This document shows, in pieces, positions 1 to 64,000 of a DNA stretch of 64,000 bases (within the stretch, counting starts at the first letter, position 1; every line of letters begins with the position of its first letter). Made by a program: the position numbers and the translations under genes. The notes below the pieces were generated by a model. It was not told the DNA's origin and ran no database searches. It saw nothing but the letters and a program-made list of their open reading frames with translations. Source of the DNA: Monocercomonoides exilis PA203 (taxonomy: Eukaryota; Protista; Preaxostyla). The DNA lies in NCBI GenBank assembly GCA_001643675.2, contig LSRY02000041.1, positions 186,001 to 250,000 of the forward strand, given 5' to 3'.

Positions 1-1
1 T

Positions 2-1681
2 CTGTTTGATTTAGTTGTCGTTGCGAGTGTTTGGGTAGGCATTGCATTGCAGTTTGCTTTAAACGCACTGAAGAGGAAGGGATACTCAAAAGTCATTGAT
101 CTGATCGCAGCCATCTCGTTTGTTGTGTTCAAGGCAGTCATCAACATCATCATCTCCAGCTTAGTCGCCCAGACATTCCCCAAATCGCAGTCTGAGAAAG
201 TCAAGCGGACCATTCGCCGATCTGCCATCTTCCCGTTTATGATGGGCTTTCCTCTGAATACAATTGTGTCTGCACTGAATGCTGTCGCCTTCCGTTCCAT
301 CACAACACTCAACCCCGACGATCCAGCGTCTCCTGAAGACTTCTACATCTTCAGCTACCAGTGGTTTCGTAACTACGGCATCTCGATGTTCAAAAGCTGT
401 TTTCTGAACTGCATTTTGGACTTTGTCCTTCAGCTGGTGCCGATCGTTCCCACTCTCATCCGCAGCTGGACATGGATGCGCTTGCTAGTTTTGCCCTGCG
501 TGAAGAAGAAAGTTTCAAGCGTTGATGCCGAGGGATATGAAACATTGGGAGAGCAAGAGATGGCACCTGATCCATCACCAGAGCTGGCATCGTATTTGAA
601 GTCACTTGGTATTTCTTCTCCTTCACATCCTTCTCTCACAGCAGCCACCAAAAAAACTAAGCAGAAGCACCGAGCAATTGAGACAGGGCTTCCCCAACCC
701 ATTGTGAACAGCGCATTTGAAGCGCCTGAATGGCCTCTGGGCAGTAGGATGGCGAATGTGGTGGCATCAACGTGGATGATGTTCTTTGTGTTTGCACTTC
801 TACCCTTCAGCATCTTTGCCCTCCCACTCTATCTTCTGCTGACATACCTTGTAGAGAAGCTGAATCTGATGTACTTTTACAAAAGGCCGATGGACTACCA
901 CTCGTCTGTTGCCCAGCTCTTTCTGCACTACATCAAGTTCTCTCCATTTGTGTATGGCCTCACCACTTTCTTTGCTGCCTCTGTCGTCTTCCTCCACACA
1001 GCCCAGCTTCCAGAGCTTCTCAAAGGGAAGAAGCTGCTGCTGGTGCAGTACGAGCCACTTGTGCTGGCAGCATCGCAGCTGTTTTTCGTTCTGGCTGCTA
1101 TTTTTGTGACGTGTGTGAGCTCAATTGCGAAAAAAAGCAAGATGAAAAAGAAGTGGAAGAATGCAACACGAGAAATGGAGAGAGAAGAGAGGAAAAGATA
1201 TTTGTCGTACAAAGACAACATGGTTCTGCCTTTTTCTGTTATTGAGCCATTTGTTGAGACTTATTTGAGTGCACATCCACTTTATACACCAAACTCAGAA
1301 AGAAGAGAAAAGTGGGAGACAAAAATTGAAGACGAAAAGGCAACTGCAAATGAATGCAAATCATCTGCATCATCATCCTCTACATCATCATCATCATCTT
1401 CTTCTGATGCTGAAACATTCCCGATTAGCACAAAATCAAATCTCTATTTTGATGGGAGGATATCAGAAAATCCTTATTTCTTCTATTGGAGTGAAACCTC
1501 AAGTGAGCCAACAGAAAACATCAGAAAACATGTGATAACAGTTGAAGAGCTGTTCAATCTGAAAAAGAAGTCTTCTTCTTACTCAAAAGCTTCATTTTAC
1601 GAAGACGAAGTTAAAGAACAAAACAAAAATGGTAGTATATTTGAAGACGAAAAGGAAGAATTGGATGTTTATAAACGAGTG

Positions 1682-1746
<65 letters not shown>

Positions 1747-2524
1747 TTCCTCTTCTTCTTCACCAGACAAACAGCCAAATCTTCATTCATCAGAAGAATC
1801 AACTGAAACAGACGAACCAATAAAGATTCCATTGGATCAACCAGAGAACAATTTGACCAATCCAAATGCTTCTCCTCGTGTGCGCAATTATGACCATCTG
1901 CAAATATCATTTTCCTCTTTTGTTGATGAAGAATATCTAACAACATACAAAAAGATGAAAAAGGCCTTCACATCACCCATATTCCACCCTCTCTGTTTCT
2001 ACTACGAAAAATGTAGATACGACAAAAGAGATATTCTCAGAGAAATTGAGAGCGACACATCACTTGACTCAAACCAACAAGCAAAGCAGATGCTGCTGGA
2101 TGTGATTAAACCTGTCTATATGTCCACTTTCCCCATTCCACATGTCTTTGCTTTGGTGATATTGTTTCAGTCTGTCTTGTGCATAGCAATATTCACAGCA
2201 TCGTCTGTGCTGAGGGACAAACAGTCAGCAGACGTAGGCGTCATCATGGTTTGGATGCTCGCTGCATTCGTTTTGGCTGCAGTTGTGTATATTTTGCTTG
2301 ATAGAGGGGTTTTATTGTTTGGGAGGATTTATGAGAGGAAGTGGAGAAAGATGATGAATGAGAAGCAATTCAGACAGAAAGTGGAGGATATTGAAAGAGA
2401 AGAAATAGGCAAAGCATTGAATGAAGGAAGTGGGTATGCTCGAAAACAGATAAAATTGGATTTTGTCAAAAGTGAAGAACAGAAACGGATTTATCTGCTT
2501 CAACAATTAATATCAAAGGGATGA
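2..2524 (+). CDS. Multi-pass membrane protein, TMC/OSCA(TMEM63)/anoctamin-superfamily-like; 5' end lies outside the window
   Basis: Frame is open from base 2. Many hydrophobic helices; FEAPEWPLGSRMANVV...LPFSIFALPLYLLLTYLVEKLNLMYFYKRP resembles the TMC/RSN1_7TM pore region. A long Ser-rich loop precedes two C-terminal TM helices. Confidence 0.55.
1682..1746 (+). repeat. (TCA)n coding microsatellite (poly-Ser)
   Basis: Perfect TCA run in the reading frame of the first CDS. Confidence 0.95.
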
Positions 2525-3020
2525 AAAGAGGAAGCTGAAAAACAACAAAAGATTTTTAGTCTATGAAGCCAATCACATTATTATGAAATTTGAAACGTGT
2601 TGCGCTGAATTTTGTTATATTCAATTTGTATAGAATTTTATCTTTGAAAAGCAAAATTCTTGATTATTTTTTTTTTTTTCCAGACTAGAATGAATTTTAC
2701 TTTTGTATCCAATAACAGAGTTTTTATTTTGGCTTTCAAATATCTTTTTTGTTGATTCTTTTGAGATTTTTCAAATTAATTTTTCTTTGTAATGTTAAAA
2801 GTTATTGAGATTAAGTGCTATTTGTTTTCTGTATTTTTTAATAATATAAATTATTTATGGAAATTATTCTCTTATTAAAGAATAAACATTTTCCTCAACA
2901 TTTTTCACATTGCACTATGCACTATTAAGTAAAATTTAACATTGAATAAACTTATTTTCGATAAGTTTTCAGGAATAACAACACTCTCCTTGGATCATGC
3001 CCATTACAAACAAATATAAA

Positions 3021-6000
3021 ATGGTGTGAAAACAATGATATTCAATAATTTAAGCAATGATTATGTTTAGGCAGCATTCGAAGAATTGGGAGTGATGCCA
3101 GAAATTATTAAAGTATGTTGCATTTTCTTGTTTATCTTTTTTTAAAATTGGTATTTCAGGCCTGTAATTCACTGAATTGGCTGTATGCTTGATAAACATT
3201 GCAATTAATCATTAATAAATAATTTTATTCCTTAAAGGTTACCAAAGCCAGTTCAGGCTGAGGCTATTCCCCTCATTTTAGGAGGTGGGGACGTCTGTAT
3301 TGTGTGATAAAGTCTAATTATCTTTTAAGCAGTCTTTTCTCTTTCTTTATAATTTTTTTTAAATCCAAACAGTCAGCAGAAACAGGATCTGGAAAAACAG
3401 GAGTATGAAAAAGATATATTAGTGAGAATCAAAATTCTTTAACTTTTTGTATTTGAAAAGGCTTTCGCCCTTCCTTTAATTCAAATAGTTTTTGAAGAAA
3501 AGTACACCAAAACTACATCGAATGAGTCACGATCAGGTACTCTATTTGAAATATTTTTATCTTTGAACTTGATTTTCCCCCTGAATTTCTATTTATTTTG
3601 CTTAAATAGTGAAAGACTTCGATAATGTAATAATAAGTGGAGCAGCAAGTGATCCAACACTTAAAATAGATCCAAGTGGGCTTCATGTTCAATCGGATAG
3701 GCCAAGTTGGGTAGGTGGAAAAGCCGGTATTGGAGTTAGAAATGGGAGATATTATTATGAAGCGAAAGTTGAAGGAACAGGAATTGCACGAATTGGATGG
3801 GCAACAGCAGCTGCATCACTTGATTTGGGAACTGACAGACAAGGTTTCTATTTTATTAGCTTTATTTAAATTATTTATTTTGAATTTATACATAACCTTT
3901 TTTCACATTTTTTTAAATGAATAATCTATGTATCATTTATAATCATATCATTTTTTGAAAACAATTAATTATCAAACACAACTTAGGCTTTGGATTTGGC
4001 GGAACCGGAAAATACGCATTTGGAAGGGAATTCAACAACTACGGCGAACCATTTGGGGATGGCGATGTGATAGGCTGTTATTTGAATGCGGAGGAAGGCG
4101 AGCTGTTCTTCTCCAAGAACGGGAAGACGTTTCCACCTCAGATGCTTCCACCGAATCTGAAAGGGCAGCTACTCTTCCCAGCCTTCTGCATCAAAGCGTG
4201 TTCTCTTTCGTTCTGCTTCGGTGATGATGAAGGCGCTGAGGACGAGGCAACATCGAGCGCACCACGAAATGTGGGAGAAGATGCTGAAGAGGCAGATTCA
4301 AATGCTAATTCTCTGTTTCAGTTCAAACCAGCTCCAACAACAAAAGGCGATCCGTTCTTGCCAATCGCTTCCTGCCCTGCTTCATCTTCCTCTTTGTTCA
4401 TTTCAGGAGGTATGCAATTCACATCCTTTAACAATTTTTTTCATTCATTTTTCTTTCATCTTTTTTTTATCTTTTTTAATCATAAACTTCTGTTTTACTC
4501 AATTTGACTATGATTGAAATGTACAATTCATCCAATCCATTTAGCCTCTACAGCGAGCACAGACAGCTCCTCAGCCTGCTCTCCCCTCATCTTCGTGCTG
4601 GAGCCAGTCAGAGAGCTTGCTGAGCAGACGATGACTGTGATGAAGCAGCTGTCGTCGTATCTGCCAGCACCAGGCCTCAAAGTGGCGATGCTGACAGGAG
4701 GAGTGCCAGCAAGAGAGGCGTTGGATGCTGTTGCCTCACATCCAGACATTCTGATATCAACACCCGGAAAGGCGCTGGAGCTTGTGAACAGCGGGCAGAT
4801 CTCGTTTGGGTCCATCAAGGAGTTTGTGATTGACGAGGCAGACAGAATTCTGGGCGATGCGAAGGACACGACTGGATATACACTCTTCAATGCTGCCAAG
4901 AAGAGCTCGTGTCTGGGGCAGCCGATGCAGACGATTCTGGTGTCAGCCACACTCCACACAGAAGAGATGAAGAAGGCCATTGAGACGATGCTGTCGTTCC
5001 CAACATGGGCTGATCTGAAGGGGAGCAAGTCTGTTCCAGAGGTTTGGAGTGGTTAATGAGCTTGTTAATCGAATATTGAAAATTGAATATGTAAATGCCA
5101 AAAAAAAAATATAGTGATTGAGATTTGGATTTTGCTGTTTTGATGAGATTGAATAAATTGCAATGATAATTTTTCACTGAATATTTTAAAAAATATTTTT
5201 ATTCCTCAATCATTCAATCATTCCTTCTTTCTGATAAATGATGAAATTACCCTTTTCTGTTTAGTGTGTGCACCATGTGTTGGTCAGAATTGATCCAAAC
5301 GAACATTTCAAACAGCCTCCATTTACACCCATCCAAACAGATGGCATTTTTGATATTGGTGTGTTTAAAAATTGACTTCTCCATTGAACATCAAAATTAT
5401 TTCAATTTTCATGACATTTCATTCTTTTTCTTCTTCGTTCCAACATCCACTCACTACCATTATCACCCAAATGCATTCAATACCCTTCAGATCGCTCCAC
5501 ATCCAAAGAGGCTGTGATGTCGCAGGCAATCAAAGTGCGCAAGGCGTATGTGCTGAAAGATGTGTTGGACACAGTAAAACCTGAACAGGCCCTGATCTTC
5601 TGCCGCACAAAACTCGACTGCGACAACTTAGAGCAATTCTTCAATCAGTTTCAGAAAAGCAAAGTGGTGGAGAATAACTATTCGTGTGCTGTTCTGCATG
5701 CTGATCGGTCTCCACAAGAGGCTTGTGAAAATGAACGTGATTGATTTTTTATGAGTTTAAAATGGATAAATAAAAGGATAATGCTTATGAGAAATAGAAA
5801 TTCATTGGAAGTATTATTCAAAAGAAATCTCGTGAAATAAACATAATTCGTTTTTCTTTTTCTTTTTTCCCCAATGCCATTGCATGCTCTTAACAAATCA
5901 TTACTCATTCTCCTTGCCTACTCATTTTTTTATTCTCTTTTTCTTTTTCTTTTTCTTTTTCTTTTTCTTTTTCTTTCTCTTTCTCTTTCTCTTTCTCTTT

Positions 6001-7224
6001 TTCTTTTTCTTTTTCTTTTTCTTTCTCTTTCTCTTTCTCTTTCTCTTTTCTTTTCTTTTCTTTTCTTTTCTTTCTTTCTTTCTTTCTTTTCTTTTTTCTT
6101 TTCTTTTCTTTTCTTTCTTTCTCTTTCTCTTTCTCTTTCTCTTTTTCTTTTTTCTTTTTCTTTTTCTTTCTTTCTTTCTCTTTTTCTTTTTCTTTTTTCT
6201 TTTTTCTTTTTTCTTTTTCTTTTTCTTTCTCTTTCTCTTTCTCTTTTCTTTTCTTTTCTTTTTCTTTTCTTTTTCTTTCTCTTTCTCTTTCTCTTTTTCT
6301 TTTTCTTTTCTTTTTTCTTTTTCTTTTCTTTTCTTTTCTTTTCTTTTTTCTTTTTCTTTTTCTTTTTCTTTTTCTTTTTCTTTTTCTTTTTCTTTTTCTT
6401 TTCTTTTCTTTCTTTCTTCAGCGTCGTGAAAACCTTGATTCATTCAAGAAGGGAGAAGTGAAGTATTTGATATGCACAGATGTTGCTGCTCGTGGAATAG
6501 ATGTACAACAGCTGCCGTGTTGCATAAGTCTGCTGAGAATTGCTTTCTTCTATCTTTAATTCTCATTCTTTGCATTATGCATTTTTTATTTTATTTATGT
6601 TTGATTTTTATTCCTATTTAATTCTCTTCCTCTCACTTGAGATTATACTCTTCCTGATGTTGTTGAGAATTACATCCATCGGACAGGGCGTGTTGGGAGG
6701 CAGGACAGATGGGGATTGGCTATTTCATTGGTTGCAACAGAGAAAGAGAAAGTGTGGTATCATGGCTGTCCTTCGAGGGGAAAGAAATGCAAAGACACAA
6801 GACTCGTCTCTGAAGGAGGTTGCAACATATGGTATGTTTATATATGTATCTGTGATTTTGTAACAATGATACCTTTATTGATCTTCATTCTTTTCTCACT
6901 TTCTTTCTTTCTTTCTTTCTTTTTTTAATTTGAAAAAATAAATGCACAAAATATTTATGATTTCTTATTACATATTATAATTATTAAAGGTATGATGAAC
7001 CTTCTCTGCTCACAGCAATAACAGAACGTCTTGATGGTACACCAATTGTTCCACTGGCTGAGCATCTTAAGAAAAGAGGGAAGGTTGTGTATGGCTCAGA
7101 TCGTGCCATGCGCTCTGGAATGTCGCATTCTTCTGCAATTGCTTCGTCTGTTAATTATCTGAAGGAACTGGAGAAAGATGTACAAAAATCATACATTTCT
7201 TTTTTGATGGAATATGACAGTTAA
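3021..7224 (+). CDS. DDX1: ATP-dependent DEAD-box RNA helicase DDX1 (SPRY insertion), 14 exons
   Basis: Spliced exons 3021-3023, 3071-3112, 3160-3182, 3238-3301, 3373-3402, 3461-3536, 3610-3843, 3987-4409, 4545-5041, 5265-5358, 5491-5720, 6422-6527, 6642-6831, 6990-7224 give [14 protein letters not shown]...[27 protein letters not shown] (GRYYYEAKV...GFGFGGTGK), [24 protein letters not shown] and the DDX1-specific EKEKVWYH...GGCNIWYDE; TAA stop. Confidence 0.96.
5935..6420 (+). repeat. ~480-bp (TTTTTC/TCTTTC)n pure pyrimidine tract in a DDX1 intron
   Basis: C/T-only run ending just before the CAG acceptor at 6421. Confidence 0.95.
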
Positions 7225-7580
7225 TCATTTGTAACTCATTTTAAAGGATGCTTATCAAATATTCAATGAATGCTTTCTTATATTTGTGAATGCTATCACT
7301 CACTTCATTATTAATAAAAACCAATGTGATTCATTTTTTTGGAAAATGAGTTATAAAAGAGTTGATTTATTCCAAGACTCTTCAATAAAACTTATTCAAA
7401 CACTTGATTGCGAAAAAAAATTCTTTAAACAAATGTTAAAGATTTTTTCACATAAAAATTCAAAAAGACAAAGTTTAAAATATGTTATCAAAGCTTCAAA
7501 TCGTGTTTTAATAAACTTTTTCAAACTATTATTTACTCTTTGAAATTATCACATTTTTTTAGATCATATATATAAATATA

Positions 7581-8029
7581 CAGTCTAGACCGGATATAAT
7601 CACGTCGAATATAATCACATTCGCCTATAGTCACATTTTTCCATACACCGACATTTTTTGCTTGTTTTTCATTCATTTTGCATCGCATATAATCACAGGA
7701 AAAAATTATATATTCACATTTTTCATAATAATGTGTGACTTTTTAAATGAAAAATCGATTTTTTGATCAAAAATTTCTATTTTTTGATTTTTCAAAAATG
7801 TGCTTAAATAAGTCAAAATAATGTGTATTTATGATCAAAATTGTTCAAGCAAGTGAAAAATGCGTTTTTAAGAAGAATTTTCAAAAATTAAAAAATCGAC
7901 CCAAAATTAATTAATTAATTAATTAATATTTATTTTTTTCTGTGTAAAGCATCATCGTGTATAATCACAATCGGATATAGTCACAAAAAGTTGTGCAAAA
8001 ACCGATGTGATTATATCCGGTTTAGACTG
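7581..8029. mobile_element. Tc1/mariner (pogo/Tigger-like) MITE, 449 bp, family P
   Basis: 27-bp TIRs CAGTCTAGACCGGATATAATCACGTCG / CAGTCTAAACCGGATATAATCACATCG (2 mismatches); TA on both sides; internal subterminal repeats of the TATAATCAC motif; no ORF. Confidence 0.9.
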
Positions 8030-8224
8030 TATATTTTTTTTTTGAGAAAAACAAATTGTTAACTGGAGAACTTTCAATTCATTTTACTATTTTGGCTTAT
8101 TATTATTTTTATTTACACTTTTAATTTAAGTTATTTCGCCGGTGTTTTCTTTGCCTTACTCCATATTTAAACTGATAATCTTTTATTTATTGTTGAGCGA
8201 GACTTTTGGTTGAACACAGAAGAT

Positions 8225-11200
8225 ATGAAATTCATAATGTGTTTTGAAATGCTGGTCTGTTTATGTGCCACAGAGGACTGCAAGAATATTATCAGTCGAG
8301 AATCTTCTCGATGGAAGCAATCAAATATTAATGAATATTGCTTAGCTGAGGTTTGTGACTCTGTTGCTTGCTTTGAAAATCATAACTTTTTTCCTCATTA
8401 TTTTTTATTGTGTGGGTTATGCTAGCAGAGCTCGGTGTCTGCATCTTTCTCTTTGTTAAATGCTTCGGCGCAAATATGTTTCGCAACACTTGTGGTTGCA
8501 GGAAAAGAGATACTATTCAGGATCAGTCCAAATTCTTTTGTTAGTTTTTCGTCTTGCACGGTGGACGTTATGCTCAAGACAGATGACTTACCGATATTCA
8601 GATTTGATGGAAATGTTCAGCTGTGCAATGTTTCTTTCAACCTTCATAGGCACATTAAGCAGTTTCCACTTTTGGCTTCTCCACTTTCACACGATCATTT
8701 GATGTTGTTTAATGAGCTTTCCATTGTGTCGTCCATTTTTGCGAATTTTGTTCATTTGTCTGTACCGTTTTTGCCTCCATCGATTGCACACGTTTCTGTT
8801 GAGGATACGACCTTCAGAAACTTGTCGTCATCAGCACTGCATTCACGGCAGGCGCTTTGTGCATTTTCACAGGCATGCTCTTTCGAGAGCTGTTTGTTTG
8901 GATGTGTGTTTGATGCGTTTGATGGGGGAATTACACAGTCGATCAATTCTGAACACATGCCAAGGCTTCGTTTTCTCAACAATTCATTTTCACTGTGCAG
9001 GCGTTCTTCCAATATCGATATCATTGGATCAGAAGGAAATCCCCAAAGACCATCCAGACAGAGTTCTCTAGGCTCTGGGATAAACATATTTGCTTGGTGT
9101 GAATGGACAAACTCGGATGGAGATCCAGGTGGTGCAATTTCAGTAAAATTGAGCGCAACTCAGTTGGATGTTTCTTTTTGTTTGTTTAACGGATGCCATG
9201 CAAGTCAATACGGAGGGGCTATATATGCAAATGGTAATTCATTCGTAAAAATTACAAATTGTTCGTTTATCAAATGTGAGGCAACTTCATATGATGGAGG
9301 AGGATTGTATATTTATCAAACAAAAGATTATTGTCTTGCTTCTGATTGTTTTTTTCATGAATGTAAATCTTCATACAGCGGAGGAGGGCTACTGCTTAGA
9401 TTGTTTGGTTCAAATTCTTTTCATGGTGAAGATGAACATGGTGAATTCACTGTTATAAACAATTGCTCACTTATTGTTTGCACTGCCACAGAAAGAACAG
9501 GCGGAGGACTAAGCTTTCGCGTTGCATCAAATTTTTATGCAGTTGCCAAAAGTTGCAGTTTTTATAAATGCACAACTACTTATCAAGGGGGTGGATTGTC
9601 ACTAGAACTCTATGATGTTAAAGATGAATCACATAAAATTTGTTCATTCTTTTTATTTCAAAAGTGTTCTTGTACTTTTCTGGATTCTCTGGGACATGAC
9701 GTATACATTATTGATCCACGTCAAATAGTTACAGAAACTCCTTTCTTTTTGTCATACACAACAAATCCATCTGAGCAAAGTGTGCACCATAATTCGAGTA
9801 TAAGTTCATATGAAAAGGATTGGCTTCTTGATGGATTGAGACTTTTTGTGTCATCTGGAGGGTTACTGGAGGAGTATTGCGGATTGCAAAGACCTTCAGC
9901 TTGCAAATCAATTGACTACACACTGAATGCACGTCTTAGTGGTGTTATTTCGTGCGAATTAGTCTTGCTGGCAAGCTCATTTGACCCACAGGATATAGAA
10001 GCATTAAACAGAGATATTGTTGTCTCTGGAGAAGACAAGAGGAACACAATTTTATCCACCACATCTGCATCAGGATCAGCACTGTTCAGTGCAGCGAATG
10101 GCCATTTGGAAGCAAGAACATTTTCGATTGAGCATTCAAATGAGAGAAGAGATGTTTCGTTGTTTGCAGTTTCCAGAGGGGGTGTTCTTGATATAAGTGA
10201 AATTTTGATTGCACCATCAGCAGATCACACATTATCCACTCCTTTCACTGCATCGCTGCTTGTTTCTAGAACAGGAGGGATTGCCACGCTTTCAGGCATT
10301 TCTGTTGAAGGGTTCTTCCTTTCTGGAGTTTCGGTATTTTCGTTTGATTCGTCAGCAGTGTCCGAAAATGAGGATCAGAGACTGACACTGGATGCCTGTA
10401 CCTTTTGTGAAGTCAAACGAAGTGGAGGAGAAGGGGGAGGGGTGATTGGGTGGGAGATGGGCCAACAAGACATCTTAGCAATCAACAACTGCACATTTAG
10501 GGATTGTGAAACAGGAAATGGGAGTGGAGGAGCAATCAACATCGAAGCAAGCGCGACGAGCGAGATGAGAATCGGAAATGAATCAATCACTTTGTTTGAA
10601 AGTTGTTTGGCAACAGAAGAATTGGCTACAAAAGGGAAAGGAGGAGGTATATTTCTTTGCGTTGGTTCGGAATCTACTGGAATATTGCTGAAAGAGCTGA
10701 ACTTTGTGAACTGCCGTGCTTGCAAAGGAAGCAAGTTTTTTATGGATGTTCCGGACATTCGCACAGCACTGGCGAGTAATTTCCTGCAGTTCGAGATACC
10801 ACAGGGGGAGCAGTCAGAAGAGGAGTTTATGGGATTTGAGGGAGGAAATCGCGATTACCCGATTCCTTTGTGGTTTTATCTGGTGGATGCGACTTCGCTG
10901 GTTTATGTTGGCGGAGCCAACAGCTTTGACTTTGATGTGTGCGGATATCGCAACTATCCGTGCTGCACGATCGCGTTTGCAACATCAAAGCGATCAGACT
11001 TTGTGAAGCAGACTTTTGTGCTGAAATGCGGGTTTCGATGGAAGGAATATCTGGTTTTGAAGGATGCTGAATGGCACATATATTGCGAAGCTGCATCGAC
11101 AGAAATAGAAATTGGAGTGGAAAAGACAAAGGAGAGCAGCAGTTTGGTGACAACAATGGCGAAGACGTTGATGAGCAATATTTCGTTTGTTATTCCATCG

Positions 11201-14200
11201 AGTTTGGTATCGAGCACCGAATCGCTTCTTACATGCACTCAATCAGAACTATCCTTGGAAAACTGCTCGTTCTTTGCGAATGCGAATTCCAACAACAAAA
11301 TTGGCTTTTGTGTGATGCGTGGGGTTGGAGGAAAAATCAGCCTTGAAGGTGTCACATTCAAGGACTTATCTTTTGAAATAAAACAGCTCTTGGATTTTGA
11401 TGCAAGAGGTGGAGCCGAGATTGAACTGAAGATGGTCTCTTGCCGTTTTGAAAACACAACAACAAATTTGGAGTCTGGATTGGTGCAAATCAGAAACATT
11501 GGGAAGTTGTCTGTTGGCAATTCCACATTCTGCATGGGTGAAGAGCCAGCATGTGCGCTTTTTGAAGTGAGTGGAGTGAGTGTGTTGAATCTGGAGAACA
11601 GCACATTTTCAGGGGTGAGCAGAGGCGCAGGGTGTGGAGGAGTGATTGCTGGGAGAGTTTGTGAAGGAAATTTGATGAACATCAGCGATTGTTCGTTTCT
11701 GTCAAACAACATCACAGAAGGAGGGATGAAAGGCGGGAGCTTGTTTGTTGCTGTGGAAAGCAGCGGGTCATTTGTTTTTGACAACAACACGGTTTCAGAG
11801 AGCAAAGTCATTGCAGAAAATGGGTTTGGGGGAGGACTGTTTATGACACTGGAAGCGATAAATTGTGTGTATTCATTGAAGAATGTTGTGTTTTCGGAGA
11901 ATGGAGCAGAGAAGGGCAGAAACGTCTATCTTGTGTGCCCAACACCACGATTTGTTGTTGAGCCCGGTTTATTTGCAGGATCAGCGGAAAAGGAAATGGG
12001 CGAGGCAGACATGTGGGTGTTTGACGATGTGAGCACACACAAAGTGGATGAGTCGATGAGAAAGTATTTGTTTGTGTATGATGAGCAGACGATGTTTGTT
12101 TACACAGAGCTTGGGGCGAGGATGGAGAGGTGTGGGACAGAAGTGCTGCCTTGTCTGACGATGGATGAGGGTTTTTGGAAGATGGCAGCCATTCAGACGA
12201 GGATGCACATTGTGCGATCGGTTGTTGTGGAAAGTGAGATCAAGCGAATTGGCTTGCCGCTGAGAATACAAGGCTGTGAAGGAAAACGGCCACTTTGAGC
12301 AGACAAATGGAGCAAATGATCTGTGCATTGTGTTTAGCAAGATATTGTTTGTGCTGCCTGGGGTGTCAAACAACCCAGAATTGATAACAATTGGATGTGG
12401 AGAGTTGGATATCATTGATTGCGTTTTTGATGGCTTTTCAGAGGATGTATCTATGCTTGTAACAAATTTGTTGATAATTCACTCAACAGGAGGGTCGGTT
12501 CATGTGGATGATACAGAAATGAGAAATTTGCAGTTTGAAGGGAATGGAGGATTGTGCTGTGCACAATGGGGGATCTCTTTTGATGGAGAAGACAAATTTG
12601 AGGGGAATCAATACGACAATGTCAGCAACCATCAAAGTGGAGAGTGTGAGTTCAATGATTTTGTTGACTGTTTCGTTCGAGGAGTGCATTTCCGCTGTTT
12701 GCAGCAATGTGAAAGTTACAAACTGTTTGAAAGCGGAAATAAATAACTGCACAATTAAAGGGTGTGTTGGGGAGAAAGGAGATGGTGGGTTTATGAGTTG
12801 CCTGATGGAAGGAAGAGATGAGCTGAAGATCTTTAACTCAAGCATGAATGCTTGCAACGCGAGGGAAGATGGCGCAAAGGGAGGGGGAATGTTCCTCGAT
12901 TTTTCGGATGATTCAGAGAATTGCTATTTGCTGGAAAAGGTATCATTTGATTCGAATATGGCAGCGATTGGAAAAGATTTTTTCATTGAATGCTTCGATT
13001 TAAACAAGACTGTAATTGCTTCTCGATTTCTGTTTCGGCTTTCATTCGAAAATGGATCGAGATGCACTGACATGTCTGGAACGGACAGAAACAGAATGGA
13101 AGGAAAAAGTTTAGATTTACTGTTATTTTTAATCCAGAGGTTGGATAATCATATTGAAATATCAAAAGAAGGATTGGATATAATTGGGTGCGGAACAGTT
13201 GAGCATCCATGCTATTCATTCAGTAGAGGCTATAAGAACTAAAATCATTCATCGACTCCTTCACAGATTAGCATTCATGACAAGACGGATATAAGCAACA
13301 CTTTTGATATTTCTTGGTGTGTTATCAGAAAAGCACAAAGAACAACATCGGCTGAAAACGAGTAAGCAACAATTAGATTCAGTTCTGGGATTGAAGGAAA
13401 TGGTGAGGAATATATTTTGAAAAATATCGAAACATCTCAAATTGAAAGCATTTTGCTGAGCATTCCGGCAATGTTCGCAGATGCATTTAAGGCGCTTATT
13501 TGGAGTGGCTCTGCAAACGGGGCGCTGGAGTTTGATTACTGCTCGTTTGGAATGGAATTTAATGATGTGATGCAATTTTGTTTGATTATCACAGCAGATG
13601 GAACAACAACATTGAGAAACTGTGTTGTGGATAGTGGACAGTTTCATAACGCGCCGCTTGAGCTTAAATCTTCAAGTATGATTGGGAATTGCACATTCAA
13701 GGATTTGAGAAACGATTATTGTGCAAAAGGTGGAGCATTGAAAATCGAAGTGAGAGAAAGTCAAAGCACTAACATGGAGGATTCTATCATGGAAGATTGC
13801 CATTGCTATGCACATGGAGGAAAAGGAGGAGGGATCTTTATTGATTACACAGAGACAGTTGTGGATCAGAAGTTTCTGCTGAAAAAACTTACCTTTTTGT
13901 CGAATATGGCAGCCATTGGAAAGAACATCTTCATCAAAGCTTCAGACTTGAATGTGACTGTGAAGAACAGCGCTTTTGATTTTGATTATTCTTCGATGAA
14001 ATATGATAACAACGCTATTGTGGGGAGCGACTTAGTGTTTGATGATATCAATTTGTTTGTTTTTCTAATTGAGTATTCAAATTGGTCGATTCACGTATCG
14101 AGCACTGGCCACGATGTTGCTGGGTGCGGAAGTGAGGAAGTGCCGTGCTGCACATTTTGGAAGGGCGTTGAACATGCCGACAATTCTGGACAAGTTGGAG

Positions 14201-17200
14201 AAATTACCATCGAAGGAACTGTAGAATTGAGGGATAGCTACGATCTGTCAGACTTTATTGTTAAAAGCCAGCAGGATGAAGATTCTGGGATAAAGCATGA
14301 GATTTTACTGTTCAAGAACAAAATAGCAGAAGACAGCAAGGCGTATTTTTGGAATGAAAAGCAGCTTTCATTTTGGATGATGAACTTCACGATAGATAGC
14401 AGTGCGAGTGAAAGGATGCTGCTTATCGAAAGTGGTAAGGGATCCATTTGCATAACGCTATGTTCGTTTCTTTCGATAGCAGCTTCGTCGCCTTCATTGT
14501 GCAAAGATTTCACGTTTCTTCACATGAACTTGGGGAGTCTGAATGTATCAGGGCTGTATATTGAGGTGAGCAGGATGAAAAGCAATGTGATGGATATTGG
14601 GAGCAGCTGCCAGTGTGACATGGCTAACATGAGTATGTTCGGCATCGTGATGGAGGATGGTTCTGTGATTGCGATGGAAGAACTCCTGCCAAGCGAAGGA
14701 AATCAAGAGAGTTATCTGAAGTTGAGAGATTCATCAATCCAACGAGTGACTCGGCTGGCTGGTGGAGCAAGTTTGCTGACTGTACCGACAACGCTGACGA
14801 CTGATGTGGAGATTAACAACAGTGTGCTTGAAGTGTGTGCAGCAGGTGCTTCAGCGAAAGGGGGAGCAGTGTTTGCTGACCTAAGCAATGAAAGCATGAT
14901 CCGAGTGGTGAATTCGAAGGTTATTCAGTGTGGATGCTCTGTGACGATGGGTCGAGGAGGGGGATTGTTTCTGGTGCTGAAGTATTCAGGGGAGCTGGGA
15001 ATGCTGCTTGAGAGGGACGAGTTTGACTCGAACAGCGGAAAGGAAGGGAGAGACATCTTTATTGAGTGCTGGAACATCTCGAGGCAGATCAACGAGACAC
15101 TGTTCAAGCTGGACTTGAGGGAGAGCGAATTTGTGCGATTCAACGCGATATTTGGGATTGAAAAGGAAAGTACAGAAGCAGTGGATCTGATAGATTTTAT
15201 TACGATTTACCAATCTGAGACGATTGTTGTTTCATCGATTGAAGGGAAAGATGGGAAGAATATCAAGAAATGCGGAACAACGAAAGATCCATGCTATTCG
15301 ATTGAATATGGGGTGACGCATCTTACAGTCAGCGATGATCTACGCATTCGTGTAGATGGGACTGGAGAGATAGGAAATGAGTTGGAGCTGAAAGATGTGT
15401 GTGTTGTTTCAAAATCAAGGGATCCAGCGAAAGTGTGGTTTTCTGGTTTGTCCGGGAGCAGTCGAAGTTGGGTGATAGAAGCACAGCTATTTGTCGAGTT
15501 GAATTTGCTGAGCTTTGAATTTTCCTTTATTTTCCCATCTTCTCATCTGCATCTGATTAAGCTGTGCTCAGGAAATGTGTCAATTCAGACATGCTCATTC
15601 AGACCGAAAGAAGGGATTGACTGTTCGAATGTGCCTTCTCTGCTTCTGTGTGAAACCGGATTGTTGGAGATAGATCGATTGCTTGTGAGCAATCTGAAAC
15701 TCGATTCAATTATCGAGCGCTCTGGGGGATCTATCATTGGAGAGCAAATTGAAGCATACAACATTACATTAGTCAATGACAGTGCAATCTGCGATACAAA
15801 TTCTGGAAATAATAATGTGAATGAAAACGAAAATAGTAGAGGGATTACCATTTATTTATCACAGTTTCGCAATATCACTCAAACTTCAGCGAAAGCATCT
15901 GTGTTTTCTGCGAAATACAAAGGAATTGCAGTGCGAATGTTGAATTGCTCTTATTCGAGCTGCAGCTCGTTGATAAGAGCTGGCAGCATAATTTCTGTTT
16001 CGTCAAGCAAGGATTGCTGCGTGGAATCGTGTGTTCTGAGTGGTTTCGCATCCAATGAAGAATTGGAGCCTGCAAATACGATATACGAAGAATTGTGCAA
16101 ATGGAATGGATCTGTTGTTGATTTTGGCAACACGTCAGCACATGTCAGATACACTACGATTGGGAATGCTTCAAGTGGAGGGATGACGATTTGTGGAGGG
16201 AGCATAACAATCGAGAAAGGAGAATTTGCTGACAACGGTGCGTCGATTGCGCAATATAAGTCAGCACGAAGGAACATTGCATGTAGTGGGGATGGCACAC
16301 TGAATATTGTCAGTCTAAAAGGGGGAGATGGGGTGAAAGACAACACCTCACTTTGGATTCTGGACGAAGGATGCGCTTTGTCTGGAATAGCTGGAGAGCG
16401 AGAATCGCCGTTCTTCTTGCCAAAACTCGATTCAGTGGCAGTTGAAGAAGAAGCAGGAGGAGAAAAAGAGAAAACAAAGCTGACATTCAAAGGAACCCTT
16501 CTTTTGCCATGCAACCTTTCGTTCAGGATTGTTGTTGCAAGGAATGATTCAGAATTGGTTGAGACGTTTCAGTTTCATCAAGAAGGATACATCACTGAGA
16601 GCACAGCAACCGGATTAATCTCATCATCAACTATTTCGAAGGCTTCGGAGGAATCATCTGTGGAATGTTTTGTGCTGTTTGGTAAGCCGGACAAACCATG
16701 CTCTACGAATCGCATTGTTCTAAAGAACATAAGTGAATTTGAATCAAAAGGAAATGGAAATCTTGTTGAAGGCGGAAAAGAAGGAAAACTGATATGGCCA
16801 ATTATTATTGTTGTTATGGCACTAATTCTTGTGATTGTGCTGATCGTATCTGTGGTATTTGCAGTTAGATGGAGAAAGCAAAAGAGAAGAACAGAAGAAT
16901 TAGAAGAGATTGTGAACGGCACGGTGAAAAAGGATCCAAAGGCGTTTGAGATGGAAACAATGGAGATGTCTCCAGAAGAGCAGTGGAAAAGGGCTATAAA
17001 GATGGATGAGAAAAGGAATGAAGAGAGAATCAAGAAGAGGGTTTATGATACGAATATGGAACATTCCGAGTCATCAGAGCATCTTCTGTCTGAGAGTGGA
17101 TCGACTGAATACATATTAGGAAAAGATTCAGACAAGATCCCAGAATGGATGCTGGAGAAAGTGGATGAGAAGGAAGAAGAGATAAGGAAGAGAACACCAT

Positions 17201-18102
17201 CGCCATCTGTCTCATCCACGTCAACAACTGACTCAGATTCAACTTTTGTTCGTGGAGAAGATCTGTGTCCCACAACCTCATCGATGTCGAATCTGGTGGA
17301 TGCAATGGCATGCTCGTCTCCACATGAGAAGCTGATTGTGGATCTGAGGGATTCATTATTCATGCTGCTTCACGGAAGGAATGAGAAGAAAGAGATGGCG
17401 ATAGGCACACTGGAGGAGCGGGAGGTGACAGCTGCTCAGATCCTGTTCTGGGTGGCTAATCTCGCACTTCACTCTTTTGATGAAATGGAAAACCCGCTTC
17501 AATCGCTAGCCAACCTCAGTCCTCACATTGTGCTGTTCTCAGAGCATATGGTGATCTGCATTGTGATGCATTCTGACTTATTGTCCGATGATGATTCAGA
17601 TTCTTCATCCATCTCATCATCAACTGTTGCAACTTCTGCAAGTGATGAAAGTGATTCTTTGCCTTCATCAGCCTTTGAGGATGAGGATGATTTCAGGAAG
17701 GAGTGTTTGAGGTGGAAGGCGCCTGAGCTGTTGAATGGAGTGAAGAAGTATGCGACGAAGAAGACAGTGGTGTTTTCGATAGGGATGATGTTGTGGGAGT
17801 GCCTGACCATTCAAATTCCATTTGGGGAGTATGAGGCAGAGGTGGCAGGGCAGAAGATTGTGAATGGGGAGAGGCCGCGGATGGGTGTGGGATGCAGTGA
17901 GGAGATGGAAGAAGCGATGGAAAAGTGCTTATCTCAACAGAAAAATGAGCGTCCGACACTTGCTGTGCTGAAGCGGAAGTTCATCCAGCGGTTTCCGAAG
18001 GGAGCAACGATTGTGACTGTTTCAGACGCAATTGATGTGGAGTATGCGAGCGAAGGGGGAAAAGGTGGAGGCAGCTCGAGCTGTGAATTGGTTTCTTGGT
18101 AG
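8225..18102 (+). pseudogene. Giant single-pass surface receptor (Cys-rich/GGAI beta-helix ectodomain, TM, TKL-type pseudokinase), disrupted
   Basis: Signal-like N-terminus MKFIMCFEMLVCLCA; probable intron 8351-8425/8428; repeated GGAI/GGGL..F..C and CG....PC modules; TM LIWPIIIVVMALILVIVLIVSVVFAV followed by RWRK; kinase C-lobe RWKAPE...VFSIGMMLWE...PF...GERP. Frameshifts near 12290 and 12570; in-frame TAA at 13240 and 13363. Confidence 0.8.
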
Positions 18103-19040
18103 GAAAGCAATCAGGATTAGCAAAGGATTTGGTATTGGAATGGCGCTGCTGGGTATGTGCGTTGGAGATGCAGGAGGTTTAAACAAACGAATGAACTTTG
18201 CTGTTATATTTGAGTTTTTGCTTTGAATTTTCTTTTCTGTTATGCAGTTAATCAATCACCTTTTTTTTCAAAACTTTTATTGAAGAATTATTTCTCAATC
18301 ATTATTCATTGTCATTATTCATAATCATTTCATTCTGTAATTTGCTTGCTTAATTATGTAAGTTATGTATATGTAGATATTTCTATGTATTGATTTCTTG
18401 AATGTTTGTTTTCTCATTCTCATTAAAATAGAAATATTTTATTTTTTCAAATAAAAATCGTTCTTCCATAATTATGTTTCACCACTTATCATGTGGTACA
18501 TATGATTTCCATTTTATGCTAAAGTGATTTGAATTCCACAGTACATTTCCGCTATTCAGTGAATTTTAGGTATCAGTGACGAATAAGTTTAAAACAAAAA
18601 TAGGAAAAAATGGTAACTTCATAATTTGGCTCTCCATTTTTTTTCCTTTCATTGATGAAACTTAAACTGATAACTTCAATTAAAAGAAAATACAAATGAT
18701 TTCAAAAACTCGCTCCTGATTAATTTCGAAGCAACAATAATTTTCATTAACTTTTGTGAAAAAATAACCCCTAATGCTCACAACGTTTCCTTTTGATGAA
18801 AAAGAAAAAAAAAAAAAATTAATTCAACTGATGAACCAAAATTTCTTGTATAATATTATTTAATCATTGAAGAACTTATGTGAAAGTTAAAATTTTCGTT
18901 TTTTAAGACTAAGTTTATATTTTCAACATTTTTAAAATCCACTATTAACTATTTTGAATGAAGATTTGAAAATTGAGTTCAAAGAAGAGTAAATATTTAT
19001 GTGAAATGATGAAACATATCAAATATACAACGCAAGGGTT

Positions 19041-20226
19041 CTATTGAGTTTTTGGTTCATCTTTAGTTTCCGTTTCTGTTGTTTTGAGCCCTTCAAGTTT
19101 TTCCACGATAACGGATAATGCCTTTGCTACAGACGTTCCTTCCATGGACTCCATAACATTTTTTCCTTCATCGCAGCAAACGCATACGCGAGGGTCCATT
19201 GGGATTTGACCCAACAATTCGGTGTTGGTATCTTCGCACATTTTTTTGGCTCCACCTGTTGAAGGAGCAAACAAAGGATGCTGAGCTCCACAATCAGGGC
19301 AAACGAAAGATGACATATTTTCAACTACACCAATCACAGGTATATCTGTCTTTTTGCAGAAATTAATTTCTTTGCGCACTGCCATTAGAGAAACTTCTTG
19401 CGGGGTGGTAACAACAATAGCTCCATCAGGCTTTTTGTCTCCATCCTTGAGCATGGTAACAATTGAAATGTGCTCATCAGAAGTTCCAGGGGGTGTGTCA
19501 ATGATAAGATAATCAATATCTCCCCAAACAACGTCAGATAAAAATTGTTTGATAAGTCCTAAAAAAGCGAACAAAAATAGTTAAGAAAATTATTATTTTT
19601 AGCCCCTCAAGAAAGAATAAACTAAAATATTCCACACCATTTTTCCTTGGTCCTCTCCAAATGACAGCGTCGTCTTTTGAAGGCAGCATGAAGCCAATTG
19701 ACATAACTCCGAGATTTTCCTTCACGTACACAGGAGACCAACCAGCAGACGTTCCATGAACATCTTCTCCTTCGCATCCCAACATTCTCGGAATGCTTGG
19801 CCCACAAATATCAATATCAAGAATTCCCACCTAAATGAAACATAATATGATAAATGAAAAAAAGAAATGAAATTGTCAACTAAGCTATTAAAATGCTTCA
19901 TCGAAGCAAACATTATGACCTCTCAAGGCAAGCGTTGAAGCAAGTTGAGCAGAAACTGTCGATTTTCCAACTCCTCCTTTTCCAGAAAGGACGAGAAGTT
20001 TATGCTTAATGTGTGCCATTTTTTCATTAATTTTTAATTGGTCTAAAAGCAATATATTAATTGAGTATTCGAAGAATTAATGCTGAAACATTGGAAAAAG
20101 AGCAATACCAGGATCTGGAGCTGCTGCACCAGCTGTACTGCAGCTTCCACGCATAGGGCATGTTGCGCATTTGCTTGGCGCGCAGCCTTCTGGCTTTCCC
20201 TCTTCAGTCCTCTCAGGCTCGCTCAT
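19041..20226 (-). CDS. NBP35: Cytosolic Fe-S cluster assembly scaffold Nbp35/NUBP1, 4 exons
   Basis: Exons 20226-20109, 20042-19912, 19830-19638, 19558-19041. N-terminal Cys cluster, [53 protein letters not shown]. Confidence 0.95.
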
Positions 20227-20465
20227 TATTTCTCCGGGACTAGATCTGAACCATAACTTGGAAAATATTGTTATCGTTTTTTCATAACAAATAACTCAAC
20301 GATAAATGTTTTATGGATAGAATCATATAAAAAAACATCAAGAGTTTAATCTTTTTTTCAATTTTTATAAATAAAAAGTGTGAAATGTTCAATAAAATAA
20401 AAAAAAATTTTTTTGTTATTTGTAATAGATACTCAATTTGTTTCTTTGAAACAATAAATAACAAT

Positions 20466-23400
20466 CTATTTACGTGAGGCTGGGTCGAAGGGATTGGGTA
20501 TGTTTGAACTCAACGAAAATATCGATGAGTTCATATCAACATTTTGCGATTTTCCGGCAGTGAAAGTGATTTGCGATGTGGGAGAAGAAAGAGAAAAGCT
20601 TGATTTGCCAGCAAATGGATTGTTATTGGCTGAGGAAGAGAAAGAAGTGTCATATTTGAGATTGTCAAAGGGATTGGGAAGTGGAGTGAATGGAGCTTGT
20701 GAAGAAGAAGAAGAAGAGGAGGAGGAGGAAGAAGTTGAAGAAGATGTATCAAATATATTCAATGAAGAAGCTTGTTTATGCTGTGTCTTTGGTGCAATAT
20801 CTGTATTCAATGTGTATTTGTATGGATTCTTGTCTGGGTCTAAATAATCCGAATTCTTCACAATGATCGAGTCATTTGCTTTACTGGCCATCTTCGCAGC
20901 TATCTCCTGAGGAGATGCATAGCCAGAGGATGACTCAATGCTGTTGATGTCTGACAGATCAATCGAAGGAGAACTGGCAAGAACAGCTGCAAGGAAGGGG
21001 TTGTTCTTGACTGAAGCAGAAGAAACAGAAGAAGAAGAAGAAGAAGAAGAAGATATGGAGGAGGTGGCAGAGAAGGGAGAAGAAGAAGAAGAAGAAGAGA
21101 AAGATGGAGCAGTTGAACCAAAAGGCGATGCTTTTGAGCTCAAAGTGGAAGGAAAGGCAGCAGCAGCTAGTTCTTCAGCAGAGGCAGAGGGAGGAGGGAG
21201 AGGAGGATTGTTGGCAGAGTTGAAGAGACCAGCTGGGACAGATGAGGAAGAAGAGGAAGAGGAAGAGGAAGAGAAGGGGTTGGCTAATGATGATGATGGT
21301 AGAGAAGAAGTAATAGTTGAAGTAGCAGATAAAGAAGAAGGAGCAGATAAAGAAGATGATGAGGAAGAGGAAGAAGAAGTTATTCCACTTCCAATAGGAT
21401 TAGCTGATGGAGTCGATGATGCTGTTGATGACTGGAAAGACATGGCAGCAGCTGCAAATGGATTGGATGCAGGATCAACAGTAACACTTGCATTAGTATT
21501 AAAGGAGGGAAGAGAGGAAGAGGAGAAGGAAGAAGAAGAAGAAGAAGAGGAAGAAGAAATTGGAGAAGACAAAGGATTCTTTGGTGCTTCATTTGAAGAA
21601 GCTGGCTCAATGTTAGCAGTGATCGTCTTAGTTGCATTTAAGAATGGATTGGAAGCAGCAACAGAAGAAGAAGTATTGGCAGCAGAAGAGGAAGAAGAAG
21701 AAGTCGATGAAGGAGAAGGAGAAAGAGAAGATGAAGGAGCAGATGATGCTGAAGAAGAAGAAGAAGAAGAAGAAGGTGTAACAGACAGGAAAGGATTACT
21801 AGCACTGTTCTGAGTGGATAATCCACTTGGAGCAGGAGCAAGTTTTGATAGAGAAGCAAATGGATTGTTGGAAGCAGATGATGAATCTGAATCTGAAGGA
21901 GAAGGAGAAGAAGATGATGATGTCAATGATTTCTGAATAGATGCATTTGAATCTGTCGAAGTTGCAAAGACATTCGAGAAACTAGCAAATGGATTGTCAG
22001 AAGCAGAAGCAGACTGAACAGAAGAAGAAGAAGAAGAAGAAGTCAAAGAAGAAGAAGACGCCAATGAATTCTTCACAGAAGGAGATGAAATATCACTCAC
22101 ACTCACATTCATACCAGAAGCTGAACTGATGGCAGAAGCAGATGCAAATGGATTCGGATGCAAAGAAAGAATAATCGTGTCATCGTCATTCTCTTTCCCT
22201 TTCCCTTTCGCTCCTTCTTTCTTCTCCCCTCCACTGGATGTTGTGATGTTATCTTCTTCTTCATCTCTGAAATATCTCCTCCTCTTCGAAGGCATCAGCT
22301 CATCTGAAAAGGCTTGGTCAATGAAATCTTCCACTCTTCCTCCTTCTTCTTCCTCTCCTCCTCCTGCTCCTCCTTCTCCACTTGCATTCACACTTGAACT
22401 GGAGTTAGCTCCTTCTCCTCCTTCTCCTTCTTCCCATTCCTCACCTTCTTCTCCTTCATCACCTTCCCAATCACCTTCTCCTTCTCCTTCTTCCTCACCT
22501 TCTTCACCTTCTTCGTATTCTCCTCCTTCTCCTTCTTCCCCCTCTTCTCCGTCATCCTCTTCCTCACCTTCTTCCCCTTCTTCTCCCTCTTCTCCTTCAT
22601 CATCACCATCATCTCCTTCTTCTCCCTCTTCTTCTTCTTCTTCCTCTTCCTCTTCCTCCTTCTTCCCCCACATCCCCTTCTGCATTCCTTCTCTTCTCTC
22701 TTTGATCTTCTGTATCTTTTCTGCTGCTATTTCCCTGTCTCTCTCTTTCCCTTCCTCAATCGCCTTCTTATCTGCCTCTGTCAGCTCTGCTGCCACAATA
22801 GGCACTGCCTGGGCAAGAAGATTGCTTGGCTTCTTCGCAGACGATGAATCAGACAAGGATGGAGAAGGAAGAGGAAGAGGAGGAAGAGAGAAAGAAGGAG
22901 AACCAAATGGATTGTTTATGGTGGATGAAGAAGAAGATTGTGATGTTTCTGTTGTTTTGGCTGTGAATGGAGAAGAAGAAGTGGAAGAAGAAGAAGAAGA
23001 AGATGATGATGATGATGACTGAACATACTGAAGAAACGGATTTCCCATTGGAGAAGAAGAAGCCGGTGGAAAAGAAGAAAAAGGTGATGAAGCCTTTTCT
23101 GGTTCCTTTGGCTTCTCTTTTTCATTTGCGGCATCTGAAAATACACCAAATCCGCTTGTCTTTTTCTCTTCTTTGTTCTCTTCTTTCTCTTTTGCAGCTG
23201 CTAAAAATGGGTTGGAATTGAATGAGATGCTGGCAGATTGAGCAAATGGATTATCAAATGAAGATGACACTGAAGAAGAAGAGGAAGAGGAAGAAGAAGA
23301 AGAGGAAGAATCAGTGCTATCTTTGGCAGACGGGAAAGGAGAAGAGAATGGTGAAGAAGAAGAAGTTGTAGAAGGAGAAGGAGAAGGAGATGTAAATGAT

Positions 23401-24899
23401 GATGGTGATGATGAGAGAAAAGGATTCGGAAATGAAGAAGAAGAAGAAGAAGAAGAAGAAGAAGAAGAAGAAGAAGAAGAAGAAGAAGAAGAAGAAGAAG
23501 AAGAAGAAGAAGAAGAAGAAATTGATGATGACGATGAGCTAAATGGATCATTAAGATTAGATTTTAATGAGCTTTCTGTGTTTGTTCCAAAAGAAGCAGC
23601 AGCAGACGAAGATGCCAATGAAGATGAAGCATCCTTTGCAGAGGATTTCTTATCAGATGAATCAGTCAATGAAACATCTGAGTTTGATGACAGCTTATTT
23701 TCTGCCTCTTTCTCCTTCTGCTTGTTCGTCTTCTCTTCATCAGCACTTCTTGTGGCTGCTGCTGTTGATGAAGTTGATTGACTGCTGATTCCTTTTGAAA
23801 GAATCTCATTTTCCAATTGGCTCATTTCTCCTTTCTTCGATTTTGCTGTCTCATTCATCATCATCACCAGCTGCAGCAGGCGAGCATCCCTTTTGAACTC
23901 TCTTTCTCTCCTCAGTCGCCTTTTCTGCCTTCTCTTCTCTTTCCTTCTCCCTCTCTCTTCACTCGTAGTCGACTCTGAGCGTTCTGACGATGACTTCTCT
24001 TCGTTGCTCTTCTCTTCGCTATCTTCTTCGTCACTATCTGAAAATAATTCATAACTGTCGCTATCAGAAGCAGAAAAAAGAGATAAATCAATAGATAAAT
24101 CATCCTTATCAATGTTAGCTTCATTAATTTTTTCATCTTTTTTTTCTTGTTCAATATTTTTATTGCTTGAAGTTTTGGATTCCGCTTTTTCTTTTCTATT
24201 TTTTTCATGTTTACTTTCTTTCTTTTTCTTTGTTTCTTTCATTTTTTTCAACTGAGAAAGTTGTGCAAGTTGTTTCTCCATTCTTTTCATTTCTCTCTGC
24301 AAAAGAGCAATTTTAACGTGTGACCTCTCATTTTCTTTTTTCAGCTCGGACAGTTCCCGTTGAGTTTCTTCTTTTTCTAATTCCTCTTTTTTCTTCAAAG
24401 CTAATGCAAGAATGAACTCTCTGCTTTCTGGATTTTCAGTTGCACTCTTTTCTAATTCTGATTGCTTCGCAACGCTTCCATCTCTATTTCTCTTCAAACC
24501 TGTATCTGGATAAAAAAGATGTAATGGTGACCAAATCCCTTCTCCAATTTGAGTTGAGTATTCCCTTTCATTTTTCTGCTTCAAACGTTGAAGGAGCTGT
24601 GTTGAATTTTCCCATCTTTTCGCAGAGCTCCCAACAAAAGTTTTAAGAACAGAACTTGTATCCACAGAATGAAAAAGTAATTGCTCAATTGGATCAAAAT
24701 GGAGCGAGTGATAAGTTTGTTGTTGATGATCATCATGATCATTTAAAGTTTTTTGTTTGTATTGTCCCTTCCTTAAATCGAAAGGGGCCGAAGAAGAAAA
24801 AGTTTCATACCTTGCCTGACCATTTTTTTCTGAATTTAAAAGTCTGTGCTCTTGTGAACAAGTCTCATGACTTGTTTGGCATTTAGACGTATTTATCAT
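20466..24899 (-). CDS. 1477-aa low-complexity protein: N-terminal coiled coil, acidic block, Ser-rich tail with 16 NPF motifs
   Basis: Single uninterrupted ORF starting at ATG; repeated NPF tripeptides are typical EH-domain ligands. Confidence 0.8.
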   Translation of the reverse strand: MINTSKCQTSHETCSQEHRLLNSEKNGQARYETFSSSAPFDLRKGQYKQKTLNDHDDHQQQTYHSLHFDPIEQLLFHSVDTSSVLKTFVGSSAKRWENSTQLLQRLKQKNEREYSTQIGEGIWSPLHLFYPDTGLKRNRDGSVAKQSELEKSATENPESREFILALALKKKEELEKEETQRELSELKKENERSHVKIALLQREMKRMEKQLAQLSQLKKMKETKKKKESKHEKNRKEKAESKTSSNKNIEQEKKDEKINEANIDKDDLSIDLSLFSASDSDSYELFSDSDEEDSEEKSNEEKSSSERSESTTSEERGRRKEKRRQKRRLRREREFKRDARLLQLVMMMNETAKSKKGEMSQLENEILSKGISSQSTSSTAAATRSADEEKTNKQKEKEAENKLSSNSDVSLTDSSDKKSSAKDASSSLASSSAAASFGTNTESSLKSNLNDPFSSSSSSISSSSSSSSSSSSSSSSSSSSSSSSSSSSSFPNPFLSSSPSSFTSPSPSPSTTSSSSPFSSPFPSAKDSTDSSSSSSSSSSSSSVSSSFDNPFAQSASISFNSNPFLAAAKEKEENKEEKKTSGFGVFSDAANEKEKPKEPEKASSPFSSFPPASSSPMGNPFLQYVQSSSSSSSSSSSSTSSSPFTAKTTETSQSSSSSTINNPFGSPSFSLPPLPLPSPSLSDSSSAKKPSNLLAQAVPIVAAELTEADKKAIEEGKERDREIAAEKIQKIKERREGMQKGMWGKKEEEEEEEEEEEGEEGDDGDDEGEEGEEGEEGEEEDDGEEGEEGEGGEYEEGEEGEEEGEGEGDWEGDEGEEGEEWEEGEGGEGANSSSSVNASGEGGAGGGEEEEGGRVEDFIDQAFSDELMPSKRRRYFRDEEEDNITTSSGGEKKEGAKGKGKENDDDTIILSLHPNPFASASAISSASGMNVSVSDISSPSVKNSLASSSSLTSSSSSSSVQSASASDNPFASFSNVFATSTDSNASIQKSLTSSSSSPSPSDSDSSSASNNPFASLSKLAPAPSGLSTQNSASNPFLSVTPSSSSSSSSASSAPSSSLSPSPSSTSSSSSSAANTSSSVAASNPFLNATKTITANIEPASSNEAPKNPLSSPISSSSSSSSSSFSSSSLPSFNTNASVTVDPASNPFAAAAMSFQSSTASSTPSANPIGSGITSSSSSSSSSLSAPSSLSATSTITSSLPSSSLANPFSSSSSSSSSSSVPAGLFNSANNPPLPPPSASAEELAAAAFPSTLSSKASPFGSTAPSFSSSSSSSPFSATSSISSSSSSSSSVSSASVKNNPFLAAVLASSPSIDLSDINSIESSSGYASPQEIAAKMASKANDSIIVKNSDYLDPDKNPYKYTLNTDIAPKTQHKQASSLNIFDTSSSTSSSSSSSSSSSQAPFTPLPNPFDNLKYDTSFSSSANNNPFAGKSSFSLSSPTSQITFTAGKSQNVDMNSSIFSLSSNIPNPFDPASRK
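23434..23520 (+). repeat. (GAA)n microsatellite; poly-Ser on the minus strand
   Basis: Perfect GAA run. Confidence 0.95.
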
Positions 24900-25011
24900 T
24901 TTAAATTAAAAGTTAAAACTTTTAATTCAGCAAAGAATACAATTATTAAAAACAGTGATCTTTTTAATTTTGGATTTTTTTGATCATCGAAAAGTCCCAA
25001 TATGTGAAATC

Positions 25012-25801
25012 ATGTCACAACCTTCCATTCGCCACGACTTTTACCAAACAGAAGATCAATTAGTTCTCTCTCTGTATGTGCGAAATATAAAAGAAGGTGG
25101 TTGTGAATGCAAAGTTTCTGATGATACCATTGATATTGAACTCACTTTGCCTGATGATTCAAAACAACAGTTATTAATTTATCCATTTGGAGAAGTGGAA
25201 CCAGGAAAGGAAAAAATTGCGTATAAAGGCGTTAAAGTTGTTATTACGTTCCAAAAACGTGCAATGGTTTGTATTTTATGTTTTATTTTTCAATTTATAA
25301 ATTTTTTGTCTTCCTTCCAACTAATTTCAAGTTTTTGTGGCCAGCAAACGAGAGAGAAAAATCAGAACCTTGTGTCAAACGTGCTTCCGAAGTTGGAAAA
25401 ATTGAATCAAATTCAGATTCTAAAGTTGAAAAAAAACCAAAATTAATATATCCTTCGTCAAAAGGAAAAGTTGATTGGGATTCTCTCGCAAAACAGGTTA
25501 AAGAAGAAGAGGAAAAAGAAAAAAAAGAATTGGGTGGAGAAGAGGGATTAAACGAACTTCTTAAGGTTTGAATACTTTTTTTTTTTTAACATAAAAAAAA
25601 AATTAATTATATTGATTTTTTCAAATGAAAAATACACAGGGGATATATGCAAATGCTGATGATGATACAAAAAGGGCAATGATAAAAAGCTATCAACAAA
25701 GTGGGGGTACTGTTCTCTCAACAAATTGGGCCGAGGTTGGGAAAGGTGATGTTAAACCACAACCTCCAAAAGGAATGGAGGAACGGAAATGGGAGATTTA
25801 A
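25012..25801 (+). CDS. SGT1: SGT1 Hsp90 co-chaperone (CS + SGS domains, no TPR), 3 exons
   Basis: Exons 25012-25266, 25332-25565, 25640-25801. IRHDFYQTEDQLVLSLY (CS domain); YPSSKGKVDWD and IYANADDDTKRAMIKSYQQSGGTVLSTNWAEV...PPKGME (SGS domain). Confidence 0.93.
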
Positions 25802-26008
25802 GCTTTTATTAATCATGTGTAATTAAATTTGAGTTATTATAATTTTTTTTGTTTTCACTTCAAAGCCATTCGAAAGCTATCCATCATTCATTCTTGCATC
25901 ACTACTCAAAAATATGCATCGGTCAGCTATGGTCAATAGAAAAATTAAAAAAAAAAAAAACAAAATGATAAAAACAAAACTTATTTTTCTATTGCAAAAT
26001 GCGCAATA

Positions 26009-26452
26009 TCATGACTTCTGCTTTCCAATTCGAAGCGGATTATGAACTTTTTCTTCGAGGTCTGAATCTGGAATACTGAAATCATCTTCAGAATAATCAT
26101 CTTCCATTTGCTCATTAGAATCAATGAGATTTCGTAAGTTCTTTATTTCAAGATTTCGAAGTGCAATCTTTATTACTCATTCTTAAAAAAATAATAATTG
26201 AAGCGTTGGTTCAAACTTGATCGAAAACAAGATCCAATCTTAATTTCAACTGACATTTTTCATTAATTAATTCTTCCAGTATTTTTGTTGATGATTGATT
26301 TTTTTCTTTTCTTCCTGTTTAAAAAATAATTGAAAAAAATCTTTTCTTTTAAAAACTTCAAAAGTTTTCCAACCATGTGACCATTGTCCATCTTTATAAT
26401 ATAGCGTTTTATCTCCAAGTGTTATTTGGGGAGCCGTTTGAAAATTTTGCAT
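26009..26452 (-). CDS. Small spliced protein, Chibby-like
   Basis: Three-exon model gives MQNFQTAPQITLGDKTLYYKDGQWSHG-RKEKNQSSTKILEELINEKMSVEIKIG...IALRNLEIKNL...KQKS*. PxIxLGxxxLxYxxGQW followed by a coiled coil resembles the Chibby core. Confidence 0.5.
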
Positions 26453-26560
26453 TGGTTTTGACTGCAAAATATTTTTCTCAAAAAAATATATATTTTCTAT
26501 GGTTACTTTAATATTCCCATACATTTTTACTGTATTATTCATTTAGTTATTTCAAGGATA

Positions 26561-29428
26561 ATGAAGAAAAAGAATGAGAAAAAACACTCACCAACGTTTA
26601 TAAAATATAACCCTCATTTTAAAACCCTTGCTCAACAAATTGAAACATGTGAAACGGTTTCGACAGTGCGGGCTCAAGTTCTTCAATACTTCAGAAATGG
26701 AAAAATGCTAAATAGGATTGCCCATGCAAAATATTTTTTAGACATTATGATTTCCTTGCCTGGTGCAGTGGAAAAGTTGGATTCTACTCGTTCTTGGGTG
26801 TGCTGTAATTCTTTGGGAAGCAATTCTCAATATTTTTAAAATTAGTATTTTTTCTGGGCACTACAAGGACTTGATCTGATTGGATTTCATATTAAGCCGC
26901 ATTCTCCACTTGCGAAATGGATTTTGAATACGATACGTACTTTTCAACACCCAAATGGAGGTTTTTCTGGAACTTCTGGATTATTCCCTCATATTGTTCC
27001 GACATATACGTGCATCCATATATTAGCCTTAATTGGAAGTGAAGAAGCTCTTGAAATTATAAATTTAGATGGACTTCATCGTTTTTTGAAAAGTCTTTTG
27101 ACAAGCATTGACTTATTTCCTCCACATAATCCCTTTTTTTCTCAGGATGGAAAGTACTTCAACGAATCGGCAATGAATTCTGACGGAGATTGCCGGTCGA
27201 CCTATTGTGCTTTAACAAGTGCTTCTTTGTGCTGCTTGCTGGATGAAGATTTAACTGAAAACGTCAAGAATTGTCTATTAAATTTGCAGAGTTATGAGGG
27301 TGGTTTTGGAGGAGAAATTGGAAATGAGGCGCATGCAGGATACACGTATTGTGCATCAGCATCACTTGGAATTTTAACGGGACTGGATGAAATTGAAGGT
27401 GAAAAGGAGCTTATAAATTGCATTAAAGAGAAGAAAGTTCAAGCATCAATTTTATCTGGGAAGCATGAATTAAACAAATTGCCTCCATTTGAAGAGAGAA
27501 AACGCCCAAACACTTTTGATCTGAATGCACTCACGAGGTGGTGTGTGCAGCAGCAGAAGGAGTTTGAAGGAGGGTTTGCAGGGAGGACACACAAACTTGT
27601 GGACGGGTGCTATTCCTGGTGGACAGGAGGAAGCTGTGTGATTGCTGAAGCATTACAACAGCTGGCAATGGAACACGATCCAATTGCCAATACATTGATT
27701 GATGGGAAAGAAGGAAAAAGAACACAAAAAATGCATTCTGGAAGAGATATTCATAATGAAAGCAAAGAGCAGGAGAATGTTTCAAAAAGAAATGTGCAGG
27801 TGTCAAATGCATCTTTCCCAGCATTTTTAAAGAAATGTCGGTCAGTTGAGATGAAGCAGCGGATGGCAATGTGGAGAGTGAAGCGGAGGAGGAGCGAGGC
27901 AGCAGGAGAATCGGCAGAGCTTCTGATGGAAGGAAGAGAGAGTATCGACAGGAAGAATGAGGAGGAAGAGAAGGAGGAGGAGAATGAAATGGGCAAATTA
28001 CATGATGCATTTGAAGAAGAAGGAGGAGGAGGAGGAGAAGAAGAAGAAAAGAAGGCTTTGTCTGAAATGGACAAAGAAAACATAAGTTCAAACAAAAAAG
28101 AGCAGAAAAGCGAAGCATCTGAGAAAGAAAAGGAAGAAATCGAGAAAGAAGAAGAAGATGATGATGATTCAAGTTATGACGAAGTGGAAGAAGCAAAGGA
28201 AGAGCTTAGATCGATTGAAAAAGCGTGTTTGAAAGCAAAATGTGAGCTTTCCAGAACAAAACACTCTTTTTTTGTGCTGCCTCAGATGAGCCAGCTGCAT
28301 TTCACTGCAAATCAGACACAGAAATTTCCATTGAAATATTCTGATAACATTCACTTCACTCATTCATCATCATCATCTTCTTCTTCTTCTTCTTCTTCTT
28401 CTGATAAGCATCACTTGACAGAATCCAATGAATGTGCTCTCATTCAATCTCAATCTTCCTCACATCAACCACATTCACGCACTTCATTACAATCTTCTTC
28501 TTGTTCATCTCATTACACTTCATTAACATCATCTTCATCTTCATCTTCATCAGCATCTTCTTCTGATTCTGATTCTGATTCTCTGCAGTTTCCTCTTGTT
28601 CCTTCCAATTCTTCTGCTTCTGGAACTTCTTCTTCTTCTTCTTCTATCCTTCCCTCCCAACCGCTCCTTTCCCCAATCTTCTCCCCCTCTTCTCTCCTCT
28701 CCTACATCTTCTGCTGCACACAGTACCTCTCCCTCGAAAAGGGCGGGCTAAGGGACAAGCCAGCGATGAATGCAGACGCATATCATTCGTGTTATGTCCT
28801 CTGCGGAGCATCTTTGGCTGAGTGGGCAATGTTGAGAGAGAGAAAAAGAATGATGCAGAACTGTTGTTATTATTCACCTGAGTGTTTGAAGGAGAGTGGA
28901 AGGGGAGAGAAGGAAGAAATGAAGAAGGAGGAGGAAATGAAGAAGAAGAAGGAGGAGAAGGAGAAGGAAGAATCAGAAGTTGAAGATGAAGAATTGAAAG
29001 ATGAATGCTGTGATGTGTTGAATGTGAAGAGAATGTTTGTGAAGTGGGCTGATCAGCTTTTGCCGTCAAGCATACAAGTTGAGCCTGCTGAAACTCATTC
29101 TTCTTCTTCTTCAGTTGAATTTGATCCAACAAAACTGACATTTGAGGAGCTTGTGAAGAATTTTGATGTGGATTCATTGGACGACGTAGAAGAATATGAA
29201 GAAAGAAATGACAAAACAGCAAAAATTGATTCAAAAACAGATTCTTCTTCTTCTTCTCATCAATCAAAAACGATGTTATTCTGCAAACTTCCCCTGTTCC
29301 ATATTCATCCCTTGAGTCAAATAGATCCCATTCATGGAATATCAACTGAAAAAGTTGTCAAAGCCAAACGCTTCTTTCTGAACAAGCTGAAGAGGAAATA
29401 CAATTCTGATTCAGATTTACAAAAATGA
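26561..29428 (+). CDS. FNTB: Protein farnesyltransferase beta subunit, 2 exons, with long low-complexity insertions
   Basis: Intron 26798-26845 joins LDSTRSW|YFFWALQGLDL. Motifs QHPNGGF, EAHAGYTYC, GGFAGRTHKLVDGCYSWW, GGLRDKP..DAYHSCY (Zn ligands and FTase-type Trp/Trp/Tyr specificity residues). Confidence 0.92.
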
Positions 29429-30041
29429 AGAATTTTAACTTTAATAAAAAAAACATGAGAAATTTGATTAAAATCTTATAAAACAAAGCAAAGCTGATAG
29501 GAGATTTCATGCTGAAACGTTATCACTATCGTATTTATTTTGAAAGTAATGTGTTTGTTTTTAATATGAACTTTCTGTTGTTTATGTTCAATTTAAATGG
29601 TTTTGTTCTTCTTTTGAGTCATTTTTTTATTTTTCATTTCTGTTTATATTTTTATTCATCATCAACAAATAAACTTATTAGCAAAAAAGGAAGAAAACCT
29701 TATTGCTCAAATTGTAAGCATGTTAAATGCAACAGAACCCTCTGCAATAGCACTGAGAAATACTCAGAAGATATGGAACAGGAAAAGAGAGGAAGAAGAG
29801 AAGAGGAGAAGAGGAGAAGAGAGGAAGTGAAAGAGATATTAAATAATTTGTTGAGAATGTCAAGCAGAAAACGAAAAGCAATGAAGCGAATACAGACAAA
29901 CAAATAAAAACAGACACCATGATTAATCAAAACTGAGAAAATTGAATAACAAATAAAAATGTTGAAAAAATAATCTTTTTTCTAATTAAAAACAACAATA
30001 AAAAAATTGATTTGGCATGGAAATCACTTTGCATCAGCCAT

Positions 30042-33000
30042 TTATTCATTATCCTCTTCATCAAAATCTTCTTTGCGAGCTTTCCTCTTTTGCTGTGTGT
30101 TTTCTTCAGAATCATCATCTTCATCGTCATCTTCATCACTTTCGTCTCTTTGTCTTCTGCTTCCAGACGCAGATGCAGACTTTGAAGCAGTTTTTGAATA
30201 ACCTTCATCTTCCTCATCATCATCTTCATCGTCATCCTCATTGTCTTCATCATCCTCATCCTCTTCTTCCTCTCTCTGCTGGCTTCTTGTCTGTGACTGA
30301 GATTGTGATTGAGATTGTGATCTTGTCTGTGATTCTTCCTCGTCTTCATCATCACCCTCGTCATCTTCATCATCCTCATCTTCATCGTCCTCATCCTCCT
30401 GCTGTCTTTCTCTCTCTTCCATCTCCTCCACCCTCTGTTGCAACCTCGCATTCGTCTCCATCTCATCCTGCAGTCTCTTTGTCAATGCCAAATATTGCTT
30501 CTTCTCTTCCACAAGCTTGTTGTACTTCTGTGTGAGCATCATGTGCTGCACCCGCTGATTCTCTAAGATGCCCTCTTGCTGAAATGACATGGTGCATTTT
30601 ATTTATTTTATTTTTATTTTCATTTCATTTCATTTATTTATTTTTATCAATGGAAATAAATTGGAAAAAGTTTTTATATTACTGAAGAAATTCCTGTTAT
30701 TCACACCTTCTTCAAACTTTTGCCTGTCTGCTCGCAAATGTTGTTGATGTCTTCAATCAACTTGATTTGTGTTGGGCGCTGCTTCATCGAGCGAGGGAAT
30801 GTTTCCTGAAAGAAACAGATCATTCAAAAAGATGTCAAAAAAAAACAATCCATGTCAAATTTTCACAAAAAGTTCAAAATAATTAAAAAAAAAAAAAATA
30901 CTCATCAATCAATATAAGCACATCTCATTTCCAAAATGATTCAACGTTAAAAAATAAATAAAATAAATAAAATAAATTGATTAACAAATAAGTCATTCTT
31001 CGTTTCATTTCTTCCTCTCTATCAAGTATAACAGAAGGAAAAGAAACACACAATAATACTCTGTATCGTCGTTGTTTCTCTGTCTAAGCAAGTCTTCCTA
31101 TCAACCAGTGTGTTGAATGTGTTGATGTGCTTCCTTGTCTCATCCAAGTAAATGCCCATCAGACCGAACAATTCAATGAAACGTGTCTGATATTGGAAGA
31201 GCTCGGGGCGAGTTGGTATCTCATCAATCAGACGCTGCTGGCTGGCAATTTCCTGAAATATTAGAGAGAAAAAGGAGGAAGGAAGGAGGGAAAGAGAAAG
31301 AAAGAAGAGAAAAGAAGAATTATGAAATTTAGCGAAAGTTTAATGAAAAGAATGAAGAGCGAAAATAAATGAATTTGAAGATGAATGAAGAAAGAAGAAG
31401 TTGAAAAAGCAAAAACAACAAAAAAGTCCTGTCAAACTCTGTTCTTCTGTGCCAGAAGTGTTCTCATCCTCTGCAACTTGGCGCTTTCTTCAGACAGAGC
31501 TGTCTTCAATGCAATTGTTCTCTCATCTTTCCTTGGATCACTAAAGTAGCATTGATACAAAACAAATGAATGGTAATAACAATGAATAAATAAATAAGAA
31601 AAAGAAAAAGAAAAAGAAAAAGAAAAAGAAAAAGAAAAAGAAAAAGAAAAAGAAAAAGAAAAAGAAAAAGAAAAAGAAAAAGAAAAAGAAAAAGAAAAAG
31701 AAGTAGACGATGACAAAAAAGAAGATATCATTCATTAATAAATAAATAAAATGTTTATATATTTCCATTTCAAACAAACAATCTCCACATACTTCATCAT
31801 CCTCACATCCAGCACCAGCTTCTGCCAATACTCAAACTGCTTCTTGCAGTTCACTTTGAACATCTTCTCCTGCTCCTTCAGCGTCTCGTTCAACTCCACC
31901 AGCCGCCTCAGGTTCTGCACCACACCTGGATCCTGCTTGTCTTCCTCTGCTTTCAGCTCAGCCATTCGTTCTCTGTTTTCATTCAGCTCTTCTTCAATCT
32001 TCTCAACTTCGGCTTCTTCTTCGTCGTTCTGCTCTTTCATCGCCTTCAACTTTGCAACTTGCTCTTGGAGATGTCTAAAAAGGGAGTAAAAATTAATTGT
32101 TCATTTAGAAAATATTAAATAAAATAAAAAGAAGAATATAAAACAGTCCAAATTAAGAGGAAAAAAATCCATTTCCATATTAAAAATGCGAAAGAAAATT
32201 CCAACTAATAAGCGTTAATTCTTCTTTCCTCTCTTTCCCCTCTTTTCTTTTCTTTTCAAATCTTTTCAAATATTTTTTTTTCTCTCATTTCCTTTACTTC
32301 ATTTTCTCGCCCAATCTCCATTCTCTATTCTCCCTCATCCAATCCACTTTTGTCTCATACGATTTCTTTCCCTGTATCAGCTTCTCCAGATTGTCCAGCT
32401 TCTGCTTCAGCGCCTCCACATGCTGTTTTGTGGATGACAGGTCAATCTGCTTCTTCTGCTCGTCATACAACTTGATCGCCTTGTTCATCTCATCGCTGTT
32501 CAGCCCCAAAAGCTTCCCAACTGTGTCTGCCTTTACACCATCATGCTGCCCATGCGCTGCTGCCCCTTCCATCCCTTGCATCAGTTCTGCCACTCTCTCT
32601 TTCTCCCGAGCTTTCTCTTCATCGTCTTCTTCCTCATCTTCTTCTTCTCCTTTTCCTTTCCGCTTCTTCTTTCCCAGTTTTGATAAGGCTAATCCAACAC
32701 CGCTTGTTTTCCCGTATTCAAGTAAAATGCGTTGAATTCTAGCTTCTTCATCAATTTCTCGAAGTCTCCTTTTTTGCCTATATAGACGTTGTACTGGAGG
32801 AATTTCTTTCTGGATAGCGGATAATGGTAAAGAATCGGCCAATGGATCATATTTCCTGTCTTCATCTGATGGAATAAGAGCCTCTTTCCGATATGTGAAT
32901 TCAGCTGAACGTCTAAAAGATCTTTCTGTGCTCGCACGAAACTCAAAGGTTTTTCCCACGAGCCATTGAATAATTGGATAAAGACGTTCGTAGTCAAGAC

Positions 33001-33442
33001 CCTGAATGTGAACAGGTTGGCAACTAAGTTTGCAACCGCTTGCTTTCATTGCTTGAAGAATATTTTCAGAAATTTTGCTGTCATAAATATATATTTGAAC
33101 TCTTCCAGAAATATAAAATAAAAACAGCAAACATTTTTTCTCGAATATTTGGATTTTCCTTGAAAGTAACATCAAAATCGACATCAACACTACTTGCTGT
33201 TAGGCACCAAGCCATACCACCTACAACCTTTAGAACACAATTGAGCCAACATTTTATTAGAAATTTGAATTTTATCCGTTACAATCAAATTTTCACGATT
33301 TAATTATTTTGTAGCAAACTTTATCAAATGGTGAAAGTGCAGGAATACGTGCTCTGAAATACCCAGCAGAAACAAGAAGGTTAATGATTTTATCATAAAC
33401 CTTCTGTCTTTGTGCTTGTGTTTCCTCAAGAACTCTCGACAT
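30042..33442 (-). CDS. CCDC93: CCDC93 (CCC/Commander complex subunit), multi-exon
   Basis: IINLLVSAGYFRARIPALSPFDK|VVGGMAWCL, PVHIQGLDYERLYPIIQWLV, LVELNETLKEQEKMFKVNCK, QRLIDEIPTRPELFQYQTRFIEL; GT-AG introns keep the frame. Confidence 0.93.
31597..31702 (-). repeat. (TTTTTC)n hexamer repeat in a CCDC93 intron
   Basis: Perfect GAAAAA units on +, i.e. a pyrimidine tract on the sense strand. Confidence 0.95.
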
Positions 33443-33680
33443 GTTTGATCTTTACCCTTTGACTATATAATTAAAAAATTATTCTTCAAATTTTTATTAA
33501 TTTTTCTTTTATGTGATAAAAATATTCAATAAATCAACGAAAATAAAATTTGAAAAATGACGTGTTAGCAATAATTAGAAACTCACAGAATTTAGAGAAT
33601 GAAAAACAAACAATAGAAAAATACAAAAAGGAGGTATAAATCTGAATATGAAATGTGAAGTATTTTTTCAAAGCGTCATT

Positions 33681-36494
33681 TCATCTTGCTCTCTTGCTTC
33701 GGAGTCCCAATGATGTTGCAGGTCGGGTTGACCTTGTGCGAGTGGATCCAAGAGAAGAGCCAGATGCTGAAGAGTAAGAAGAAGAAGAGGTAGATGAAGA
33801 AGATGCTGATGATGCAGAAGCCGACGCAGAAGAAGTCGATGCTCCTCCTTCTGCCCCGCTCTGCTGTGCCTCTCCTGTCAGCGACGGCTTGCGCACTTCC
33901 AACACAAACGCGTTATCTGCTGGCTGTCTTCTGTTGAACTTCAAATCACTCACATCCTTCTCAGCAAACAGACGATAGACATCTTTTCTTCTCTCCTCCA
34001 TCTCCTTCTCCTGTGAAACAGTCGCTGACTCACACTCTTTCATTGTCTGCACCATAAACTTCTGATAGGTCACAACCGAATACGCTGGCGATTCTATCCC
34101 CAAATGTACATACTTCTGCAGCGTTGCATCTTCCACCTCCTTCTGATAAGGAACAGAATCCAACGCTCTGCTATTTGATGGCTCCAGCGTGCGTGTGACA
34201 AGCAGATGTCCTTTCTTCCTCCCTTGTCGTGTGCCTTCCATTGCTCCTGTTGCACCTGCCCCTCCTGCACTGCTCCCTCCATACACAGACGTCGAGGCAC
34301 GTGAAAGCCCTGCTTCTCCTCCTCCCATCTTTGAGTCATTCCCACTCGTCTGCGCAAACTCCACTCTCCTCGTCCCTGACTTCTTCTTTGCTCCTTCTCT
34401 CTCATCTGAGTTTAATGCCCCTGCTCCTCTCTCCTCTCCCCACGCTGACCCGTTCATGTCCACGTAGCTGCTGTCCATCCCTTCTGCCCCTCCACTCTGG
34501 AACGACCGCGTCTTCATCGCTCCATTCTGCCCTTGGGCAGACGTCGCAGAGAGTGTTGAGTCAAACTTCGTTGTGAAGTCATCTGGTGCCTCTTGAGGAG
34601 CACCTCCCATCAGCACATGCTCCATCCTCCGTCTGATTGGCGACACATACAAATCAGCAGAGACACCTGAGCTCATCGCTGCCTGGATGTCAATGTCATT
34701 CACATCATCTGCAGCACCTGCAACCAGCCGAGACGCCCCCAGCTCTGACACTCCCACCGTCTTCCCACCTGAAAGTGACCCTGCCCCTCCTCCAATCCCT
34801 CTGCTTCCAGCCGCACTCGTCCCGGAGAGTGTACTTGTCCCGCCGTATTTCGTCGTCCTTCCTCCAATCGACCCCATCGCAGTCGCCGGACGCTGCCTCG
34901 ACCCCACTTTCCCTGCCTGCAGCGCTGCCCGCTCTGCTGCCTGCTCTTTCTCCTTCTTCTCATCCTCCAGCAGCTTCGACTGGATAGCCGCCCGCTTCTT
35001 CGCACGCTGCCGCGCTTTCTCCCTCGCCAGCGCCATCAGCTGCGGATCCATCGCTGTCTGATCATCGTCATCGTCCATGTCATCATCGTCGTCTTCGAAG
35101 TCTGGCGGAAGCAGACTGTTTGCAGATAGCCCACTCCCAGGCTCCCCTTTCTTCTTCTTCTTTGATGCGCTTTCATCAATGAACGGAAGCTTTTTCGATG
35201 AAAACGGTGAAAACGTCGTTCTGCTGGCACGTCTTTGCGGGTCTGTGAAAAGAGATGCAAACACAGACGAAGACTTTCCTCCAACACCCCCTGCGCCATG
35301 TGTCCCTGCAGTTGCCTTCGATGCCAGTCTTGACAAGTTCTTTCCCTTCTCCTCTCCTCCTTCCCTCCCTTCCTTCATGTCAAATGACACTCCTCCAGCT
35401 CCTCCTCCAAGCCCAGCTGCAGGCGTCGCAGGAGACAGCGGTGAAACAGGCTGTCCAAACCCACTCTCATTCCGTGATTCTCCCCACGCTGTCCATGGTG
35501 TCCCACCCATTGACGAGCCAGGGCGCATCGACCGCTCCACAATTGGTGTCAAAACAGTCCCGTCTTTCATCGTTCTTCCTTCTCTTTCTTCTCCTTCGCC
35601 CAGAATCCCAGAATTCCCTTCCTCCCCATCGAAAAACATGTTCTCTGCCATCATGCTCTTCGGAGTACTCGGGACTCCTGCGTAGCTGCGCGTCTCTGGA
35701 GTGCGGCTGACTGCATTTGCAGCCATCGCAGCCATCTTCTGCTCCTGCAGAATCTTCGCCCTCATCCTGCGCCTCACCTCCGGATCATCAACAGCAATAG
35801 GCTGATCTGAACCTTCCTCGAAAAACGCTGCGAGTTGGTCTTTTGTCGATCCTCGGATACTCCCGCGTGATGTTCCTGTTGTCGGTCGAGATTTACTCGA
35901 AAAGGCAGAGCCGGGACGTTTTGATCCTGCTGATGACTGCTCGCGGTTATCAGCTGCCATAGCCCTTCTTCTCCTGGACTCCTCCTGCTCACGCATAAAT
36001 GTGGGTGGAATACTCAAATCAGATCCATATTTTAATAGTCGAATCATTGAAGAATGCGATCTGAATTGATAATTTGATAAAACTTCCGGTGAAATTTGAA
36101 GTGGCATAATTTTATCCAAATCATCATTCATCGACTTCGCAGCATCAAAATCATCTAAAATTGTCGTCATAAGTGTTTTTGTTAACTGTGAAGATTGATG
36201 CGGTTGTGTGTCGACTTTTTTCTTTGCGCTTGTCGCACGACGAGATGCAGGAGAACTATATTTGCATAAATATCAGTTAATCTGTTTTTCGAGAATAGAA
36301 TCAGAAACAAACTTTCTTCCTCCCATCATCAACGAGCTTTGATGTGATGCATTAACATAATTACTTCTTTGTCCTGTAGCTGACCCTACATATAGAAAAA
36401 AATATTAAATAGCAAATAATTGAATTCTTTAATGTATGAGTCAAATAAAAACAAAGAATAAACCTGTTTTAGGTCGCATAGAGTATGACTTCAT
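33681..36494 (-). CDS. Hypothetical Gly/Ser-rich protein with recurrent RPxS/T motifs, 3 exons
   Basis: 829-aa ORF extended by two short GT-AG introns to an ATG at 36494 (MKSYSMRPKTG...). Motifs RPGSA, RPTTG, RPGSS, RPATA, RPATS. Confidence 0.75.
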
Positions 36495-36885
36495 TCGAGC
36501 TTAATATATGATGAATTAACACGTTTTGAATTTTTATTAAAATATATTAAAAGTTATAAATTCAATAATTTTTAAAGCAAAATTTTATAAAATTTAAAAC
36601 CTTTTTCTGTCGAATATTCTGATGGTTCTATTGAATAGTCGGACATGATACGCAGACACAAACTCTTTTAATTCAAGATAAAAAATTAAACGATAGTTTC
36701 ACCACCATAACTCGTATTTGATCATTTTTTGTTTGGAAAAGACTTTTATTGGAAAATAAATTTAATACTGCATATTTATTGATTTGGCAACAATTATTTC
36801 CATTTCCTAAAAATGAAACAAATAAATACTTAAGGGAACTGAGAACTGTTTTGCTTTTTTTCAGAGAATTATTTGAAAAGAAAAA

Positions 36886-39800
36886 ATGAGTTCATCGAGA
36901 TTTGTTTTGCCAAAGCAAAAAGCTCCATTTAGGCAGGGTTAGAGGATATAATATTTTTAAAGTTGTTTGTTATTAGCATTTTTATATTTCGGTTATATAA
37001 CTCAGAAGCTCCACAATTTGGCCATGGTGACGCTGCGGATATGGAATTGGAAATGAAGTTGTTGGCTCAATTGAAGCAAAAAAAAGGTTTATATTTGTGC
37101 TATTTTATTTATTTTACATTTTTCTAGCACTTACAGAATTATCTGCAGAAAAGGGAACTGGAGCTCAAAGCGGTACAAGAAAAGTAGCTCCTTTATCTCC
37201 TTCGTCGCTCATTTCTTCTGGGCAAGCTGCCCCCCCAAAATTGACTCCTATTGCTTCTTCATCTTCGAATGGAAGTACAAGCCTTTTCGCGAAATTGGCT
37301 AATAAACAACAATCTCAGCCTCATCGCCTCGAACCATTGGATAAAAATTCAAGTAAAGATGAGCAGCCATCTTCAGCAAGAGTGACTTCGACAAAATCCC
37401 CTCCACCTGCAATTGCTTCGACAACTGCTCCAAAGCAACAATCATCACAGAATCTTGCGCATCGTTTACAAAAAGACGGAATCAGAACACAATCTTCTCA
37501 GAGCTTTTCAACGCTCCCATCGAATGCTTCACTCTCGGGCTCGCATAGGTCGTCCATGACACAACTACCCGCCAATCAATCTTCTGCTATGCAAAAGCCA
37601 GCCTTGCGCAGAACTGTAACACCTCCAGCAACTTCTCCCAGTTCATCGTCTTCAACAAAACCTGAATCAAAACCTTCTTCTCGTCCATCGACGCCTTCTT
37701 CCTCTGATTCATCTCCAAAGACTTTGCCTTCTCGCACTTCATCCTCATCTGCTTCTGCTTCTATTTCATCTTCATCCTCCTCTTCAGCCTCATCTTCCTC
37801 ATCACAGTTCATTCCACCTCCTCGTCGTCATTTGAGCAACGGACCATCTGGAAAGACCACTCCCCCAGCAATTGCATCATCTTCTTCAACTTCTTCTCTC
37901 ACTCCCTCTTCTTCCCAATCTAAGCTTCAAGCATACTTCTCATTAGACAAGCCATCTTATTCATCTTCTGCTTCATCATCATCTTCTTCCACTTCTTCTT
38001 TGTCATCCAGTGCAATTAGTGCTTCAGAAATGGACGATTATCTTCGAAATCTCCAGCAGCCACTTGTCGCTTCGAAAGACCCAAAAAGCTTTTTGAAGCA
38101 AAATCTGTTGCAATCACTGTATGATTCATCAAGGCCGTCTCAAACAGGTTATTATTTAACATATTATGATTATTATTATCACATAATATTATATTGATAT
38201 TTTTATTTTTCATTAAATTATTCACTTCCATTCATCTTATTCTCTTCGCTTCTTAATTAAAATTTACATATTTTATCAAATTATTTTCAAATGTCAACAG
38301 TCAATCAAAGTGACTCATCAACCCCTTCTTCCTCCTCTTCTTCATCTTCTTCAGACTCCTCTCTCATCACTGCCCTGTCCAAGCGCCTGCAGACAGTCGA
38401 GAGCGAACTGAAGAGGCTGCAGCTGGATGCTGATGTGCTCAAAAAGGCCAATGCAAAGCTGACAGCAGAAAGAGATGCGTTGAGAAAGGGGGTGGACAAT
38501 CCAGATGCTCTTGTAGCAATGCAGGTGTGAGGGAGATGAAGGGAAAGTGTTGAGTGTATTTTTTTTTAAAGGGAGGGAAAAGAGAAAGGAAAAGTGAGGG
38601 GAGAAGGAGAAGAATTGAGTGAGAAGAATGAGATGTTATGATTGTTCTTTTTCTTTTTTTAAATTGTTTCTGTTATTTTTCACTTATTCATCGTTCTTCC
38701 TTCATTCTGTTTCATCTTCTTTGCTGCTATTATTATTATTATCATCATTTTAGATGGAAAACAACGAGCTCCAAGCACAAATCGGTGAAATGAAGCGATT
38801 TCTGAATGATTATGGACTGGAATGGGTGGGAGACAGGCAAAGACCTTCTTCTGCTTCTTCCGTCTTCTCCACTTCAGCTCCTCTTTCTTCTTCTTCTTCT
38901 TCTGTTGGCGCTGCACCTTCTTCTGCATTTGCTTCGCCTTTCACTTCATCTGGCTCTTCTTCCTCTTCCTCTTCTTCAAGCGGTTCATCAAACAGATTGG
39001 GTCGAAAAGAAGAAGAAGAAGAAGACAAAGAAGATAACACAACACACAACACATCATCATCATCATCATCTTCTTCTTCTTCTTCTTCTTCTTCTTCGAG
39101 GCGTCTATTCACCTCAGAAGCCAAGCGCAGACAGCGTGCAGAGGCAGCTGAGACCGCCGAGTGGGGACACAGCGGAAATGTGCTCGGAGGAAATAGAGCA
39201 TCCAATGAATACACATATGGCAAGTCTAATTGTAATAGTTATAATAATAACAATAGTAATAGTAATGTTAATAAAAAGGATAATGGAGTGAACAAAGGAA
39301 AAGAGAAAGAGAAAGATAAAAGCAAAGAAGGAGAAGGAGAAGGAGAAGAAGGAGGAGTGATTCGAGACATCCGGAGCCTGTGGCGTTCGAGCAAAGAGCG
39401 CGAAGAGCAGCTGAGAGAGAGAGGGAGGATGTATCAGAAGCAGATGGAGGAGAAGTCGAAGGAAGAGGCAGAACGGCAAAAGAAGGAGCATTCGTGTGAG
39501 CCAGCCACGTTGTCTGGTGCTCCTCCTTCTTCTCCCCCTCCTGAAGAGTTCATCTTCCACATGGTGCATGCAAATGACTCTTCTTCTTCTTCTTCTTCTT
39601 CTTCTTCTTCCTCTCCTTCTCCCTCTGCCCATGTCTCCTTCCCTTTCCCTGTTCCTTCTTTCCTCTCCCGCATTCGCGATCTCAACTGCATTGCAGGCGA
39701 TGGCCGCGCCTCCATCGTCTCCCGCCCAGACGGTGCACACACATTTGCCTATTCATCCTCCGTTCCTCTGCTCCTCTTTGCTGATGGCTTCCTCCTCCAC

Positions 39801-41171
39801 TCTGGCCCTTTCCGCTCGCTGTTTGCCACCTCCCCCGCAGCTGCTGCTGCAAACATGGCGTTTCTGGCAGACATCAACGACGGGTTCTTTCCGTGGGAGA
39901 TGCACGAGACACATCCAGATGGGTGTGTGTTTGCAGTGAAGGATCACACAGAGAAGACGTTTCGTGAGTGGGCAAGGAGCGAAGGAAAGGAGGGGATAAG
40001 GAGAGGAGGAGGAAGAGGGGGAGGGGGAGAGGGAAGTGGAGAGGGAAGTGGAGGGACAGGAATGGGAGTTGGTGGAGGAAAAGGGAAAGATTGGTTGCTT
40101 TCACGAATTAAACCGGTGAAGATTGTGAATGGAGAGATTGTGCGGGTGAGGGACGACATAAAGGAGATGATGGGGATGAAGAGAAACTTGTCATCAGCGC
40201 CTTCTTCGAACAGAACATCAATCGCTGTTGGAATAAGCACAAAAACGGGTGAGAAAACGAATGGAACAAACTCAACCTCAACCTCAACCACAACTTCATC
40301 ATCATCATCATCTTCTTCTTCTTCTTCTTCTTCTTCTTCTTCTTCTCTGTTGAGCGATGGAACATGGACAAATGACAATCCATGGCCCATTCTCATTAGC
40401 AGCACTTCATCCTCTTCTTCTTCTTCTTCTTCTTCTTCTTCTTCAAGTGCTTCAGAGCCAAATGAATCTAATCTCATTCGCTTAGCTCCTACTTCACTGG
40501 GGGACAAAATGTGGAAAGAAGTCTGCAAAGCCAAACGACAAACAAGCAGAGACAGACAATCATTGGCGAAGCCATCTCAAAAATATTACTCTTTGAAAGG
40601 TATGTTGATTAATGATATGAATGTGTTGATATCTTTTTATATCTATTTTTTCCACTATTTTTTGACATGCTATGAAAAATATAAACTTTTATTTCATCTT
40701 CTTTTTTAATTCATTCTTTTTTTCTTTCAATTTCTATTTCCAATTCATTCAGATCTCCTCTCCTCCTCCTCCTCTTCTTCTTCTTCTCCGTCTGATTGTA
40801 TCTCTCTGATCATCCGCAGTGAAGACGACCCACTTCCCATCCTCTTCTGCCTCTCTCCTTCTGACCCACTCTCCACCATCACTGCTGTTCTCACTGGAAA
40901 ATCCTCAGCTGTCCAGCGTCCAACATCATCGTCTTTGCCACTCCATTCAAAAAAAGAAGGAGCTTCATCATCATCTTCTTCCTCCTCCTCCTCCTCTTCA
41001 TCTTCATTTGCACATGCAGACATATCAGAGATGAGCCAGATGAAGTCGCCAGTTGTGCTGTTTTCGCCTTCTTTGAGGAAGTTTTTTGACACAAAGCTCA
41101 AACAGAAGATGTCTGTCAGAGACGCCAAGCTGGAGCAGATGTCGGTGCTGATTGCACGACGCAATTTTTAG
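36886..41171 (+). CDS. UBXN11: UBX domain-containing protein 11 (Socius): coiled coil + SEP + UBX, multi-exon
   Basis: LQAQIGEMKRFLNDYGLEWVGD; SEP domain VPLLLFADGFLLHSGPFRS...FLADINDGFFPWEM..HPDG.VF.VKD; LLSRIKPVKIVNGEIVRVRDDI; last exon 40753-41171 is UBX-like. The 5' exons are less certain. Confidence 0.88.
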
Positions 41172-41462
41172 TGTTATAATTTTATTTTATTTGTTTGCTT
41201 ATTTTCATTTTTATCTAATTCCTTTCAGTTTATCTTTCTTTTTGTTGCATTGTTTGCTTATTTTATGTTTCTTTGTCTATTTAATCTGCGGTTGTGATAT
41301 TGTTTTTAGTTCTGAATTTTTATGATTATTTTGATAATACAATTTTTTTTTGTTATAAGCTTCATAGCTCAGCAACATATTGGATGAATGTCTTTTTTTT
41401 AAAAACTGAAACTCTTTTGTTGATGATGTGAAGATTAACAATTGATAAATCGAAATAAACGG

Positions 41463-41541
<79 letters not shown>
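41463..41541 (+). repeat. ~55-nt poly(A) followed by (GA)n between convergent genes
   Basis: Seen directly. Confidence 0.9.
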
Positions 41542-41800
41542 ATACAAATCTCTCGTTAACTGACTTACAACTGTGCATAAGTGTGAATATATAAAACTAA
41601 ACTCTCAAATAACTCTGTTGAAAGAAAAGAAAAAGAAAGTGAAAAACAAAAATTTTCTATCAAATAAAAAAGAAAGAAAGAAGCAGAAAGAAGCAAAAGA
41701 AAAGGCAATTGGCTGAAATAAAAAGTGAATGTTAAAAAGAAAGAAAGAAAGAAAGAAAGAAACACATTACTAAAACTATCACCATAACAACTGAAGCATC

Positions 41801-42937
41801 TCACTTCATTTCAGCCAGCCCCTCTATCGGATACTCGATTCTCTTGTGCTGTTCAAAGTAGCATGCCGTCGTGTAGCCAACGTCCTTCAGCACCTCCATC
41901 ACTCTTCCGCGGAACTCCGCGCCAACAACGTCGACGGAGTGCGCGTCTGAACCGAGCGTTATTCTCACGCCCATCTCCTTCGCCCACTTCAAGATCACAG
42001 GATCTGGATAGATCTCTGATCTCACCCCTTCTTTAACACGCCGCATCCCAGACGTGTTGATTTCAATGGGCATGTCCACAGCGTGTGCAGAAGCCAAAAA
42101 TCGTCTGATGGATTCCTCGTGGCTCTTTGGATCAAATGCATTTTGATCGTATAGCGTTTTGAAACATCTGATAACATCGCAATGGCCAACACACTTGTTT
42201 GTGTTTAATATAAATTCGAAATAAAAATAACATGCAAATACTTTACATTAAATATATTTAAGCAACACTAATTATTTCATACGTCAAATTTTCGTGATTC
42301 GCAAAGAAGTTTGCAATCATGGAAATATTGTTCAATAATATCATGATCAGCTTCTTTGCTTCCAACTGGAATTCCAAGATGTTTTAAGTATTCTCGATAA
42401 ATTGGCACTTGATGATGCATGGATCCAATTATGTAATCAAATGGCCGTGTTTCAAGAATATCCATTCCGTCCTTAATCGTTGAAAGATCATGAAAAAAAT
42501 CACTTTCAATTCCGAGATAAACTCGCTTCACTGAACCTTTATCATCTTGTTGAGCGATTTTATCTGTTTCATGTACTTCAGCTATATAATCGTCAATTCT
42601 ACCAATATCCATTTTGCAGAAATTGTGCTCGTAGCCAGCTTCGCAAAATCCATCGTTACTTTTAATTTAAAAATAGATTTTTTATAAAATATTTCAAAAT
42701 GATTAAATATTGAAATCAAATATATATATATATACTTTGTAGGAATGTGAGAAGTTATCGTAAGAATAGCTAAGCCCATTTCATTTCCTTTTTTTAATAT
42801 TTCTGCAGGAATTCCAGTGGCATGGCCTTTTAACAGCAATGGAAGTGAAGAAAGAATTTATTGTTAAAGAAATAATAATAATTTTAAAAATTCACATTAC
42901 CATCATAATAAGTATGAATGTGACAATCAGCAAGCAT
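41801..42937 (-). CDS. PHP-family histidinol-phosphatase-like (HisJ/HisK) phosphoesterase, 4 exons
   Basis: MLADCHIHT..DGHA, ITSHIP, YLGIESDF, DYIIGSMHH, VGHCD, IEINTSGMR..EIYP, ITLGSDAH; three GT-AG introns. Confidence 0.9.
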
Positions 42938-43430
42938 AAAAAATAATGGTAACAAACTATTGATCATCAAATTTTTTCTGAATGTTCATCAAATAATTTT
43001 TAAAAAATACATAGTGAGGTACTAACAAAACATATGATATAAAAAACATTTTATTCAAAATGCCCTTCCGTAAATTTTCATTTGTATTTTTTAATTACAT
43101 TTTTTGAGAATTCATTAATTGTAAATAAAGACATGTGTGACACGACATGAAACTTTTTGTTGCAGTTTGTTTCTTTAAAAAGAAAGAAAGAAAAAAAAAG
43201 AAAAAAGAAAAGATAAAAGAAGAATAAAAAAAGAAAAAAGAAGAATTAAAATTAAAAAATTAAAAAATAAAAATTAAAAATTAAAAATGAAAATGAAAAT
43301 GAAACATATTTCATTTATTTGTAAAAAAATAGAAATATGTAATCGAATGATATTTTTAATTTTTTTAAACCAAAAAATTCCAATAATTAAATTTTTGTTT
43401 TCTTCAATTCTCGAATATTTGATGATTACA

Positions 43431-43701
43431 TGGGGGAAAATATGGACTTTCAAGCTTTTTATGCACAAAGAATGAAAAAATTGTTTCACATATAACATTT
43501 TTAAACTTTCCCAGATTTCTAAATAAATTTTTGATTTCCATAAGTGAAAACAGACATCATTGATGTGATCACAAAATGTTTTGTGACCTCACATGTATTT
43601 CAATAAATAAACCCATTTTTTCATATTTTTTGATCACAAAAAGTTAATCAAAAGTGCATAATTTTTCAATGAAAATGCCAAAAGTCAAATATTTTGTCCC
43701 A
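43431..43701 (+). mobile_element. MITE family G, 271 bp
   Basis: Ends TGGGGGAAAATATGGACTTTCAAGC ... AAGTCAAATATTTTGTCCCA; CA on both flanks; alignable by eye along its length to the reverse complement of 62714-62983. Confidence 0.85.
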
Positions 43702-43707
43702 CATATA

Positions 43708-43860
43708 CAGTCAAAACCAGATATAATCTCATATAAAATTATCAACATCGGATATAGTCACATTTTTCGATGCACGATCATTTTGTCCAATTTTTCATTT
43801 ATTTTCCATCTAAAAAAAATTACGGGGATAGATATTCATAAACTCATTGATAATTATTAT
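43708..43860 (+). mobile_element. Truncated left end of a pogo-like MITE (family P)
   Basis: TA|CAGTCAAAACCAGATATAATC...CGGATATAGTCACATTTTT matches the left end at 7581; no right TIR found. Confidence 0.65.
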
Positions 43861-44899
43861 GTGTTATTTTTTCAATAGATGAAATGTGAATAAGACAATT
43901 TAATTTGAAAAAAGAAAGTTTATTTGAATTAGAGCCTTTATTTCAAATACAAACAGTTTATTCGAATTAATCAGTTTTATTTGAGAACTGAGCCCTATAT
44001 TTGAGTTTAACATAATTGTGTGAAATGCAATCAAAAAAGCGAAATAATACCGAACATTTTGATGTTTCAAATATGTTCTAAAATGAGGATTGAATCTGAT
44101 TTAAACGATTTTCATTCATTTCTAGTTATATTTTGTAAATATTCAAGGAAAATAGAAGTTTTAACGGAAAAGCAAATTTTATAGGCTAGTTGAAAAAAGT
44201 CTAATACTAATGGGAAAGTTTAACTTAAAGATAATATTTCTTTTTGAAAAATCAAAACATATGACGAACAACTGGCTTTCATATTCACTAAAATGCACTT
44301 TTGTGAAGATAAGTTAATAAGAACTTTTTTTAAAAATGAACATATGGGTCATTCTTTTTGAAAAGTCGCTACGGATCAAAAATTAATCCCATGAAAGTTA
44401 ATTAAAAACACTCCGTTACCATAATACAAATAAAATTATTAAACTTTCACAGTGATGTTTGTTGGTTCATAACAAACTTCTTTATGAGAAGAAATACGTT
44501 TTCATAAAAAATTATATATCAAAAATTTTGATCTAAATTTAAATATTAGTTTTTCAATGAAAAAGTGTTTCACTTGTTTGAACTACTTTGCAATTGTTTA
44601 TAAATGAAATGTGCAAGGTATGTTTCGATTCTTTATCCTGACAAACTTGATTTACAATGTTAATTCGTATTTTCATTTGAATAGAATTTTCCATTAACAT
44701 TGTGTACATGAACTTGACATAAATGCAAAAACTGAACACACATATTCGATGCATCTGAAATTATGATAAATTTAGTGGTTTTCATTTTATTTTAACAAAT
44801 ATATTATTTTATTTATTTATTATTCAATCATGTTTTTTGAATTGAATAGTCAACAGTTGATAGCCAACAATTGTCTTTTCAATAACAATACAAATAAAG

Positions 44900-45699
44900 A
44901 TCAGAATTCGGGAGCAATATCAGGATGTTGAAGTGTAAGTTCAGAGAATGGAGGATCGATGATGCTGTGTATTGGGAATGAAAATGAAGTGAAAGTGAAA
45001 GGTGGATCTTTTGATGGGTGCTTTTGCTCTGCAACATATGGACTTGGAGGAGGAATTCTTCTTCGATTATCGACTGGAAATCCCGATTTCCTGATTTCTT
45101 CTTCGTTTGACACAAACACAGCCAAATGGGGGAATGATATCTTTGTCATTTCACCCAATCTGGAAGAAACAGCAAAATCAGAAAACATCACATGCGTGGA
45201 AGCCTCTTTGGATTCTCTTGATAAGGTGAGAGGATATGACAATGGAAATACGAGTGCAGCCATTCCTCTGTGCATCTATCTCCTCAACCCAGAAGAAATC
45301 TTTGTGAGCAATTCTGAGGCATCCGATCATTCACATTGTGGAATAGTCCAATTCCCTTGTTTGACAATGAAGCACACCCTCACACGTTTTACAGGTGAAA
45401 AGAAAGTTGTTGTCAATGGAATGATTATGATGAGTGATGAATTGATATTTGAAGGACAGAAGCATAAAATCAGAGGAAATGATGACCAAAGTGGTTTGAC
45501 AGCCTCCGATGCAAGTTTAACACTAAACTCAGCGATGATAACAGCAGGTACTGAAACAGAATTATCAAAACTCATCTTCTCTCTTTCATATTCCCTTCCT
45601 CTTCACTCCATTTTCAATGTCTCTTCATCATCATCTCTTCTTCCTCCTCATCCCACTACTCTTCTTCTTCTATTCCAAACACAAAAATATGCACATTGA
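44900..45699 (+). pseudogene. Internal fragment of the giant surface-protein family
   Basis: GLGGGILLRL...NTAKWGNDIF...IPLCIYL...DHSHCGIVQFPCLT modules match the repeat style of 8225-18102; no signal peptide, TM or kinase part. Confidence 0.75.
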
Positions 45700-46147
45700 T
45701 CTGATAGCGAAACTTCAATACACTTGCATCCCTTTCACCATTGTTATCTCATGCAGTTGCGCCACAGCACCGTCCCACATACAGCCTACAGTATCAAAAC
45801 CACAAGTTCAGATACACTTTTCTTCTTTAACTACCATGAAATCATCATCAAGTCCATATCTTCTCTTTACAGATTCTTTTTCTTTAGAAACTCAAGAAGC
45901 ACTTTTTTCTCCGCATCCTGCGACATATTCTTCCTGTCTCCACACTCTGCCTCCAGCACCCTCCCTTCTGTTTTCACCCCACCATGAGCCCTCACTCTCT
46001 GCTGCAACACTCATTCGACTTCCAAGTCACCAAATGCACTGGATATAGAACAAACACTTTTCTCAGCAAGAAGCGTAACGTGCAAAACTGCGAAAGAGAG
46101 CTTTCACACCACAGTGCAATGCTTTATGTCCTTTTCGCACTGCCACT

Positions 46148-48331
46148 TTGCAGCGTGATCGATTCTGGCGCTTGCATCAGCACCTCTGCGGACCTCTGCG
46201 AAGCTGTCGTTCTCATCATCACCACATCACATGCATACGTCCTCACCTCATGCATCTTCTCTTACTCCACATACTTCATCGCCTTCCGCCCTTCCTTATT
46301 CACCTCCCACTCTTCGCTCACAACATACAAAAACTCCGGCACAACCTAATGCTTTATCTCCATTCGTTTCCCCAAGCCATTCAACTCCAGCCCTTGTTTC
46401 CTCTCTTTCCTATTCCTTCCTCTTCCTCTTCCTCTTCTTCTTCTTCTTCTGTTTCTTCTTCTTCTTCTTCTCGTTCTCATTCATTTTATTCTTCTTCTTT
46501 TTCTTCTTTCTCTTCTCATTCTCCTTCTTCTCCTCTTCCTCCTCCTTATCCAAATTCATCATCGTCTTTTTCCTCTTCCTCTTCAACATCCAACTTCTCC
46601 TCCCACTCTGCCTCTTCCCATGCTGAAGTGCTTAACAAGACTCAAACTCTTTCTTGTTCTCCATTGAAGCTGATGCAATACATATCACCAATCAACCCTT
46701 CTTCTCTGCCCCGAGTTCCTTTGCAGCCGTCTTCTGTTCCGACCCGCTGGAATTCGAGTGTGCTTTCGTCGTCTGCATCTTTCAACCGCTTCTCTTCTGC
46801 CTCTGCTTCATTCAGCACATCCGAGAAGAGGCCTGTTCAGACACAAACACAGCAGACATTCGATGACGTGAGGCTGGTTGTGCAGACGGGAAAAATACTC
46901 CAAACAGCTCAGAATGCAAACTCTGTAAATAATGGTTCGAATAATTCCACTTCTTCCTCTCAGACATCTTCTGCTTCGAATACTCAGCTGCAGTCACCCA
47001 GGCAGCCCAACAAGACACTAATTCCTGTGTCCCCCACTCCCACTCGCATAACAATACAAACAGTGAATGAATCTTCAATCACTCCAACCGGAAAAGGAGG
47101 AGAAAATATTCAGTTGCAGTCCGTGAACTCTGCGCTCAGTGTGATATCGACAAACAAGACGAAAGGATCGATAAATTTGACACTTGGAACTCAATCTACT
47201 CAAATGCCACTTGGAAATTTAGCGTCTTCATCCTCCTCCTCCCCTTCTTCTTCCTCTTCCTCTACTACTTCTTCAATATCTACTTCATCTTCATTGACAG
47301 TTTCCGCCTTTGCCTCTATCTCAGCCACTTCCCCCATCTTCCTTGTACTCTCCATCACTCAAACAACCACGTCAATAGCACGCACACACTCATCAACAGC
47401 TCACCGCGTTGAAATAAGCACCTCAAACACTCCATTTTCTACCACTTTTGCGTTAGCCACGCTTCACTCTTTCTTTGATGACACATCGTATTCTGTGTCT
47501 GCATCACTGTTGGCTCCGACGATTGTGCTTGGGGGATCTTCAATTGCGTTTATTGCATCATCATCATCTTCTTCTTCGTCGAAGTCTTTTTCCCTTTCAC
47601 CTTTATCTTCCTCTGCTTCTTCTTCCTTGGCCTCTCTGACTTCTCCAACATCTCTCGCTTCCTCCTCTTTCTCTGCTCTTCTTTCCTTCTCTCAGCCCAT
47701 CCGGCAGATGTCCACATCCACCTCGTCTGGCCCTGCACTCACCAGACAACCTCAGCCTTCATCTCAGTCTCAGTCTCAGTCTCAATCTCAATCGTTGTCT
47801 TCCTCTTTGAACACGAACTCTCTCCTCACCCGCATATCCTCAGCCACATCGCAGCATTCACTCACACAGGCAAGCTCTCCCTTGCATCAGTCTCATTTGG
47901 CTCAGCCAGAAAGCCTCCAACAATCTGCTGCTGTTGCAGCCCCAACAACCTCATCAAACTTACCAGCTGCAGTCACTTCGTCTGTTATAATCTCCACCAC
48001 TTCCTCCTCATCTCTTTCATCAGCTCTGTCTGCTCCTCTTTCCTTCTCCACTGCTGATGCCCCACCGCTTCTCATTGGAACATACTCTTTATCTTCACAC
48101 ACCTCGTCGCAGAAGCGCTTCTTCTATTCGCCTCTTCGTCTGTTCAAATCCACCACTCTTCTTGACGATGTGCCACCTCCGATGCCTTCGTCCCATTCGT
48201 CGCACAAGTGCTCTTCTTCTTCGCATCAGGAGATGATGTGGTCGATGGAGCTGCACAAACACCGTAAAGCCAATGATACAAGCACATCGATGAGCAACTT
48301 GTCAGAACACACGCATTTGACATTCAGCTAA
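46148..48331 (+). pseudogene. Ser/Thr-rich coding-like segment, probably a fragment or chimera
   Basis: 727-codon open frame with host-like poly-Ser composition, no clear start and no recognisable domain. Confidence 0.4.
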
Positions 48332-49000
48332 AAGCAGGTGCTTCCAGAGATGCATGTGCTGAGGCTGATGAAGAGAGAGAAGAAGAGGAATGTGACAGAT
48401 GAGATATTTGAGATGATGAGGAGGATGTGTTGAAGGAACAGACACTCAAAAAATTGAAATTGAAGATGACGAAGAAGAAGAAGAAACAAAATTGTGATGA
48501 AGATCTTCTGCTGCCATCTTCAATGCCATGGGAGCATCCATAGGAACAACCGCTGAGAAAGCGTGGTCGGTTAGAAATGGTGTTCGAAGCATCACAGCCG
48601 TATACACCAATCATCTGCACAGCATTCGACTGTCTTATCTAAATAAACTCCTCTTCTGAACCGAGACTCTTGTCTGACGTGTTGAATGAATCCTGCACCG
48701 ATCCTTCTGCACCTCTGCCTCCATTCACTCACCTTGTCATATCAGCTGCGTCTCCGGATCTGGTTCCCCGTCAAACACACTCCCAAACGCATGTACTCAC
48801 GTCGTCACTGCACAATTGGTTAGAATCTTCTTCACATCACCTACTTCTGCTCCTTCTCTAATCTGCCGTGAAGCTTCAATTCCCTTCTCCGTTGTGAACT
48901 TCACCTTCACTGAATCATCCATGTGCAATATCTTACGACGCTGTCACTCCACAGCACAGCAGCCGCGGCTTCATCTCAATGTGCGCATTCGCATGGCGGA

Positions 49001-50580
49001 TTAGCTCATCTTGGTTATTAAAATACCACAAACAGGCTCGTGCTCCTCTGCTATGTACATGAAACGTTCGACAAGCTCACAAAACTTGTCTGCCAAGTCT
49101 TCTTCAATCGTGTGCTTCATCCATGCCACCCCACTGTTGCATATAGCACCAGAATCTCGCACAGCTCCAGAAACGACTGCTTCTTCTGTGTTGTGCTTCT
49201 GCTGTGTTTCCGTTCGTTGATTCTCGACGCTGCACGACTTCTTGGCTGCAGCATCTTCAGCTCGTCCAGCATCGTCACCGACTGCCCATCTGCAATGCAC
49301 CGCTTCATTATCCACGCGCTCCCCTTTAGCATCGGCACACAGATCATCAGCCCGCCACCAGATTAAACAGCAACGAGTTTTCAGCTCTTCTGCCTTCGCT
49401 CGACCTCTCCTCCCCTTTTCTTTTCTTCTTCTTCTTCCTTTCGTCGTCCTCTTCTTTTTTTTTCAACAAAACAAACAACTTTCTTCCCCAGCTTCCTCAT
49501 CGGATTTGTCTTGTTTCTCATTCATCTCCAAACCATTTTTCGACATTTCCACCTGTCCCTCATCTTTCTTTACTCCATCTGAAGAAATGCCCAAAGACCC
49601 ATCTGCTGCTTCTTCTTCAACTCTCCTATTCCCTTTTTAAATGCCACTGGACAGAGAAGAACTGCACACTTCTGGTTCAACTGAATGCTGCTGGTCTGCA
49701 CCCACCTCAGCATCAGCCTTCACAAACCTCAGCCCACTCAGCCCAAGCGCCTCTACAACCAGCGGCGCAATCGCTTCTTCCAGCTTCCCCTGGTTCTCTT
49801 TTATTCTCTCCACAAACTCTCTGTGCGCTGTCGGATACCCGCCTTTCTCCTCATTCCCATCACCTCCCTCTCTCCCTCCATCTTTGCCTCCATCTTCTTC
49901 TCCCTTTTCTTCTCCCCTTTTGCCTCCCTTTTCTCCTTCCTCTGCCTCTTCCCGCTCCTCCAGCACAGCCAGCTCAATCGCTGCTGGCGACTGAACCACA
50001 TCTTCCATCTTCAACCTTATTGCCTCCAACACTTTCTCCACAATCTCCCCTTCTTCACACACTGCAACCTCTCACCCCATCACTTCGTCGTCCAGCTTCA
50101 CCATTAATTACACTTCTCCAACGGAAGCAGCAACTATTCAAACAGATCGCAGATCGAAGGGAATGCATTCACATCTACCGCCGCAAAGATCCGCTTGCTC
50201 CCAGACTTTGTACCCGCCGACGCTGCAAGCAACGGAAGCGTCCCCACCAGCGGAACCGAAATCATCTCCGAAAGCACCACATAACAGATGCACATGCACA
50301 ACACCCCCATTCAGCACCGCAAGCCGCTCCACAACATATCACCGCAGCTTCTACAGCGCCCGATGCGACAGCAGCAGCTGCAGCGACAGCGGCATGTGCC
50401 TCCCATACACTCCAGCCTCCTCAGGCACCACAATCTGCAGCCGACTCTCGAAGTCGTCCATCGCTGCTGCAGAAGTGTATGAAGCCATCACCTCCAAGGC
50501 ATCCGAAGGATCAATCGTAAGCTCCGATAATGATGGCTACTCATTCTCTGAAGATTTTTTCTCTTCGCTTTTCCTCCTGC
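49001..50580 (-). pseudogene. IQCH: IQCH-like pseudogene fragment A (middle region)
   Basis: Minus-strand translation through stops and frameshifts: SRLQIVVPEEAGVYGRHMPLSLQLLLSHRAL*KLR...VPLVG..TKSGSKRIFAAVDV...KLDDEVMG, collinear with the IQCH ATP-grasp-like region. Confidence 0.75.
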
Positions 50581-51547
50581 TGAATGGAGAAGAAGACAAA
50601 GAAAACAAAAAGTAATGAGAGAAGATATGACTGCTGTGCTGCCCCGGACACAAGAAGGTTGATGAGAAATTTCCCATCACGTCAGCCAGAAGTTACACCA
50701 GAAGCACATGCAATATCTTCATTCTTATCAGAATTGTTTACTAGCAAAGAAAACACGATTTTTTAATGGTATTTCAAATGTTTAAAGAAGGATATTTTTC
50801 CATTATTTGTCAATATTAAATGAAAGGGATAAGGAAAAGGCACATACTGAGAAGTTTGAAACTTGTTGAAACAGATTGTTTGAATTAAAATATTAGAAGA
50901 GACTGAATTTTTGAGTTTATCAAAAACGGAGATTTATTGAAAAAATCATATATCAAACTTCAATTCTTTATAATAACATTAATAATTGTCTATGTTAACA
51001 ACTTTTTGAATAACTTTCGATTGTTACGAGTGAAGTTTTGATGAATTTTTCATGTTTGATAATTTCTAATAAAAAAATTCAAGAATTCAAGCAAATTAAT
51101 TTTGTTTGGTTCACAACAAAAGAAAATAATAAAAACTTAGATAGCATCCGTAAATTCATAACGAATATTCGAACTAATGAAATGAAATTGAAGAAATTAA
51201 AACTTATCTAACATTTGATTCAAATAGCTCGTAAGCAATAGCAAACAAAAGAAAATTCTATTTTATTATCAACGTTCGATATGTTATCATCAGATTTATG
51301 AAATGTTTTTCTATGATAAGATGAAAAAACTGACAATATAAAATAATTGTCAATAAATGATGGGAACGGAATGATCACTATTTTTTGATCATTTTTGATC
51401 TGATTTTCAGATCAGTTAAACGTTTGCGACTTTTCAAAAAGAATGACCCATATTTTTTTAAAGAAAAAATTTTAATTTAACAGGTGTCTCAAAAACAAAG
51501 GTGTTGGATTTTGAAGAATAGCCAGGAATGCTTTTTTCAATTCACAC

Positions 51548-51789
51548 TGGATGATTCTTTTTGAAAAATCACAAATGTTTTATTTTCTAATAAATCTTAA
51601 ATTTCATATTTTGCAAAATATTTTGTTAACAAATATCAAACTTCACTAAAATGGAATCTTAAACTTGATAAAACTATTTCCAACATTCTTAAGGAGATTT
51701 GAAAGCTAAAACAAAAATTTGAGCAAAATATGAAAATTTTGAAGTATTTGAAAATTAAACATTCGTGACTTTTCAAAAAGAATTACCCA
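51548..51789. mobile_element. MITE family T, ~240 bp
   Basis: TIRs TGGATGATTCTTTTTGAAAAATCACAAATGTTT / TGGGTAATTCTTTTTGAAAAGTCACGAATGTTT; CAC on both flanks. Confidence 0.8.
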
Positions 51790-52249
51790 CACTTATATTT
51801 TTTTTTTCTTTCGCTATTGGGAAGCAAATGGAATGGGAATTGAAATGTTTTCCAGCTCCTTCAACACTCCCAACGGCTTTGATACACTGAGGTGTGGTTC
51901 AGACATTTATCTTTGAGCATCATTTTTTCAAGGCACTCCGAACATCAATCCCGGTTCAGCAGACAAGACGCTTGCTTTTGAGTCATCGGCACTCATCCAA
52001 AACGAATTTGATCTAAAAATCTTTCGCAGCATCATCAAGCAGCTCTGAAAAAGCAACATTCAAATAATCATCAGTCGCACTTGATGGCACCTGCCGATGA
52101 GCTGTCATAAGCACAGACACATAAATCTTCATCGATACTGGTTATTCTGTTGTCATGAATGCCTTTCTTCATTTCTCCATGCTCGATTCTTCCTTCATTC
52201 CTCGGGATCGGCTTTTGCTCTTCAGAAAGACGTTTGCCCCACTCGGCTC

Positions 52250-52665
52250 TCTTCAGATTGAAGGCTCACTTGATTGTTGAAGGAGGCAGCGTACAGATGG
52301 AAGTGTGTGTGTTTGGTGCTTTTGCTCCCTCTTTGTCTCTCCTGTGCATCAGTGGCTCTCTGGAAACGAATGCAACAGAATTACAAGGGAATCATGCCTT
52401 GGGATGTGATGACGGCGTACTGATAAGAGTGATTCTTCCGAGCAAATGCCATTTGAGGTCATCTGTGTGCGAGTTCAGCCAATGTGAGTGCAACAAGAAG
52501 ACAGGCAAAAGAAATGTACTGAATATGGAAAGCACAAACAAAGATGCAGCAAAGCAATATTCCTTGTCGAGGCAGTCACCTTTGCAAGCAACAATGCATC
52601 CAAAGGCAAAAATACGGGTGATTATTTTTGAAACCAATTTTTCTCCATTATCAATTTCGATTTGA
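52250..52665 (+). pseudogene. Degenerate fragment of the surface-protein family
   Basis: LIVEGGSVQMEVCVF...CEFSQCECNKKTGK...SPLQATMHPKAKI resembles the beta-helix modules. Confidence 0.45.
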
Positions 52666-55600
52666 GAAATCATTTTTAATGCATTAAAGTCAAAACTGAA
52701 AAGTTTTAACTTTTTTCAATAAAAACTTTTTCTTGTGAAAAAGTATAAATATCTATAATATTAGCAATCATAGAACAATTTTTCTTTAGTGCGAATTATT
52801 CCTCTCAAAAGAAATATAAAATTTGAAGAATCTACAAGTCGAAAAAAATTATGATTTTCGAATTATCACCCATAAATTTGTGGACTGCTTCAATATCAGT
52901 GTGAGTGTCACCACAGCCACTTTCCACTTCCCGTACAAACTGTTTTTCAATGATCCGCATGCGTTTGTGGGAAGCTACCAAACATTTGTTGAAACTTATC
53001 TGTTCCAATTCCTTGTTCCACACACATCCAGCAAGTTCCACCTGTCCGATGCAGAAGTCGAAATTGCTCGACACTGAAAGCCAATCGATCCCTGCTGATC
53101 CTTTGCGACTGGCTTTGAGTGCATGGATGCCTCAGCTGTGCACAAAATGATCAGCATCAATTGCTCAACAGCCATCAGCCTTCCAGCAAAATTGATGAAC
53201 TTCACCTGCCACTCGTTGCACAGCGAGGAATCAGTGTGATCAATGTTGCTGTTCTAGGAAGACAGCCAGAAATCAAATCCATTCCTTCCGAACAGTTGGA
53301 GCCTCTCCCTTTCATGGATCTCCATCCAATTATCAGATGGGTTTATTAACGAAGTCAATGCAATCATTCTCAGCAATCAGGGTTCATTGCTTCTGGAAAC
53401 GTTTTTTTTGACTCATACACAATTATCACTGAGCAAGGTGTTTAACCTTTGCTGCTATGGAAGTGGAAAATCTCGTATGAACGAAGTTAGATTAAACAAA
53501 CATCCATCTCATGTGCTCAATGTTTCTGTAACATGAAGGATCTGCAAGCTTATTCGATGCCATCTAATTTCTTCATGCAGCCTATCCAACTGCTCACTTG
53601 TCGAAGCGTAATGCAGTACTAACCGCGCTCCCAATCACCCTTCATCAATTTCCATTTTCAGATCGACTTTGGTGGATATGTGGCAAACAGCGAACAAGTC
53701 GTCTGTTGTTTGGGGCAGTGGAGAAGATGGTGTTGAAGTTGTTGTGAACAAGACAAATGAGGAGTGGTGCAGGTCTGTCAGCGCAGAAAAGAGCGGTTCC
53801 GTGCATTATTAATTGATCAGCTTGAAATAGGTTATAATACTTCATCTTGGCATTAATCCTGTGGATGGACTTCACTGAAACAGCTAATGCTCATAGTATA
53901 TGAAATATATTTTCGCAATGGAAAAAAATGAATCTGAACATATAAACAATTAACAAATCCACTTTTTAACTGAAAGAAGTTTTCAAACTATTCTATTAGT
54001 CGAATTGCATGAGATGTTTAAAGATAATGAAATTTATTTATTTCCATTTGGACTTTTTGTTCGTGCAAACATAGAAATAAAAAAGAAATTACTTTGCTCA
54101 CTGGCCAGCAATTGGATGAGAATGCTTCAATGAAAACGGCTTTTTTGTTTTATAACTGTTTCAATCGAAAAATAAAAGATAATCATTTCTAAAAATCAAA
54201 AAAGATTACTGAAGATTCTGATACAAGATGATTTCAAAATTTTGAAAAATATCTTCATATGCATTATCAGTCAGTTTGGTGCACAACCTTTTCAACACGA
54301 AATGATCGTTCAAATGAAAAGAAGAAAAAATCAACATTTTCAAAAAATATGTGGGGGAAAATATGGACTTTCAAGCTTTTTATGCACGACTCGTCAAAAA
54401 AAATTTTATTGCATATTTGCAAGGATTTCACAAAGTTGAATAAAACAATCCATGTTTTTCGGGCGGCTCATTCTTTGTTCAAATGTTACTGAACATTTAT
54501 AAATTTTGATCATTTCCCACAAAAGATCAGAAATTTGATTATTTCAAAACACGATGAAAAATATAAAAATCCACTCTTGGAAACTTATTAATTCTTTTTA
54601 ATATCGCAAAAAAGATTCAAAAAGTCTGGAAATAATTTCTAAGTGCAAAAATGAATAATTAGTGGGATATGATCTACCAACGAAAATATTGTCCAATTGC
54701 CTATGTGTCAATAGTGAAAACAAAGTGATGAAATGCACAACAAGATGAAAGTCAATTTTCATCAAAAATATCAGAACGAGCAGAAAGCAACAAGTACTGC
54801 ATTCTTCGTTTCTGGGATTGATCTTTTCATTTTGCTATCATTTGATTCATTTGGTGTTGGGGCCAAACGGTAATTCCTTCATCACCTACATAACCTCTTC
54901 ACATTTCAACTGTCGACCTGAAAAACCACTGTTCCATTTGCGCTTTCACCGATTAAGGTGAGCATTTTTGGTTGGTTCACCTTTCTGATCCGAATATGGA
55001 TATCGTGCTTATGCTTCTGATGGAGCTTCTGTCTGATATGAAGATTTATCTCAAAAAAGAGTCTTGTAGAAAAATCATCTCATTAATCGCCTCTTCTTTT
55101 GGTATTTTCAAATTCTTCATCTTCTTCATAATCTTTCTCTTTATCCTCCCCTTCTTCTTCGCAATACGCAACAAACCTCTTCTTTTCGCCATTTCAGATG
55201 CAAAGAAAAGGGGTAAGTCAGATGCATCGATATCGAAGGATGAATATTCTTCACTTCCTCTCACACTTCATACGCAAAGATTGTCAATAATGACTGCTTC
55301 ATTCGCATGGGAAGGAATGATGAACATTATCAAATTCCTTTGAAGATTTCTTAGTGGGATGCATGTGGTATTTTTGCAAGTCAAAAGAAGCCATCACAAT
55401 GAGCTCGAGAAGCAATGTTGAGGAAACACTTTGATTAAGCTCACTCTTTTGATCAAAAGTGTAATGTTACAGAACAATTAGAAGTTCTCAAAGATGCTTT
55501 TTCGCTCAACTTGTGATTGCACTTTTGTGAAAATGTCTGTTTTGATGGATATTGAATTATAAAGGAAGCAGAGCTTAGGGCTGTGGAAGTGAATTATTTT

Positions 55601-55707
55601 CTACGAAACAAAAATATGCCTGGTCTGCTGCGGATTTCGTTCGTAATTGCACATCTGGTGTCTGAATCTCCGTAGTAGATGCGTACTGAGAGACGAAACG
55701 AAGCGAA

Positions 55708-57525
55708 AAAGTGATGGAGCAAGGGGTTGCAGTGTGCGAAGTGGGAGAGATTGTTGAGAAGGGGCTGTCGGCAGCGGGGCTGAGGATGGAGGATGTGGTT
55801 CTGTTACCAGCAGCGATTGCACTGGCGGCGCTGGAGGAGCGAGAAGAGGCAAAGGAATGTGAAGGGAATGAGGAGAAAGGCGGGTATCCGACAGCTCACA
55901 GAGAGTTTGTGGAGAGAATCAAAGAGAACCAGGGGAAGCTGGAAGAAGCGATTGCGCAGCTGGTTGTGGAGGCGCTTGGGCTGGTTTGGCTGAGGTTTAT
56001 GAAGGTGAAGACACATCCAGAGGCAGACAAGCAGCATTCAGTGGAATCTGAAATGTGCAGTTCTTCTCCATCTGATGGCATTCAGCAGGAGAACAGGAAA
56101 GCAGCAGAAGAAGCAACAGATATGTCTTTGGGTATAACTTCAGATGGAAGTGCAGATGGAGTGAGAAAAGATGTGGAACAGGTGGAAATGTCTATGAATG
56201 GTCTGGAGATGAATGAGGAGCAAGGAAAAGAGGGCAGCTCCATTGATTTGGAGAAGGAAGAGGAAGAAGAAGAAGAAGAGGGGTAGATTCTGGATGTGGA
56301 ATCGCTGCTGAGTGTTCCTGCGCACCCGGAGTGTGTGACGCTGGTTGACGAGAGTGCGTATGGGAGCTGGCGGGACTATCTGGTGACGATGACGGTGACG
56401 GGGGCGCTGGTGGAGCTGTGTGCGGAGCGGGAGCGGATTGTGGGGAAGCCTGTTGTGGAAGGGATGATACAGCCGGACGGGACGATGAGCATCACGTTTA
56501 TTGGGGAGAGGCTGTTTGGGAGGAGAGAGAAGAGAAGAGAAGGGTGTGTGGGTATAGGTTGGGGTATGGGGGTGGGTGGAGGTGGATGTTTGGCATCAGA
56601 TGGAGTGTCGTTGCATTTGAGCTCGGACAGGCAGAGAGAGAGGATGGACGAGTTTGTTGCGATAGTGGCGGTTGTGCCGCAGGAAAGTGTGCCGTCGATT
56701 GCTCTGCGGGATGCGACGTATGCGATTGGGCAAATGTGCCACGGGAAAGGGATGATTGGGGTGTTTAGTGTTTCGTATTGTGTGTTTGTGGACGAGTGGG
56801 AGTCGCTGCGGATGTGTGCGGTGGATCTTTCGGTGGGCCCGCTGGCAGCGTCGTCGGCGTTCCGGTGGATGTCGTATCTGCTGCAGGGGGGCATTGAGAT
56901 CGCGTCTGGAAACTACCTCCTTCCGCGCCGCGGCGGCACTGCTGCTTTGCATGTGCTTGCTCCGTTCTCTGATTCTGTGCACTCTGCCTCTGCTCGGCCT
57001 CAGGGCTGTTCGAGCGGAGCACACAGGTCGGCCTCGCCGCGCCAGGTGGAACGTGTGGAGAGAGTGTCTGCTCAGGCGGCGTGTGGCTCAGCCAGCGCCT
57101 CTGCACAGGCGTGTGCCTGTCTCCCTCCAGCAGCGACACGCAGCTTTGTGATAGTGCAGCCGTTCTACCAGTCGGAGCTGTCGCGTGTGCCGCACAAGCA
57201 GTTCTTTTCTAACTGCCGGGAGCACAACATGACGTTTGATTTTGAGGGGAAGTGCGGTGTTCTGTTCCAGCTGTCCGGGCATCTCATCGCGAGGGTTGTT
57301 GGGTTTGTTGCGTGCGAGCTGTTGGTGGATCTTGGAGTGCGGACAGCGATGCGAGCGCAGGAGAAGGTGGAAGTACAGATGCTGCACTGTGCGTTTGTTT
57401 CTGCGCTGAGCTGTGAAGACAAGAAAAGGATGGAAAAGTGGATACGTGGAGAGAATGGGGCTATTTCAAGAGGGACTGTGCTGGGGAGGTTGAACTTTGT
57501 TGGAAATGGAATTGAGAAAAGCTGA
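55708..57525 (+). pseudogene. IQCH: IQCH-like pseudogene fragment B (C-terminal region), 5' truncated, in-frame TAG at 56284
   Basis: YGSWRDYL...GALVE...IQPDG...VVPQESVP...IGQMCHGKGMIGVFSV..CVFVD...RSFVI...FFSNCREHNMTFD..GKCGVLF follows the IQCH C-terminal domain. Confidence 0.85.
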
Positions 57526-58248
57526 AGAGAGAAAAAGAAAAAGGAGACTTGGCAAAAGCAGGTCTTCATGGCTTGTTACGCATTAGCGCTTAAGTCAATC
57601 TGATTGTTAATTATGGTCAGCTTCAAGTTTGTTCCATTTTCATTTAAACTTTCTTTGTTATTTTTATGTTAACCATCGTTATGAAGGAGATTTTGTTCTT
57701 ATGTGTATTGTTTTATGTTTTGCATCAATTGAATTGTTTTCATTTAAATTGAATGAACGATGTTTTTTGTGATCCATATTCCAATTTATGCACATGGAAT
57801 ATTAAATAATCCGATTTTCATATTTGTTGATGCTTTTTGTTGAACATGAAGATGTCCTTTCAACTATCATTATCCTTTGAAAAGTTTCGTTAGCGATTGG
57901 ATTTGTCATATTTCAAAGGTTAATACTGACAAAAAATCACAGATGATAACACCAAAACAAATAATACCATGAAAATTATTTGAAATGAAGTTGCTTTGAG
58001 TGAAGTGGATGATTATGCTGAAGTGAACTTTGCATTCCAAAGAATAAAATATTTGCTCATTCTTCTTTTGTGTATTCATGAACATTGCTTGTCCTCAAGC
58101 GCTTCTCCGTTTCTTTGAAGGTGTTAATCAGCTTGTGAGCTATTTCAATTATAAATCAATCAGCAAATGAGAAAATAATATATGATAAGAGTTTGAATGA
58201 ATTTGTTGAAGATATAAATATGTAAAATATTAAAAATATTTGAATTTT

Positions 58249-58700
58249 TTATGCATTTACACACAAATAAAAACTTTCTATCATTTTCGCTTGCTTCAAT
58301 CGCTGCTCTCTAAGATCCGCAAATAAATCGTCCTTGTTCATTGCAATCATCTTCAGCAGCACAGATTCCTTCAACGTCCAAGTCCCATGTTTCCCTTCGC
58401 TTCCATCTCCTTTTTTCAGTTTCTCCGGAATATATCGATTTGAAAATTTTTTCCGAAGCCTTTTCAGTTCACTGAATTTATCTTTCATCAACTTCCAGTA
58501 CAGCGGATTCACTGCTTCCACAATGAATGAAATGTCGGCTGCTTTGACATAACAAGCCTTATCATCGCATCTCAGCACACATAATTTGGATGCGCTGCGT
58601 TTGAAAACAATATGCGTGCTGCTGTTGCTGCTTCTAAATGCTGGTTGGTTAATAGTACTGTCGTATTTCACTTGTTCAGAGCAGCTATCGGAGCAATATA
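58249..58700 (-). pseudogene. Unidentified coding-like fragment
   Basis: ~150 open codons with protein-like composition (LCVLRCDDKACYV...HGTWTLKESVLLKMIA); no start or family recognised. Confidence 0.35.
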
Positions 58701-61000
58701 CGAAATGAAATTTGTTGAAATAAAATAATAATAATGAATGAAAGCAGATTATTTTGAGTGGAAAAAAAACCAGAAAAATGTATTGTATTGCAATAAAATA
58801 CAGACAACAACGTTGAAATTCTTCAAAACAAAAGTTGCAAACCAATTGAATCAAGCATTTTTGAGCAGTCGTTTGTTAATATATTCAGTTTTCCAGTTTT
58901 CTCATCCAAGTTACCCTCTCTCACGATTATTGCAGTTCCCTCTCCAACGCATACACTTCTCAAACCACCTGGATTAGGAACAACATGTGCAGATCAAGGC
59001 TCAAAAGTGGATGTTGATGAAGCAGCCGAAGGCACTTCAGATGGAGGATAAGATAAGGATGAGAAGAAAGTAAAGAAGAAGAGAACAAAAAAGAGGAGAA
59101 AGCAGAAAACTCATTATTTCCATAGTCAAACAGTTGGACGCTTTGAAAGTTGAAAAAACAATTTCAAAAAAACTGAAAAAATTGAACAAAAGAAAGTCTG
59201 CTTTCTTTCCTAAAGGCGAATCAAGGACGATAGAGTTGCATTGGTGCGTGATAAAAAATAAAAGGCACTTCCCTCTGGTTTAATTTTCATTGTCCAACAA
59301 ATACAACAGAAAAAAAAGGAAATAGTGGAAAACAGTTAAACACAGATGTTTCCTATTTGAATCACAAAAATGGCAAACTCATTTTAAGTTGCAACATGAG
59401 AATTTGATGGCCATTCAAACAACAAATTCTCAAATACGAAGAAGCTTCTCTTTTCATCAACCAAGCATTAAATATCGTCAATGAAGAGATCGAAGGAAAA
59501 TAAGAAGAAAACTCATAACCCACAAAAATGCAACTTTAAATGAATTGTCACTGAGAATAGCGCTCAAGATAAAAAGTGCTGTTATCTGCGAGAAAAATGA
59601 TTTTTAAAAAAAAATAAAAATTAATTATGCATTGATTATTAAAATTCTATTTTAGAACACATGCACCCCTCCTATTTCATATACAGAAGATTTTCCAATC
59701 ACTGATGCTTCCATTCTCCTTTTCCATTGTTTCCCAGTGCTCATTTTTTCATAATCCTTTAGTCTCCATAAATATCCAACTTTCCACGTTGTCGTTTTCT
59801 TTCCTCATCAAAAATATATTTCCTCATTTTTTCTTTCCATAAGCTGTCCAATTAAAGACATTCTTCGTTTCATTTTTGTCCAAATGGTTTAAAATCGAAA
59901 TTGTTTTGGCATACTGCAACTAAAAGCACATCAGTTATTTTTCACAATTTAATCGTTCCAAGAAAAAATAGAAGTTATATAAGTTAATTATAATCCCTTT
60001 GTTATGAAAGCATGAAAAAATTTCAAAAAAACTTGAAATTGAGTAAGTAAATTTAAAAAACAAAAAATTTTGATCCTATGATCACTTTGATCAGAAATTT
60101 TCAAATTAATAATTCTCTCGAAATAAGGCTTTTCTGAATGTTAAAATAGTATTTCTGCATTGACATCTAACGTGTGCATGTTTGAATTACGAAAAAGAGA
60201 CAAAATTTGAGGATAAAAAATAAAGTGTGTTTACAACTCTCTTATCGTTTTCAATTTTTTTCACTTTTTAAAAACTTCATTGTCTATAAATCCATTTATT
60301 TCAGACATATAAACTACACTCTATAAAACTGTTAACTTAAAGAACAGAATAATAAAAATAAATGAATATTTTTAGGTTTCATTGATGTCCTTCAAGTTTC
60401 ATTATGCCGGTTTTCAAATTAATTCACGTAAAAAAGAAATGGCAAACACACTGAAACTTTAAATTTGATTTTAAATTTTTTTTGCTGATAAATTATCCTC
60501 TGTGACTGTTTTTCATTGATGATTTTGAAATTGCCTGAGTCTGTTTTTTAACATTTCACTATTTCAGTATCTTTCTTTATTCTTCGAAAATCTTAATTGA
60601 TTCAATGAATTCACCATAATTTCATAGGTACTCTCAAATAGTAATTTTATGTTTTTCAATAACCCTTTATAACAATTGTTATTCAATATCTTCCTCATAT
60701 TTGTTTGACAATCGATTTTTGATGCAATCTTCTTTGCTATATTTCGTTATTGATTAAAACATGTATTATTTAGTGCAAAGTTTTTTCAGAATCTTTGTTT
60801 TGGATAATATTTCACAATAATTTGTTCAATAATTTTCAAGAAACCTTATTTGTTATTATTTTCCATCACAAAGTCAATGTTGCAACATAAATAAATTCTC
60901 AAAACTCATTTCTCATTCGTTGAAGTCAAACATTTTCAGTTGCAAATTTTTTCACTGAAAACGCTTGAAGTGCCATATTTTCCCCCATGCATGCAATTAA

Positions 61001-61495
61001 TACTCATCTGTGACATGACAAGATATAAAATTTTTTTTCTGTCTCAAAAAAATAAATAAATAAATAAATAATAAAATAAAATCTGAAATTCGTTAATTAA
61101 TTAATTAAATTTTATTAAATAAAAACAAAATCATTCGATTAATAACGAAATCGTTAAATAGTTCTAAAAAAAGCATTGGGAAAATTTTGTTGATAGAATT
61201 AGAAATATCTGTCTTTTTCTCTTTTGCAGTGAAGGTCAATGACAAATTGTGACAAAAAATTCCTCAACTGATATTTCCTGTCAAAAAAATGTATGTTGGG
61301 AACTTGATCATCTTTATTAAAATCTTGATAATTTCAAAATAATAAGAAATGTTGTATTTCGATTAACAAATTAATTATTACAGACATAAATAATTGTGAA
61401 AATTGTCAAAAATAACCCTTTTTGACAAATTAAAAATATCTTATCAGTCATTTTGTCATTGTTTCAATTTTCTCTTGTCATGTCACAAAGGTCTA
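61001..61495. mobile_element. MITE family A, ~490 bp
   Basis: Perfect 15-bp inverted repeat TGTGACATGACAAGA (61009-61023 / 61473-61487); a related end AGACATGTGTGACACGACA lies at ~43129. Confidence 0.7.
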
Positions 61496-62127
61496 GTAAT
61501 TAATATTGAAATAAATACTATTTTCTGTGTTTTTATTATTTAGAAAATTCATTATCATTTGCCAAATAATTATCTTTTGAAAAGAAGTTGTTTTTCAATC
61601 ATTTCAATAACTAATAGTTGATGAAAAAGAAACACAAAGATGTTTTTGATTGGAATTTTCACTTTTCTGTGACCATTAATATTATTTTTTTTCCATAATT
61701 AACAAACCGAAATCTTTAAGCCAATAAATCTGATTTCATAAATAATCACGCATATTCAACTTATGTTGTTATCATAGTTGTTTGAAATGAATTTGCAACG
61801 AAAAACCTCAAAATATGTGATAAACAATGATAATAAACAAATTAATCATTATAATTTTATATTAATTATCTTCTCTTAACATTATTTATTTTAATTACAA
61901 GAAAAATGGATTCGATCACATATTTGTTATTATTGATTGATTGAGAAAAACCATGAAAGACACCAAAAACTTGTTCAATCTTTCCGTTAGAAAATCTCCA
62001 AATTTTTGATTCGAATCGTTCATGGTTGATTCGATATGGCAGCCGTTTATTTGAACAAAGTTCCTCTCATTCAATTGCAAGGGGGTTTATTTGAATAAAG
62101 TCAGATCATTCGAATAAAAACTTTATA

Positions 62128-62555
62128 CAGTGAAGCTCGGTTATTATCACCTCGGTTGTAATCAAGACCGCGAATAATCACATTTTTTTGTGCATTGATA
62201 AATTTTGCATTTTTTATGTATAATTACATCGGAAATAATCACACTATAATCGAGAATAATCACAATATTTGATAATAAATGGGTATTTTTTGTCTATTTT
62301 GAAATATTTGTAAAAAAAATGAAAGTTGTTTTTTTCCACTTTATGATGAACAATATTTTTCATTAAAACATTATAAATTGAAAAATCGATTCAAATGTGA
62401 GGATTTAAATTAATATTGAAAATTTTCTTTTTTTTCTTCAAAAAAGTACTTCAAAAAAACCTTTCAATGAAAAAGATGGTTCGGTTATAATCAAGTTCGG
62501 TTATAATCACAAAAAATCGTGCAAAATGGATTGTGATTATAACCGAGCTTGACTG
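62128..62555. mobile_element. pogo/Tigger-like MITE, 428 bp (subfamily of P)
   Basis: TIRs CAGTGAAGCTCGGTTATTATCAC / CAGTCAAGCTCGGTTATAATCAC; TA on the left, AA on the right; internal TAATCAC repeats. Confidence 0.88.
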
Positions 62556-62569
62556 AATTTTCATTTCAT

Positions 62570-63117
62570 CCAAAGAAAAATCGATTTTTTGATTTATAGT
62601 TTTTGTTTAACGATTTTTCATAAATACGTTCAAATAAATCCAAAAAATGTGTATTTATGATAGAAATTGATAAAACTAACAAAATATGTGTATTTGAAAA
62701 GAATTTTCTTAAAAGGGGCAAAATATTGTGCTTCAGGCTTTTTCATTGAAAAATTTTGTACATTTCAATGACTTTTTGAGATCAAAAAGCACAGTAAAAA
62801 TGAGTCCATTTTTTGACATTCGTGAAAAACAAGAAAACTTTTCGTTTTGATTTCAGTGATGCCTGGGTGCAGATATGAAAATCAGATATATTTCATAATC
62901 TGAGAATGATTAATAAAGTTATGAGCGAAGCAATTTTTCAGTGCCTCGTGAAAAAAAAGCTTGAAAGTCCGTATTTTCCCCCAAATGGATAATTGATCAG
63001 AAATAATTTTATTATTTTTCATTTTTACTATGTGAAGTTGCATCGTATTTTTCCACAATCGGTTTAAGTCACAAAAAGTTGTGCAAAAACCGATGTGATA
63101 ATAACCGATTTTGTCTG
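62570..63117 (+). mobile_element. Degenerate family-P MITE interrupted by a family-G MITE
   Basis: 62575-62710 resembles 7750-7882, and 63054-63117 matches the right end 7966-8029 (CACAAAAAGTTGTGCAAAAACCGATGTGAT). Confidence 0.7.
62714..62983 (-). mobile_element. MITE family G, 270 bp, nested
   Basis: AGGGGCAAAATATTGTGCTTCAGGC ... GCTTGAAAGTCCGTATTTTCCCCCA; AA on both flanks. Confidence 0.85.
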
Positions 63118-64000
63118 CACTTTGTTATTAATATATCAACAAAAATACATAATATTGAATTAAAAAATTTTTATGGCAAGTGAAAATGCAAAAAGCGTTC
63201 ACATATTCGAATGTGGATGAGTATTTCGAAAGAATTTGTCAAGTGTGCATGTTTTTGCACAAGTGATAATTTGTGCCCATAACAATAAGCACATTTTATT
63301 TCTATGAAGGCTGAGATACCAATTCCAATAAAAAACCAAAAAAAAAAAAAAAAATAAAATTACTAAAAAATATATAAAGATTATTTCAGAATAATAAAAA
63401 AAAGATTGAAGAAAAAGAAAGGAAAAAGAAAAAGAAAAGAAAAAAAAATTATGATTTTGAATGAACAAACGTTGTGGCTTTGCATTACAAGACATAAGTT
63501 ATCTAGCTCAAATGCTTGATGGTAGGATTTTGATCCTCTTATCTCCTCTATGTGAGGAATGCACTTATTGCAAATCACATTTAAAATTTTTGCACTAAAT
63601 ATAGAAATGTAAATTATTAAGGTTTTTTTTTTCCAAAAAGTGGGTTATAAAATTTTTGTCGGGAAAAAATAACTTTGTGTGATATCGGAACATTTCGATC
63701 TGAAACAGTTTGAAACAAATTTTTGTTTTTTTCATCAAACATAAAAAATTCATTCCATTTGAAATTTGCACTTAAATCTGCATTGTGTTTGATGCTGTTT
63801 TCATTTGTTAATATATACACCAAAAATTATTCAAGATCGAAAAACTTTAATTCGAAATCGTAAAAGTTTAAAACAACATCGAAAAGGAAGTTGATAAGTG
63901 AAAAATTTCAATTCAAGTCAAAGCCAAGGAAATTTTATAGAAACAAATGTTGATAATCGCAAATGTTAATATATTGGATATGTTTTTCTTTCGTTTTAAA

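Follow-up and report, generated by a model that had tools for sequence, protein, structure and literature searches.

Pack-type transposons, in which fragments of host genes are captured, have been described mainly in plants, where most elements carry individual captures, and their cargo has been proposed to arise by template switching while an excision gap is being repaired. Target-site duplications (TSDs) are 9 bp long in MULE and 3 bp in CACTA elements, and PIF/Harbinger elements combine a 3-bp TWA duplication with a DDE_Tnp_4 transposase encoded within the terminal inverted repeats (TIRs). Sola1 and Sola2 transposons and their MITEs go back to Bao et al. 2009 (cited by PMC3845634 and PMC3627910); 4-bp duplications of the form AWWT are the hallmark of both Sola1 (PMC3845634) and Sola2 (PMC3627910), and the transposases measure 630-888 aa (PMC3845634, PMC3627910). 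In dictyostelids, Sola2 elements are chimeric and their passenger regions are interchangeable (PMC3627910).

We analysed a window of 64,000 bp from the oxymonad Monocercomonoides exilis PA203, a gut protist (assembly GCA_001643675.2, contig LSRY02000041.1, positions 186,001-250,000 of the forward strand), in which a first-pass annotation had singled out a candidate Pack-type transposon. We conclude, with a probability of roughly 85%, that positions 44346-51449 hold a copy of a DNA transposon that moves by cut and paste, is non-autonomous and carries dead host-gene fragments between TIRs of a MITE family (Table 1). Two perfect inverted copies of the 24-nt sequence GGGTCATTCTTTTTGAAAAGTCGC bound 7,104 bp, with ATAT immediately outside each end. 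The annotation had recognised this arrangement correctly, and the true ends lie one base inside the 44345-51450 that it gave. Shuffling the window gave no match to the 24-mer in 100 of 100 shuffles, at up to three mismatches. The sole further match in the window, at 51765-51788, belongs to a 240-bp MITE and forms its right end. This MITE, also reported earlier, starts 100 bp from the element; therefore neither element end has a nearer partner, as had been noted.

Table 1. Coordinates of the element, its cargo and the neighbouring MITE within the window
Feature	Position	Strand	Basis or remark
Left target-site duplication, ATAT	44342-44345		Identical 4-mer at 51450-51453
Left TIR, 24 nt, perfect	44346-44369	+	Repeat match
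Left subterminal arm, AT-rich, no parent found	44370-44875		First ~290 bp common to cargo type B elements
Cargo 1, internal fragment of giant receptor-kinase family (aa ~741-980 of ~2,600)	44876-45635	+	Nucleotide and amino-acid matches
Cargo 2 segment	45808-46470		74-75% matches at two contig C1 loci
Cargo 3, Ser-rich fragment of 2,525-aa RRM-containing gene	46556-48485	+	Nucleotide identity, tblastn
Cargo 4 fragment	48664-49462	-	84-86% matches at C17:72674 and C33:596166
Cargo 5, internal fragment of IQCH-like gene (aa ~591-1028 of 1,553)	49505-50753	-	Nucleotide and amino-acid matches
Right subterminal arm, AT-rich, no parent found	50754-51425		Last ~100 bp common to type B
Right TIR, 24 nt, perfect	51426-51449	-	Repeat match
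Right target-site duplication, ATAT	51450-51453		Flank comparison of elements
Neighbouring 240-bp fold-back MITE, same TIR family	51549-51788		4 and 2 mismatches to the 24-mer

Five segments, together ~5.3 of the 7.1 kb (roughly 75% of the interior), map to other loci. They are dead internal pieces of host genes, of which there are at least three and probably five, and they lie in both orientations. Cargo 1 (0.76 kb), previously read as a surface-protein fragment, comes from the interior of a gene of the giant receptor-kinase family; the parent has a kinase domain at the C-terminus. The fragment is 84-86% identical at the nucleotide level and 79% at the amino-acid level to two intact genes (L023 and L024), contains one in-frame stop, and has at least 149 genomic matches, most of them in open frames of 2,500-2,650 aa. 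Cargo 2 matches two loci a few kb from giant genes (C1:2420564-2421225 and C1:2528738-2529405). Cargo 3 (1.9 kb, two in-frame stops), the Ser-rich fragment of the annotation, corresponds to aa 740-835 and 1188-1680 of its RRM parent and lacks aa 836-1187, a stretch retained in one other copy (L029); the parental locus L025 (86% nucleotide identity) has an open frame of 2,525 aa with Pfam RRM_1 and no TIR nearby. Cargo 4 shows weak protein matches to the start of open frames of 1,942-2,829 aa. Cargo 5 (1.2 kb, seven in-frame stops), already named as an IQCH fragment on the minus strand, is 80% identical in nucleotides and 61% in amino acids to part of a 1,553-aa gene (L019) with Pfam IQ and ATP-grasp_IQCH domains; the IQCH fragment of a sister copy matches ATP-grasp_IQCH with E=1.7e-5, weaker than the Pfam cut-off. 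All three parents (L023/L024, L025 and L019) have long intact frames with Pfam domains and lie outside any TIR pair, with no copy of the TIR close by. IQCH-like fragments number at least 163 in the genome, most with stops. A second IQCH fragment lies 4 kb from the element, at 55696-57735, inside a different TIR-bounded element.

The remaining ~25% of the interior, made up of the two arms and the junctions, is without identified source; the arms together amount to ~1.2 kb, for which no parent was found. Part of the interior might then be the remnant of an unrecognised transposase gene belonging to a decayed autonomous element, particularly as Pfam may lack a model for Sola transposases. We consider this very improbable. 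The unexplained parts are AT-rich, contain no open frames and come in stretches of at most 0.7 kb each, too small for a Sola transposase of 630-888 aa, the GC-rich interior maps to host genes, and no reading frame is kept across copies. Pfam searches of ten open frames from the window and sister elements gave no hit to a transposase domain between paired TIRs, in agreement with the annotation.

Genome-wide, the 24-mer had 857 matches with at most two mismatches, mostly in 240-bp MITEs, of which several hundred have the same TIR; the reversed 24-mer, searched as a control, had 0. The TIR had no match in the metagenome contigs scanned. Among the 100 listed TIR flanks, A at -4 and T at -1 were nearly invariant, and the TSD is 4 bp long, of the form A-N-N-T and mostly ATAT. 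These 4-bp flanks matched in 18 of 22 TIR pairs, MITEs included, and the matching pairs included the non-palindromic AAGT/AAGT, ACAT/ACAT, AAAT/AAAT and ATTT/ATTT. Four full-length copies of the 7.1-kb unit are 89-92% identical, ~35 further, more diverged copies occupy unrelated sites, and ~40 loci carry internal segments. The 7.1-kb unit has moved as a unit, with several copies in differing flanks.

Two solo TIRs, or MITE ends, that flank a pseudogene graveyard by chance could give such a picture, as could a segmental duplication, and the region is rich in transposons, with another IQCH fragment close by. However, that fragment belongs to a separate TIR-bounded element, and 13 long elements were read that have the same ends and unrelated flanks, with matching 4-bp flanks in 12 of the 13. 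The first-pass annotation had named solo or randomly oriented TIRs, a cargo combination confined to this locus and homology running past the TIRs as signs of chance pairing, and on each of these points we found the opposite: TIR matches form inward-facing pairs, ~40 loci carry the same combination of cargo, and homology between copies ends at the TIRs, with none beyond. Chance pairing and segmental duplication are thereby refuted, and we assign them next to no weight.

Each of the ten in-frame stops in the window copy recurs in at least one copy at another locus. Therefore, decay of the cargo preceded the movement of the element, which is the order of events first proposed for this locus. With an assembly built from nanopore data, sequencing error could account for some of the frameshifts, but not for the stops that copies have in common. 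The mosaic was assembled once, was broken by stops beforehand, and then moved as a unit to ~40 sites. The original description as a Pack-type, fragment-carrying element is supported, and it needs to be amended in three respects, the first being that we see an amplified and reshuffled mosaic rather than a one-off capture; the superfamily and the way in which the cargo was acquired, taken up below, are the other two.

Single pairs of copies contain blocks of 97-100% identity that adjoin blocks of 69-83%; judged from these alignments, the copies are recombination mosaics that have exchanged blocks with each other. Perfect TIRs and the blocks of 97-100% identity between copies suggest recent activity of the element; empty sites or insertion polymorphisms did not turn up. 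Selection on conserved blocks, as element RNA or as a cis site, was considered and rejected: the 96-99% blocks of five close copies are just 58-75% identical to L027-L029, and for this reason they reflect common lineage and recombination, not constraint. One copy (L021) apparently re-copied its IQCH cargo from a host IQCH-like gene, to which this cargo is 93.7% identical, versus 75-79% between the remainder of L021 and the window copy. For the giant-gene fragment in the window copy, conversion by present-day host genes is unsupported, with a star-like distance matrix and a best host match of only 80-81% at the amino-acid level.

At least two other cargo sets are bounded by the same TIR. Type B elements hold another portion of the giant gene (aa 1568-1856). 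L009, a unique element, resembles a MITE with a 4.8-kb insert and ends in 47 bp and ~190 bp of sequence shared with MITEs. A composite of two whole MITEs was rejected for the window copy, whose ends have only 24-34 bp in common with MITEs (34 bp in the right arm). When the window element was compared with the type B elements L005, L007, L008 and L010, blastn matches were confined to 44342-44630 and 51351-51453.

These subterminal matches bear on a further alternative, in which a large autonomous Sola2-type transposon, with host fragments already in its arms, gave rise to the element by internal deletion and loss of the transposase. The element would still be a cargo-carrying, non-autonomous one, but not itself one that captures fragments. 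Next to their ends, types A and B agree with each other, but not with the MITEs, over ~290 bp and ~100 bp, which is what a longer ancestor would have left behind. Against this, the interior holds no transposase remnant detectable by Pfam, and the MITE-like L009 with its insert fits capture by a non-autonomous element. A UCH family scan did recover candidate transposases with a UCH domain, in open frames of ~900-1,200 aa that are present in many copies and would speak for such an ancestor, but the listed TIR matches have none of these frames within 35 kb. We regard a deletion derivative as possible, if on the unlikely side, and favour the non-autonomous transposon with MITE-family TIRs, although its cargo may have been acquired by a transposase-bearing ancestor rather than by a non-autonomous element.

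The favoured transposon would be moved by a transposase that is encoded elsewhere and recognises the common TIRs, and the target duplication indicates a Sola-type enzyme as the probable mover; the fragments would have been acquired by template switching during repair of an excision gap. The 4-bp duplication of AWWT type points to Sola as the superfamily of the TIR family, rather than MULE or CACTA. No transposase-bearing element with the same TIRs was found among the candidates, Harbinger and UCH-bearing frames, so that mobilisation in trans and the Sola assignment are both proposed from the TSD and the termini. Open frames with DDE_Tnp_4 (Harbinger) adjoin some copies (L015 and L016) outside the TIR pairs. 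Harbinger was rejected as the autonomous partner: the nearby TIR matches are separate MITEs, no TIR is held in common, and a 4-bp TSD is of unfit length.

The M. exilis element resembles Sola1 and Sola2 in its 4-bp AT-rich AWWT duplications (ATAT, AAAT and ATTT) and in short TIRs beginning with GG, and it resembles the Sola2 elements of dictyostelids in its chimeric build. It differs from Sola1 and Sola2 in that its family also duplicates ACAT, AAGT, ACTT and AGAT and in that a DDD transposase was not found with its TIRs. With Pack-MULE and Pack-CACTA elements it shares a non-autonomous make-up bounded by TIRs and a TSD, an interior of several unrelated host-gene fragments in both orientations, no transposase gene inside, intact parents elsewhere, and amplification as a unit with pseudogenic cargo. 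In contrast to those elements, its TSD is a 4-bp AWWT sequence instead of 9 bp (MULE) or 3 bp (CACTA), its host is an oxymonad, and a single mosaic multiplied to ~40 copies before these were reshuffled among one another.

The 7.1-kb element itself is an ordinary dead-cargo example of the Pack-type kind. Such elements are known, and this one adds a Sola-like transposon group and the metamonads to the range of Pack-type capture. In the published M. exilis genome, 35% of the assembly consists of unclassified repeats, which overlap the tyrosine-kinase gene family (PMC8767320). Elements such as the 7.1-kb unit explain part of this overlap, because dead pieces of the kinase family, of IQCH-like genes and of other genes have been spread to dozens of sites. 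Such fragments inflate apparent gene families and can mislead gene prediction. A bolder proposition, which we consider unlikely on present evidence, is that the TIR family, with its at least three unrelated cargo sets, is a live system that continues to capture and whose cargo keeps exchanging sequence with the host genes of its origin. If true, parts of the largest gene family in an amitochondriate eukaryote are being moved about and reshuffled by these elements, and chimeric genes may be seeded in this way.

The two 24-nt terminal inverted repeats (TIRs) of the 7.1-kb element are exact reverse complements, with ATAT directly outside each, as the first-pass annotation had described from sequence. 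At up to 3 mismatches, the 24-mer has a single additional match in the window (none in 100 window shuffles), and this hit forms the right end of the 240-bp MITE that had been noticed 100 bp away. The genome search proposed in advance covered 82,301,135 bases in 101 contigs and returned 434 forward and 423 reverse matches at up to 2 mismatches; the reversed 24-mer, used as a control, had none. Many matches face each other at a spacing of about 216-240 bp and belong to MITEs; others face each other across 5-8 kb. The 24-mer is the terminus of a transposon family spread genome-wide.

Features of the 7.1-kb element and related features of the window
Feature	Position	Strand	Description
Left TIR	44346-44369	+	GGGTCATTCTTTTTGAAAAGTCGC, 24 nt
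Giant-gene piece	44876-45635	+	84-86% DNA and 79% protein identity to residues ~741-980 of giant receptor-kinase genes L023 and L024
Segment	45808-46470		matches at other loci (74-86% identity for both unnamed segments together)
RRM-gene piece	46556-48485	+	86% identity to RRM host gene L025 (contig C11)
Segment	48664-49462		matches at other loci (identity range as for the other unnamed segment)
IQCH piece	49505-50753	-	matches residues ~591-1028 of the 1,553-aa IQCH-like host gene L019
Right TIR	51426-51449	-	exact reverse complement of GGGTCATTCTTTTTGAAAAGTCGC
MITE	51549-51788		fold-back, 240 bp
Second long element	54352-60987		6.6 kb; bounded by a 30-nt inverted repeat (87%) from another TIR family (TGGGGGAAAATATGG...)
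IQCH piece of second element	55696-57735	+	IQCH-like gene again, residues 828-1530
Host giant-family member	8435-18102	+	a pair of long open frames (1,287 aa; 1,561 aa)

The 7.1-kb element was mobilised as a single unit. Searching for its cargo at other loci yielded four sister copies (L001-L004, on contigs C5, C21, C28 and C58) that align full length at 89-92% identity, with homology that begins and ends at the TIRs to within a few bases. Identity falls to 83% in a fifth copy (C18) and to 67-80% in many others; two internal segments used as queries found about 27 and about 40 loci, respectively. Matching 4-bp flanks with unrelated sequence outside were present in 12 of the 13 long elements read. 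These results exclude chance pairing of TIRs and segmental duplication. Directly outside the right target duplication, elements L006 (C9) and L008 (C58) share 8 bases (AGTTAGTG), and they may have inserted into copies of one repeat.

Among 100 listed flanks of 24-mer matches, position -1 was nearly always T and -4 nearly always A, with two variable middle bases and ATAT as the most frequent 4-mer. An identical 4-mer stood as a direct repeat at both ends in 18 of 22 pairs from the loci read, MITEs included. Because paired ends share 4-mers such as AAAT/AAAT, ATTT/ATTT, AAGT/AAGT and ACAT/ACAT, the duplication has the form A-N-N-T and is 4 bp long. This form differs from the 3-bp duplication of Harbinger, the TA of Tc1/mariner, the TTAA of piggyBac or Kolobok and the TATA of Ginger2. 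It agrees with what the literature describes as the hallmark of Sola elements, AWWT or AWDT in Sola1 and its MITEs (PMC3845634) and AWWT (ATAT, AAAT, ATTT) in Sola2 (PMC3627910).

The matches in the table mark the interior as a patchwork of host-gene pieces. Fragments of several unrelated genes had been noticed there, and pieces of a giant gene, an RRM gene (both plus strand) and an IQCH-like gene (minus strand) were indeed matched. Five mapped segments make up about 5.3 of the 7.1 kb, the rest being two AT-rich arms without open frames. At least 149 members, in open frames of about 2,500-2,650 aa, make up the giant family, which has a C-terminal kinase domain and is probably the tyrosine-kinase family of the M. 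exilis genome paper, which overlaps unclassified repeats there (PMC8767320). The host member within the window belongs to the same family (41% identity to L023 across 1,498 aa). The open frame of the RRM parent spans 2,525 aa and encodes an RRM domain, and no TIR lies near the gene. The window copy contains RRM-gene residues 740-835 and 1188-1680; because copy L029 keeps residues 761-1680 without a gap, the 7.1-kb form arose by internal deletion. The IQCH-like parent has IQ and IQCH-type ATP-grasp domains, and the genome holds at least 163 IQCH-like pieces, most with stops. An inverted segmental duplication (G000:C25:2064500-2074499 and 2041000-2050999; 98.5% identity over 5.8 kb) covers part of this parent gene; one copy retains the frame of 1,553 aa, the second a frame of 758 aa.

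The 24-mer TIR also bounds further cargo sets. In elements L005, L007, L008 and L010, arm sequence in common with the window copy is limited to about 290 bp and about 100 bp; they carry a different giant-gene part (residues ~1568-1856), to which L005 adds the IQCH piece. The 5.06-kb element L009 is single-copy as a whole; its ends match the MITE over 47 bp and about 190 bp, and about 1.4-2.1 kb of its interior has related sequence (73-90%) at 40 or more other loci, the remainder being unique. The second long element of the window belongs to another TIR family; its IQCH piece includes a 409-aa open frame that matches ATP-grasp_IQCH (E=2e-13).

Translated in the frames of the parent genes, the cargo of the window copy is interrupted by ten stops: one falls in the piece of the giant gene, two in that of the RRM gene and seven in that of the IQCH-like gene. 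Each recurs in one or more copies elsewhere in the genome, and one of them in all five; therefore, the cargo was already dead before the latest moves, the order of events that the first-pass annotation had proposed. Identity between copies is uneven. Against L003, the window copy is 96-99% identical across 50096-51449, and against L001 only 68-83% there, up to ~51100; across 46346-47345, by contrast, identity is 98-100% with L001, and part of the interval shows just 88-92% with L003. Since blocks of 97-100% and 69-83% adjoin within one pair, in a pattern that varies by pair, the copies are recombinants of a few lineages. The youngest blocks differ by 0-3%, and the perfect TIRs would likewise reflect recency. 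Blocks conserved in the five close copies do not signal selection, because they are not conserved in copies L027-L029. In element L021, the IQCH piece and the host gene agree at 93.7% over 1,373 bp, and each border of the piece is offset by no more than about 60 bp from its counterpart in the window copy. The remainder of L021 reaches 75-79% identity with the window copy; the IQCH piece appears to be one case of exchange with the host gene. The giant-gene piece showed no such exchange, its distances being star-like.

As the first-pass annotation had noted, no transposase was recognisable: Pfam searches of ten open frames of the window copy and sister elements found no transposase domain inside a TIR pair, the single DDE_Tnp_4 match falling outside one. 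Long plus-strand frames in mid-element are an artefact of a pyrimidine-rich strand with few stop codons. Harbinger-type frames are common in the genome (at least 147) and adjoin some copies, but they lie outside TIR pairs and no shared TIR was found; with a duplication of unsuitable length as well, Harbinger was rejected as the autonomous partner. A multi-copy class of about 900-1,200-aa frames carries a UCH domain, and none lies within 35 kb of any TIR match among those listed. Among the open frames of the copies, the Harbinger frames and the UCH frames, no transposase-bearing member with the same TIRs was found, and two metagenome scans gave no match to the 24-mer. Mobilisation in trans by a Sola-type enzyme is inferred from the ends and the duplication. 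Separately, DDE_Tnp_4 Harbinger-type frames on C62 (~227600-235300) and C22 (~115700-125600), 350-520 aa and mostly stop-free, repeat every ~2.35 kb in one orientation and are tandem arrays, not dispersed insertions. Locus L014 is a transposon pile-up: a MITE of the 24-mer TIR family and a Harbinger frame lie beside the remnant of a pogo-type transposase (DDE_1 and HTH_Tnp_Tc5; 6929-7999, minus strand).

Together, the TIRs, the target duplication, the dead multi-gene cargo and the amplification uphold the Pack-type reading. A library search combining Monocercomonoides with transposable elements yielded no account of such an element; Pack-type elements of the same kind are known from plants (PMC8903248, PMC6379663). 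Non-autonomous, delimited by TIRs and a target-site duplication, loaded with dead fragments of several host genes, amplified and reshuffled, the window copy is a real and well-defined Pack-type element.
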